A stretch of 64,000 nucleotides of DNA from assembly GCF_902459465.1 (NCBI RefSeq), contig NC_047073.1, forward strand, positions 13,268,001 through 13,332,000. Direction: 5' to 3'. The translations under genes and the position numbers were made by a program. Below the pieces are notes generated by a model. That model did not search any database, was not told where the DNA came from, and was given only the letters and a program-made list of their open reading frames with translations. The DNA is from Asterias rubens. Lineage: Eukaryota. Shown here in pieces: positions 1 through 64,000 of the stretch. Position 1 is the first letter of the stretch, and the number at the start of each line of letters is the position of its first letter.

Positions 1-140
1 TCATAACCAACTGAGCACTACACATTCATCACACCCAGACTTCCCAAAAATCCACAGCCAGGGCCCAATGTCATGGAGCTGCTTAAGCAACAACAAAAAA
101 AGCTTGGCGCAAAACAATTTTGCTAAGCAGAAAAAGAGGT

Positions 141-427
141 GTTTTTTTTTATGCAAGTCGCCAGACACACAAGGCATAAAGGCTACTTCAAGGTGTGGGC
201 TACTTTTTTCCAGAGGTCGTTGCCACCTACTCCTAGGGCTGAAACAGGGTTACCCCTTTTACAGTCCATACGGATGTAGGCTTGGGTATCATCAACCCGA
301 AGCCTGGCCGGTAGAGCAGAAAGTACTACCTCCCCAATTTTACGTAGCAAGTGTTCAAATCCCAAATCTGCTGATCAAACACCAGAGCTTGAATCCGGTG
401 CTCTTAATCGCTCGGCCATGACACGCC
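141..427 (-). mobile_element. tRNA-derived SINE, family 1 (core ...CCCAAGCCTACATCCGTATGGACTGTAAAGGG...)
   Basis: Minus strand begins GGCGTGTCATGGCCGAGCGATTAAGAGC (A-box-like) and ends in an A-rich tail. Near-identical bodies occur at 27087-27345 (+) and 52804-53030 (-). Confidence 0.8.
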
Positions 428-850
428 GGGTGCCGGCCAAAATAGCATTATACAGGTATGTACATAGTTTGTCACTGGTTCCCTGCCTATTTTTGCTTAG
501 CAGACATTTGTCAAGCAGTATTTTGTGTATATAAGCATCTGAATGATATCGGACACAGAGCCCAATTTCAAAGAGCTGCGTGAGCACAAATAGAGGCTAA
601 GCACAACAAAATTTTTAACTTACCAGAATAAGGTAACCAGCCAAATACCATTTCACATGTACCATCTGTGACTGGTGTCCTGCTCATTTGTGCTAAGCAG
701 GAAACTGTTAAGCAACTCTCTGCTTAAGCAGCTCTATGAAATGGGCTGTTGTGTGAACCGAGCACCTAAACCCTTACAGTCACCAAAGTGAAAGATTCAG
801 ATGGACTGTTTCGTCCTTCAGATCAGTGGACATTAAGCAATAGGATTGGT

Positions 851-1243
851 TTAAAGGCAGTAAACACTATTGGTAATTACTCAAAATAATTATTAGCATA
901 AAACCTTTCTTGGTGATGAGTAATGGGCAGAGGTTGATGGTATAAAACATTGTGAGAAACTGCTCCCTCTGAAGTGCCATAGTTTTCGAGAAAGAAGTAA
1001 TTTTCCACGAATTTGATTTCGAGACCTCAGGTTTAGAACTTGAGGGCTCGAAATCAACCATCTAAACGCACACAACTTCGTTTGACAATTGTGTTTTTTC
1101 TTTCATTATTATCTCGCAAGTTCGATGACCAATTGAGCTAAAATTTTCACAGGTTAGTTACTTTGTGCATATGTTGAGATACACCAAGTGAGAAGACTGG
1201 TCTTTGACAAGTGACAATTACCTATAGTGTCCACTGCCTTTAA
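851..1243. mobile_element. Non-autonomous DNA transposon (MITE), dominant TTAA/AGG family (T2/Kolobok-like)
   Basis: TTAA at 851-854 and 1240-1243. TIR AGGCAGT(GG)ACACTATTGGTAATT. Internal palindrome GATTTCGAGACCTCA...TGAGG(T/G)CTCGAAATC. Many copies in the window. Confidence 0.85.
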
Positions 1244-1418
1244 ATAATTCTTAAAAGACAGGACACAAAAATAGCAAAAACAATTTGTATGTAATTTGGC
1301 TCCAAAAATGGCCGACGATGGACTGACTGTCACCCTGTTTGATGTCAGTGCAAGGAGAGAGTCACAACACTCAAGGGTAAAGGTTAAAAGAGTAAAAGAA
1401 AAAAAAGATAAATTTGTT

Positions 1419-1726
1419 TTAAAGGGAAAGTACACGTTTGGTAATTACTCAAAACAAATTAACTTAAAAACTGACTTGGTAATGAGCATTGGAGAGCTGT
1501 TGATAGTATAAAACATTGTGGAAAACGACTCCCTCTGAACGAATGTACTTTTTGAGAAAGAGGTAATTTCTCACTCAAATAATAAAAGACTTCTAGCTTT
1601 TCTTGCAACTTCGATGACCAATTGAGCCCAAATTTTCACAGGCTTGTTTATTTTATGCTAATGATAGGATACACCAAGTGACAACAATGGTCTTTGACAA
1701 TCACCAAACGTGTACCTTGCTTTTAA
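1419..1726. mobile_element. MITE, related TTAA subfamily (AAGGAAAGTACACGTTTGGT ends)
   Basis: TTAA at both ends. Inverted ends GTACACGTTTGGT / ACCAAACGTGTAC. Interior shares blocks with the 851-1243 family. Confidence 0.7.
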
Positions 1727-2199
1727 CATTGGTGAGAAAAAAAACAATGTGAAAGGGCAGGTCTGTATTCTTGGCATCATCTTGGCATCAATCTTCAAGA
1801 TCATGTTTTTTTTATTTCAAAAGGTCACTGCTTCTAGATTAAATTCTAAATTAATTCATCCTTAGTAGATAATACGGAAATGTAACAATTATGATAATAG
1901 GTATTCATAATGATTCCTTTGAAGTTGGACCCTCACAATAATAACTTGAAGCATGTGCGTGTAAGGTGCATTCTAATAATATTCTCAAGGCTTACTTACA
2001 ATTCAATTCTGAAAAAACTGCGCTCAAGTTTTGAAGGATGATTTACACAGTAATCAATACAATAACCCAATTTTTTCTGAACGGAGTAATATTTCGTACT
2101 TTAGAGTGCAACGCTTGCTGCTCACCAACAACCCCGCTAAATTGTATTGGATTTAAAGGTGATCCAGGGCCTTAAACAGGATTTTAAAAATAGAGTATT

Positions 2200-2400
2200 G
2201 CAAACTGGTGTTTAAATTGAAAAACAGGGCATCAACATTTGTTGTAGACTGAAAACTAGGGTGTATGGTCAATTGAAAAAAAAAAACGGGGCATAAAAAT
2301 TTGTGGAAAAATGAAAAAACTGGGCATGTAAGTTTTGTGGTAAACTAAAAAACAGTTCATCCAAATTTGTGATAAATTGAAAAGCAGGGTGTTAAACATG
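2200..2400. repeat. Degenerate ~30-bp minisatellite (AAAAACAGGGCAT.../AAATTTGTG units)
   Basis: Recurring AAAA(C/A)(A/T)GGG(C/T)(A/G)T and TTTGTG motifs at roughly 30-bp spacing. Confidence 0.5.
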
Positions 2401-3730
2401 AAAATAATAATACCTTTTGATTTTGAAATGAATACATTGTTGCAAAATATACTGATGCGAAATCTGGACTATTTGTGGTGGAAAGTTATGGAAAAGTCAG
2501 ATTTCGCCTAGTGATTATATTCTCTGATGGCAATGCACCAAGGAAATGCATTCAATATTTGTTTTAGACCTTGTTCATTTGGACAAACGGGCAGAGAACA
2601 ATCATTTAAAAAATGATGGCCTAAAGACACCCTATTATCGATTTATATAAGACTCCTATAGATGTTAAATTTTGGAGGTATCATGGTGGTAAATTATGTA
2701 CAGTGGCAAAATAAAGGATGCCATATGAATGAAATGACAACCACAGAGCAAGGATTCTAACAACAAGCTTGACATGCCTCAGGCCTAATAGGGCCTACTT
2801 CACAGAGGCAATGAAGGCGATCCCCATGCCCCCTGGTCATTGCCTTAGTGCCCTTGAATTGATGCTTCAGTGGAAATTTACAATTTCCTCAAAGGGTGCC
2901 TTTTTACCAAGAAAAAAATGCCTTGGTGCCCTTGCCCTTTAAAAAAAAAAGGAAGTATACATGCCTGATACATATTTGTACCACAACTGAGCCATACCCT
3001 TTGACCTTTCTGGTTTCTAAGAAACACACAGTGCAGACCACCCCCTTTAAACATTTCATTTTGTATCAAACCCAAATTGTTAATTTGTTATTTCCACATT
3101 GATTAATCAGTGGCACAATAGATGAATCTACTTAGACCTCAACAAATTAATCTCTTCCTCCCCGGGCTTTAATGTCGCAAATAACATCCCAGAATGTCCA
3201 GGCCTAGGGCTCTCGGAGTCAGAGTTACTCCTAAAATAACCAGTCCCCTCTTCCTTTATAAATATAAATGTAGCCTACTTCTATGGGTTAAATTTTATAT
3301 TGGTCATGTTTCCGTATCGGTCATCTCACAAGGATTGACACCTTGGGGTGAGTAGTGTGGTTAATTCACAACGCCATATGCTGACCACTGATGACCACCC
3401 TAACTAGATTAGCGACCATGAAATAACTGTGTACACAACATGTCCTGTGTGGTTAAGCCTGTTTCATACTTCCTGCAAATGCGATTCAATCATGGAGGTA
3501 GAAATAGCCTCCATGATTAAATGCAATACAAACTTTTGCATCACAAATTTGCAACAAATAATTTTGCATCAGTTGACCTGCGCTGAACTCCTGCGAAACA
3601 TTTGCTGCGAAAAAAAAACAACCCTTTGACTTCAAAATTCACAGGAAGTATGAAGCGGGCTTTAAGCAGTGTGATTTCTACATGTCATTTTCACACCATT
3701 GTTTTTCAAGTAACAAACAAACTATATCTA

Positions 3731-4050
3731 GGGTGTCATGGCGGAGTGGTTAAGTCATCGGAGTGTGGGTTCGGGTCCCGGTCGTGACACTTGAGCAAGA
3801 TACTTAAACTTACCTCTCTTCACCCAGGGGTATAAATGGGTACCTGCGAGTGCAGAGGTTGATATTATATGTATGAAAAAGCCTGAAGCGCTTTGGTTGC
3901 CCGGGTTGTATACTCCCCAGGGAGCTCAGAAAGATTAAAGAAATGTTATTGCCATTGGCCAATGACCTGGGCACTAATGTAAAGCGCATTGAGACGATTA
4001 TTGTGAAATTAACTATATAAATTATAAGAACTAGTTATTATTATTATGTA
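3731..4050 (+). mobile_element. tRNA-derived SINE with Meta-type central domain and L2-like tail
   Basis: Head GGGTGTCATGGCGGAGTGGTTAAG...GGTTCGGGTCCC. Core CTCTCTTCACCCAGGGGTATAAATGGGTACC resembles the MetaSINE core. AAGCGCATTGAG motif and (TTA)n tail. Confidence 0.7.
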
Positions 4051-4262
4051 ATAATAACAATAATTTTAATAGTCGGCCTTCTATGATGTACAACATAAAG
4101 CGCTTTGACAAGTGAGATCAAAGCATTGCAATACAGAATAGCAAAATAACTAGCTCAGGGTAAACAAGCTACATTAAAGCATATCAGACGGACAAGTGCC
4201 ATTTGCAGGCCGAAACAAAAACAATAAGAAGTTATTTCACGAAAAACATCTAGAGAAAACCA

Positions 4263-4439
4263 CAGGCCTGATATCTCATGGAGGCAACGGAGGCGATTGT
4301 CTTCGTTGCCCCTTGTCATTGCTTTGGTGCCCTTGAAATGCTCACAGTAGAAATTTACAGTTTCCTCATAGGGCGCCCTTTACCAAAGAGAAAATGCCTT
4401 GGTGCCCTTGCCCTTTCAAAAACGAAGCATACAGCCCTG
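4263..4439 (+). mobile_element. Short CAGG...CCTG-ended non-autonomous element (hAT-like ends)
   Basis: Starts CAGGCCTG and ends AGCCCTG. Second copy at ~2780-2968 shares TGCCTTGGTGCCCTTGCCCTTT. Related reverse copy at ~43003-43170. Confidence 0.6.
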
Positions 4440-5060
4440 AAACCATATAAAATAGAATAAGCCTTTTAAAACCAAGAAAACAACAAGTAGAAAACATTCA
4501 AAAGACCCTGTTTCATACCACAGTGCTTTGGCCAAACTTCCAATTAGAGGGATTTATTTGTACCAGTGAATCATGAAGTAGCAAAACAAGTTGTTTATAA
4601 ATAGCACTTCTTGAAAATTGAAAACAAAAATCGGTACTTTTTACAGAACTTTCCTCTGTGCTTACGGTACCTGCTACAACTGCAGCATTCATAATAACTA
4701 ATTAACTTCATTTTATCCTTACATAATGTGTGTTATTAAAAGCTCAATGCTTTCCAAATCCTTTGGGAAAAACAAATCTAAGACTTCTTGGGTTGGAGTA
4801 TGTTATGTAATGTATAAACTGTGACTGGTTTCCTGCCAATTTATGCTTGTTTACCTGCGTTACACTAACTGCCAACTGCCATGTGGCACGTTGAGGATAT
4901 TATGGCGTGATGGCTAAAGTAACGATTATGGAACGTTTATCTGACAGCCTGGTATTTCATGTATTTCGAGCAAAAATGACGTCATAAGTGCTAATTGCAA
5001 TAATAATATACTTCACTGTGTAAAAATGCGGGCCAAAGGCCAGTGATTTGTGACCAGTGA

Positions 5061-5297
5061 CCAATTTCATAGCGCCGCTTAGCAGCCGATTTGTTGCTTA
5101 CTGTGCGATTTCTATTTCATAGCGCTGCTAACCGTAAGCACAGGAAAAGGCATGCTAACCTTCCGGTGCTTACCGCACGAAAATAAATGACGTCACAATG
5201 CAAATCCACGGTAAACACGCAGTATGGCCGCCCAATTTTTCTTAACCTGTGAAATACGCTAAGGCAGCGTTAAGCAGCGCTATGAAATTGGGCCCAG
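5061..5297. mobile_element. Palindromic MITE, GGGCCCAATTTCATAG family
   Basis: CCAATTTCATAGCG...CGCTATGAAATTGGGCCCAG inverted ends. Relatives at ~61-130, ~690-747, 11911-12073, ~24590-24652 and ~63620-63755. Confidence 0.7.
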
Positions 5298-6221
5298 TAC
5301 ATGTAGTTCTTCTTCTTCAAAACGGCCTAGGGAAGACTGTCCATCCATAATATCTAAACTGCCCCTTTTGCCCCTCATTGTTACCAAAGCAATCTCATTT
5401 GAATAAATAAGATCCCTATACCGGGTACTGCTTTATTTGGATAACTTTCCGTATGGCGCCACCACTTTTTCACTCATTTGTACAAAAAGTGATCTCATTG
5501 AGGTAAATTAGATACTATATTATTTCATATCGAATGAAATGAAAAAGTGGTAGCTGGATACATAATTTGTCCCGTGCCTCCTTGAACTGGTTTGCAGACA
5601 AATTTCCTCAACACTTTTTCATTTGTCATGAAATAAATCGTATCAAATTAACCTAATTCCTTTTTTAGGTGTATAAAACATTACCATCATATATTATTAG
5701 TGACACATGTGTGAGAGTGACAACATCATCATGATCCTAATGTAATAGAATAGTAACATTTATAACTAAATTAAATATTTAGGGGCCTAATTATTTTTAA
5801 AATAAAAAATAAATAAAAAATCAAATGTATCCATAATCATTCATCGCTACAATTAGACTGTCACTATAGTTTAGCAATAGTAAAGAAAAAGTAATTTAAA
5901 TTTCAAAACACGCACTTCACCCACTGTGATCACAGTAAACACTGACTCAGCACACCAGTATGTCAATGTGGTGGTGGGGGAGTCACCCCGCATTACACAG
6001 TTAGTAATGTTGTTCCACTCAACACTGTATAGTACATAACAATTTTATGCATTTTTCATCTAATTTTACGGCAACCTACCTTTACTCAAATCAAGCGGAA
6101 CGTCGGTATCTCCACTATCATGACGACCTGAAAATAAACATCAAAACACATCATTATTCCTTCTATCAATTCCGACCAAACTACAACGAAATAAACATAG
6201 AATTGGTGAAATACGGCTTAC

Positions 6222-6267
6222 CTTTGGGGCGCCTTCCACTCCTTCTCGGGTACATGGTCGCCGCCAT
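6222..6267 (-). CDS. Probable first coding exon of an unidentified gene (MAATMYPRRSGRRPK...), divergent from ATP5F1D
   Basis: ATGGCGGCG start, 46 nt open, strong donor AAAG|GTAAGC, GC-rich upstream context with CGCGCATGTGCA. Downstream exons are not resolved; a weak candidate lies at 3132-3253. Confidence 0.45.
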
Positions 6268-6282
6268 ACTACATGACAGAAA

Positions 6283-6294
6283 CGCGCATGTGCA
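6283..6294. promoter_or_regulatory. NRF-1/P3A2-like site CGCGCATGTGCA between divergent genes
   Basis: Close match to the YGCGCAYGCGCR consensus, ~16 nt upstream of the 6267 ATG and ~1.1 kb upstream of ATP5F1D. Confidence 0.3.
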
Positions 6295-7432
6295 TACATT
6301 GGATGGGCTGCCAAAAAAGTCTGGTGTGTCTGTGATTAACCTGCACGTTACAGTTGTGGGCAGATGAACAATATCAAATGCAAGGTCATTTCGGGTTTTT
6401 CATGGTCAGATGGTCACACTCGTCCAAATGGTACAAAGTTCAAAAACGATTACTTTTTTTATACGGGTGGAAAAAAAACTGTTTTGCACATCAGGATGGC
6501 TGGGTACTTTTGGGGAGCTGAAATTAAATTCTATCTTTGTAATTTTGTGATGCAATGGGCAACTTCGGAGTGCCTTGGATAGGCGGGCGCCCGTCCCGCC
6601 CTCCTCGTGGACTAAAAGTACTTAAGTCTTTCATAGAAGAGAGACAGGTGTACCCCCTGAGTTACCATGTTCCCCCTCACTGCTCCTCCCGGTCCCCATA
6701 CTCAAGTAGGCCTAAAATGTGTGGTGGTGGTAGGGGGGCACTCGAAAAGTATCCATAGACAAAAGAAGCAACCTTATCAACAAACAGATCCGTATTATTT
6801 TTGTATTTAAGACCTTTGAAGTCATGCTCCGTTTATTGTCAATAACTTCGGTACCCCTCCCCCTTTTTTAAGGCTCTCGAGCGAGCTTGACTTCTGCTGC
6901 CTGGTCGTGTCAAATAATTTTCCAAGGAAGATGACTTTGCAATTTTTATTTTTAATTGTGTTTCTCCCGGCAACAAAAAACATTGCAGTAATATAGACCC
7001 AGTAATGGGGCTCTGTACTCTTTTTTTTTTCGAAATTTGTAAAATAAAAAAAATAAAAAATTTCGAGAAAAAAGGAGTACATCGCTCCATGCAGTTGGTC
7101 TAGATAACATAAAATTAACGTTAAGAACCATTAGGCCTATTTATAAATACAATATTTGTTTACATTCATTTATTTATTTATTTATTTATGTAACTAATAT
7201 TTGTAAATATCAATAATTATTTGTATATAATCATTACTTGTAATAAAAAAATACTACATGTATTTGTGTGTAAACAATTATTATGACTTCTATTTTTACA
7301 CAGACGACGATCGAATGAATAGGAAGTCATGCGCCCTCTGTCGGTGTGTCATTTGAGATCGGCTTGAATCAAGACTACGACCGGCCTGGTGGTGTGAACT
7401 TTTCCTGATCTCCAACAAAAAAATCATCAAAA

Positions 7433-10400
7433 ATGTCGATGTTGAGGAATATCTTGAGGTTATCTGCAACTGTAAAAGTATGCAGAACACCAAAGATAAC
7501 ACAGCCACTTAGATGTTATGCAGAGGAAGCCTCCAAAACAGCGGCAGCGACTCAAATGTCCTTTTCATTTGGCATGCCAGGAAAGGTAAATTACTAAAAA
7601 TTATTTGTATGCCTTCACACTAGTGAAGAGGGTTAAGATTCTATTTCCGACACAAATCATTCACTTTTGCTGTAAACTTTTCTCATGGTTTAACAGTTGG
7701 TGTGTCGTTACTCTTAATCTTATATGACATGATGATGTGTGACCCTAGCTATATTTGGCTGCCTTGAAGTAACTAATCGAATTCAATATATATTACAAAT
7801 CAAGAGGAAAGAAATTATGGTTTTGACTGAGGGCGGCTGAGCGGAGTGAGATAGGGGATCTGTTTTTGTTTTACTTTTTTGTCTGGTAATCTGCACCTCG
7901 CCACCAATTTATCTGCTCCAAATTAGCTCAAATTTCACTTGGGGGAATTGAAACGGCTCAGTTTGAGCCAAAACAATGCCGGCTCTCCTCTGATCAAGAA
8001 ATGGCTCAAATTCAAAAGATCCGCTCAAAATAAGCCAGTCTTGGCTCACATCTGTTGAGCCAAGACTGGCTCAGCATGCTCAGATATGAGATGGGATTTG
8101 GGGGGGGGGGGGTCCCGCTTGTGTGGGTTGTCATGGATGTTGACTGTTCTCCATTAGGAAAGATTTCTGTATCATGTTCCTTCCACCACTTTTTCATTCA
8201 TTTAAAAAAAAATTGCTATCCTTTGATTAAGTAAATTTTGTCCATATTTATTTCATTAAACATAAGGCATAAAGAATTGGTGGCAGGGTACAAAAAAAAC
8301 AAAGAGTGCACAGTGCTGCCTCAATTACCAGACATGTGATTTTGTTTTACTTTAAACTTAGTCATAATCACAACCTATAACCTGTGGACAAACCTTCCCA
8401 TCCCGTCAATAACTTCACATTCTTGTTTCCTTTTCATTTTTCAACAGATGTTTTACAGCGACTCCGATGTTAAACAGATTGATATTCCGTCAGGAACTGG
8501 GACCTTTGGTGTACTCCAGCAACACGTACCAGCATTGGCCGTATTGAAACCTGGTCTTCTTAGTGTCCTAGAGCACGATGGCACCATCAACAAATTTTTC
8601 GGTTGGTGAAAAAGTCTTCATTAAACCGTATTAAACTATCCCATATAATGTACTCTTTGCCAAAGTGAATGAATTAGAAGGAACGGGGCTATGTTACTTA
8701 AAGCCACTGGACACTATTGGTAATTGTCAAAGACTAGTCTTCTCACTTGGTGTATCTCAACATATGCATAAAATAATTTGAGCTCAATCGGTCGTTGAAG
8801 TTGCAAGATATTAAGGAAAGAAAAAACACCCTTGTCGCACCATGGTCACACAGTTGTGTTCTGATGCTTGATTTCGAGACCTCATATTCTAAGTCTGAGG
8901 TCTCGAAATCAAGTTCCTGGAAAATATCTTCTTTCTCAAAAACTACTTCACTTCAGAGGGAGCTGTTTCTCACATAGTTTTATACTATCAACCTCTCCCC
9001 ATTACTCAGAATCAAGAAAGGTTTTATGCTAATAATTATTTTGAGTAATTACCACTAGTGTCCACTGCCTTTAAGGATTTCTTTGCAGGGGATTGTATAA
9101 AATAACAAATTTTCCATCAAGGAGACTGCAAAGCTCCTCTCAAGTCGTTTTATAAAAAAAAGATAACTGGGTATGGAATTTACAGGAACAGAGCGCCATA
9201 GCAAAATACTTTTGAAGAATTTTTTGTGTGTGACAGAAAGTACCAGATATGAAATGTGGATAATTGTGAATATTTTGTCCTGCGGATAATTGAAAATATT
9301 TGTTGATGGCAGTCAGTAGATGATAATGTAATGTGGATAATTGTGAATAATTATACATTATTTTGTATTGCAGTCAGTAGCGGTTCTGTCACAATTAACG
9401 CAGATTCATCAGTGCAGGTCCTAGCAGAGATGGCTGTCCCCTTAGACCAGTTGGATTCAGCTGTAAGTCAAATCATCTTATCGTTTGTTGGGGGTGACAT
9501 ATCATTCCTTGCACTGCAAGACTTTACCTAGGATTTGGTAAAAAGGGTGTCCAAATTAGCTATATAAAAAACTGGGTGTCCAAATTGTTCCCTTTTAATA
9601 CATCTATTTGAAATGACAGATAAAACAGGGTGTCAATATTTATTAAAGGAACACGTTGCCTTGGATCGGTCGAGTTGGTCTTTGAAAAGCGTATTTAACC
9701 GTTTGTTATAGAATGCATATGATTATGAAGATATTTTAAAAGTAGAATATAATGATCCACACAAGTATCACTCGAAATTGGGTGGTTTTCCTTTTACCTC
9801 GTCGACAAACACGGTCGGCCATTTATGGGAGTCAAATTTTTTACTCCCTTAATGGCCGACCCGTGTTAGTTCGCAAAGTAAAAGGAAAACCATGCAATTT
9901 CGAGTGATACTTGTGTGGATCATTGTATTCCAATTCTACTTTTTAAACATCTTTCTAAACAAATTTTATAACAAACGGTTACAAACGCTTTTCACAGACC
10001 AACTCGTCCGATCCAAGGCAACGTGTTTCTTTAAAACAGGGTTTTAGAAAAACACCCATACACCCCTCTGGTCAACACTATGTTGCACTAGTAGCATAAA
10101 TCATCATTAGTCATAAGCTGTGTCATTCAGTGTGGGATGTACCGTCTCATGCATCTAAGCCATTCAACTTTAGCAGGCGCTTACGCAACTGCACAAACAC
10201 CTTTTGTTTTAGTTTTATGAGTTTTAGTTTATTGACACTGTAACTGTAATCCCTAGCCTCTGGCCTGTGGTCCAGTGCAAAGTTTGAGCCCTGGCTGATT
10301 ACTGAGGATGTATCTCACAATTTAGGATACACTAAAATTACCGACTCTTTATGTTTTGTTTGTTCTTTGTGTTAGGCGGTCAAGGAAGGATTGTCCAAGG

Positions 10401-10504
10401 CCCAGCAGGAATTAGCCGCAGCCAACACGGACCTAGCCAGAGCCGAAGCTCAAATAGCGATTGAGACACATGAAGCCATGGATCAAGCTATTTCTGCAAA
10501 GTAA
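7433..10504 (+). CDS. ATP5F1D: Mitochondrial ATP synthase F1 subunit delta, 174 aa, 4 coding exons
   Basis: Exons 7433-7585, 8448-8601, 9374-9462, 10376-10504; all GT-AG with consistent phases. Transit peptide MSMLRNILRLSA; motifs QMSFSFGMP, VKQIDIPSGTGTFGVLQQHVP, VSSGSVTINADSSVQVLAE, ARAEAQIAIE. Confidence 0.96.
8698..9074. mobile_element. MITE, dominant TTAA/AGG family (ATP5F1D intron 2)
   Basis: TTAA 8698-8701 and 9071-9074 with GGACACTATTGGTAATT TIRs. Confidence 0.85.
9643..10034. mobile_element. Fully palindromic ~390-bp TTAA-flanked MITE (ATP5F1D intron 3)
   Basis: AAAGGAACACGTTGCCTTGGATCGG... and ...CCGATCCAAGGCAACGTGTTTCTTT. The arms stay complementary almost to the centre (GGGAGTCAAA/TTTTACTCCC). 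Confidence 0.85.
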
Positions 10505-10576
10505 TCTCCGAATAGGATTGTTTCCATTATGGTAAGAAGTCTCTCTTTTCTTCACCGCTGTTTCTGTAACTGTTTT

Positions 10577-10720
10577 AACGGGAGACTTTGGAACACTGTG
10601 GCAGCAGACTGACCAGGTTAAACTTCATTGTTTACGTAGTTCTGAGCATGTGCACATTACAGAGAACAATGGATTTACCTGGTAAGTCTGCTGCCACCTA
10701 GTGTCCCAAAAGTTCTCCGT
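10577..10720. mobile_element. ~145-bp palindromic MITE
   Basis: AACGGGAGACTTTGG...GGCAGCAGACT / AGTCTGCTGCC...CCAAAAGTTCTCCGTT. Second copy at 24001-24142. Confidence 0.75.
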
Positions 10721-10880
10721 TGGTAGAGCGCCAGCATGTTAATCCCAAGGTTACAGGTTCTAGTCCTGCTCTAGTCAAGTTTTCTTTGTTCATCCCCAAA
10801 TTATTCAAAAGTTACATAGTCAGTTTCCTTAGTGGTTTATTCATTGATATTTGAAATAAAAAGCTGCATCCTCTTGAGAT
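10719..10880 (+). mobile_element. tRNA-derived SINE fragment
   Basis: GTTGGTAGAGCGCCAGCATG...GGTTCTAGTCC resembles tRNA D-arm and B-box sequence; no acceptor stem or complete cloverleaf. Confidence 0.5.
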
Positions 10881-12338
10881 GATCCGGGGAAGAGATTTCC
10901 CTAAGACACGTTACTATTTAAGTATTTAAGAGACCACCACATCCTTTGCGTTTTGCTTTGGTAAACATTGGTATCACATTGTGAGTGAATTAATGTAATT
11001 TTTTTCTTATTCTTGCCATCAGATTTTTGGATTTTCCAGAGTTTTATCAGAGTACAGGTTTGATTCGTGTCGGCTCACTACCTGCAGGTTGGAATAGTTT
11101 AACTGGAGGGATAAAAGCGTTTGTTGAGGGACTGACTGCCTATGAATGCATTGGATGTTTTACTTGACTGGTCACAGTAGCTCATCAGGCAACAAACCAG
11201 AGCAGTCTCAGACTTACTTGAAACATTTATCCGTCTAACTTGTGAACTAAGAGATAAAAAAACGAAGAAATTACACACTTCATTCTTCAAACTTATCTTA
11301 GTTTTTGATGTTATAAACAAATCCATTTCCAGTAAAAAAAAACATAACTGAAAGTTTAGACTGAAGTTTACTTCACTACATGATCCACATTGACTTCTAC
11401 ATTTGTAGGTAGTTTAGCCAGACCCTCCGTTCAATGACACCATTCTTACATTTGAGATTGTATCCCTTATAAAGGAGATTTGTTCGAACTCTAGAAACTT
11501 AATGAAAATTATCCTTTGTGTAAAAGTTTTAAACATGATTTTCAAAGTTTTGCTCCCATTTGTTTAGACTTACGATTGTCAATGCAGCAGTTTTGGAAGA
11601 CGACAATTTCAATTGCTCTTAAATGTTTGGAGTTTTTAACGGCACTGGTGATGTTTTTGGAATTTCCATTCTGTTTCTGTTTGATTGTTAGATCTTTTAT
11701 AATACTTCATATTTGGGTGAAACAATTATAATTGAACTGCTTGAAATAATATTGACAATTATTAGGATGGCGGCCCTCTTCACTAATTTACATTAGATTG
11801 GTGAAGAAATTTTGTTATGAGTGAAATAAATTTGATGACAATAATTTAACTCTTTTTTGTGTTTTATGGATTCTTTCAAATTATGTGAAGACAGTTCACC
11901 AGTAAGAGTTCTGGGCCCAATTTCATAGAGCTGCGTAAGCGCCGCAATAATATTTTGAATCAGCCAAAACGCCATTCAATATGTATCATCTATAACTGGT
12001 ATCCTGCTTAAATTTTTTGCTTAGCAGAATTTTTTTAATCACCAATTGCTGCTTAAAGAGCTCTATGAAATTTGTTCGGTTCTTAACGGCATAATTCATT
12101 AATTGAGAAATCTTTTGCTTAGGCAGGTCCATTAAAGGGACGGTACAGAATTTGTAAGAAAAAAACTTGTCTAAGATCACAGATTTACATGAAACTTACA
12201 CGGAACACACAACATCCCTTGAAATATTTCTGTCTGAAATGTCATTTTTTTATGATAAATAAATAAATATAGTTTCCCATTTGGAGTTAAACAGTTTTTC
12301 TCGTGACCCAGATGGCTTATCGATCTCAAAGTACCAAG

Positions 12339-12550
12339 TATAGATGATGTGACCTCTGACGTCACATGAAAACCATAACATGATTCGCGCGCATATCGCC
12401 GGGCAAAACCTTTGTGTTTTGGCAGCTAGCTAGCTAGTGTATGAAATCTTACCATGAATACGCATCTTTTTGCCCGGCGAAACATGACATATTACAGTGT
12501 TTTTTCAACAGGGGCTGTTTGAATGTAAAACATAGGTCACATCGTCTTTA
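12339..12550. mobile_element. ~210-bp MITE with TATAGA(C/T)GATGTGACC ends
   Basis: Inverted ends GATGTGACC / GGTCACATC. Reverse-oriented copy at ~22285-22492 shares GCCGGGCAAAA and CCTTTGTGTTTTGGCAGC blocks. Confidence 0.75.
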
Positions 12551-12868
12551 CAGTGCTAATACACATCAGTGTATGTGGGTAAAAAAAGTAAAAGTAATAC
12601 ACTTTGTGAGAACTTGTTACTTTTTCTTCAGAATGAAGTTCCTGTTTCAAGAAGTGTCTGAATTGTGAAAGTAGGGATTGATTTTGGTTATAATTGTATT
12701 ATATGTAAAGACAATACACATAATATGCATAATTTGGAACTGAAAGTGTGGAACAGCTCATACAGTACCCTCACCGAGGTCAAAGGAAGACTTATTATTG
12801 GCCGACAGTTATGAGAAAGGGGCTCTCTTTGACAAACACCCCATGTAGATGACGTCACGAGCTCCAAA

Positions 12869-13058
12869 TAGACCGATTCATTAAGATCCGCCCCATTGCG
12901 TATTGACTAATCACAACGCAACGAAGGTCCGACAAATAAAGTCCGACATGCGTGCGCGTATGCTTGGCATGCGCGGCAGTTGTGCAGAAAGGAATTGGAG
13001 AGGCTCACGTGTTCTTGCTCACTCGTGCGTCGTGGGCGGAGCCTAATGGATCGGTCTA
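12869..13058. mobile_element. ~190-bp MITE with ATAGACCGAT(T/C)CATTA ends
   Basis: ATAGACCGATTCATTAAGATCCGCCC and GGGCGGAGCCTAATGGATCGGTCTAT are reverse complements. Confidence 0.7.
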
Positions 13059-14928
13059 TAGCGCCATCACTGATGCAAATGAAAACACATTTATAATGCA
13101 CCACGTGTCAGAAAGACACTCCTAGCGCAGGAGCGATGCAGAAGCAAGTTGGCTTACATTGAGTTAAGTAGATGACATTTTATGCAAGAATTGGATTTTT
13201 AACCGAGTTTTGAAGATGGTACAAGTGGTAACTTGTGGGAGGGGGGGTGTGCACCCCATAAGTGGCCAGAGTGCGAGGAGAACTCGGGGAAAATACTGAG
13301 TATACAGTGTTAACACACATCGCTGCATATGAATAAAAACCAAAATTAATATTCTTTATTCCCATCTATTAAATTTGTTGGGAAAAACAAAAACACAAAG
13401 GTGTTCGAACACAACTGTTAACCTAACCCAAATTAATGTTTTCTAAATCCATTTGCAAATTAGTGAAATTACATGCACCTCAGAACTCAAAACAGACAAA
13501 CAAGACATACATGTGTTGCCCAGACAAATGTTGACCACATAAACACCAAAACTCAATTTTACTAAACTGCTTTAATGACTTCACAAACCTTAATAAAATC
13601 TTTCAAATTAATCATACACATTCAATCCATTAAATCACTCAAACTAATAATTATCACAAACTCACTTCAAAGAGGTCTAACTTCAACAATAATGTAATAT
13701 GCAAATTCAGACTGGATAGTTTCATCAAATTTGACTTCTGAATGAACAACAAAAAACCCAAACTTGTTTGATTGTGTTCATAAAAATATTTTTTCAGCAT
13801 AAAAAAGTGTTACACAAACCAATTTAACAGTTTTATAATTGAATTCATCATTGTGTCATTGGAAAAAGTTGTATTTCCCAAAATGGCATTTTTATTACAT
13901 GCGCGTTTGATGTCAAACACACAAGTATGCACCGAAACAAAGAGTTTCTGCACATAGCGCAAGATACATTTTTGCAAATTCGAGGTACAACATTTTTTTC
14001 ACTCCGAAGACTTAGTGAGAAGAACTTTTCAGCATCAGAATTTTTGCTGAAACTAGATGTGAAAAATATTGTAAAATACAAATATTATTATATTTTTGTA
14101 AGATAAACTCATGAGATCAATGGAGCTATTTGTTTCAAATTTGAGGTTGACACGTTTTTGAGAAAACCTTCATAAATCTGTAAGAATATTGCCTAATTTA
14201 CAAGTAACATTTTTGTAAGTATAGTAAACACAAATTTCTGAAGCAAGCTTCAGAGAATACCAATTCACTAAATTTCTGAAAAAGTATATCAAACAAGCTT
14301 ATGTGATGTCATCCTCCTTGGGGAAACAATATTAATGAAAATTGCAAATTAGATGTTGAAGAAAAAAGTTAGCTGTAGTTATTCAACATTTAATATATCA
14401 GTCAAAAAAACAACTCAACAAAATCATGTGAATGAGGTTTCAGGTATAACTTTTGTGTTTTACTTTCAATAAGTTTTACATAGCACAGTAAATGACCGCA
14501 TACCCAAACTAACTTGACATGAGAGAAAATACTATCTTGTGGTTATGAAAATATTGCATGGTTGGTAAAACTTCAGCTCAACAGGAACTAGTTTCATCAA
14601 AATGTTAATCCAAATCAAACTTGAGACTGCCTTGGTGAGGTCTATCAAACTAGAGCTGGTAACCATATGCAAACAATACACATCAAATGACAAACTAGCT
14701 GGTAAAGTTTTTAGGAAGCAAAACATTTCTCTGCTTTTTCATTTTGTACGCTAAGTAGCTTTATGAAAGTATCCCAAGTGACGATCAGTTTAAGAGGTCT
14801 GTGTGAGATGTCTGGAAGAATTTATCCCCATAGATGGTCAGGTTTAACGGGTCAGTGTGAAGAGTCTTGAAGATGATCCAACAACAAGACGCTAATCAAG
14901 TGAAGTAACTACAGGCAGGATATTCACA

Positions 14929-17900
14929 TCATTTTACATTCTTGAAGATCTTATCAGCAGACTGAAATAAAGAATAATACATAAACATTCAGTTTGGAAC
15001 AACGAAGGAAACGGCACGAGTAATGGTTTATTTTTTTAACACAACTTGGTTTTCATTTGTGTAAAAGACATGTCCAAAATGGTGGCTATGGCTTAAGCTG
15101 GATCACCATGTCAACATGCATTGATGTATAAGCTTCCCTTAGCAACAGCTAGAGCCAAAGCTACTAATTTGTACTCAATTTGAGCCAGGGCTCGAATTTG
15201 GGGAAAAAATCCACAAGACCGCAGGGCTTGTTGCTCAGAATTTTTACTGGACCGGAAGATTTTTTACAAGACCAAAATTTTATTAGGAAAACAAAAAGTT
15301 CACACGATAGAACAGCAGGCCTTTTTAATCCCTTAGGAGGCTTTTTTTTTGCTGTGAAACCCAATCAATAAAGTTCCATATACCTACTTCACGTCATTCT
15401 CGTCGCCTCAAAAAATAAATTCTGATTTGACAGGCAAATCACCAACAAAACACTGCAACGCGCAGCATTCATAAGAAGATCGTCATAAAAAGAACCAAAA
15501 ATTTGACAGCAGTAGTCAGAAGCTCATCACTGTTGGTAGCCATACTTAGCAAGACGTTTGGCAACAAGACCTTACTTTTAATCCATGCAACACAGGGATG
15601 TGTGGTATTGCAACCAGACCTTCTTAATGCAAATTCAACACTCCTTTGTAAGGTATCAGACTTTACACATGGTCAGTGGTAAACAAACATCGCTGTACTA
15701 AGGTGTGCCGCCGCGCCGGGTACCAACACATCACTCCCTCGTCCCCGCTCGCTCACTCCCCGGGTGCATAAACATAAATGGTTTGAGACTAGATGTACAA
15801 GGTGTGGGCATGAGTAAACTGAATGGAAAACTTGTATGCAGCCTGATGAACGTGAAAAAAGGACGGATTGACGTTCCGCAGGCAGGCTCAGAACACTGAT
15901 TTGACGACAAGTAAAACAAAAACTTTTATTTTAAATGAGATTGAAAAACATTTTTTAATGAAAGATAATATATTTCATATAATTATTTGTAATAGTAACT
16001 ATATTAGTATGCATACAAAAAACACAAGACCGCTGGACTTGTTCGGCATAAAGTTTACTGGACCGAAGCTAAAATCACTGGCCTCGGGCCTGCGGTCCAG
16101 CGTGAAACTCGAACCCTGTTGACCTACATGTACACATGGTGTAGGCTCCAATAGTAGACTTTTCATGCCTCGTAAATAACAGTTTTCTGATTTGTCCCAA
16201 GGGAAAAATAAACAAATCTGGAGAACAGACTGAAATAGGAAAAAATGTCATGCCTGCTTAAATGTACCCCAGCCTGAGAGGCTTTCATTATAATACACAA
16301 ATTTAACCTGAATACTCACACAATGATCCACACAGTGGATGAAGTCAAACAGCTCCTGCGTACATGTCTCTTCTGTTTTACTACGACTAGAGACCCTATC
16401 GGTGCAGACCGCCAGCTCTTCCTTCAATGCTTCACAGTGATGACCCTCACGACACTCCTCCAATATGCCATCTCTGGGATCCTGGTAGGGGTACGACAAA
16501 GCAAAATGCAGAATACATGAAATCATGGCATTATTTATATATAAAAGCAGGACAGTACATTTAGAACTGAGAAGTCTCCCGAACATCCAATAAATCTACT
16601 CCGCAGTAGTAGAATAAAGAACAAACTCTACCTGGCAAGTAGATACACACATGGAGTTACCACAATCCAAAAATATATATTAATACCTCACCATGCAATG
16701 CCTCAAATCCTACAAAGTCAACTTGTTTTCAATAACCGCAATTACTATGCCATAGATCATGTGGGCCAATCGGCGCCATCAATCGATTGACAAAAAAAAT
16801 TACAATTGACAACATACGCAGTTTATGATTTAGTTACTAATTCCGGATCCAACGTGGCATCAACATGGTACAATACTATTTGTAACATGTTGGATATGTT
16901 CCGACCATCCCAACTTGACATTCATCCATCTTCCCAAAGTTGAGACGCCCCAATTTTAACATTCAAGTTTGGACCAGTCACAACAACTTTAGGAACAGAT
17001 TTCAATAAAACCCTCTATTTCTAATCTCACCACAAGATCTTCTTCATCCTCCTCCTCCTCTTCTTCTTCTTCCTCCTGCAAAAAAAAAAATCAAAATAAA
17101 AGAATGATTTAACTTGACACTCTGTGTCTCTGGTAATATTTATGTCCCTCCTGTTCATTCATATCGGATTTTGAATAATACTCAACCGGGGAATGTGGGT
17201 TGCACTGCAGTACCTAGTGTAGTAGTAGCTACTACTAAAAAGCGGGGCATTTTTATTTACGAGTATTAATTATGTCACCCAGACCGCACTTGTCATGTAG
17301 AGATGTTTTAAAAATGACTTCACAAAACAGACGTAAACTTAATGGCACTCTCGCCGCAGTAATCGGAGTAAATCAGTCTGACTTGTACAAATTCAATTTT
17401 TTTTTTTTGCAATTGATCAAATCGTTATTAATATTATTAATTACTAAGTTGTTGTGTGAGGGAACTCGTGAGCGAGTGGAGGGAACAAGACACAGTTTTT
17501 CAACGCATTGACCAGTGAGCGAACAGCTTCATTTCAAGAGAGGGCGCTGTTGAACCCACACAGAGATAGGATTGCGTGCGCCACCGTGCATGACAACATC
17601 ACTGCCTACCAATATTGTGAATCACAATCAGGTGCAGTGCTCAATCTCGTTAACGCTATGAATATGATAATTTAGTTATTATATGAACACAAGCCTTCCA
17701 TTCCAAGGAAAAGAAAGTTATTTATGAGAATGTAACTTGTGAACAACTGGAAAACATTGCTGTATTATTCAAAACATATTTCCCACCATATTTCCCAAGC
17801 TGTATCCCACCATCCAGCAACTTTTTAATTTGTGATGAAATTTGTCTGCTCGTCGTATTTCGTAACAAGTCAAATGAGATATTGCTTTTGATAAAAATGA

Positions 17901-18258
17901 TTGAATAACTATAAGTAAGTGGGGGCAGGACACGGAAACATTTCCCAGTTTCATGCACTGCTAACCACAATGTTAACCAATATTAACATAACTTATAAGT
18001 CCGACTGTTACAAATTACCCCCCCCCCCCAAACTCAACTGGGATTTTTTTTATTTTAACAAAAATTACATAATCGAAACTCAAGCTAAATCCCACGCAAA
18101 TGTTACGTAATAAACCGCTTTTAAAAAGCAAGCTATTTGAAGTAAGTACCCTTAAAAACGTATTAGTTGATAAATAAACAGTGATATATTTCTTTGAAAA
18201 GCAGAAATTGTACCTCAGGAGGATCGTTCTCGAACAGTCTTTCGTCGTCGATCGCCAT
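14929..18258 (-). CDS. UQCRH: Cytochrome b-c1 complex subunit 6 (hinge protein), 94 aa, 4 coding exons
   Basis: Exons 18258-18214 (MAIDDERLFENDPPE), 17075-17031 (EEEEEEEEEDEEDLV), 16481-16320 (DPRDGILEEC...CTQELFDFIHCVDHC), 14961-14929 (SADKIFKNVK*). All phase 0, GT-AG. Confidence 0.95.
15186..16118. mobile_element. ~930-bp non-autonomous element with CAGGG(C/T)TCGA ends in UQCRH intron 3
   Basis: Starts CAGGGCTCGAAT and ends ACTCGAACCCTG. Subterminal TTTACTGGACCG occurs near both ends. No transposase ORF recognised. Confidence 0.55.
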
Positions 18259-19004
18259 TTTGCAGATGTAGTAACTGCAATATCTAACCGGTATCTGGTG
18301 TTGTTAAAACGGTGTATCCGATTGGTCAAAAGTGCCAACAGACTATTATTCTGACCAACCATACTAGCTGTTCCATGTAACCAAAAAGTTGAGGCAAACG
18401 TGCTTTTGCTCGGGTCGTCGAATGATGGCGCCCTTCTTCAAATTGAGAGTAGGAAAAAATGTTGGTGGGGGTCGGGGGGGGGGGGGGGGGGAATTCTGGC
18501 AGCCCTTTACAAATTTGGTTCTCTGGAAGAGTTAGTCTTCGGGTGATGTACACATTAGGATAAATTTAACTCTTAATACACAGGGATCAAGAGTGAAGCT
18601 CTCAATCATGTCAATTTGCTTTTTGAGAGTAATTTTGTTTTTGTTTTAAGAACAAAAAGGGCTGTGCATGTTTAATTAAAACATCGTTCTTGACAAACTA
18701 AAACTAAGGACTTACTCAGTTCAAATAACTGCAACTGTGGGACATAAAGCAAGTCCACATTTTATGCCAACACAAAACAGTTCAAACAGTTCCTATAGCA
18801 TCGTACATGTATAGGGAAGGGGAAGTGGCCAATATTTACATGAAAGCCGTAAAAAAATGTGTCCAAAATAAGTGACAAGTTTCAAAAGTTCAGATTTTCT
18901 TTTTAAAGGCACATGTGTCGATTTCACAAAGAGTTAGGACAAGTCCTAGGAGATACAAAAGACGTACGAATTGTACTCGTCTCAACTCAAGATAAGACAA
19001 GTCT

Positions 19005-19390
19005 TTAAGACAGTGGACACTGGTAATTGTCAAAGACCAGTCTTCTCACTTGGTGCATCTCAACATATGCATACAATAACAAACCTGCGAACATTTGAGC
19101 TCAATTGGTCGTCGGAGTTGCGAGATAACTATGAAAGAACAAACACCCTTTTCACACAAAGAAGTGTGCTTTCAGATGTTTGATTTCGGGACCTAAAAAA
19201 TCTAATTCTAAAGTCTCAAAATCAAGTTTGTAGAAAATAATTACTTCTTTCTCGGAAACTACGTCACTTCAGAGGGAGCCGTTTCTCACAATGTTTTATA
19301 CTATCAACCTCTCCCCAATACTCGTTACCAAGTAAGGTTTTATGCTAATAAATTATTTTGAGTAATTACCAATAGTGTCCACTGCCTTTA
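19005..19390. mobile_element. MITE, dominant TTAA/AGG family
   Basis: AGACAGTGGACAC...TTACCAATAGTGTCCACTGCCTTTA with the family interior. Confidence 0.8.
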
Positions 19391-20756
19391 TCTCTTTGTG
19401 AAAACCACCCCTGGACACACTGGTTCTTACTCTAAATAAGTGCAAATGTTCACAGATTTCTTATTTATGATTTCTTACATACACCAAGTGAGAAAACACA
19501 ATGTACAAATATTACCCAAAAAACGCATTCTGTGCCTTTAAATGAAAATGCAATGTGATAAAATATCCCCTTTGAGCTGACAAAAAATTAAATTGAAACA
19601 AAAACGTTGTTCACAATTAACTTGGTTTGCTGGCAGCTCACTTTTATTACTCTTTTGTATAAACACTATACACATTTCTCGGCAACATAACTAAGTTTTT
19701 AGTTTTTAAAAAAGATCTTTTTACAAATATCTGAATACAAAGTACCTTTTTTGTACAGAAGCGAGATCGAGAAAAGTTAAAATATTAACATAAGAAGCTA
19801 TAAAATTGACTGTTTTAAGCTGAATTATGAGCTGTGCACTTTCTTTGCACTGTGGCACTAGAAGGAATTTAAGTGTGAAACTGTTAAAAATGTTTAGTGA
19901 AGAACTTATAAAATTTATGTTCAGATACAACTCTATCTGCAAATCGTCTCCAAACATTTGCCATAAAATAAAATTACTGTACAAGCATGGAATTGTCTTC
20001 TGAATAAAATCCCCCGGTGTAAATGGTCATAATATAGGCAGGTTATTGAACATTCATCATTTTTGTTTTTTCAAAGTGCATTTTAACTGGTAATTAAAGA
20101 ACATGCAGCCAGCATGCAGTAGCTTGGTTCGCGATTAATATTATGATGGGCCTACAGAGCAGTTCTCTGTATTAAATATTGCTATATAACAGTTACAACA
20201 ATAAAGACGCATAGTATTTCATTAATGTGGCACTGAACAGATAAAAAGCCCAATAGAGTAAGCAGAAATTGATAAAACTTTTCACATTAAAAAAAACCCA
20301 GATAGAAATATTTTGTGATTGACACAAAATTTGTGTAACCAACAGACATAATTTCTAACCAATTTATGTTTACTTCTATAAAACATTATGTAGATTTTAC
20401 ATAACATTATGCTTCATAGGCATGATAATGGTTCTTGGTAAAAAGTGGGAATATTTTATAGAGTACAAGACCGACTGGTGTAGGCTCTCATAGAAATTTC
20501 AGACTATTCAATCACAATTTTATTTTACAAGATTTTTCAGGGCAGAAAACAATCGGAAACAAGACCAAGTAAGAATTAATAACATCAAGCCTGGCATCAC
20601 AATGATCTTTTTTTCATGAAACAAAATGTGAGGAAATTTAAAAATTGTGAAATGGATTGCTGACCAACAATCTTGGTTTGTAATCAATGCATAATCTATC
20701 TGCCTCGCTGGTTCTCTTGGGCGAGCAAACACTTCCTCTAAATATTTGTCCTTCTT

Positions 20757-23700
20757 TTATCGGATGCTTTGTCTGAGTTTGAGTGTACCCGACATGGCTT
20801 TTGGGTCTCGGGGCCCCTTCTTTGCGGATTTCCCGTGAGTTTCACTCTGGAAACACTTCCATAGCCTCAGAGTCTCATCTCCTGCAGCTGTAGCCACTGT
20901 CGACCCATCAGGACTCATGCACATGTGAAGAATACGTGACGTATGACCTACAAGGATAAAAAGGGTGGACAAATAATTACCTTTTGCTCAAAAGAAACAA
21001 TTGGGATATGGGTAAAACAAAACGTTATTCTTCATCCCCAATGCAAATTTAACATTAAATCCTGGTTCATACAAATTGTTGACGTCACAGGGCTGTTTTC
21101 GCAGTGAATGTTTTGTAAAAAGTTGAACACAAGTCAACTGATGCAAATTGTTCATTGCGATTACTGAGGTAACAGTTTGTGTTACATTCACATGAAGTGT
21201 GAACCACGCTTCATTTGTTGTGGTACCAACTGCAAAAGATTTTAGTATTCTAATGCCTTTAGCTAGCCTAGGCAATCCCGGTGGTCTAGTGGAAAGACAT
21301 GCTCTAGAATGGCAAAGGTTTTGGGTTTGAATCCCACCCGTGAAATTTGCCAACATATTTTTTTTTTCTTTTTTCACAGGACTCAGGAAAAGCACCCAGT
21401 ATACAGTGGTTTACACATCAGTGTATGGGTAAAACAAAATAATATTTGAAAACATGTGTTTGCATAGCTTAAAGGTTAGCTTTTCATAAAAGTGAATCCT
21501 CAGAGAAATCACAATTGTAAAAGTTAACAGGGCAACATTTTCTTCATTTAGTTTGTTTACGCTTTATTAAGCAGCTCTATAGAATTTCAACCAGGTCACA
21601 AAGAACCTTGCTTTCGTTTAAAAAGTTGTATGACGATTTCTAAGCCCAAAATTTAATTAATGAAGGGGGACAGAAATTTTCCTTTGGCCAATAGCTTTGG
21701 AGGAAAATTTAAATTTGTATTGGAAATTTGCAATTGCTGTGGGTTCCGTGGGCTATTTCGAGACCGTCATTTTCTGATGAATAGACCTACCGAGGAGTTC
21801 AGCTGTTCTTGTCATTGCTGGGTACTTCCAGATGACGAGTTGATTCTGAGCGTAGCCGTGGGCCGACACCAACTCCCGATACTCTTTGGACCAAAGAACT
21901 GAACAGACCTATCACAATGAAAACAAAATGTAAACAAATCATTAGTTGTAAATAAATAATAATGGAGACGGTGACACTCCTGGTGCAGAGAATAAAATGA
22001 CATTTGAGATATATACAAATAAACAGAAGACGGTAACAACATATTTTTCAAAAGAGACGAGTTTTGAGGGTTTATTGGGAGGTAGAAAGTCTCCTTTAAA
22101 TCAGTTTGATGGGTATTTTTAATAATTCAATCATCTGAAGGAATAACCTCAAATACAATGTACGTGACTCTTGTCAAAACAAGATCGCTGGAACTGGCCA
22201 TAATTACCTCTTTATATCATGAACAGCAAAACAAAGAAACAAACAGCAGAAAAAGAGTATCAGGATTTCAGAATGTACTCTTTATTGACGATGTGACCTA
22301 TGTTTACATTAAAACTGCCCTCTGTTGAAAAAACACCGTATACGTCATGTTTCGCCGGGCAAAAAGACTTGTAGTCATGGTAAGATTGCATACACTTTTT
22401 AGCTGGCTGCCAAAACACAAAGGTTTTGCCCGGCGGTATGCGCGCGAATCGTGTTATGGTTGCCGTGTGACGTCAGAGGTCGCATCGTCTATAAGCGGAA
22501 CCTTGTTATAACAGTACTCTTTATAATGAGTGTTGACTGTGTATAACAAACAAATAAATATGAAAAAATAAAATACCTGTGATTTAGTGTCGATGCTGTT
22601 CAGGCAGTTGCCGTTGCTGACATTCCAGAAGCGCAGGAATCTATCTGCAGTGCCACCCCCACTCACTAGTACACTTGGCTGCCAGGGACACCACGCTAGA
22701 GCCTAGAGAGAAAAAAAAACCACAAACAGAGTCAGATTTTAATTTTAATTTGAATGTGAACTTCATTTCATATGTAGGATTTGAAAATTTGCAGGGTGGA
22801 AATACGACACCATGTAATGACTATCTCCGAGTTAGGGTGGTTCTGAAAAGAAAAAAAAAACGTTGGTTTCAACTCGACGTTTAGATCAGTATGCTCTGAT
22901 CGTCTTCTGGAGAACGCTATTTCATTTCATATGTCACTTCAGAAATAGTCCCAATAAACAGTAAGCCCATATGCATATAATGTGCATTATCGGCGGGCAA
23001 AACATTTTGGGTGAAATGAGAGTCAAAGCAACACTCAGCAAACCAGTTTGATAATTGTTGACACCCCGATAAAGTAAGAGTTAGGAGACCATGTGCATTT
23101 AAGGTGGTAAATCATTTGTTTTTGAAAACGTTGGATTGCTTAAATTCTATGTAAATGTAGATGTACTAAAAAATATTAATTTCAAAAGGTGGTCGCTTTT
23201 TTAAAATATCCTTGAAAATCCGGAATGGATGTTATTGTAGGTACAGTTTCCCTTTTACAAACTACATTACTTTGAAGTGAAATGTTTCTCAAATTGCTAA
23301 ATACTATCAAACACTGCTGTAGGCTTTTATTGCCATTAATTTTCAAGATTCCCTTTAAATGATAGCACTGACCTTAACGGCAGCTTGGTGCTGGGTGAAT
23401 GTATGAATCGCTTTAGATGGGTCTCCGTGTGTTGCTGAAGGCCAGATGTTTAAGAGGTTGTCATTTCCCCCACTGGCAAGGTACCGACCATCCGGAGCCC
23501 ACTTGAGCCCACACACCTCTTGGGTATGCCCAGCTAGGCTAGCTATCTGATGGTTCTGGACTCGTACATCATGGTGGTGGATAGCTCCTGATCGTGAACC
23601 ACTGCAGAGATAAATCAATGGTGCATACTTGTAAAATGGGACTTTTAAATGGTACAAAAATGAGATGGGATTAAGTTAACCATAACAACATACGAGACAA

Positions 23701-25215
23701 TTAAAGTCAGGGGCATCATTGAACAAAAAGGAGATCAAATGGAGATGGGCAGGCCACCTGTCAATGGTCCAAGACAACAGGTGGCCCAGACGAATGACAT
23801 AATGGCAGCCAAGAACAGGCAAGAGAAAGAGAGGTTGGTAAAGGGCACCCAATGAGGAAAAAGTTAAACCATTGATACACTTTCAGAAAACAATCAAAAC
23901 AATCAATTATGGTTTTATATAACGGGGGAAGTGGAGGAAGCGACAACTTGATTACTTGTCAATTATTTCTGTAATATTGTGTTTCGTCGGATATCTTAAA
24001 AATGGGAGACTTTGGAACGCTATGTGGCAGAAGACTTACCAAGTAAGTTCCCATTCGTATTTCTAAGCATGCACACTTTAACGAGAACACTGGATTTACC
24101 TGGTATGTCTACTGCCACCTTAGCTCCCAAAAATGTCCCATTGCTCAAGTTTTATTTTAAGTTAAGAGATCTTACCTGCTGAGGATGTAGCTATTCCAGG
24201 CAAGTGAGCCAACTCTAGCAGCATGACCGGTCATGTTCCGTAACCTCTTAGTGGCAGTAACATCCCACAGCTGCAAACGAAAAAAAAAAAAAGGTAACTG
24301 TAACTAGACATTTCGGTTTTGTTAATTTACAAAAACAACATGTTCGTGAGTGATGTCATCAAGTTATGATTGAATCAAGACTTTGGTGTCTACATTTTCC
24401 CTTTTCAATCCAATGTAAACCCAAACGCTACGGCCAGAGAGTGAAATTTTGTAGGGACACCAAGACCAAGTAGGAAACACTTAGCACAAAAACTTGCTAA
24501 ACACAGAAAAATCTTACTTATCAGAAACTTGTTACGAGTTAAAACTCCATAAGCTTTACATTCTTGCAACAGGTGACCTACTCATGCGTTGCATAGCAAA
24601 GAAATATGCTAAGCATTATTTTCTGCTTAACAGCTTTATGAAATTGGACCCAGGGCAACAGAGGCAATGTCCTACGTCCGCCCAAATGGCCGTTCCTAAG
24701 ACAGAAGGACAGTGACAGCTTACCTGAACCTCCCCTGTGCTGGTCCCAACGGCCAGGAAATTGCCTTCCTGTATCCAAGACACGGAGCAGACGTACTCTT
24801 CCTGACCCTCCAGCTGCATGAGGTGATTGATACTACCCGAGCTGGCGTCCCACAGGTACACGTTATTGGCTAAGGCTACGGCGAGATGATTGTTCCTACT
24901 CCAGTCTATCAGATTCAAATCTGCAAATAATAATAATAATAGTGGCGTCTTCTATAGTGTGCATATCCAGGACACTCAGTGACGCTCAAGGAGCTTTAAC
25001 ATATATTTTCCTGCAAGATATGTGGGACTAGGTTTGGATTATGAGACCTACTACTTCTACAAGGTGCTGTAGCGCAATGTGCTGCCAATCAAACCAGGAA
25101 CACCGGGATGACTCCCTTCACAATAAGTGCACTGGGTTCCTCTTACGTGTGTTACACATCTACAGGACCACTGGCTTTATGTCGCATCCGAAGGACAAAG
25201 CATCATATCCGGTGG

Positions 25216-25248
<33 letters not shown>

Positions 25249-27668
25249 TCAAAGTCTTATATAGCGCATGTATCTACCAAACAAGGTACTTAAGGCGCTG
25301 AGTATATACAAACTTTCAGAATAATAGGTTATTGCAGTGATGGATTCTGAGACCCATTTATTTAGCACTGTATAATGGTTTACAAGGTGCTACGGGTGCT
25401 ACGGCGCATACAGCAGCCACCACCAGGAACACCGGGGCGAACCCCTTCGCTTGTCGAAAAGTGCACTGGGTTCTTTTACATGCGTTACACAACACATGGG
25501 ACCAAAAGCTTTACGTTCCATCCGAAGGACGAAGCAATGGTTAAGTGTCTTGCTCAAGGACACAAGTGTCACGGCTCAGGATTCAAACCCACACTCTGCT
25601 GATCAGAACCACCAGAGTTTGAATTTGGTGCTCTTAACTGCTCGGCCACGACACTTCCATTGCCATTGGAATGAATGAATTAATNNNNNNNNNNNNNNNN
25701 NNNNNNNNNNNNNNNNNNNNNNNNNNNNNNNNNNNNNNNNNNNNNNNNNNNNNNNNNNNNNNNNNNNNNNNNNNNNNNNNNNNNNNNNNNNNNNNNNNNN
25801 NNNNNNNNNNNNNTAAATTAACAAATTCTTTTTGGCTTACAGTAATCATCCAGGATATCAGGGGCGTCCAGTATCCTCTCTGGAACCTGTGGAATATGTC
25901 GTATTGACTTCTTGGTTGAACCTGGCGTCTTGGTCTGACTGTACAACACTCTCAAGTTATTCTGGAAACCTGTGGATTGAAAAGTTGGGGTTGGATTTGA
26001 TTATTTACCATGCATTATCAGGAAGCTAGTATTGTTATCAAAGGGGTGGGAATGAGATGTAGGTCACTGGTCACATTTTGGTGCTTCTGTTTCGGTGCAA
26101 TAAACTTGTTCCTTTTTCATTTAAACTCATGCACAAATTACAATATAAGTCGGTATATATTTCACATAAAATAGGTGAGGCTTGTGGTTGTGGTTGTACT
26201 TTGTGTAAATCTCTTTTGAGTAGTGCTTTTAACCGATGGTTCTTTTTGCAACCAACACTACTCAAAAAAGATTTACAAATAGTGCTACCCAAAACCTCAC
26301 CTAAGGTGAAAATCCAAAGAAGACATTTCTTTACCTTCAGGAGCATCTGGGGGTTTACTTTTGTACGATAGGATCTTTGCATTGAGCAATTCTCCGTTGA
26401 GGTTGTCCGACATTTTCTTGCAGTAGTCAATCTTCTGTGGGCTCTGTGTGGCTTGGTTCTCTTGGTTTGTGGAGCAGTTCAGCAGTTTAAAGGCGCCGAC
26501 GTCAAAGTTTGTGCCGCTGCGATTAGGAATGAAGCGATCTCCGACGGGTAACTTGGATGGTGTCTTACCTGAATCGAGAAAAAAATGTGAACGAAGTTTA
26601 GTTAGCAAGCTTGTGATTTTTTTTTGATAGAACTCGGGAAGGTACCGAGTATAACAGTGCACACATCAGTGTAAATTGTAAAACAAATAACATTTTGTTA
26701 AAAGTTCTAAATCCATAAATCAGAAGCAACATCAATGTTCACTTGGTGCTGGCACCCCTTTGAAATGTTCCCCTAGAATTTATTTTGGGGGTCCTTTTGA
26801 AAAATTAAAATGGCTTTGCTTGCTCAAAGTGAATTTCGAAGGTTTTGTCTTGATAATGCTGTTCTTGTGTAGAGCAATTTCTGAGCTTCACCCGTATTTC
26901 ATGGCTCTGGCTTCATGGCTTACCACCGAATTCTGTGCTTGTGATAATCATTTGTTCGCTTAAAACAGGGCAAGCAACAAATTTTCCTCCTGGCCGTGAA
27001 AGCAAAGAATACCAAGTAGTGTGAAGTACACAAGGGAGAGGCAAAAGTTCCTGCTATAACCTGTGCCATACGCTTGATGCAAGCGCGGTGTTTGATCAGC
27101 AGAGTGTGGGTTCGGGTCCCGGTCACGACACTTGCTACGTAAAATTGGGAGGTAGTGGTTTCTGCTCTACCAGCCAGGCTTCAGATTGATGATACCCAAG
27201 CCAACATCCATATGAACTGTAAAGGGGGTAACTTCTGCTTCAGCTCTAGGGGTAGGCAGCATTGGCCTCTAGAATAAAATAATTGTAGCCCACACCTTGA
27301 AGTGGCATTCAGGCCTTGTGTGTCTGCGACTTGCTTAAAAAAAAACTAAAAATTAAAAAACATGTACTGTACAAGTCTTGGTCTTGCAGATTTTGTGTCA
27401 GAAGTGTACCTGGTGTTTTGCTTCTTTTTCCATTTGGAGTCTTTGATTTTGATGGTGTCTTTGAGCTGAACGACTGATTGGACGTCTTCATCGGTGAGAT
27501 GTTTCCAAGACTCTTGTTGAGGCTCTTATTCATGCTCTTGTTCACCGAGGCGTTATTGCACATTGATGTCTCTGATGCCTTGCGTTGCCAGCGCATTGCT
27601 GGACCCCCGATTGGACCATCTAACCTCACAAGGTTGTTGATGTCCGAGTCAAATTTAAACTGGGACAT
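20757..27668 (-). CDS. CDC20: Cell division cycle 20 / fizzy, APC/C co-activator, 525 aa, 9 coding exons
   Basis: Exons 27668-27410, 26568-26335, 25969-25841, 24920-24724, 24270-24176, 23601-23373, 22702-22577, 21908-21791, 20947-20757 (1578 nt, phases consistent). MSQFKFDSD...RWQRK N-terminus, C-box [23 protein letters not shown]40 repeats and C-terminal IR tail. Confidence 0.97.
21275..21445 (+). mobile_element. tRNA-derived SINE, family 4 (CACAGGACTC...TATACAGTG...CACATC body)
   Basis: TGGTCTAGTGG A-box and GGGTTTGAATCCC B-box. Copy at ~42455-42600; body fragments at ~13280-13330, 26630-26690 and 42325-42390. Confidence 0.65.
24925..25212 (-). mobile_element. 5'-truncated Deu/Nin-domain SINE abutting the CDC20 exon 4 acceptor
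   Basis: Minus strand GAACCCAGTGCACTTATTG...CCCGGTGTTCCTGG core, L2-like tail and (ATT)n ending 4 nt before the acceptor CAG. Confidence 0.65.
25216..25654 (-). mobile_element. Full-length tRNA-derived SINE with Deu/Nin-type core and L2-like tail
   Basis: Head GTGTCGTGGCCGAGCAG...GGTTTGAATCC, then GTGTCCTTGAGCAAGACACTTAACC and GTAAAAGAACCCAGTGCACTTTTCG...CCCCGGTGTTCCTGG, then GCGCTATATAAG and a long (ATT)n tail. Confidence 0.75.
25685..25813. other. Assembly gap (129 N) in a CDC20 intron
   Basis: Run of N. Confidence 0.99.
27087..27345 (+). mobile_element. tRNA-derived SINE family 1 copy in CDC20 intron
   Basis: GGTTCGGGTCCC B-box, the same body as 141-427 and an A-tail. Confidence 0.8.
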
Positions 27669-28329
27669 CGCTAGTGGTGTAGAAGTGTTAAAGTCTTGCA
27701 AGCAAATGATGTTTTTCACTCTGAAATCTGTAATACAAAAGATACAATTAATTGTGTGACTGTGGGTAACGTTGTTGTTGGACTTTGAGGTAATCGTAAG
27801 CCTACACGCTTCCAAAGGTTGGATGGAGGCTGAATAGAGGGTTACGCTTATGTATAAATCGCATTTTCAACTTAAAGATAATTTTTTTCAGGTGAAAAAA
27901 AAAAAAAAACATTCATTACCAAGACCAGACATGGGCCTGTAATCCTTTTTTAAAACTTTGGCTGCAGATGTAAAAATTTACAGTGCCAAGTTTACACTGA
28001 CTGGGTCTATAATAACAAAAGTCAGAACGACTAAGTTAATATTAACTTTTTATGAAAAGATGACGGACTAACCATGCTGATGGTCCTACTAATTGCCATC
28101 AACTCGCTTACGTGCCTTCAACACCCACTACATAGATGGCAGGTACTACCTATGGATTAGTCTTAACCAACCCAAGATGTCAGCGATCAATTTACACAAA
28201 GTGCAGTACATATTTTTAACTCTGGGGAAAACGACTCGGTTTGAGCCAAAAGATGGCGACTTCTCTCTCCTCAATCTCTCTCCGACTGCCTGTTTGGTAG
28301 CGTGTTCTTCACTCACTAGTATATCTTAC

Positions 28330-28440
28330 TATTAAATGAAATTATGAAAACTAAATCGGAGCCTCAGTCTGGTCGTGTTAAATCTGTCAGTCAGGCGATC
28401 GTGCACAACAAAGAAGTGGATTTTTACTTCAGTATCAGTC
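28330..28440 (-). other. CDC20: Candidate non-coding first exon / proximal promoter of CDC20
   Basis: Donor A|GTAAGA at 28329, an acceptor at 27727 upstream of the ATG, and a CHR-like TTTGAA at 28451-28456. The upper boundary is a guess. Confidence 0.35.
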
Positions 28441-28489
28441 ATGATTTTGATTTGAACTAAAATGATTTGCACAAAATTGTATGCACAAT

Positions 28490-28841
28490 CAGTCGGTCTC
28501 GTTGACATTGAGTGGAACCAGTACCTCGTCCATCTATCTACATCAACAAGAGGTCACAAATCCCGCTTTGTCATCCCTCACACAAAATCAACTGTGTTTA
28601 CTAACTCCTTCTTCCCACGTACCATCTGGGACTGGAATAGCCTAGCAGTAGATCCAGCGGAGTACAAATCGCTTGAAGCCTTTAAGCTTGCACTTAAGGT
28701 TTTTACTTGCACTTGTTTACACTAAAAATTTCCGCACTCGACAGCATGTCCTGCTTATTTTTCTTGGACGCATGCGCAAACACGCAGTGCATTTATCCTC
28801 ACATATGCGAGGCTGCACTTTACAGGAAGGAAGGAAGGAAG
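28490..28841 (+). mobile_element. 3' fragment of a CR1-group non-LTR retrotransposon
   Basis: Encodes TRGHKSRF...NSFFPRTIWDWNSL, the typical ORF2 C-terminus, followed by a short 3' UTR and a (GGAA)n tail. Confidence 0.75.
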
Positions 28842-28859
28842 ATCTTGCAGGAAAAGTTT

Positions 28860-29030
28860 GTGCAATTGCCGGCCGGCCGATCGTGCAGGAATGGTTTGTG
28901 CAATCGACCTAAACTATTGTGCACGAATAGATTGCGCACTTTGCCAACAGTGCAGGAATAGTGTGCGCAATACGGCGATAGTACAGGAATAATGTGCGCA
29001 ATTTGGCGATCGTGCAAGAATTATTTGCTC
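28860..29030. repeat. ~30-bp tandem repeat (GTGCGCAAT...GGCGATCGTGCAGGAAT)
   Basis: About 4-5 degenerate units in the CDC20/GPX7 intergenic region. Confidence 0.6.
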
Positions 29031-29814
29031 CCAATTATTTTCGCAATTTGACAACAGTCAAAGTTCAGGAATGGTTTAGCGCCCGGCCAAAATTTAAACC
29101 TGTGGAGAAAAACCTGAACCCAAAGGTTGATTTTTTTTAAACAGCACTTTACAAGAAATTCTTCTTAGGTTTAGTTCGTTTCAGCATAGTTTCAGGAACC
29201 GTAATCTAGAATTTAGAACTTCATGATTAAGAATAAGCTTGGTTGTTGTGTTGGACCAGGAAGAAGATCTTTTAACTTTTTCATCTATTCTAAAATTTGC
29301 CAAGGCCAAAAAAAATGTAAATACACATTTACAAGACGTGATCACAGTGTATGCAACAGTAATTTTGACTAAACGTGTAGGTCACATTCTTAATATCGTA
29401 TTATTTGTTGCATTTTGATTACCTGTTCAGCAAAAACCTGTCATCTAGACGTCAAAAGAGGATCGGAAGATTGGCTTTTCTTGCATGACCAACGCCGTGT
29501 ATGTGTGTGTGTATGTTTTGTTTATTAAGCGTGGGTTTTAAATGACCCGCGTTTTGATTGGTTCTCTGAGATGCAGGACTCTTGATTGTGATTGGGCCAT
29601 ATGTGAAGTCACGTTAAAACCAGTCTTTATTGTTGTTTACCAGTAAAAGGAACCAATTTTACTCAATAAAACACATTATGAATAAATATACTCATAATTG
29701 TGGATATAAAATAGTATTTTTGTTGTTGCTTTTATGAAGTATTTAAGTTAAATGTTAACGTCAAGTTCAAAATCTCGTTACGTTCGAGATTTACTCAGGC
29801 ATTTCGTATTCAAG

Positions 29815-32800
29815 ATGGCAGCCCCCATCAGAAATTTGACGTGTCAAAACCGTTTTCAATTTATATCTTTCCTATCAATTAACCACTCTATTTTTCTAAT
29901 ATGTACTCTAGTTAATCTTACAAATGGCAATTTCTATTCACACTTTGTCATGGACGGTCAAGGAAGGGAGATTTCCCTGGAGGTTTTTCGGGGAAAGGTG
30001 ATGGATTTTTGTAACTCACGTTCGTTCACGTTGTTATCTAATTCTACCTCCATGGTTATACATGGTTGGAGCATTCCCTGCTTCCATGATGCAGCATGCA
30101 CAGTGCAGTGTTGCACTCGTTGCATTTAATCCCCCCTATTCACCAACCATTTTGCTTGTGTTTGTGCAGTAGACTAATGGATGTAGTGGAATTGTTGTGC
30201 ATGCCAATACCTCAACTTTCAATGACCAGCATGTTTGCTTTGTACGCTAAGCTTGCTTGGGTTGCAAGACAAAACTTCTAATTTAGGATGTGCACACGCT
30301 CTTTTGTTGTATTCTTCTATCATTAGTTTGTCTGCCATTTCTCTATTGTCTGCCATGCCATTACCCCCCCCCCCCGCATAACCTCACCCCCATGCTCAGA
30401 CTAGCCTTGTTGTTTGTGTTAAATTTGCATCCGAAAAAGTGGAAAGGGTCACCAACATTTGTTTGACAATTTTACCCTAAATTAACTAACATTAATTTAA
30501 GGCATTGGACACATATTGTTAATAACTATTAAAACAAATGTTAGCACAAAAATCGTACTTGGTAAGAGTTACGTTGGGAGGTTAATACTAATATGTAGAA
30601 CATTGTGTAGTATTAACGCAGTCTTCGAGAACGAAGTAATTTTTCACGACATTGATTTCAATACCTCAAAATTTGAATTTTAAGTCTTGAAATCGGCATC
30701 TGAAAGCACACAACTTCGCGTGACAAGGGTGTTTTTTCTGTCATTATTATCTCGCAACTTCGACGACCAATTGAGCTTAAACTTTCAATGGTTTGTTATT
30801 TTATTCAATCATCAATGACAATTGCCAATACCCACGGTTCTTTTCAAACCACGGTGTTACCGCAAACCTTTCCAAATCATGATTCCACCATGCAAAGTTT
30901 CAAATTCTACCTATTAAACTGTTTCGATTTGTCCATGTGCACAGCAACTTTCACAAATCACAAAAGTAGTTTGTTCCATCGCGTGCTCAACAACTCGGGT
31001 TTAGACTCGCTGTTCTCAACGTTTATTAGTAATTTGTAAGCATTTTCCAAGTTTATTTTCTGCAAATCTCTTTCCGAGAACCTTTAAGTTGCCTTGAGGA
31101 AATAAAGCAACCCAAACCAAAGAAAATAACCCACAAGGGGTCAACCGGTTGTTTTATTTCTGGCTAAAAAACGGTTTGTAACCTCTTGATGGATGGGAGC
31201 TAGGTTCCGGGTGTCAGGAACTTTGAAGGGGAAAAATGCTCAGTTGAATCAGCATTCAACAGTCAAAAGGAGTGTTAGCCTGATTCAATTTCATCACTTT
31301 AAGCATTATTAATCAAAGAAAAGTTCAGTTTCGTAAAAGCATATCAACAGCTGGTCAATCATTGAATTGTATTAAAACATCATGTGTGGATAGGTTGTAG
31401 AAATTCAAACTGAAGATTTGTCAACATGAAGTTTTGAACGCTTAAAATTAAATAGAATGACTGGAACAAACCTGATACAGAGAAACTAAGTAATGTGCAC
31501 AAATAGCTCAAAGGAAATAAGATTTTCGGGGAGTGGGGAAACTGCACAGAACTCGGCTGCATACTATTGAAACGCCGAGTAGGTTTTTGTTTTTGCTGAA
31601 ATAAGCCAGTAAAACCTCTAATGCAGTAACAGTCTTCATCAATGGTATTTGTTTCTTTATTTACTTGCGTCTAGTTGATTCATAGGCCCATGGAATATAA
31701 TTACAGTTAGACCAAGTTACGATGCATATAGTGGAGAATGAAAGACAATCCTTATTAAGGAAATAAACTTGTATTTATAAGCACCGCAATGACATGCGTT
31801 GAATCGCAATGAAGCTAACTCAACCCAACATGTGATATTCCAATCCACTTGTATTAAAATTGCACACATTTTAATATTTAGAATATAAAACTAATGCGAA
31901 GGAAAGCGAGTACCATTCTAAAGCATCTAAACAAATTGGATGTACATTGTATCCCAAAAACAACACTTCAGCAGCATCCATTGTTTCATTTTTAGTTGAA
32001 CACATTTTATTCGGCCATAAAAGTGCCACTCAAATTTGACGCTAGTTGGTACTGTCCAAAAAGGACTCAGCTAATTTTTGTGTAAAACCTGAAGAGATGT
32101 TGATACCATCTCCGGAGCATTGGTTAATTTCAGGAACGTTTTTAACATGAGTGGTTCAAAACTTTGTATTTTGAACTTTTCTCTGACTAATGCAGGCACA
32201 ACTCGTTATGAATTTTCAGCAGTTTGCAAAATTGTTTTAGAGCTTTGACAAACAAGATTTGTAACACTATTGGTAATTATCAAAGACCAGAATTCTCACT
32301 TGGTATTATATCAAAAATTTGAGCTCAAAGTGGCCGTCGAAGTTGTGTGGTTTCAGATGCTTGATTTCGAAGTTGATGTCTCGAAATCAATTCGATTGTT
32401 TTAGTGAGAAATTACTTCTTTCTCAAAAACTACGTCACTTCAGAAGAAGCTGTTTCTCACAATGTTTTATACTACAGGGATGAGATTGTTCAGACTTTTG
32501 GCTGAATTCAGACTTTTTATGTCAGCCTGGTGAAGAAAATCGGACAATGTTTTGTGGATACTGTTTCCAAAAGCTCCGTGAAATCTCTAACCCCGGGGGT
32601 TACCAAACGGTAGAAATGGCATCATTTCAAAATACCTTTGAATCATTTGTATCCATGATTTCAGACTTTTTCGTTCGTAATGACTCTCACCCCTGATACT
32701 ATTAACAGCTCTCTATACAAGTAAGTTGTTATGCTAACAATTATTTTGAGTAACTACAAATAGTGTCCAGAAGAGCAATGTTTTTATAACCATTCGATTG

Positions 32801-34314
32801 TTGTGATCATTATAATGTGAACTATAACAATAACTTGTGAAAATCTCTCACATCAAAAAGTGGTCGTGTTATGAGATGCCGCCGAAAATCTGGTCCGAAA
32901 ATGTTCATATGCAAAGAATAATAAGTTACATGTATATGTACACAATATGAGAAGCGTTACCGACAGTAATAAATTCTCTTGATCAAATTTTATCTCAAAA
33001 AACAAAGTATCTTTTTACATAGCAACGTTACTTTCGAAGTGAAATGTTTTTAAATGTAAATCCATGTACATGTACTATCGAAAGGCGACAGGCTTTTAAA
33101 GGGCACTGGACACTATTGGTAATTGTCAAAGACCAGTCTTCTGACTTGGTGTATCTCAACATAGATGCATAAAATAACAAACCTGTAAAATTTGAGCACC
33201 AGGTCGTCGAAGTTGCGAGATAATATTGACAGAAAAAAACTGTTGTCAAACGAAGTTGTGTGCTTTTCAGATGCTTGATTTCGTGACCTCAAAATCTAAT
33301 TCTGAGTTCTCGAAATCAAATTCGTGGAATATTACTTGTTTCTCGAAAACTACACGTCAGAGGGAGCCGTTTCTCACAATGTTTTATGCTATCAACAGCA
33401 CCCCATTACTCGTTACCAAGTAAGATGGTATGCAAAAATTATTTTGAGTAATTACCAGTAGTGTCCACTGCATTTAATGTTTGCTTATGTTTGTTTTTCA
33501 CAGCCAGCTCTTGTCGTCAACGTAGCCAGTGAGTGTGGATACACTCAAAACCATTACGAGGACCTGGTGTGGGCAAGTCAACAGCCAGGAATAGATGAAG
33601 AATTACACATTCTAGCATTTCCTTGTAATCAGTTTGGCCAACAGGAGCCGAAGGGTGCCGAGGAAATAATCGCCTTTGCCCGGGAGACTTACGGGGCTAC
33701 CTTCCCCATCTTCGGTAAAATTGACGTGATCGGAGAATACGCTGATCCTGCTTTCAAGTATTTAAGTACGAAGTTCCTTTAAATAATTCATTATCAGTAT
33801 TTGACGGAAATTATCTCTATTTTTATAAGATGCACCAATCATGAAAATAATATGAGCGTACATTCGTTGTTGTTTAACATATGTACATGATTCTTATGTT
33901 TTGTTTAATCAGAACTCTGTCCTAAATTTCGTGGAAACGCGCACTTGGGTCAACTATGAATTGGATTAAATAGTCATAAACTTTGATGTGCACTTAAACA
34001 AGTATTATAAATCAGTCATTGTATCGGGACTCTTTCCAAAATGTCAAAGAAACGGGTACACGAAACTTGGATAATAAGTATCAACCATTTCTTATTTATT
34101 TTTAACAGCTCGGTCATTGTATCGTGTCTCATAATTTTATATAACAGGTGCATCAAGTGGTCGGGAACCGGACTGGAACTTCTGGAAGTATCTGATCGAT
34201 AGGCAGGGGAGGGTTATCGACGCCTGGGGACCAACCACTCAAGTTTCAGAAATATACGACTTTCTACTTGCAGCCACCCAAACCCCACGCCTTGTGAGAA
34301 GAGATGAGTTCTGA
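29815..34314 (+). CDS. GPX7: Cys-type ER glutathione peroxidase GPX7/GPX8-like, 203 aa, 3 exons
   Basis: Exons 29815-29997, 33504-33765, 34148-34314 with consistent phases. Motifs VVNVASECGYT (peroxidatic Cys), LAFPCNQFGQQEP and WNFWKYL, hydrophobic N-terminus, C-terminal RDEF (KDEL-like). Confidence 0.93.
33096..33477. mobile_element. MITE, dominant TTAA/AGG family, ending ~25 nt before the GPX7 exon 2 acceptor
   Basis: TTAA at both ends and family TIRs. Confidence 0.85.
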
Positions 34315-34380
34315 GCAACGGCTATATAACATGTACTGAAAATTGAGCCATATTCTTGCCAGTCAATATTGTTATTCTTA

Positions 34381-34716
34381 CAAGGCAGTGGACACTATTG
34401 GTAATTAGTCAAAATAAATATTATCATAACATCTTTCTTGATTACGAGTAATTGGGAGAGGTTGATAGTGTAAAACATTGTGAGAAACGGCTCCCTCTGA
34501 AAGAAATTAGTTTTCGAGAAAGAAGTTAATTTCCACAAATTTGATTTCGAGACCTCAAGTTAAGAATTTGAGGTCTCGAAATCAAGCATCAAAAAGCACA
34601 CAACTTCGTGTGACAAGGGTATTTTTCTTTCATAATTATCTCGCAACCTCGATGACAGATTGAACTCAAATTTTCACAGGTCTTTGACAATTACCAATAG
34701 TGTCCACTGTCTTTAA
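34381..34716. mobile_element. MITE, dominant family, just downstream of the GPX7 stop
   Basis: AGGCAGTGGACACTATTGG ... CCAATAGTGTCCACTGTCTTTAA. Confidence 0.8.
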
Positions 34717-35380
34717 TTATACATGTTTATTAAACATTTCCTTAACCCTTCAACTGCAAATAGAAAGGACTATACCATTTTTTTTCATACATTTGTTACC
34801 AAAATCACCATTACAAAATCTGCCCTAAAAGTCTGTTTTTAATTTCTTCACTAACATTGCATATGCAAAAAAAAACGTGACAGGTCAAGAGAATTTAAAC
34901 ATCTCCCATAAGTGTTTCCTTGTGACTTGAAGGCTATGCAAAATTGGATTAATAAAGTTGTGATACGAAAATAAAACCACTGTTGAATTCTTTGAGTTTT
35001 TAACAAGGCCAACTGTATAGAAAGGTTTGCGGTAACACCATGCAATGACCATCTCTAAATGAGTTGGTTTCACAACTCGACATAAGAAGACCAGTTTTTT
35101 CGTAAGCGAGCGAAAAAGTGTACAGTCACACAACAAACATATTTTCGATTGATATGATAATTATGTTACATAACCTTGATAATGAATGTTACATGGAATT
35201 TTCCATCCAACGTAAACCAGTCCATTCATTGTGGTATAAGGGGATAATAAAAAAAATAGGTACCTATGTTCAAAAATTGAAATCAAATGACCTTTGAAAC
35301 ATTCAATTCACGTGACCTACAACCATCCTATCAAATGATGCATCCAGCTGGATAGGGACCAATGCATTTCGTTGGTGGTT

Positions 35381-35742
35381 GGCAGTGGACACTATTGGTA
35401 ACTGTCAAAGACTAGCCTTCACAGTATGCATAAAATAACAAACCTGTGAAAATTCGAGCTCAATCGGTTATCGAACTTGCGAGATAATAATGAAAGAAAA
35501 AACACCCTTGCCACACGAAGATGTGTTTTTAGATGGTTGTTTCGAGACCTCAAGTTCTAAATCTCTGGTCTCCAATTCAAATTCGTGGAAAATTACTTCT
35601 TTCTCATAAACTACGTCACCTCAGAGGGAGCCGTTTCTCACAATGTTTTATACAATCAACTTCTCCCCATTACTCGTCACCAATTAAGGTTTTATGCTAA
35701 TAGTTATTTTGAGTAATTACCAATAGTGTCCAATGCCTTTAA
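35381..35742. mobile_element. MITE, dominant family
   Basis: GGCAGTGGACACTATTGG ... CCAATAGTGTCCAATGCCTTTAA. Confidence 0.8.
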
Positions 35743-36231
35743 CAACTGCCATTACAATCACCACCCAACATAAGCATACAATAACAAGCCTGTGAAAACT
35801 TGGGCTCAATCGGTCATCGAATTTGCGAGAAAATGCTGAAAGAAAAAACACCCTTGTTGGACGAATATGTGTGCTTTCAGATTGGAATAAAAGACTTCTA
35901 GCTAGAAATTAACTCTTTCTCAAAAACTACGTTTGTCGTTAGTTCAGAGGGAGTGTTTCCACAATGATTTATACTATCAACAGCTCTCCAATGATCTTTA
36001 CCAAGTCAGTTGTTAAGTTATTTTATGTTCTTGAGTCATTCCCAAACTTGTACCTTCCCTTTAAATTCATCGATATTAAATAATGTAGACTTGACTTGTG
36101 CTGCAATCATCACAGAGAACACCGCCCTCATTGTTTACAGCTCCTACCCTCGGCCGAAATAAAAACCACGAACATGTTGAAGGTTGAAACTGGAATTGTT
36201 GAAGCATGGTTGAAGCAAGTGATTTTTACAA

Positions 36232-36307
36232 GTGCGTAAATGGCAGTATGTGAGCACAGCTGGAAGTATAAATACACAGCTATGCCAACATCTTGCCTTC
36301 TCCACAC
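36232..36307 (-). ncRNA. mir-31: microRNA mir-31 hairpin, copy 1
   Basis: Minus strand 36298-36277 reads AGGCAAGATGTTGGCATAGCTG, the conserved miR-31-5p. Complementary 3p arm CAGCTGTGCTCACATACTGCCA and a pairing basal stem. Confidence 0.93.
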
Positions 36308-36951
36308 TCGAGAAATGAAGAACAGACATCAGCAAACCCAAACATCTTCGAGAAGTCGATGCAGCATCTACAAGAGTATAAATAAAAACAATGAATCTTA
36401 CACTAAAACAGTATACTAGCAGTGTCCCTTCTATATAGTTCTATACAGTTCCCATTAACACTGTAAACCACGCCCTTATTTAAATAACAACCACTTTGAG
36501 GCAAACACTGCTAGGGAAAGTGTATGCCCAATATATTATAGACATTATGCAAATTTCCACAACAAACAATATTACAAATCATGTGCTATTTATGCAGAGC
36601 ACAACTCAAGGCCGAGTACCATTACGCTATATCTATATCTATAAAGTATTTAGAAAATAGTTACTGGTCCTATGTTATTGACCCACACTAAAAATAACTA
36701 CATGTACTTTCTGATGTTATGAAATTGTTGACATGCTTAAAATAATTTCGGTGTCAAAAAATCAAAAACTACAACACCTCAGCAAATAAAATCAGGGAAA
36801 GCAAAGAAAGCTTTCTACCACCATTATCTTCAAACCGTGCCCTTTTATACATCGTCTAATAACGCGACGGTGACGAGGTATATCCAACCACAGAAGCAAC
36901 AGGTGGAATATTGAACTGTCCAATTGTGCCGGGCTCAAGTTGTACGAACAG

Positions 36952-37026
36952 GCATACAAATGGCAATACGTTGGTACAGCTGAATAAGAATAAACCAGCT
37001 ATGCCAACATCTTGCCTTCTGTACAC
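36952..37026 (-). ncRNA. mir-31: microRNA mir-31 hairpin, copy 2
   Basis: Mature 37017-36996 is identical to copy 1. 3p arm CAGCTGTACCAACGTATTGCCA; different loop; basal stem pairs. Confidence 0.93.
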
Positions 37027-37407
37027 TTGCATCTTGAAGAAAAACACATAGCTGAGCACTGCATCTGAAGAGAGAAAGTTTGCTAATAATACTCGAACCA
37101 TTTGCACTGTGCCTCACCATAGCACAAGGGCTTTACTTGGAACATGTGTGTGACGTGTGTGCACTGTGCACGCATCATTCATACCTGCTTTGAAATTCTA
37201 ATGAAGTTACGTAAGACGCATGTTGACACACCTCACTGGCAATAAGCATGAGCAAACAAAAATGGCGGGCAATTCCTCCTCCATGGGGCAACACACGGAA
37301 GTTGAGGCTTCTTTTACATTAGGGGAAGCTTTGATGGCTTCCAAAAGACACTCACTGAAAAAAACCCAGATGGTCTCTTCGAAGTAGGATGGCCCCGAAG
37401 CAAGTAC

Positions 37408-37488
37408 GAGAAACAAAATGGCAGTATGTGAGCACAGCTGAAAGTTGACAACACACAGCTATGCCAACATCTTGCCTCTTTGGCACTC
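37408..37488 (-). ncRNA. mir-31: microRNA mir-31 hairpin, copy 3
   Basis: Mature 37477-37456 is identical. 3p arm matches copy 1; loop and flanks differ. Confidence 0.93.
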
Positions 37489-39773
37489 TAATTTAGCAGG
37501 CAAAATTGCCGAATCAAACTTCACAGTGTGGTCACTGTGTGCATCACTTAGGGCTTCGTAACCACAGCGGGTTGGTATAGTAACAACCCATTAGAAAGCC
37601 CGTTAACTCGTAGATTGATTAGATTTAATTAAGAATGATGGGTGTAGACTTCATAAGGTGCAAGCCTCTATGGTGCAAGCGACTGTTTAACCATAGAGTA
37701 AGGGTTTAACATGTCAATTAGAAGCCATACTATTAGATGTCCATTAGCTTGGAGGCCACTCGGTAAAAAACGAAATATGTTAGAACTGGCCGTTAAAGTG
37801 GAGATACATTGCTCTTGTTTGGAAAGAAAATGGGCACTCTTTCAGGTGTAAATATAAGGCTACAGCATTTGCATCGTGATACCACACACATTACATTCAA
37901 AATAGTTGAGGAAAACCGCTGTCAAACATACATACAAGACAATTTAAGAATGATAATATTTCTGAACATAAAATTTGGCGCACTCCCAAAATTTGGTATT
38001 TCAGCTCAACTGAGCACAAGATATTTTTGTTCATTGGTATAGAAATACGTACCTACAATCAAAAATGGAGTTGTAGTGTTGAAATTAGCCCGTGTGTGAA
38101 TTGACCTTGGTATGGCACTATGATTTTCCACAGTAGAAAAGCTTTCATGGAACGGTTAAAAGGCCGCATATCCACGGCATTTTACCCATGGACCAAAGGT
38201 CTCTTTGCACTGCGATAAAGATAAGCCGGGGTGTGTTTTATGTATACAATACCTCAGGTCGGTTTTAAAACGTTGCGTGGCTTATTTACCTAATTGATTT
38301 GAGTATCGCCACGTTTAGTTCATTCCGGTTAGAGTTAACAATTTATTAATAGCACAGGTCATCAACACACACCTACAATGATCAACAATAACATATTTTT
38401 TTTGACAAAAGATTTTATGTCATCTTTGAAATAAATAATTGACTTGATACATGATTCTACCTGTGGAGGCTACCTCGTGCTCTTGCCTACCTAGTGCCAA
38501 TGATCGTATCCTTCATAGGTGCAATATTCTTCTTCCCCTTTTATCCCACAGGTCGTGGTTCGTGACAATGTACCCCATCCCAAATCGACCCATCCACCCT
38601 TCTCCAACAAGTAAAGATAAGACGTTACGTAACTAACATTTGTACCCATTGCTTGGGTATTGACTGAGGGTATACAAAACGGGGTTGTACCGCAACGATT
38701 GGTTGTGACTAAACGCCATTTTAACAATGCACGTGCGTAAACCATTTCTGAGAATTTTTTAAAATGGCGGGAAAACCACAGCAACGAGCAATGTCATAAT
38801 GGCCGTCTCTAACAACGGAACTTGAACTTTGTGAGAAAACCACAACATTCTTCGAGTGTTTTCATCAATAATTATGCAATTTTTTTTAATAATGCCATTT
38901 TGTATAATTGTTCAATCACACACAAGTTTTTGAAATAGTAACTTTTACCAAAATGAGGCTCGTCTCGCATGATTTTGTCGCACAAAATGTAAAACCTAGA
39001 TTGCAAACTTTGACTGAACTTTTAAAATCATTGAAGAGTAACAAATAATAAAAACTATTTCCTATATCTATAACGCGGTAGGAGTGACCTGCGTATGTTA
39101 TTCCGCTCTATTCATAAGATTTTTTTCAAGGAACACTTACAAAAGACCGAACAATAGGTTATTTTAGATGAATTCATAGGATCCGGTCAGTGAACATGCC
39201 GCTCCACGATGGTGGTTATAAAATAGGTGTAGTTTTACACCGCACGGTGTGTATGTGTAAAAGCATCAAGGTAGAAATAGAAAGATGGAGGTCAACAGAA
39301 AGTCGTCAATGCTTCACATAGCTGAGTTTTGTTAGGTAGTTCGTCATGAATTATTGCAGTTTGTTATAAGATACAGTTATCACTAGCTATACAAAGGAGG
39401 CAATGTTCACTTAAAGTTTGATATATTGACATATAAGCACATGGTTGACAATAAATGATGACTAAGATGACACAATATTACATATAAAATTGTTATTAAT
39501 CTATTATTTATAAATGTTAAGATCAAAAGATCAAATATTCTCCATGATTTAAAAGATGCTAATTTTAAGTAAAATGTGATCCAATTAAAACGGTGTTCGC
39601 CATCAACATTCATATTACCACTTCTCCGTTAAGTATTAGATGTAAAACTTCAGATAAAACATCTACAACAAGCATTGGGATAAGTCGAAACACTTCACAA
39701 GGATAAATGGTACATTGATCCATTGATCATTATTATACATGCATTTCAAAAAAAATACTTAAATCATACTCAC

Positions 39774-40059
39774 TGACGAACATGGGAGAGGTGTCTAGCG
39801 TCTGATCTGGCGGGTGTACTGATGTTGCATGAGTGTTTAGTTGTGTTGTTGTGTCGAGTCGAGGACTAAATGCTGGTAGCAGTTTTGCCAGGTCAAATTT
39901 CGGGCATGCTTGCGTCGACCATCGAAGCATAGGAGTGGTACCCATGTCTGAACCACGCCGGTAATGCAGTGGAGAGCACCCCATACCCACCTTTAAATTG
40001 ACACGGCTGGGTGGCTTTCGATTCCATTTGGCTGGTTTCAACAAGTGAATAGGTGCCAT
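39774..40059 (-). CDS. CDC20: Candidate distal alternative first coding exon of CDC20 / host of the mir-31 cluster
   Basis: ATG 40059 in good context with an upstream in-frame stop. 95 codons + 1 nt, then a consensus donor CA|GTGAGT (phase 1, same as CDC20 coding exon 1). MAPIHLLKPAKWNRK resembles the CDC20 N-terminal API....PARWQRK motif. GC-box GGGGCGGGG near 40323. Confidence 0.45.
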
Positions 40060-43000
40060 GCCATCAGTCACTACTGTGGTTTCCTATTCATGTTGGGCAA
40101 AATGGTGCACGCTCACGATGCTGCATTCCACCGGTCCATTGTTACGTGGTTTGTGTATTATGGGCGTTTTACGTATACGATTGACATTCAAATTACTAAG
40201 CTTTGTGTTTTGTTTGACCCAATGAACAATGTAGAGATGGGTGACGACATCTACGCACTAGGGGTAGATTTAAATAACTTTAGAAGTCTGGTGTCGTCCA
40301 TCCACTCACAGCCGAGCCAAAAGGGGCGGGGTTTAGCTGACCAGTAACAATTGCTAGTGAACCCCAACGTTAATTATCTATCACAGGAATTTCGCCTAAT
40401 CCGGTTTTAGATGCCTTTACGCATAACAATACCACACCAAGTATAGCTTAATAGTATCACCCGGGATACGGCAAACCCCAATGCACAGGCCAATGCTCCA
40501 TGGACTTCAATGCAAACACTCTACTATAGTCCCCTACATGGTTTGTATAGAAAAAGGCTTTAAGACTGGACTTACCAAGCTTTTTTTCCTTTCTTTGGAA
40601 AGCCTTCTTGTGCAATGAAAAAGCTTCACAGGTTGCGTTTGCTTTAGTTTAAGATGGAGGGAAAGAAGAACTAATTGACGGGTGGTGAGGGGAAATGAAG
40701 AGTTTTGTTTTGAGGGGACGCGATTAGGGAGTTATTGAAATGAGTGGTCAATCTGTGCATAGAGCAAGGATCTGTGAGAGTTAAATCTACAGTTAATTTG
40801 TGAAAAACCAGAAAAATGTCACTGCGTGGTTCTTGGTAAAATTAATGAAACCAGTCAGTTAAAATCTTGCTTATACGAAGGAATAATGCAGTTTGCATTA
40901 AGGAAGGATAATAAATGATCAAAAACACTAGTTTTACTCACTGTTGACAAATGGAACCAACTTTTACAACATGTCCTAATATTTATCTGTACTTTAAATA
41001 TATATATATAACTCTTGCTTAGTTATATTGGGCATTTCAGAAAATATGTTTAATTTGAAACGAGGAACACTGTATTTGTTAAGAATACAAGTTTTGTTAT
41101 CATTTTTTAAATATTCCATAGTATTTTCTTCTTCTAAACCCCAGAATTTAAACGGTTGTCATTTATGTCATAGCATTGACAACCCCCGCCAACAGTTTTC
41201 TTCCACTTGCAACTTCGACAACCAATTGAGTTCAAAGTTTCACAGGTTGTGCACATGTGGAGATACATCAAGTGAGAAGTCTGGTCTTTGACAATTATCA
41301 AAGGTGTCTTGTGTCTTTAAAATGTATAATGAATGCGTCACTATGACGACACGCAATTTTGAATTGGCACACCTTCTACGATGCCCAACAATGAGGAGCA
41401 GAGCTGCCTCATGACGACATGATTCAGCAAACGAGAAGGTTGTGAAATGCGCCCAATCTTTGCCAAACGTTTAAGTGGTTGACCCGAAAGAAGATTAACA
41501 GATATACAACAAATTTAAACGAAAAAGGGAAAACATTTTTTTTTTTAAACCAACGACCTCATATAAAAAAATCTTTGCTCAGCCCCAAATTACTTAATTC
41601 GTTTAACACTTTTTTATTCTTCTCCCATTACACCAATATTGTGTTCATGTCTCGTAATCAAGTTATAGGTGAACAAAAAAACGTGGGTCAAGACAAGTTG
41701 GAAACTTCACCGGTCTTAAAACCTTAAAGGTACTGGGGCTCTATTGGTAATTCCTCAAACTAATTTTTAGCATAAAGCTTACTTGGTAACTAGCAATGGA
41801 GAGCTGTTGATAGTATAAACCATTGTGAGAAACGGCTCCCTCTAAAGTAACGTAGCTTTTTTTTAAGTGTAATTAATTATCCCCCAATTAATATTAAAAA
41901 ACTTCGGTCCTGAAACCTTTTATTTGCATCTGAAAGCACACCCATTGTGTAAAAACGGGTGTTTTCTTGCATTACTCTCTTGAACTTCAATGACCAACAG
42001 CCAAACTTTGGACGGATTTGTTAATGCGTTTATTGGGATACCAAGGGTGTCCAGTGCCTTTAAAATGATTGAGCATCAATGAAGGGAACGCGGCATGGAC
42101 TTGTGAAAAGTGGAAACGCCTCTTTAATTTTTCTTTAATTATCCCCCAAAAATACCAGAAGTTGCATCGACTAATAATAAAGAGAAATTACTTTTTTTAA
42201 AGAAGAATAAGAGAAAGAGAGAACAAAAACAACACAAATATTGGTATAATTTTTTTTAAAGGACAAGACTTTCTTCAAAACTGCATGCCTGTTTAAAGGC
42301 ACTTTACTCATTTAATGTCAAAAACAAGCTCTCACTCGGGAATGTACTGAGTATACAGTGCTTACACACATCGGTGATGGGTACAAAATAACATTAACAT
42401 CTCTTTTAATCGTTCCGGTAGCCGCTGCCAAACATAGGATTCGAACTGCTTCAGCTACCGGACACTGCTCTAGAATTGCATGGGTCGTGGGTTCGAATCC
42501 CACCCGAGTAACATGCCTGTGATGGTTTTTTTTTCCCCACAGGACTCGGGAAAGAATACTGAGTACAGTGCTTACACACATCAGTGTATGAGTGAAATAA
42601 TGAGCTCGATCTCACTTGGTGTATCCCAATGCATAAAGTATTATGTAAACATTAATTGGTTGAATTAGTCATCAAAGTTAATGAAAGAAACTAAACCCTC
42701 TACACAAATTTGTGTGATTTCAGAGTGCATGTAAAAGGCCCGAGGCTTGAACTTTTGTACTAAAAATTTTATGAGAAATTACCTCTTAAAAAAAAATCCC
42801 TACGTTACTTCAAAGGGAGTCGTTTTTAAATTTTTAATATTTTTATCAACAGCTCTCCATTGCTCGTACCTAAACATTTTGAGTAACTACCAAATGTGTC
42901 TAGTACCTTTAAGTCATGGCTCATCACAATATTATGACATACTTTATTTTATCAATGCCCCTTTAACACTTCAAGCAACCTCACTTCGTAATGCCCAAAG

Positions 43001-46000
43001 ATGCAGGCCTCTATGCTCCGATTTTGAAAGGGCAGAATTACCAAGGCATTTCCACCCATGGGGCAAATTGTAAGGCACCTGAGACAATTTTTAATTTCAA
43101 CTGGAGCATTTTAAGGGCACGGACACCGAGGACGGAAATCGCCCCGGTGCCCCGTGTGAAGACAGCATTTGTATAGTTGCCATTTTCTAACAGTGTACTA
43201 ACACCATGCCAGTCTGTTGGAAGTGCTACCTGCTGCGATCCCTTACAAAACGAATACCACAACAACTCGGAAATTGCTTTCTGTTTCATCTTTTGAAATG
43301 TTGGTCCTGCAGTGATCTGTACCCTGGTGTATTGTCAAACGTGGGTCGCCCAAGAAGATGTTGGGGAGGGGAGTAAATGACAACTCACTAGCAAGGAGTC
43401 TGTTTGCCGCGAAATATTGTACATAAAAAGGGGTATTACTGGAGTATGTTTTGTCCGTTGCTAGCTAGACTATTGTCAATATTGTGGATGCCCTAGGTGA
43501 AAAAAACCTGAAGTGTAACCGTATGTAAACAGCGTCAAAATTCCCGCTCTTCTTGTGCTCAAATATTTGACGTAAGGATTATGGAAACTACAGTCAAACG
43601 TAAACAATATGCAAATGAAGGGATGTGTTGTTTTGTTTTCAGATAATAGACGGTTCCCAGATTTGGAAAACAGCCTCACAATAAGTATACTCCAATGCCT
43701 TGAAGATTGTTATAGACCAACTGTACGCTAGATTTGAGGACTTTTACGATATGGGCACATCCAGGCTTTTGGGGCATAAGGGATGGTGTACCATTTTTGG
43801 TGGTGGTGGGGGTCTTGTTTGGAAGGGGATGCAGGCTGGGACCCCATCTTTTCCCTTTTTCTTGCTCTTTTTATGGAAAAACTTACGTATCCTGCCACCA
43901 CTTTTCATTATAATTATACAAAGGAGTAAAATCATCTCTTAAACTTTATTTTATTTCATAAAGAACTTGAAAAATTAGGGGAAGGAAACTTTCAGATAAT
44001 AGACGGTTCCCAGATTTGACAAACTGCCCCACAACTTGTACGTATCCTGCCACCGCTTGTTCACTAATTTTTACAAAATAGGAATACAATATTTTCACAT
44101 GAGTAAATTAGATACTATTTTATTTCATAACGAATGAAAAAGGGTGGCAGGCAGGATCATACGAAAAGTTTCCCTTTATATTTTGAAGAATTTTGAATAA
44201 AGCTACATTGCAAACTGCTTGTCAACCATATTGGTAACAAAAAAAAACCTGTTATTGGCCTGGCATTTTGACATGGGGTCTTTCTCGAAGGCCTAGTTAT
44301 TTTTGTGTGCACGTTCGCATGTTGTTGTGGGGGCAACTGTACTGTTGTCAGGGGGTTACTCACAATCTGAGGTCTCAAAACGGAATGATTGTTATCTCAG
44401 AGCAATAATGGTGAGTACACCGACCCTTCCGAAAAAAAAATAGTTGTGGTAGGCCTACTTGTTTATAGAATCGAAGATTTTGTGAGTACCCAAGAAAAAA
44501 AAATCCATTATTCCTACATTATTTCTTTTGTCTTTATGATACGGCATGTTCATTCAGAAAGAATATAATTATATAGGCCAAGTCAAAATGTAAACAACAA
44601 TAGCAACAACAACTGAAGTTTGTGATCACTTTCAGTAACCGAGTAACAAGCAATTCATTTCGTGATACCCGTGAAGACGATAGCTTGTTTAAAGACACCT
44701 TAGACCTTTGGTTATTGTCAAAGACCTGCAGTCTTCACTCTTGGTGTATCTCAACATTTTATGCATACAAAAACAAACATGTGAATTAATATTTGAGCTC
44801 AATTTGGTCGGCGAAGTTGCGAGATAATAATAATATAAGAAAAAAACACCCGTGTCACATGCTTGTGTGCTTTCAGATGTTAGTGATTTAGAGACCTCAA
44901 AGTCTAAATCTGAGTTCTCGAAATCGATAATGTCTCACAATGTTCTATACTTACCAACAGCTCTCAAATGATCGAAGTTTTTACGCTAACAAATTTTTTG
45001 AGTAACTACCTTTAAACCCGTTTGGTTGGCCGTGAAAGATTTTGTTTGCATCTGAGCCATGTTTCACAATGTTAACATTCAAATGACCGGGTGGTGCAGC
45101 TGGTAACCACTTAGCTCCAATTCACAAGGCACTAAGATTCCTCTTAGAGAAGTTTTTTTTGCCATGACATGATTTACTCACTGTGAATTAAAGGCAGTGG
45201 ACACTATTGTTAATTACTCAATTATAGCATAACATTTTATTGGTAACAAGTAATGGGGAGAGATTGATAGTTTAAATCATTGTGAGAAACGGCTCCCAGC
45301 CTATGAAGTAACGTAGTTTTCGAGAAAGAAGTAATTTTTTCCACGAATTTGATTTCGAGACCTCAACGTTTTTTTAAGAATTTGAAATAAAGTGAAATTC
45401 AACGCAGGGGAGCAATGTTTTCAGGAGAGTCGCGTAAAAAATACATTGTAGGCCGCCCTACTACACGTTAAAATAATGTTCGTGACATTGTTTTACTCAT
45501 TTAAAAAAAAGAATACAGAGTCACAGCAAGTACTAAAGTGATCACAGCAAGTACTAAAGTGAAGCTTTTGACCCGTCATTATCTTCAAACCGTGTAAGTT
45601 TGTACGAAAATCTTTGTGCCGTACAAAAAGTAGGCATACCCTAGCAAGGTGTCTTGTCTGTGTAGTGATGTGTAAAGTGTGACACCACCACTTTGCCAGC
45701 AGTTAAAATGGATTTACACTATATCTTTATTGTCTGTAGCACTTTAGGAATATTGAGCCCAAAGCACAGTCTCTCTGGGCGCCGCCCGTGAGACAGGTAT
45801 CCTATAATTTAACTGATAAGTTTATCATGCTTCTATTAGTCGCACCTGTAATGGTAATGAGGTGGTCAACATTGTTATACAAAGAATTATGTTTTCTCTT
45901 CAAAATAGTGAAAAAAAGATTATCAACTTGAGCGATCGGATTGGAGTTAAAATCTTCTGTTTTTAGGTTTAAAACAGGGGGCTTGACTTTTCCCTTCGAA

Positions 46001-46267
46001 TACACAGAAAAGACTGCACGAAGATAATGTACATGTGTAAATCATGGGACACCCCGCCAATCTAATGGTAAAATTTCCGCCAACATCGCTCATCGTGAAC
46101 GCGCTATCGTCGTTCGCCCTCTATTGATAGAGGGCGCCCTTCATCCCTCTCTTTCACTCTCTTTCACTCTCTCTCTCTCTCGCAGGTAAATAAATTCAAC
46201 AGGTGTATTATACTCTATAGTAATACAATGATAAATCACAACATATATCGTCCAAAATGACAGGACA

Positions 46268-49200
46268 ATGGTTGCCCATGGAGGAAGGGAAATTGCCACA
46301 ATATATATCATTTATAGATGTCTTCTTATCCTACCAACATTGGCAAATATATGTAAGTATTGTTGTGAATCTTGTACTTTTAAAATGTAAACAAAGATCA
46401 TGAGATCAACAAGTACATTTAACTTCGTACTTGTCTGCGGCATCTAAAAACAGTAGATTGTTTATTCATTGTTATAAACTTTGTTCGACTTTGTATAAAC
46501 CCGGAAGTTTCCAAGTAAAATATATTACCATCGTCCAAAGTAAAAGTGTGCCCGCGAGTCCGGCGACAATGAGTATTTAGCTAGGAACTTTTGCCCCATT
46601 CCCATTATATTATAATATAATTAGTAATGAATGGTTTAAAATAGTGCACAGTTGGGGAATAGCAATTATTCTACTCAAGGATCTCTCAGTCTCAAGGAAT
46701 ATTATATAATTTATCGGTCACAACTCAGCTCGGGTAGATCTTTCCCTTTTATTTTTGTGTTTAATGTTTATAACTTTAAGCCCTGCAGTTATAATTTTTG
46801 TGACACCTGTTGCAATTATGCCAGTTTTTGGTTTCTGCAACGAAAAGTTACACTTACAGATACAGTTTACAGACTTTTCTCCCTAAATTTTGATGACCAA
46901 TAGTGCGATTTTCCTTTTTGGAAAAAAACACAGAATTAAAGCGTCCTTAATTTGGTTGAGTCTGTTTAAATTACTCTTGTCTTAGAACTAAAAGTTCGTT
47001 TGCTATTGCTTCCTCCATGCTTAGTTAGAGTTTAGACGACAGTATTTTTCAATTAAAATTGCATAATTGATCCATCCTCACATTGCTCCCAGTGCTGCAT
47101 ACAGATGAAGAGGTTTCCATTGTAGGTAGTACAGTGAGACTTAACTGCAGTCTGGAAGCGCTCAACCAGACTCATTTCTCACCAATCAATATAACCTGGT
47201 ACCGCAATGAAACCGCTCTGGTTGGAGTCAGGACTCCAACAATCCTTCTCGGTGCGACATCCTCAACTCTAGTCCTCCGTGATGTTCAGTTTAATGACAG
47301 CGGTACTTATTCTTGCTCCTTGACCGAGGCTCAGACATCTGCAAGGATCGAAATCAATGTTGGCTGTAAGCATTTTTAAATTAATGTTGGTTTATGGTTT
47401 ATTTAAAGCAATCGCACAACATCGGTAAACAGTATTGTCCAAAGGCCCTCAGATCTTGTATCACAACTTATACAAAATAACAAACCTGTGAAAATTTAGG
47501 CTCAATCGGTCATCGGAGTCAGAAGAAAATAACAGGAAAACCCTCCCTTGTTTCTGCACGTTTGGCCGTGTCATATGACATGTGTTAAAAATAAATCTGT
47601 AATGTTTTCTCAAAAAGTAAAGCATTCCGTGGAATAATATTTCAAGGGAAGTCTTTCACCATTACCTTCTGTAAACCCTGTAAGTTATTTGTAAATCTGT
47701 GAACTTTTAATTTTTGTTCTGTTCAGAAAGTGTCCAATTGCTTTAAAAGAAATCATTCAAACATTTGCGGTCAAACAACCAAATTGCATTATGAATTTAC
47801 AATTTTAAAAGACTTGCAAATCACACAAAATAAAAGATTAATTAAACATTCTTTTAAAACTTGTTGTACCCATTCAGAATAACATGATTCATACCCGACT
47901 CTTTGTTTCATATCAGAAAGGGATTTAAAGCAGGCATGCAACTCTTCCGCGTTTCCGCGGAATTCCACGTTTTGTTTTGGTTTTTTTAACGTGAAAAAAA
48001 AAAGGGGAATTTTGTTTTTTTTGTAGCCTAATATATGCCTGGCAACAACAGTGTACAACTACAATCATGTAAAATAAGCCTAATTCATGCTAACAATGCA
48101 CCTAAGAGCATAATAAACCTCAACATTGTCTAGGGTACCATTGTGGGTATCATGTCCCATGGCGTTTCGGCTGCCTCGCTTCGCACTTGCGTTGTGCCTT
48201 TGAACATTTTCCTCTTTTTTTTCAACGGGTAGTTGCATGCCTGTTAGAAGCTGTCAAGTCTGAAAGCTTACACTGTTGTAAGCGCAAATATTTTCTACAT
48301 AAAATGCAGGCATGTAGGAAGCCAAGTTCAAACTTGTTAATAGGTCCCATTATTTTTTTTCTTGAAGCCCCTTAGTCTGATTTGCTTTTAGCTCTGTTTG
48401 GGGCAACAAGTCTTTAAAAAAACACATTACAATTTTTGAGGTTGGTGCCCTAAACACTTTCATTTTTTTGAGCATGCATTTGGATGATGAACAAAGACAA
48501 ATTTACCTGAGCAGGACTTAATGAACCTACCCACAAGTTAAAGGCACTGGACACTATTGGTAATTGTCAAAGACCATTCTTCTCAATTTGAGCTCAATTG
48601 GTCATCAAAGTTGCTAGATAATAATGAAAGAAAAAACACCCTTGTCACACAAAGTTGTGTGCTTTCTTCAGATGCTTGATTTCGAGATGTCAAAATCTAA
48701 TTCTGAGGTCTCAAAATTAAAAGTTCGTGGAAAATTACTACTTTCTCAATAACTACGTTACTTCAGAGGGAGCAGTTTCTCACAATGTTTTATACTATCA
48801 ACAGCTCCCCATTACTTTTTACCAAGTAAGGTCTTATGCTAATAATTATTTTGAGTAATTACCAATAGTGTCCACTGCCTTTAAGGTGACTTTGCTCTAC
48901 CAACTGAGCTATGTAACCCTATACTTGGCCAGGTCTAAAATAATTACTCTACAAGTATAACTAAGGATTTCACCCTATAAAGCTAAGCCTTTGAATCTGT
49001 GAACCCTTTTCTTGTTTTAGGAACTCCTCTCGCCCGAGCCCGAAGGAAATTTAATGTTTTGATGTTTTTTGTTTTAGTACCCCCAGAACCAGCCACTGCT
49101 TTAAAGTGTTCCAGTAGTAACTTTGATAACTCCATATGCACATGGAATAGAGGAGGCCAACACAGTAACCTTCTTACTGAGGACAGTGTTGAGCGAGTTA

Positions 49201-52200
49201 CGGATGATAGGTGAGACACTGTTCAAAAAGCATGCATGTTACACACCCCCCCCCCCTCCCCGGTTGTTTGTTGTTGAAAGTACTAGCCTTTGAACTCTCA
49301 ATAAAGGAAAAAGTTATTCCTATCTTTTAATTTTTTTCAGATGACTTGGGACCAAGTTGTCTGGTGCCAAGTTGATTTTGGACCGACTTGACTTTGGACC
49401 GAGCTAATTTTAGCCCAAGTTGAATGATTATGGACCCAATTAAAGCCATTACACACTTTCGGAACAGAGAAAAAAAAGTTCACAGATTTACAAATAGCTT
49501 ACAGGGTTTACAGAAGGTAATGGTAAAAGACTTCTCTTGAAATATTATTCCATGAAATGCTTTGCTTTTTGAGAAAACATTAAAACAGTTATCAGTTCTC
49601 GACATCGAGAATTACGGATTTATAGTAAACACATGTCATGACACGGCGAAACGTGCGGAAACAAGGGTGGGTTTTCCCGGTATTTTCTCCCGACTCCGAT
49701 AACCGATTGAGCCTAAATTTTCACAGGTTTTTTATTTTATATAAGTTGTGATACACGAAGTGTGGGCCTTGGACAATACTGTTTACCGAAGGTGTCCAAT
49801 GACTTTAACATTGTACAGAGTCGATTGTGGACCGAGTTGACTTCAGACATAGTTGACTTCAGACTCAGTTGGCACTGGGATGGAGTTGACTTTGGACTGG
49901 GGTGACCTTGGACAGAGTTGACTCGGACCAAGTTGAATTCCGACCAAGTTGATTTCAAACCCAGGTGACTCAAACAAAATTAACTTCGAACTGAGTTAAC
50001 TTCAAACCCTGAGTGACTTTAGACCAAGTTGACTTGGTACCGAATTTACTTCAGACCAAGTTGATTTCATAATAAGTTGACTACCAAACCCAAGTGACCC
50101 AAACAAGTTTGACTTTGGACCGAAATGATTCAGGAATTAATTGTCAATAACTTGTACTTTTGTTCAGTCCAAGGGAATCAGAGTGGAAGGTGTGTACAGA
50201 AAACATTAAGGGTGTGTCGACCACACAGTCCATCTGCAATCAAACCACATGTTATGTTGTATGCTATATGCAAGGAATGGGTGCCAGATATCGAGTCAAT
50301 TCTAAAAATCTTCTCGGGACAAACTACTCTGGAGACGTCCACTTCAATATTGATCAAGAGAGTAAGTTACTCCTAGTACCAGTTGCTTATTTGGTGTCAT
50401 TAAAAACGGCAGGGGCTTAAAGACACTGGACACTATTAGTAGTTGTCAAAGACTAGTCTTCACAGTTGGTGTATCTCAACATGTGCATAAAATTACAAAC
50501 ATGTGAAAATTTGAGCTCAATCGGTCATCAAACTTGCGAGATAATTATGAAAGAAAAAAACACACCTGTCACACGAAGTTGTGCGCATTTAGATGGTTGA
50601 TTTCGAGACCTCAAGTTCTAATTCTGAGGTCTCGAAATCAAATTCGTGGAAAATTACTTCTTTCTCGAAAAATATGGCACTTCAGAGGGAGCCGTTTCTA
50701 ACAATGTTTTATACCATCAACCTCTCCCCATTACTCGTCACCAAGAAAAGTTTTATGCTAATAATTATTTTGAGTAATTAACCAATAGTGTCTACTGCCT
50801 TTAAAGGCACTGGACACTATTGGTAATTGTCAAAGACTAGTCTTCACAGTTGGTGTATCTCAACATATGCATAAAATAACAAACCTGTGAAAATTTGAGC
50901 TCAATCGGTCGTCGAAGTTGCGAGATATTAATGAAAGAAAAAACACCCTTGTCACACGAAGTTGTGTGCTTTCAGATGCTTGATTTCGATACCTCAAATT
51001 CTAAATCTGAGGTCTCAAAATCAAATTCGTGTAAAATTACTTCTTTCTTGAAAACTACGTTACTTTATAGGGAGCCGTTTCTCACAATGTCCACTGCCTT
51101 TAACTTTAGGCCAGATACAACATTCCACTGTTTATTTTAACATAAGTTTAGTATTATACCATCACCATTATACTGGTTATATGATTTGAGGCATTGCATG
51201 GTGAGGTATCAATTGGTTTGTGGTAACACCATTTGTGACCCGCTACGTGAAAATGAGTCAGATGTCGCCCAATGCATTATTAAGTTATGGATAGTTTAAT
51301 GTGTGAAAAAAAAAAAAAAAAAATCTTTATTTGCATGGTTAATCTTGAGAACATTTACCTTTAGGCTATAAAGCTATGAATACAACAATTTTGTGATCAT
51401 ACTTATGTCTAATTTGTATCCTTTCGCGCGAAATGGTAGTTTAAAACATCACTTTACTTGTAGTTCACTTTTCAGAAAAAAAGGATGTATTGGCTAATTT
51501 CAAACGGGAGTAACTCAGAAACGCGACACACCCCAAAGCTTAGACATATACCAAATTACTGCTGCTGGTGTGTTCTTTCCAGCCGTGTATACAACTCAAT
51601 TCTTGAAAGTGTCAACATCTGACTCATTTTCACATAGCGGGTCACATTTGTGTATCTACTTGCCAGGTAGAGTTTGTTCTTCAGAGAACTGTCTTTCTGT
51701 ATTCTACTACCGCGGAGTAGATTTATCTGACTTTTTTGTGAGACTTCTCAGTTCTGAAATCGGCTGGGACTATTACTTTAGCTTATAGGATCTACTTTAG
51801 CTTATGTAAACATAGTCCCAAATCTTGCAGGAAATACTGTATGTTACAGCGCCAGGAGCTTCACTTAGTGACGGGCATGTGCCCTATATAAGAAGCCACG
51901 ACTATTACTATTATTAATTATTATTATTAACTATTAACTGAGTTATTAAATTATTGTTCTCAACGGACAAGCTTGCTGTAGTCATGGTTAGGAGACTATG
52001 AAGAGATATGAGAGAAGTGGGTCTATTTATACTTGTTATGTTTTGAAAATGTCATCTGCATACCTCTTCTTCTCCGATCTGATTGATGCAGCAATACCGA
52101 ATCCGCCATCAGACATCAAGGTCCAGCATGAGTCAGCTACTTCACTTCTAATAACATGGACACCAGACCCAGGAGTAGCTACACCAAGTCGTCAACACCT

Positions 52201-55200
52201 CGTGACCTACATTGTGAAGTACCGTTGGGAAGGGGAGGAGAAGTGGTCAAAAAAAGAGGTAAAAGAATATAACAATAAGAATTGAAACAATGGTGGCGAA
52301 AAAGGTGTTGGTACATGTAGTACATTGTAGGATGGAGGGAAACATGCACAAGGCAGGGAGTTCCAAAGAGTTGCAGTGCATGGAATAAAGCTGTTGGAAT
52401 GGCTCCTTGTACTACATCTCAGCAAATCAGGAGTTTATGGGTGATTTGTATGTTGAAAATTTTAAGGTCTTATTCAATGTGTTTTTTCCAGGCTCTTGAA
52501 AAGAATGAGGTTTTGCTGACCGGGTTGAGTAATCCTTATGGCCTCTACTTCGTCAAAGTCAAGTGTTCTTCTTATTTTCCATCAAAAAAAGGTGGTAAAT
52601 ATTCTAGAGTGGTCGCTGGACGAACATCGGAAGAAGGTCAGTACGGAACAAAACTCTCTTCTAGTGATATCCTCTATCCTATATCACACAGAATTCAGTA
52701 CAAACTTAGCCTGTTTCTTTACAACGCCCTTCAAAACAATGCTCTAGAATATACCTCATCAATATCTCATCAACCCATACACCTCAGCACACACAGGACT
52801 GCATTTTTATTTATTTTACTTTTGTTTATGCAAGTTGCATGACACACGAGGCCTGAAGGCCACTTCAAGGTGTGGGCTACAATTATTTCTTTCCAAAGGC
52901 CGTTGCCACCTACTCCTAGGGCTGAAACAGGGTTGCCCCCTTTACAGTCCATATGGATGTAGGCTTGGGTATCATCCATCAGAAGCCTGGCTGGTGGAGC
53001 AGAAAGCACTACCCCCTCAAGTGTTCAAATGAGCTCATTATGCTTCATCAGCCCAGAACTTCTACTCTTTGGGGCAATAGGTCTTTTTCTGTAGCATAAA
53101 CCCGCGTGCAGAAGCAACTCCCCCTGACTGTCAAATCATCTCCATCCACCACAACATTCAAGACAAACTTAAAATCGCACCTGGTCAAATAAGGATACTA
53201 ACACAATGCACAGTTCTAAGTTGTTGTTCAGTTGCAGTTACCACGAGTCCTGTTTTTAGGCGGAAACCAGTGCTACTATTAAAGACAGTTTTCCAGTCTT
53301 CTAATTCTGTTTATCTCAACATATGCTTTATTGTTATTATTTATCCTGGTTTTTCCTCTCACATGATTGTAGTGTTGTAAAAGAAGATAAACTCGGACGA
53401 GAACAAAGATTTTGATCAACTGCTCTTTCAAAATTTCACAAAAGAAGTACCGCCACTTGTCTGTAGAATGGCAAAATTAAACCCTATGGGGACACATGGT
53501 AAACTGACCTCCCTGCCAACTTACTGCGACCGTGATGTAAAACTAACTGGTCGAAAAAGGTCGCGGAAGACTTCCGCGTAGACATGGTAACTAAACTAAA
53601 ATATTACACCAAAGCCAGTCACGGCTTAAGATTGACTGATTGATTTTTTTATTCACTCACAGCGCCTGTTGATGCTCCAAGGAATTTTAGCTGTGTTTCT
53701 GAAATCCTGGAAAGAACCGACAGAAGAAGTATTCACTTATCTTGGGAGGTAAAGTAATTTTTGTACTTGAAAAATATAGTTTTAAACAATGGTGATTTTG
53801 GGTTGAACATATACATATTTACCAAAGGGGGATTTGAACGAACGACCTCCAGATTAAACTGGTGCTCTACCAACTGAGCTATCTAGCCATGTTGGTGGTC
53901 TTCCTTTTTTTGCCAGTATCTTTGTTCGGGGGTTCCAGTCAGAAGCCATACAACCGTAAGCTGCATGTAGCCAGGGATCGCACCCAAGTTTACAATATCT
54001 CAGTTGGTAGAGCGCCGGCGCATTTATTCCGAGCTTCAAAACCTCCTTAATTTTTATTTGTTCAACCCTAAAAACTGTTTGTTAGGGTGTAGGTGTTGCT
54101 TTGTAAGGATGCACAGTGCAGAAACCTTTTATAAAAAAAAGTGTAACGCTTTTCGTCCTCGAGTCTTTAATGGTATCGGCCTGGACACAAATAAATGTCT
54201 CTGTTTATAAATCTTTTTAAATCGTTCATTTAATCAGGGCCCAATTTCATTTCATTGGGCCCAGGTCACAAAACAATCATTTGGCTTTTTACTTTGAAAT
54301 CTGGATGTACTCTGTCTTTCAGGGTGAAAGCGCTAATTCTTTCTTTACAGAGGCGTACTTTATAGGTCGCGAACGTTCTCAACTGTGCCAAGCAACTTCG
54401 CTCTAAGCGTGGGAACGCCGGCTCCTGCGCATCCGGTAGTCAACAGCATGCGGCTGTTTCCTGCCGAAGTGTGCCAAGCCCCACCGGCCCGAACAGACAG
54501 CACCTCCTTTTGATATTCTCTGCAATAGGTTCAACATTTTGTGTGGTTTCTGTTTTTCAGTTGTTGACGGATAAATTCAAGAGGAATGGAGAAATCACTG
54601 ATCTGATTATCCGAGTCAGGCAAATGGTTAATACGAGTGCTCCAGCAGAGGTTAGGATTGTGGGACCAAATGTGACCAGCTATACACTAGAAGGTAAGAA
54701 GATTGTATAAACCTTATGCACATGACGTCATGTCAGTAGGGCGCCCTCACCTACAGGTCAAAAGGAGGTTGTTCATTGGCCAGTTCTATGCGCCGCGCTT
54801 ACAAATCTATGGGTTTTGATAGTTTCCTCACCGTTTTACTTCTAAGATGGCGGCTGGATGACGTCAACGCATCTGTTTGGATTGCAGCAACATTATTTGT
54901 GTATCTATGTGCCAGGTAAATTTTGTTCTTGAACTGTCTTGCTTTATATTCTACTACCGCGAAGGAGATTTTTGGATTTCAGGATACTTCTCAGTTCTGA
55001 AAAAACTGTCCTGCTTTTGAACTACTAGCTAGGAGGAAGGTAGAAAATCGGCTGGGACTATATTACTTCAGCTTTAATAGTGGATCGTGATTAATTTCAC
55101 TATTGCTTAGTGAGTTCTTGTAATTGATCACTATGTTTTGACTGGTTTGCTCTAGTCATCGTTAGGAATATTATGGCTTTGGCTTCCACAGTGGCTTTTG

Positions 55201-58200
55201 ATCCATGAGCCACAAGCTGATATTTTGTTTTTATATATGCTGTGTCTTAATTGGCGGCTATGGCTATGGCTAGGGCTGGATCCATGAAGTCTAGGATGTT
55301 CTTAGCACCAATAATAGCCAGAGTTATAACCACTTATTCGGGTACGCTGAAACAGCACCCTCAAAGCTCAAACAGCGTATATTGAATAGGGACTCACAGT
55401 GAATCACAACACCCTGGCTTTGAGCCACGGCCAATAATCTGCCATGGGGATCCAATGAACAATTTTGGCAGCCTGATGCCACAATTTTATAACAACAGGA
55501 CAAAGGGTTCAGAATTGGGGGTTTCACATTAACCCTTGGAAAGAGATTTTACAAGGCATGTTTCAAGAACCTGTTGTTGACTCGGTGGAACAATTAAGTG
55601 TATCACAGTGATCAGTTGACTTGTGCTCAGTATCTGCGGAACATTCACTGCGAAACATTCACTGCAAAAACAGCCCCGTGACAAAAGTTCGCTTCACATT
55701 TGAATTTGCAGGAAGTGTGATCCGGGCTTTATTCTGTCCCAAAACAATTTTGCGGAAAAAGGTGCCATGTGGCGTGAAGTGATTAGTTTGACAATTTAGT
55801 TATTGATCTGCACTCTCTATGCTTTCTATCGTCAGATATGAAATTAGAGGAAAAGTATGAAATCACTTTGCGATTACGTAACTCAGTGAGACAATCAGGG
55901 AATTACAGCCTTTGCACCACTGAGCCGATTCCATCAGGTAAGTTTGTTATTAAAGGCAGTAGGCACTACTGGTAATTACCCAGTATATCTGTCGGGGGTT
56001 GTGTTTGGACTGTACCTGGGGGAAGTTTGGCCCTGACTAGTATGTCACCAAGGTTCTTTGGGCGGCGGAATGCAACCATGGGAACCTCAGGGATTGCTGA
56101 GTGTAACCTGCTGGAGGAGTGAAGTATAGGCATGTTATTATTGAGAATTGAGGGAAGTTTGGGTAGTTTGGGGTGGAAGGTGGTGACCAAAGCAACTCTA
56201 TTGGTAGGAGCTTTTTTAGCTCCCGTGTTAGTCAACAGAGTATGACGAAGTACGTTGAGAGCCCTGTTGATAGCAAGTTGGACCCTACGTTCGCTGTGTC
56301 CCCTAGATACAAGGTGTTTCCTTAGCTCTGATGAGCACCTCTTGTACAGGGTATCTGTGGAACAGATACGCCTGATACGTAAGGCCTGAGTGTAAGCAAT
56401 TGCCTTCTTACAGTGACTAGGGTGACAGCTATTGGAGAGAAGGTACTGGTGGGTGTCGGTGGGTTTACTGTAAACATCTGTGACAAGGCCATTAGGAGAC
56501 TTGGTTATTGTCACATCTAAGCTGTCTAGGTCACCACACCAGATGGAGAAAATATCATCAATAAATCTCCACCAAACTAGTGGTCGGTTTGGGGCGGAGG
56601 ACAGGAGTCTGTCCTCCAATTGAGACATGAATAGGTTAGCATATGAGGGTGCCATTTTGGTACCCATGGCAGTACCCTGTTCCTGTAGAAAATGCCTGTC
56701 AGAAAATGTGAAATTATTCTTCATGTGTTCCTTAATATGACTCACTGAGGGGCGGGACTGATTACTAGCATTGAGGGCAGAGACACATGCACTCATGCCT
56801 TCATGATGGGGTATGTTAGTATACAGTGATGAAACATCAAAAGTAACCAAAATAGCAGAGTCAGGTATTTGGTGCTTGACCTCATCTAGTTTGTGGAGAA
56901 AGTCTTTGGTATCCTTGATGAAGGAAGGAATACGGCAGACTAAGTGTTTGAGGAAGCTATCAACAAACTCAGAAATGCGCTCTGTGGGGCTACCATTCCC
57001 AGATACAATAGGTCTCCCCGGGTTATTGGGCTTGTGTATCTTAGGTAGAAGGTAGAACCTTGCTGTACGGGGGTCATGTGGGAGGAGATAGTTAAATGTA
57101 TCTTTCTCAATACCATTGGCATTATAAATCCTAACCAGGGTGTCACTGATATCTTGGGAGAAAGATTCAGTGGGATCAGAAGCACATTCAATGTAATGAT
57201 CAGTGTTACTGAGCTGTCTAAGGCCCTCAGCAATGTAGTCATGTGTGTGTTCATGACTACAACTGCGGACCCCTTGTCAGCCCGTTTAATCACTATGTCT
57301 GGTGATTGGCAGAGTTGTGTAAGGGCGTGCCGCTCATCTTGGGGGAGGTTATTGGGAGTAGGGGTACTAGGGGCCTTAAGAACCTCGGAGTTAACCGAAT
57401 TGATGTATGTCTCTAGAGACACATCTCGGTTCTTAGGGGGTACCCAAGTACTCTTTTCCCTGAAGCGGTTGCGGGGAATAGGTTGGGTCTCCACAGATGA
57501 CTCGTCGTCGATGGAGGGCTCTACATGAAAGTATTCACGTAGGCGTAACCTACGATTGAATTGGGCCATGTCCTGTTGGAAAAGAAGTTGGTTAGGCTCT
57601 CTGGGTGTGGGGCAAATCTTAAGACCCCTTGAGAGGAGTTTAACCTGTGGGTCAGTAAGGACCATGTCAGACAGGTTAACTACAGTATTGGTCTCTGGCG
57701 ACCTAACAGTAGGAGGAGCAATGGTGGCTCTCTTACTGTGGAAACGTCTATGGGTGTGTTTCTTATGGTTAGCCTGGACATTCATACGTTTCTTGTTCTG
57801 TGTGTCCATTAGAGTGGACCTTAAGTGTTTGACGTTACATAGTATGGTATCTTGTAACTGTTCAAACTCTTCAATAGAACATGACTCCTGGAGTTGAGAC
57901 TCAGTGTTTGTTATCTCATGTAACTGATTATCAATGAATTGTTGGCATTGATTTTCCAGCAACTTGATCGAACGGAAAGACGTATTAGTGAGTGTCTTGT
58001 TCCATTTCTTCAAAAAGGATGGGTCAAGGTCCCCAAAGGAAGGGGTACACTTGATCTGTAGGCCTTTGGGAATGATACGGGACAAACGATAAAAACGGTA
58101 GTTATCAAGATGTGACAAGTAACGGGTGTTCTTTTCCTTAAGCTTACGAAGCTTGCGGAAAATGCACTTGGTGTCGGGAGCAAGTGCCATAATGGATGGG

Positions 58201-61200
58201 GGAATACAGTCAAGGGGAAATATGATAAATTGTTTAACAAGACCCTGTAAAAGAACGGGTTAAACCTGCAAAAAAATAAAGTATGTACAAACCTGAAAAG
58301 ACAAAATGGGTTAACACAAACCTGTTGAAAAAATAGGGGTTAACATAATCCTGTAAAAAGAATGTAGTCAATAATAGGAACCTGTTAAAATAGTAAATTA
58401 TGAAAACTTATCAAAAACCTGCAATATAACGGGTTATAAAACCTGCAAAATCAAGTAATGTACAAACCTGAAAGGGAAGACATTAACATAAACCTGTGAA
58501 AAAATTGGGGTTAATCCAATTATGTAAAATAAAGGGTTGTAAAACCTGCAAAAAAATATGTTATGTACAAGTCTGAAAAGGAAAAGTTATGTACAAACCT
58601 GAAAGGGAAAACGTTAATATAAACCTGTGAAAAAATAGCGATAAATATAGTCCTGTAAAAGAAAGGGTTATAAAACCTGCAGAAAAATATACGTAATGTA
58701 CAAATCTGAAAAGGAAAACGTTAACAAAAAATCTGAAAAGGAAAACATTAACGCAAGCCTGTGAAAAAAAGCGGGTTAAACACAATCCTGTAAAACAAAT
58801 AGGTTAAAAACCTGCCAACCAAATTATTTAGTTGTATTTACAAACCTATAGGGTGAAAAATAATGATTTATGGAAAAATGTTAGAAAATGTTCTGAGAAG
58901 AACAGGTAGAAAGTGGGAAAAGATAAAATGGATATGGTTATGACAATTAAAAACAAAATACAAGCAAATCAAGGGGATCACCCCGAAGGGATACAACAAC
59001 AGAGAAATAAAAGTTTCTTACTACGACTTGTGGAGGGTCTGTTGAAACCGTTGAGTTGCAGACAGGAAAATCCTGGTGACCGGGAATATATATAATGAAT
59101 AGGGTAGATGGCCTTAGCTTTCGATCCAATCCGGACCTTCTTCAGAGGCATAAAACAAGTACAAACAAATACATATCCATTTATAGAAAAAGAGAGGGGG
59201 AAAGGGATTAAGGAAAGGATCCAGAAAGAAGCAGGAAAATATATATATATTTTTTTAACGAACACAAGTAAAATGATATTTTAAACTACCATTTCGCGCA
59301 AAAAGGATACAAATTAGACTAAAGTAGGGTCACAACATTGTTGTTTCGTAGCTTTATTGCCTAAAAATAAGTGTTCTGGAAGTTTACCATGCAAATATAG
59401 ATCTTATAAGAAAAGAAGAAGAAGATATTTTCCACTTAAAACTGTCCATTACTTAATAATGCATTGGGCGACTTCACATCTGACTCATTTTCACAGAGTG
59501 GGTCACATGATTCCTCAAACCTGTGATGAAAAGTCCAATATTAAATCACCAAAACTGATCACATTTCATGTTATGTCTCCAACTTCCGAATAATTTTGTT
59601 GTCTTCACTTTTTCCCAGGTGATTTGTCCGTGTTCCTCACTGTTGCATGTGTGGGCAGTATTTGTCTGTTTGCAGCCATCTTTTGGACGGGTTTTAAGTT
59701 CTACAAGAAGGTTATGAACGGCATTCCAAATTTTCAACTTCCACCACATCTTGGGGTAAGTGGGTCTTACTTATAGTTTTCACTGGTAGTCATACTAAGT
59801 GGGTAGCGTTGACTGGGGGTTGCGATGCACACAGCTTTAAATGACACAAGAAAATACAATTACTGGCTTTTCTGTCGCTTGTTCTGGCGCTGTATTTACC
59901 CTCACTAGACTTCTTCTATGGTCACCTTGCCAGTTAGTTTAGAATTTTAGCATAGTTAGGGTTAGAGGCGTCTGTCTCCTGAAAAGGTCAAAACATTACC
60001 GATGCCAGCAGAGATAGGCCTATGTAATAAGTAATTAACTAGTTTTTTGTTGGCGGGACAGACGTATCCCCATACTTTTGTTTGGGCACTGGCCTGGTAA
60101 CCAGTCTTTTTTTCCACTCTGTGCTTTTTGACAAGTGTTCTGCGCCTCTGATCATTTTGTATGTAAGGGGCGCAATATAAATTTTAAATATTATTATTAT
60201 TATTATTATTACTAGTCATGACTTTTACATGAAGAAGAAGGCCCAAACCGCACGAGAGGGTTTCAAAGGCGGCCAGCTGTGCTCCGATGGGGAGTTGGCT
60301 GGCGCCCCCTCGCACCGCTGCTACAATTTGTTAAAGGCATATCTCAAGGGCGCCAGTCAATGTGAATGATCATATTGAAAAGATTTTTTCTAAAATTTTT
60401 GATTTTTTCTAAGATTTTTTTCTAAAATTTTAAATTTTTTCTAAGATTTTTTTCTAAAATTTAATTTTAAATTTAATTTTCATTAATTATTTGCTGGACC
60501 TGTTCTTGTACTTAATTTGTTTATTGAAGTTTATTGAAGTCTCCTTTTTTTACCAATATGGAAAAAATGTTGGTTGAATTTAGTTTAATTGATTTGAATT
60601 GAAAGTACAGTGTATATCCTTTTCTCTAATAAATTAATACAGGTTATTTCATTCATTCTGTCTCATTTACAGAATAGCAACTTGTACTTTTCGGCAAGAA
60701 GTCCTCATCGGACATTGACACAAGAAAAAGAAGTTTACGATGAACTACTCACAGGCGATAGTCTATTTGTTGATCTCCCATCTGAGAAGACACCCTTTGA
60801 CAGCCCAGGGGTTAGTCCAGGACCTAACAATAATTTAGCCTTCTCGGTCACATTTGATAATGGAAATACACCCCAAGAGAATGTAGAAAGTTTCCCTCGG
60901 GGCAAAGTTGATGAACTAGACATCCCTTTTTCATCGTTACCGCCTACGGAGAGAGAAGCACACCGAAGTAGACATTGGTCCTCCGAGACTTGCACCTCAT
61001 CTCTGAACAGTCCCATCAGCGTTGGGAGCGGGGGGAGCTACTTCGTCTTGCGTGAATCCGATTCCACCAGCTACTGCGTCCTTGCTAAGGATGGCTTCTC
61101 TCCAGCAAAGGAGAACAATCGACAGGATCAGGACCTCTCTGATGTAGGGGCGTCTGGGGGTTTGACACCTTGCTTGGACCTGGAGACTGATTCAGATGGA

Positions 61201-62016
61201 GAAGTTTCAATCTTAGGGTTTGAGTCTAAGAAGAAAAGCGGCAAGTTTGGTTCACCGGAACGGATTCTGTACACACGGAAGCATGTTCTACCTACCTTGA
61301 CTGATTCTGAAGTAAGTAAGCACAGGTCACTTAGAGCTTCCACCGATTGTCCGATGAAATCCAGAGACACTGCGGGGCTCTTCGGCTTGGATGAAGTTAC
61401 TGAAGAGCAGGAGACTGAGAGCATTGGATCGATCCTGGAAAATGACGACGATACAAAAGAAAATGGCAGCGGTGAAAACGGAGATGAAGCCGAGATTGAT
61501 TTAGGACTGGCTGGCACACCCGAGAAGCTACAAGATATAAACAAAGATGCTGTTCTCAACATTCCACCAGAGAAAGTACAAGATGAAAACAAGGATGTGG
61601 ATATTAAGATTCCGACCAAGAAGGTACAAGAACCGAATGAAGACGATGGTGTCAAGATTCCGTCAGAGAATGCGCAAATCTCTGTGGATGAAGAGGGTGG
61701 GGGAGCAAGCGCTGGACAAGTCGTAGAGAATGCATCATTGCGCCACACTGACCAACCTGACTTCGTTTTAAATTATATCACCGTCTGTAAAGATGATGAC
61801 GGAAGCAATGAGGAAGATATTGATGACGAGGAAGTGAAGGCAGAAATCGGAGAAGACGAAATGACGATCACAACGGGGAGTTCCTCTAACCACATGTATC
61901 CCGGTTCTAGTAATGGGACGTACATTGATCAAGTGCAGCTGGCAAACATCTCTCCAGTATCATCACCGACTCACTTAAACCATCATGACTTTAAAAATTC
62001 CACTGTCAGTTTTTAA
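46268..62016 (+). CDS. Class I cytokine receptor, gp130/IL6ST/Domeless-like (SP-Ig-CBM-FN3-TM-Box1-long tail), ~932 aa, 11 coding exons
   Basis: Exons 46268-46352, 47093-47365, 49078-49210, 50168-50361, 52092-52258, 52492-52636, 53663-53748, 54561-54693, 55836-55937, 59619-59755, 60673-62016; all GT-AG, phases consistent. Ig (LNC...ITW...DSGTYSC), PPEPATALKC..ICTW, FN3 repeats, TM FLTVACVGSICLFAAIFW, proline Box1-like GIPNFQLPP, tail LNYITV and TYIDQ. Confidence 0.85.
47403..47746. mobile_element. TTAA MITE subfamily B, receptor intron 2
   Basis: TTAA ends; reverse complement of the copy at 49440-49808. Confidence 0.8.
48538..48884. mobile_element. MITE, dominant TTAA/AGG family
   Basis: TTAA ends and intact TIRs. 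Confidence 0.85.
49341..50125. repeat. ~16-bp minisatellite (GACCAAGTTGACTTTG) interrupted by a MITE at 49440-49808
   Basis: Units at 49341-49430 and 49825-50125 flank a TTAA-bounded element. Confidence 0.75.
49440..49808. mobile_element. TTAA MITE subfamily B, receptor intron 3
   Basis: TTAA ends; inverted relative to 47403-47746. Confidence 0.8.
50417..51103. mobile_element. Head-to-tail dimer of dominant-family MITEs sharing one TTAA (50801-50804)
   Basis: Junction ...CTACTGCCT-TTAA-AGGCACTGGACAC...; the second copy has an internal deletion near its right end. Confidence 0.85.
51235..51647. mobile_element. MITE-like element with TGTGACCCGCTA..GAAAATGAGTCAGATGT inverted ends
   Basis: Inverted repeats at 51235-51270 and 51615-51647. 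Related blocks at 59263-59508. The adjacent block (51650-51800) recurs at 54890-55080 and, reversed, at 16560-16650. Confidence 0.55.
52295..52410 (-). mobile_element. CR1-group LINE 3' ORF2 fragment in receptor intron 5
   Basis: Encodes STRSHSNSFIPCTATLWNSLPCACFPPSYNV. Confidence 0.6.
52660..53190 (+). mobile_element. Decayed L2-type LINE fragment split by a family-1 SINE (52804-53030, -)
   Basis: PISHRIQYKLSLFLYNALQNNA before the SINE; GNRSFSVA...LPLTVKSSPSTTTFKTNLKSHL after it. These are contiguous L2 ORF2 C-terminal motifs. Confidence 0.65.
53827..54030. mobile_element. Element with two back-to-back tRNA-like heads flanking a ~110-bp core
   Basis: Minus strand TAGCTCAGTTGGTAGAGCACC...GTTCAAATCCC (53886-53827) and plus strand TCTCAGTTGGTAGAGCGCC (from 53997). 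Confidence 0.5.
55982..58190 (-). pseudogene. PLE reverse transcriptase ORF, frameshifted, with internal deletions
   Basis: ORF track 58190-56940 and 56850-55966 joins through the alternative frame THDYIAEGLRQLS...ILVTFDV. Conserved stretches appear missing after HIKE and after DLDSL. Confidence 0.85.
58243..58850 (-). repeat. Array of ~20 degenerate 25-30-bp units, each reading (Y)n-CAG|G on the element strand
   Basis: + strand (A)CCTG(T/A/C)..AAAA recurs at ~58244, 58265, 58292, 58321, 58350, 58381 and onward to ~58811. Confidence 0.8.
59108..59151 (-). ncRNA. Minimal type I hammerhead ribozyme in the PLE leader
   Basis: ATGCCT-CTGAAGA-A-GGTCC(GGATT)GGATC-GAAA-GC-TA^-AGGC(C)AT: core CUGAnGA and GAAA, 5-bp stem II, palindromic AGCU stem III, CUA cleavage triplet, 6-bp stem I with one bulge. 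Confidence 0.72.
59860..60212 (+). mobile_element. L2-like LINE/SINE 3' end
   Basis: GCGCCTCTGATCA...GGCGCAATATAAAT followed by (ATT)n. The left boundary is approximate. Confidence 0.5.
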
Positions 62017-62503
62017 ATTTTTTCTAAGAAGAAAGAAGTGGCACTTTTTACTTTTAAGCTGTTATTTTCTTTACTTTTGAATTTATGTGGTACGTAGACA
62101 ACATTTCTCAGTGCGGTATCTTGCCTGCCAAGAAAGACCCTGGATTTCAAGGGTTATCTTTTGTTAAACTATTTCTGTGACGTCACTCTACTGTTGAAAG
62201 TGTAGATTATTTTTACGAATCGACACTTTCGTTACGAATATACACGTAAGTCTATAGTTGAGTGTAGTTAAGTGAATAGTTCAATGTGACCAACTGTCGT
62301 TTGACAACGTATACGACATTAGATAGATTAAGTAGTGTTGTTACTATTGAGAAATTCAATTCATTGAAACTGTGTTACATAACCAATGGGGGAAATAGTT
62401 TCAAACCACTGGACACCATTGGTACTTGTCAACGACTAGTCTTCACAGTTAGTGTATATCAGCATATATGCGTGGTGCGTGGTGCATGCGATCACACCGC
62501 ATG

Positions 62504-62658
62504 ACCCACCCGTATACACACTGTCACATATCGTACGACTACTGTGCACACAAGTCATCCGCACTCGTACCACTAACCGCAAGCGGAGGCAGACGCATGC
62601 GGATAGTGTACGGGGTCATCGTGTCGTGCGATGTTACGCACAGTGAATACGGGTGGGT
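62504..62658. repeat. Inverted repeat (hairpin/MITE-like) downstream of the receptor stop
   Basis: ACCCACCCGTATACACACTGT / ACAGTGAATACGGGTGGGT arms. Confidence 0.55.
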
Positions 62659-63920
62659 TTTTATACAGCGGCGGTCTTTTTTTCGGAGTGAATAATTCGA
62701 CTGCCTTGAGCAAGGCTATTCATAAAGTGGTCACGTTTTTTGGGATCGCCAAAAAAAACACTATCTGAATAATATGTCCATGCTGCAGACAGTTATAGCA
62801 CTTCTCAGACTCAAGTTTTTGGGGCATAAACTCTGATATCTTTTTCATAACCACGTTACTTCAAAGTGGAATGTTTCTTTGAGTGATTACCAAAATAATA
62901 CATTCCCTTTAAAATTTTCTAGAATGATTTCAAAATGTGAACTCATTCCAACATGAAAAAGATACTTATATACTTAGATGCCAAAGTTTATATGTACTGT
63001 ACTTATTTTTTTGTCAAAGAATTACATTAACTCTTAAGAAATTACATAAAAATACAAAAGTATATTTGAATACAAAATTTACAAGGTATTAATTGTTTTC
63101 AACCGTGTGCTGAAAAAATACAAAAGTACTATTGTTTTAAACCATTTGCAAAAAAAAAGACAAAGTACTAATTGTTTAAAATCATGTACTTTTAAATATG
63201 ATAAGTACACAAGTGCAAGTCAGTGGTCCGTGCAATACAACTTTACATCACACTCTTGTTGCTATGGTTTGACCGATCATTATCGAGGATTCAAGTTTGC
63301 TTGCAGATAAAAACATAACAATTTTATAAGTTACAGCAACCCTTTATGAAGATGTATTACATATTGTATTAATGGTTAAAATTAAAAATAACATTTTGCC
63401 ATATTTGTTGGTATGCTTTGATACACAAGTCGGTCACAGAAATGTATAAATGGTGCTTGAGTTTTTTCACTTTTATATCATGGAAACATCTCCATATTTT
63501 CACATTTTTGATATATATTTTATAAATACATCCTGAAAAGGATTTCAAAAGGGTAACCTATCCATTGCTTGTATGCTAGCCTTTTTTTTTTACTAGTCTC
63601 CAATTAGATATAAATCACCTGGCTCAAATTTCATAAAGCCTATAAGCACACCAACTTGCTAAGCACAGGATACTATTGCTTAGCAGAAACAGCTTACCAG
63701 CCAAAATCACATTAAGTTTGCATCTGCTTACAGGCTGTATGAATTTGAACCCAGGGTGTTGCTACAAATTCCTGAAAATGCAAGACCGTCTTCAAATTTG
63801 AGGAATTCCAAATAAGCATTTTTTGCTTTTGACCAAGTAAAGCTTGGTTCATACTTCCTGCAAATGTTTAGTCTTGGTTCAGGACTCTCCCGTTATTAAT
63901 ATCTCTCCATAGACCACTGT

Positions 63921-64000
63921 CACAAGAGGGTGCACTCTCACCGTAGATCGCAGTTCTCAGGGTGATAGCGGTCTATGGTGAGATAGTGCGCCCTCTTGTG
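63921..64000. repeat. Hairpin at the window edge, probably part of a MITE
   Basis: CACAAGAGGGTGCACTCTCACCGTAGATCGC and GCGGTCTATGGTGAGATAGTGCGCCCTCTTGTG are near-perfect reverse complements. Confidence 0.6.

Follow-up and report, generated by a model that had tools for sequence, protein, structure and literature searches.

The miRNA miR-449 is a regulator of multiciliated-cell differentiation. Its vertebrate cluster, consisting of about three tandem hairpins with the seed GGCAGUG, presumably lies directly beyond the 3' end of GPX8, a gene antisense to it. In the literature, miR-449 is located in intron 2 of CDC20B. In Peterson et al. 2022 (SuppFile3), Mir-31 and Mir-34-P3 (miR-449) are both assigned to CLG L 2-alpha, Mir-34-P1 to CLG P and Mir-34-P2 to CLG A. 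The vertebrate MIR-34 paralogues thus reside on three different linkage groups, therefore at least two of them must have moved; moreover, the reconstruction of chordate linkage groups before the duplications leaves MIR-34 unplaced. Whether the slot described here, downstream of GPX7/8, already hosted miRNAs ancestrally bears on the origin of miR-449, the copy on CLG L.

The corresponding slot of the starfish Asterias rubens harbors a triplet of mir-31 hairpins. Compared to the mir-31 family (RF00661), including sea urchin SpmiR-31 and Patiria mir-31, the triplet has the same hairpin architecture, 22-nt mature 5p strand and seed, but differs in copy number, with three tandem copies instead of one. 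Compared to the vertebrate miR-449 cluster, it has a similar number of tandem hairpins on the same ancient linkage group and is likewise sense to a CDC20-family gene. However, the starfish triplet is apparently intergenic rather than intronic, and its seed GGCAAGA assigns it to a different family.

Architecture of the starfish locus

The window, namely the whole 64-kb stretch of DNA analysed, belongs to A. rubens contig C13. The sequence-only reading had described the order CDC20(-), GPX7/8(+) and three miRNA hairpins(-), which was borne out, with the hairpins 1.9-3.2 kb beyond the GPX stop (~34313, read from the sequence). The features are as follows.

16248..16586, minus strand: exon of UQCRH, the cytochrome bc1 hinge gene (Pfam UCR_hinge, E 1.1e-19), a synteny marker on the flank
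~20757-27668, minus strand: CDC20 gene, from ORFs, Pfam WD40_CDC20-Fz on three exons and exon-by-exon matches in the own-genome search; an N-terminal exon with a box exon, WD40 exons and an IR tail
29815..34313, plus strand: GPX7-like gene, exons 29815-30003, 33498-33770 and 34132-34313
36229..36309, minus strand: mir-31 hairpin copy C, mature 5p 36277-36298 (Rfam RF00661, 64.7 bits)
36949..37028, minus strand: mir-31 hairpin copy B, mature 5p 36996-37017 (Rfam RF00661, 62.9 bits)
37407..37488, minus strand: mir-31 hairpin copy A, the 5'-most on the minus strand, mature 5p 37456-37477 (Rfam RF00661, 63.3 bits)
38171..38322, no strand assigned: conserved non-coding block 1, ~0.7 kb upstream (minus-strand sense) of hairpin A, a candidate pri-mir-31 promoter/enhancer
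40118..40223, no strand assigned: conserved non-coding block 2, ~2.6 kb upstream of hairpin A

The CDC20 and GPX7-like genes form a head-to-head pair, with their ATGs ~2.1 kb apart. The GPX7-like protein has a Cys active site (ASECGYT) and a C-terminal RDEF (Pfam GSHPx, E 1.5e-25). Its three exons match P0126, a protein annotated in A. rubens as ‘glutathione peroxidase 7-like’ (203 aa, RDEF end), with the match in the third exon running to 34311; the A. rubens genome has no other GPX7-type gene. A gap of ~12 kb, which holds the mir-31 triplet, separates the GPX7-like gene from the next gene, an Ig/fn3 receptor. MTAP, which we take to be the human neighbour of MIR31, is also on C13, at 16.08 Mb.

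The three hairpins are ordinary mir-31 genes, because they all score above the RF00661 gathering score of 51 bits (62.9-64.7), share an identical mature sequence and form stable hairpins on the minus strand. The folding energies on this strand are -36.5 kcal/mol (z -3.5) for copy A, -39.8 kcal/mol (z -5.5) for copy B and -40.4 kcal/mol (z -6.2) for copy C, compared to -29.1 to -30.9 kcal/mol, some 6-11 kcal/mol weaker, on the plus strand. The mature 5p strand AGGCAAGAUGUUGGCAUAGCUG is identical in copies A, B and C; genome-wide (417.6 Mb, up to 2 mismatches), it occurs three times, always within this triplet. The same sequence is found in three Patiria copies and on 38 metagenome contigs.

Patiria miniata also has three mir-31 hairpins, 1.9-2.5 kb beyond its GPX7. 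Asterias copies A, B and C are the positional orthologues of Patiria copies A, B and C, respectively, with copy C sharing 88% identity over 93 bp between the two species. As the triplet is common to Asterias and Patiria copy for copy, it is old within starfish. Altogether, the locus is probably an ordinary mir-31 locus that was tandem-triplicated before the Asterias-Patiria ancestor, a triplication yielding three identical mature strands in both genera, and its match in slot with miR-449 is probably a coincidence of unrelated families.

Within the cluster, the three mir-31 hairpins are the sole blocks conserved between Asterias and Patiria. Upstream of it, block 1 aligns with Patiria locus L014 (18934-19081) over 157 bp at 77% identity, and block 2 with positions 20965-21073 of the same locus over 109 bp at 81% identity. 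Both blocks were considered as extra miRNAs and rejected, as neither folds as a hairpin (z ~0 for the first). When the N-terminal exons of CDC20 were compared with 34-46.5 kb by tblastn, no CDC20-like coding exon emerged upstream of the cluster (best E 1.9), the protein comparison gave a chance match alone (E 5.4), and the Asterias-Patiria conserved sequence contained no conserved splice donor. The starfish CDC20 coding gene stops short of GPX7, and the mir-31 cluster is intergenic as far as visible. In addition, the contigs obtained from four sequencing runs over 34300-40200 consisted mostly of SINE-like repeats; no run is recorded as RNA.

From this arrangement, we propose that the triplet is most likely transcribed from the minus strand as one polycistronic primary transcript, from which Drosha and Dicer cutting would release the same miR-31-5p in three doses. 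The two blocks conserved between the starfish, at 38.2 and 40.1 kb, probably mark the promoter.

The GPX7/8-downstream slot in other animals

CDC20-family(-) and GPX7/8(+) genes are arranged head-to-head in Patiria, S. purpuratus, the crinoid Antedon and the acorn worm Ptychodera, as well as in the ibis, where the pair is CDC20B/GPX8 (locus L031; the contig runs 1.7 kb past GPX8). The pair was not seen in the B. lanceolatum locus. This pair is a deep deuterostome microsynteny, which survives as CDC20B/GPX8 in vertebrates.

In S. purpuratus, Antedon, Ptychodera, B. lanceolatum, Owenia and Crassostrea, neither mir-31 nor mir-34 was found in the GPX7 introns or within 10 kb to either side of the gene, a range that a mir-31 lying 10-50 kb off in urchin or acorn worm would escape and that covers less in the compared genomes, which are mostly larger. 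These six animals include a hemichordate (Ptychodera) and an amphioxus (B. lanceolatum), two groups that the earlier reading had named as informative for the miRNA content of this neighbourhood. In the crinoid, another gene begins 0.5 kb after GPX7. Among the animals compared, mir-31 beside GPX7-CDC20 was seen in the two starfish only. All 38 metagenome contigs with the exact miR-31 are single-copy, with no GPX, CDC20 or mir-34 nearby, and the text of PMC11076791 names no neighbouring genes of sea-urchin miR-31.

For one conserved gene pair to have two miRNA clusters in a single slot, both on the same strand, is an unusual coincidence, which counts against the reading we favour. One alternative is that the slot was reused: the deuterostome ancestor had mir-31 downstream of GPX7/8 and sense to CDC20, as kept in starfish, until a mir-34 duplicate replaced it in stem vertebrates, with vertebrate mir-31 moving along the same chromosome and the permissive transcription unit becoming the 5' intron of CDC20B. 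The retention of the CDC20(-)/GPX(+) pair in starfish, urchin, crinoid, acorn worm and, as CDC20B/GPX8, a bird is in line with such a history, as are the shared ancestral chromosome of vertebrate Mir-31 and Mir-34-P3, the presence of starfish MTAP and mir-31 on one chromosome, and the relocation of at least two of the three vertebrate MIR-34 paralogues. Against it, the slot was without mir-31 and mir-34 within 10 kb in every non-asteroid invertebrate sampled, and the sequence upstream of the starfish cluster yielded neither a CDC20-like coding exon nor a conserved splice donor. We thus consider reuse of the slot unlikely. The broader proposal, in which the GPX7/8-downstream interval, sense to CDC20, has long served on linkage group L as a host site for miRNAs, occupied first by mir-31 in the deuterostome ancestor and then, in stem vertebrates, by miR-449, appears quite unlikely as well. 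If true, two unrelated miRNA families would have been wired in succession to the CDC20 regulatory landscape, and the site would explain why a MIR-34 paralogue lies on CLG L, the chromosome of mir-31.

In the favoured reading of an ordinary mir-31 locus, the starfish chromosome with CDC20, GPX7, UQCRH and MTAP would correspond to chordate linkage group L, on which vertebrate mir-31 would have remained, away from CDC20B/GPX8. The miRNA now beside GPX8, miR-449, would be a mir-34 duplicate and not a mir-31 derivative. mir-31 is physically tied to the CDC20/GPX7 pair in starfish and shares the ancestral chromosome of miR-449 in vertebrates; this shared linkage group, together with MTAP on C13, keeps a weaker version of the link alive.

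Sequence relationships of mir-31, mir-34 and miR-449

The common slot and strand had led the sequence-only reading to suggest that miR-449 descended from copies of a starfish-type mir-31 cluster via a seed change. Against the published miR-449b (mature sequences taken from PMC4058022), the likeness on which it relied is real, as both miRNAs contain AGGCA and UAGCUG. However, alignment of miR-31 with miR-449b gives 15/22 matches with a p of 0.006 against shuffles that is the lowest among several miR-31 comparisons, whereas miR-449a gives 14/22 and a p of 0.05; the similarity between miR-31 and miR-34/449 is weak and marginally above shuffles. By contrast, miR-449a matches Asterias miR-34 at 19 of 22 positions (p<5e-5, 0/20000 shuffles as good).

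The seeds and family models also differ. The mir-31 hairpins carry GGCAAGA on the dominant arm instead of the GGCAGUG of mir-34/449, and no Rfam match to mir-34/mir-449 was found on them or anywhere in the 64-kb window at E<=5. mir-31 belongs to Rfam clan CL00133, compared to clan CL00087 of mir-34, which groups mir-34 with mir-449. The hexamer GGCAGU, which had been noticed antisense to the first and third copies, is indeed present, as the plus strand of copies A and C reads UGGCAGUAUGUG. Nevertheless, it is not conserved, being found in only 3/6 starfish mir-31 copies (Asterias and Patiria); stem position 6 varies between an A·C mismatch and an A-U pair, which accounts for it. Descent from mir-31 would need one mir-31 copy to converge on 19/22 identity with a mir-34 that is already separate, and unlinked, in starfish. 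Such a course is extremely improbable, and the proposed evolution of miR-449 out of mir-31 can be dropped. Judged by its sequence, the Asterias mir-34 on contig C18 is the true relative of miR-449.

The same earlier reading offered a second possibility, in which an ancestral cluster held both mir-31 and mir-34 here, with starfish losing or moving mir-34 and vertebrates moving mir-31. The location of the vertebrate mir-31 and miR-449 families on CLG L 2-alpha, as well as the unplaced state of MIR-34 before the duplications, would fit this history. However, the window holds no mir-34-like relic at the above threshold, and the Asterias mir-34 is on a separate contig. In addition, the starfish-conserved blocks in the cluster are mir-31 hairpins only and the two upstream blocks do not fold, while mir-34 is absent within 10 kb of GPX7 in the six other invertebrates and from the 38 mir-31-bearing metagenome contigs. 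An ancestral cluster of both families is therefore very unlikely. Altogether, the starfish gene order of the earlier reading stands, the descent of miR-449 from mir-31 does not, and positive evidence for the two-family cluster was not found.

The Asterias mir-34 is located at ~6,728,039 of C18 (locus L001, 1494-1568), ~9.5 kb from a POLR2H exon, with the exact sequence UGGCAGUGUGGUUAGCUGGUUG. Similar to the mir-31 triplet, it is an ancient bilaterian miRNA hairpin, but it is single-copy and on another contig. It folds at -49.1 kcal/mol (z -7.6) and matches RF00456 at 29.9 bits (E 0.0028), below the gathering score of 53.4. Genome-wide detection was by pattern search, in which it is the single true copy among the matches checked (the 2-mismatch matches L003-L006 and L009 being left out). 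Of the eight non-exact miR-34-like matches, L002 (C5), L007 (C11) and L008 (C13) are due to chance, with neither an Rfam match nor a hairpin fold. As to whether C18, the contig of mir-34, corresponds to the human 1p36 or 11q23 neighbourhood, the genes taken as markers of these two map to C19 (DVL, PGD and ENO), C11 (PTS) and C5 (ZW10).

A conserved mir-31 triplet beside CDC20 and GPX7

The triplicated mir-31 cluster of Asterias rubens is real, conserved in starfish and located beside the anciently paired CDC20 and GPX7 genes. At the Rfam gathering threshold, the window, which spans 13,268,001-13,332,000 of contig C13, contains exactly three miRNA matches. All of them are mir-31 (RF00661) on the minus strand, with scores of 62.9-64.7 bits where 51 bits is the cut-off. 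The mature strand AGGCAAGAUGUUGGCAUAGCUG is identical in all three hairpins, and a pattern search of the whole Asterias genome, allowing up to two mismatches, recovered these three copies only. The minus-strand hairpins fold at -36.5 to -40.4 kcal/mol, with z of -3.5 to -6.2. Because the plus-strand versions fold more weakly, by about 6-11 kcal/mol, and score under the Rfam threshold (41-47 bits), the gene strand was assigned as minus. The sequence-only reading had correctly placed CDC20 (-), GPX7/8 (+) and three miRNA hairpins (-) past the GPX stop in this order, and the distance from the stop to the hairpins was measured as 1.9-3.2 kb.

Features of the window around the mir-31 cluster (coordinates, strand, identity and basis)
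16248-16586, -, UQCRH exon
about 20757-27668, -, CDC20 (CDC20-type N-terminus, WD40_CDC20-Fz exons, IR tail)
29815-30003, 33498-33770 and 34132-34313, +, exons of the GPX7-like gene (match to P0126)
36229-36309, -, mir-31 hairpin C (Rfam RF00661)
36949-37028, -, mir-31 hairpin B (Rfam RF00661)
37407-37488, -, mir-31 hairpin A (Rfam RF00661)
begins near 47 kb, Ig/fn3 receptor

The annotated A. rubens glutathione peroxidase 7-like protein (P0126, 203 aa) aligns with the three window exons. Its active site, ASECGYT, is of the cysteine type, its C-terminus reads RDEF, and its closest named relatives are all GPX7. The genome contains no other GPX7-type gene, the remaining GPX matches having an in-frame TGA. 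CDC20 and the GPX7-like gene are arranged head-to-head, with their start codons separated by about 2.1 kb. Two more multi-exon CDC20/Fizzy-family loci, one on the same chromosome at a distance of 1.3 Mb (G000:C13:11,975,272-11,980,237) and the other at G000:C14:1,461,706-1,463,621, are probably FZR1 and another paralogue. CDC20 intron sequence also contains a run of N at about 25685-25820 (assembly gap or mask) and a tRNA-like match (21275-21345, +; Rfam tRNA, 32.2 bits, barely over threshold) that is probably a tRNA-derived repeat rather than a gene.

The same order of CDC20 (-), GPX7-like (+) and three mir-31 hairpins (-) is found in Patiria miniata, the hairpins lying 1.9-2.5 kb beyond the GPX gene. 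By their flanks and 3p arms, the copies of the two species pair one-to-one (A-A, B-B and C-C), and therefore the triplication took place before these two starfish orders diverged. Outside the exons, conservation between the two species consists of a short block lying between the start sites of CDC20 and GPX7, in addition to two non-coding blocks (38171-38322 and 40118-40223; 77-81% identity) upstream of the cluster in the sense of the minus strand. This short block (29537-29564; 28 bp, 96% identity), within the 2.1 kb that separates the two start codons, is possibly a shared element of a bidirectional promoter. Block 38171-38322 carries paired GATA-like motifs and a TATA-like stretch, and neither of the two upstream blocks folds into a hairpin. 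Both are candidate regulatory elements, which might act as promoter or enhancer of the pri-mir-31 transcript.

Relationship of mir-31 to mir-34 and miR-449

The Asterias genome also has a bona fide mir-34, located on another contig:
G000:C18:6,728,0xx (1494-1568 of the surrounding locus L001), +, Asterias mir-34 (exact UGGCAGUGUGGUUAGCUGGUUG and fold)
The exact UGGCAGUGUGGUUAGCUGGUUG sits in a hairpin of -49.1 kcal/mol (z -7.6), which is present as a single copy in gene-poor surroundings; the POLR2H (Rpb8) gene has an exon about 9.5 kb away. As it scores only 29.9 bits against the Rfam mir-34 model, it would go unannotated at the gathering threshold. The three other miR-34-like pattern matches examined, one of them on C13, had neither an Rfam match nor a fold and were rejected.

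Compared with the human miR-449 sequences as printed in PMC4058022, Asterias miR-34 matches miR-449a at 19 of 22 positions, a score equalled by none of 20,000 shuffles, whereas miR-31 matches miR-449a at 14/22 (shuffle p 0.05) and miR-449b at 15/22 (p 0.006, the best among several comparisons). Between Asterias miR-31 and Asterias miR-34, 16/22 positions match (p 0.04), in an alignment with four gaps. The AGGCA and UAGCUG motifs common to miR-31 and miR-449b, pointed out in the sequence-only reading, are real, but the likeness is marginal. On the antisense strand, the mir-34/449 seed GGCAGU occurs in two of the Asterias copies (A and C) and in one of Patiria (A); the other three of the six starfish copies read GGCAAU. 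The two forms differ only in whether stem position 6 carries an A·C mismatch or an A-U pair, and complementarity to miR-31 forces four of the six letters of GGCAGU.

mir-31 and mir-34 belong to different Rfam clans, and miR-449 is a paralogue of mir-34. Had miR-449 arisen from mir-31 by seed change, it would have had to converge onto a family that is separately present in the same genome; we therefore reject this proposal, its chance of being right being negligible. The other proposal, an ancestral cluster holding both mir-31 and mir-34 with reciprocal loss, appears improbable; a permissive Rfam scan (E<=5) of the whole window listed weak matches to other families and none to mir-34 or mir-449.

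Position of the cluster across animals and chromosomes

The head-to-head CDC20 (-)/GPX (+) pair is kept in S. purpuratus, the acorn worm Ptychodera flava and the crinoid Antedon mediterranea, and recurs in the bird Nipponia nippon as CDC20B/GPX8; it is absent in Branchiostoma lanceolatum. In vertebrates, miR-449 presumably lies just beyond the 3' end of GPX8. Neither a pattern search (up to five mismatches) nor Rfam detected mir-31 or mir-34 in the 10 kb flanking GPX7 on each side in S. purpuratus, Ptychodera, B. lanceolatum, Antedon, Owenia and Crassostrea, most of the compared genomes being larger than that of Asterias. In Antedon, the next gene begins 0.5 kb past GPX7. Among the sampled animals, and within 10 kb, the interval downstream of GPX7 is occupied in starfish only. 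The exact miR-31 sequence also occurs on 38 metagenome contigs (1.2-24.5 kb), as a single copy on each; GPX, CDC20 and mir-34 were all absent from its surroundings in the stretches of up to about 13 kb examined. One eukaryotic contig (ENA ERZ21742408 ctg6225l) carries GPX7-like (+) and then CDC20 (-) in convergent rather than head-to-head orientation, with RFX and Las1 genes nearby and no miRNA found.

At the chromosome scale, MTAP exons (G000:C13:16,078,114-16,079,794) lie 2.8 Mb from the mir-31 cluster; in human 9p21, MTAP directly adjoins MIR31HG. C13 therefore looks like the chromosome of linkage group L, and mir-31 and CDC20/GPX7 have an old linkage at this scale. Both Mir-31 and the miR-449 cluster (Mir-34-P3a-d) were assigned to chordate linkage group L, subgenome 2-alpha, whereas Mir-34-P1 and Mir-34-P2 were assigned to linkage groups P (1-alpha) and A (2-beta), respectively (Peterson et al. 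2022, PMC8789304, SuppFile3); according to the same study, MIR-34 cannot be assigned a place in the chordate genome before duplication. Since vertebrate mir-31 and miR-449 share one ancestral chromosome, they are not alternative occupants arising from genome duplication. This co-residence keeps alive the idea that the position originally belonged to mir-31 and that a mir-34 duplicate took it over later, but the GPX7 flanks of the six non-starfish animals, empty to 10 kb, make it unlikely. We favor coincidence on a shared ancient chromosome as the probable explanation of the genuine positional likeness between miR-449 and starfish mir-31; a single such coincidence is unremarkable, because each genome has dozens of conserved miRNA loci and a reader is free to notice any of them.

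Transcriptional setting of the cluster

According to the literature, vertebrate miR-449 sits in the second intron of CDC20B, and the two were lost together in otomorph fishes. CDC20-like coding similarity was sought throughout 34-46.5 kb and not found, and Patiria does not share the possible splice donor of the 40.1 kb block. As far as can be read from sequence, the mir-31 cluster is intergenic in starfish. A SINE-like repeat (cagtggacactattggtaa...) fills the interval between the GPX7-like gene and the hairpins (34400-36000) with several copies, which show enormous contig depth in every sequencing run compared. Further downstream, long open reading frames (294 and 416 aa) at 55966-58190 (-), inside the Ig/fn3 receptor gene, may be part of a retroelement.

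Follow-up and report, generated by a model that had tools for sequence, protein, structure and literature searches.

MiR-31 is usually treated as the product of a single gene, and human MIR31 is single-copy. This raises the question of why three hairpins with the same mir-31 mature strand lie side by side in the sea star Asterias rubens, and whether they are a recent tandem repeat or old duplicates that selection has kept. We addressed this question in a window of 64,000 nucleotides (C13:13268001-13332000), which is the whole stretch of DNA analysed here, and in the corresponding loci of other deuterostomes. The evidence makes it very likely that the hairpins are three old paralogous mir-31 genes on the minus strand, which are most likely carried on one primary transcript, give the same guide and have been kept by purifying selection.

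The exact 22-mer AGGCAAGATGTTGGCATAGCTG occurs three times in the whole window, each time on the minus strand, against a chance expectation of none in 100 shuffles. In each case it forms the 5' arm of a hairpin. We named the hairpins P1, P2 and P3 in their order of transcription (Table 1), so that P1 is the third, P2 the middle and P3 the first copy of the original prediction, which had numbered them along the forward strand. Their starts are 460 and 719 nt apart, and all three lie within 1.26 kb. When the whole window was scanned with the Rfam mir-31 model RF00661, P1, P2 and P3 all scored above its gathering score of 51 bits, and the matches covered model positions 1-83 of 83. The mature 5p strand in all three copies is AGGCAAGAUGUUGGCAUAGCUG, with the seed GGCAAGA at positions 2-8. 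Each copy folds into a long imperfect hairpin with the mature strand within the stem. The fold z-scores of the 91-nt stretches are -6.6 for P3, -6.7 for P2 and -4.6 for P1, and none of 200 shuffles was as stable. When a 1,411-nt stretch with all three copies was folded as a whole, every copy paired with itself and none with another copy, and 18-19 of the 22 5p bases were paired inside their own hairpin. By Rfam score, seed and hairpin geometry, P1, P2 and P3 belong to the mir-31 family. The original prediction had described three mir-31 hairpins with an identical mature strand on the 5' arm and had proposed folding as a check. Both its description and its coordinates are right, and the folding energies agree with it; the minus strand is the one thing that it omitted.

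Table 1. Positions of the mir-31 hairpins, conserved upstream blocks and neighbouring genes in the Asterias rubens window and of their counterparts in Patiria miniata (L058) and Acanthaster planci (L062).
Feature	Window position	Strand	Description	Patiria L058	Acanthaster L062	blastn match to Asterias
CDC20/Fizzy WD40 exons	20757-27815	minus
GPX7-like glutathione peroxidase exons	~29.8-34.3 kb	plus
P3, mir-31 paralogue, last transcribed	36229-36309	minus	5p arm 36277-36298; predicted 3p arm 36239-36260; RF00661 64.7 bits; -39.7 kcal/mol	17553-17645	17209-17302	87-88% over 93 nt; best-conserved copy
P2, mir-31 paralogue, middle	36949-37028	minus	5p arm 36996-37017; predicted 3p arm 36959-36980; RF00661 62.9 bits; -39.8 kcal/mol	17794-17875	17467-17547	~79%
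P1, mir-31 paralogue, first transcribed	37407-37488	minus	5p arm 37456-37477; predicted 3p arm 37417-37438; RF00661 63.3 bits; -35.1 kcal/mol	18182-18266	17849-17933	83-86%
mir-31 triplet as a whole				17562-18266	17218-17933
Conserved non-coding block 1	38171-38322		~680 nt upstream of P1			77% over 157 nt to Patiria (E 8e-29); 80% over 126 nt to Acanthaster
Conserved non-coding block 2	40118-40623		2.6-3.1 kb upstream of P1	20965-21073, 21493-21563	20699-20818

Outside the arms the three copies have little in common. Direct repeats in 35.2-38.6 kb are confined to the two arms (families of 46 nt and 30 nt). Among the Asterias copies the loops differ at 6-11 of 14-15 columns and the flanks at about 50-70%, and neither can be aligned, in keeping with the earlier description of loops and flanks as unrelated. 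The 3p arms, which we predicted as 22-nt strands from the 2-nt offset, a geometry compatible with cutting by Drosha and Dicer, are identical between P1 and P3 in Asterias, while the P2 arm departs from them in 5 of its 22 nt and is more completely paired. The P2 3p arm has its own seed, CUGUACC, and that of P3 is CUGUGCU; each is conserved across the three sea stars compared below, and the start of the P2 3p arm, GCUGUACC, is common to all three. The claim that the outer two copies share a 3p arm, and that the middle copy has a different one which still pairs, is therefore correct for Asterias, but the sharing does not extend to the valvatids Patiria and Acanthaster, where the P1 and P3 3p arms are 2-3 nt apart. 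In Asterias the identity may stem from gene conversion over a very short tract or from a parallel change in that lineage. The P1 3p arm in Patiria and Acanthaster has the motif CCUAC in common with P2. The copies also differ in the CNNC, UG and apical UGU motifs, which are types known to aid Microprocessor. A CNNC lies at +17 from the predicted Drosha cut in P1 and P2, a UG at -14 in P2, and a UGU opens the loop in P1 and P3; no CNNC was found at the canonical distance (+16-18) in P3.

The cluster lies in gene-free sequence 1.9-3.2 kb past the stop codon of a GPX7-like glutathione peroxidase gene, with which it is convergent, and about 8.4 kb upstream, in the minus-strand sense, of the start of CDC20. 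Exon 1 of the peroxidase matches 'glutathione peroxidase 7-like [Asterias rubens]' of NCBI with 100% identity, which identifies the genome as that of the common starfish or of a very close relative. The peroxidase has the C-terminus RDEF, which resembles an ER-retrieval signal. Between the hairpins we found no other Rfam match and no conserved coding block, and a permissive Rfam scan of 28-44 kb gave no other miRNAs. The stretch at 34400-36200, between GPX7 and the cluster, carries very high-copy repeats (summed contig depth 10^5-10^6). Inverted joints are numerous from about 34620 to about 35500, units of about 320-346 nt are repeated in tandem at 35425-35980, and the whole is probably a transposon-derived element. 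A borderline tRNA match inside CDC20 (21275-21345, plus strand, 32.2 bits against a cut-off of 29) has several non-canonical pairs and is probably a tRNA-derived repeat or pseudogene.

A covariance-model search of the complete Asterias assembly (417.6 Mb in 150 contigs) returned P1, P2 and P3 and no fourth mir-31 copy above the cut-off. The one weaker candidate for the mir-31 model, at C6:3324000-3324079 (39.6 bits), consists of a 21-nt unit like GCCATAGCTGTGGCTGATCTA repeated in tandem and hence is not a mir-31 gene. This repeat (1470-1580 of locus L007) also matches several other miRNA models and is thus a false positive for genome-wide miRNA scans. A pattern search of the genome gave two look-alikes with three mismatches, at C6:12831352 and C20:1412345, which have no hairpin fold and lie in repeat-like flanks; both have the upstream flank AAAATCTCCCTnATTGCA, so they represent one dispersed repeat family rather than miRNA genes. 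Tandem copies of mir-31 are not the rule in the animals sampled by metagenomes. The exact 22-mer is present on 38 animal-derived contigs of metagenomes, which represent 20 hairpin types and 26 of which extend at least 800 nt on both sides, and none of the 38 has a second copy within 4 mismatches.

To follow the cluster beyond Asterias, we used GPX7-like proteins from other deuterostomes to locate the orthologous loci and retrieved these, with 10-kb flanks, from Patiria miniata (L058), Acanthaster planci (L062), the crinoid Antedon mediterranea (L059) and the hemichordates Ptychodera flava (L060) and Glandiceps talaboti (L061). CDC20 and GPX7 lie head to head in all five species. In Asterias the pair (CDC20 on the minus and the GPX7-like gene on the plus strand) occupies 20757-34311, and its presence in three sea stars, a crinoid and two hemichordates marks it as an old deuterostome micro-synteny. 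A GPX7-like ORF with 61% identity in ENA ERZ21742408 (L057) has an arrangement unlike that of the echinoderms, with a CDC20-type WD40 fragment on the opposite strand 3 kb downstream and an RFX-type gene upstream, and no miRNA was found at that GPX locus. Patiria and Acanthaster each have three hairpins with the identical 22-mer, on the strand of CDC20 and 1.0-2.5 kb past GPX7, and these six hairpins score 56.6-66 bits against the Rfam mir-31 model. The best blastn matches pair the copies of the three species 1:1:1 with the order unchanged. The triplets of Patiria and Acanthaster are thus orthologous to that of Asterias and resemble it in strand, in the GPX7-like neighbour and in a conserved block about 700 nt upstream. 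They differ from it in the spacer between P2 and P3, which is about 720 nt in Asterias but about 240 nt in the other two species.

In a maximum-likelihood tree built from all nine hairpins, each paralogue falls into a group of its own, with bootstrap values of 63-82%, a moderate support that is due to the shortness of the sequences. Mapped on this tree, the paralogue labels require the minimum of 2 changes, which was reached in none of 200 shuffles. These groups, together with the conserved order of the copies, indicate that the triplication is older than the split between Forcipulatida (Asterias) and Valvatida (Patiria and Acanthaster), which is about 200 million years old. The differences between orthologues are distributed in the way expected of working miRNA genes. 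There is none at all in the 5p arm (0/198 across nine hairpins of three sea stars), and they rise through the 3p arm (12/198, 6%) and the basal stems (41/216, 19%) to the loop (80/147, 54%) and the flanks (123/207, 52-68%), so that the arms are more conserved than the loop in all three sea stars. In one basal-stem pair the changes are compensatory (CG, AU, GU and GC). By blastn, Asterias matches Patiria and Acanthaster in the GPX7 exon and in the hairpins but not in the spacers that separate the hairpins. Such a pattern of constraint argues for old duplicates under selection, and this agrees with the earlier proposal that the copies are selected and of old rather than recent tandem origin: the same three hairpins recur in the same order and strand in Patiria and Acanthaster, the paralogues group with their orthologues and the spacers cannot be aligned.

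Two other explanations for the repeated hairpins meet this same evidence. The identical 5p arms, and in Asterias the identical 3p arms of P1 and P3, might be taken for the result of a recent tandem duplication, of ongoing gene conversion or of an assembly artefact. However, spacers, loops and flanks are unrelated, and the region is present in independent public runs under three organism labels. Contigs under two of these labels match the window nearly perfectly; those under the third diverge from it by about 3-4% and extend across all three hairpins, and among the differences listed for this diverged relative none falls in 36193-36366 around P3. The presence of the same three copies in two other sea-star genomes refutes this explanation for the cluster as a whole, and a conversion tract shorter than a hairpin could at most explain the identity of the P1 and P3 3p arms in Asterias. 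The probability left to this explanation is negligible. Alternatively, a single hairpin could be a working miRNA gene and the other two decaying duplicates. The missing CNNC of P3 and the fold of P1, the weakest of the three, fit this idea, as does the lack of copy-specific reads among the runs searched. But all nine hairpins in three species have an invariant 5p arm, a near-invariant 3p arm and paired basal stems, while more than half of the positions in loops and flanks have changed. Since a dead copy would have decayed over such a time, we regard this second explanation as very improbable.

The order and strands of the genes in the window, CDC20 (minus), GPX7-like (plus) and the three hairpins (minus), suggest a further comparison, because they mirror the human locus with CDC20B, GPX8 and miR-449a-c. 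By this comparison the triplet would be intronic in a long CDC20 transcript that starts from a distal exon near 40059, and it would correspond to the miR-449 triplet that vertebrates have in CDC20B beside GPX8. The sequence proposed for the distal exon (39733-40071), however, shows no similarity to a CDC20 N-terminus (BLASTP E 5.4) and no Pfam match, and it is absent from the blocks conserved with Patiria or Acanthaster, where the GPX7 exon is present. In Patiria, Acanthaster, Antedon, Ptychodera and Glandiceps alike, the gene model of CDC20 stops before GPX7. In the crinoid and both hemichordates CDC20 and GPX7 stay together, yet neither mir-31 nor a mir-34-like sequence was matched within 10 kb of the pair. 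The seed of the cluster is GGCAAGA and not the mir-34 type GGCAGUG, and the mir-34 hairpin of the starfish lies on another contig, C18. This textbook hairpin (C18:6728038-6728058, plus strand, -48.3 kcal/mol), with the mature strand UGGCAGUGUGGUUAGCUGGUU on its 5' arm, came from a pattern search; a search of the Asterias genome with the Rfam mir-34 model RF00456 at its gathering score found nothing and so missed it. By its seed and by the outgroups, we rejected the cluster as a homologue of the CDC20B-intronic miR-449 genes of the mir-34 family. With no miRNA at this place in the outgroups and with mir-34 elsewhere in the genome, any parallel to miR-449 looks convergent, and an intronic origin in a long CDC20 transcript is highly unlikely.

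A cluster of three genes on one strand, preceded by conserved non-coding sequence, suggests a transcript of its own. Besides the GPX7 exon and the hairpins, three short stretches are all that is conserved between Asterias and the other sea stars in the 12 kb compared; the last two of these we grouped as block 2. In each of the three species 668-724 nt separate block 1 from the first hairpin, and this block has no miRNA-like hairpin fold. In block 2 the Asterias sequence is conserved in 40118-40223 and, in the comparison with Patiria alone, also in 40552-40623; the alignment of Patiria with Acanthaster covers 688 nt (70%). Neither Patiria nor Acanthaster has a called protein-coding gene at the conserved blocks. 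From its position and conservation, block 1 is a candidate promoter or cis-regulatory element, and block 2 a candidate distal regulatory region. The proximity of the hairpins on one strand, taken with these blocks, makes a single transcript with an upstream promoter the most likely arrangement, and the cluster as a real and conserved unit is probably polycistronic. Our run search found no RNA run with the cluster. The contigs of four public runs cover the unique intergenic sequence evenly and so appear DNA-like. Of the words in the 842 nt immediately upstream of P1, four rRNA-depleted metatranscriptomes contain 4-7%, a faint hint of transcription.

Published small-RNA data show that the mature product is made in sea stars. 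According to the supplement of PMC3247247, a 22-mer identical to the 5p strand of P1, P2 and P3 was sequenced as the mature small RNA pmi-miR-31a in embryos of Patiria miniata, and its first 21 nt were sequenced in adult Henricia, another sea star; the same supplement gives this 22-nt mature miR-31a for Strongylocentrotus (spu), Patiria (pmi) and Saccoglossus (sko). Such reads are not assignable to single hairpins, as the copies do not differ in the 5p arm. A second form, 'miR-31b', with a C at position 11, is reported there for Patiria and Strongylocentrotus (PMC3247247 supplement). We found no A. rubens locus within 3 mismatches of it, and none in the cluster of Patiria or Acanthaster. The miR-31b sequence is that of human miR-31-5p, which makes contamination a possibility.

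Taken together, these results support a simple model of how the cluster would work. A single primary transcript spanning P1 to P3 would start upstream, possibly near block 1. Drosha and Dicer would then cut each hairpin, and all three would give the same 22-nt miR-31-5p guide, with two different 3p by-products in Asterias. The triplication arose before the Asterias lineage parted from that of Patiria and Acanthaster, and purifying selection has kept all copies since. As the starfish guides are identical over 22 nt, the paralogues can differ only in their 3p products, in processing or in regulation. A triple dosage of one guide is a plausible and the simplest functional reading of such an arrangement. 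Most of the conservation of the 3p arms can be put down to their pairing with a 5p arm that does not vary, which leaves the possibility that the copies persist for their different 3p products or different processing without support. We can also imagine that the paralogues have lasted since before the crown sea-star split because they are non-redundant, through distinct 3p species or through distinct processing or regulation, so that the cluster would act as a fixed-ratio module, and, in a wider version, that three mir-31 genes in sea stars and three miR-449 genes in vertebrates were independently placed beside the CDC20/GPX7-8 pair. This idea seems to us rather unlikely. If the wider version were true, it would mean a shared regulatory landscape that favours miRNA genes beside this ancient gene pair.

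Set against known systems, the cluster is a familiar kind of element. The starfish copies resemble other members of the mir-31 family (RF00661; MIR-31) in the seed, in 5p as the conserved arm and in the architecture of the hairpin; they differ in that Asterias has three tandem genes where, for example, human has the one MIR31. Tandem clusters of miRNA paralogues are well known: members of a family share a strand and a stretch of a few kb, are presumably transcribed together and are long retained. Like the starfish triplet, Drosophila mir-31a/b, nematode mir-72/73/74 and vertebrate mir-449a/b/c are paralogue clusters with identical or near-identical guides; the Drosophila mir-31 copies lie dispersed, and miR-449 is part of the mir-34 family. 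The starfish cluster is therefore a lineage-specific expansion of a known miRNA family, old and selectively kept, and not a new type of element. The papers that we searched contain no description of mir-31 paralogues in sea stars.

In sea-urchin embryos miR-31 regulates the formation of the skeleton (PMC11076791, citing Stepicheva and Song 2015). The promoter of the sea-urchin gene is not pinned down in published work, and the two upstream blocks described here offer concrete promoter candidates. In sea stars mir-31 is a three-gene cluster that has been stable across lineages, so experiments that knock miR-31 out or down in Patiria or Asterias have to target three loci. The cluster also provides a clean natural case in which to ask why miRNA paralogues with an identical guide persist.
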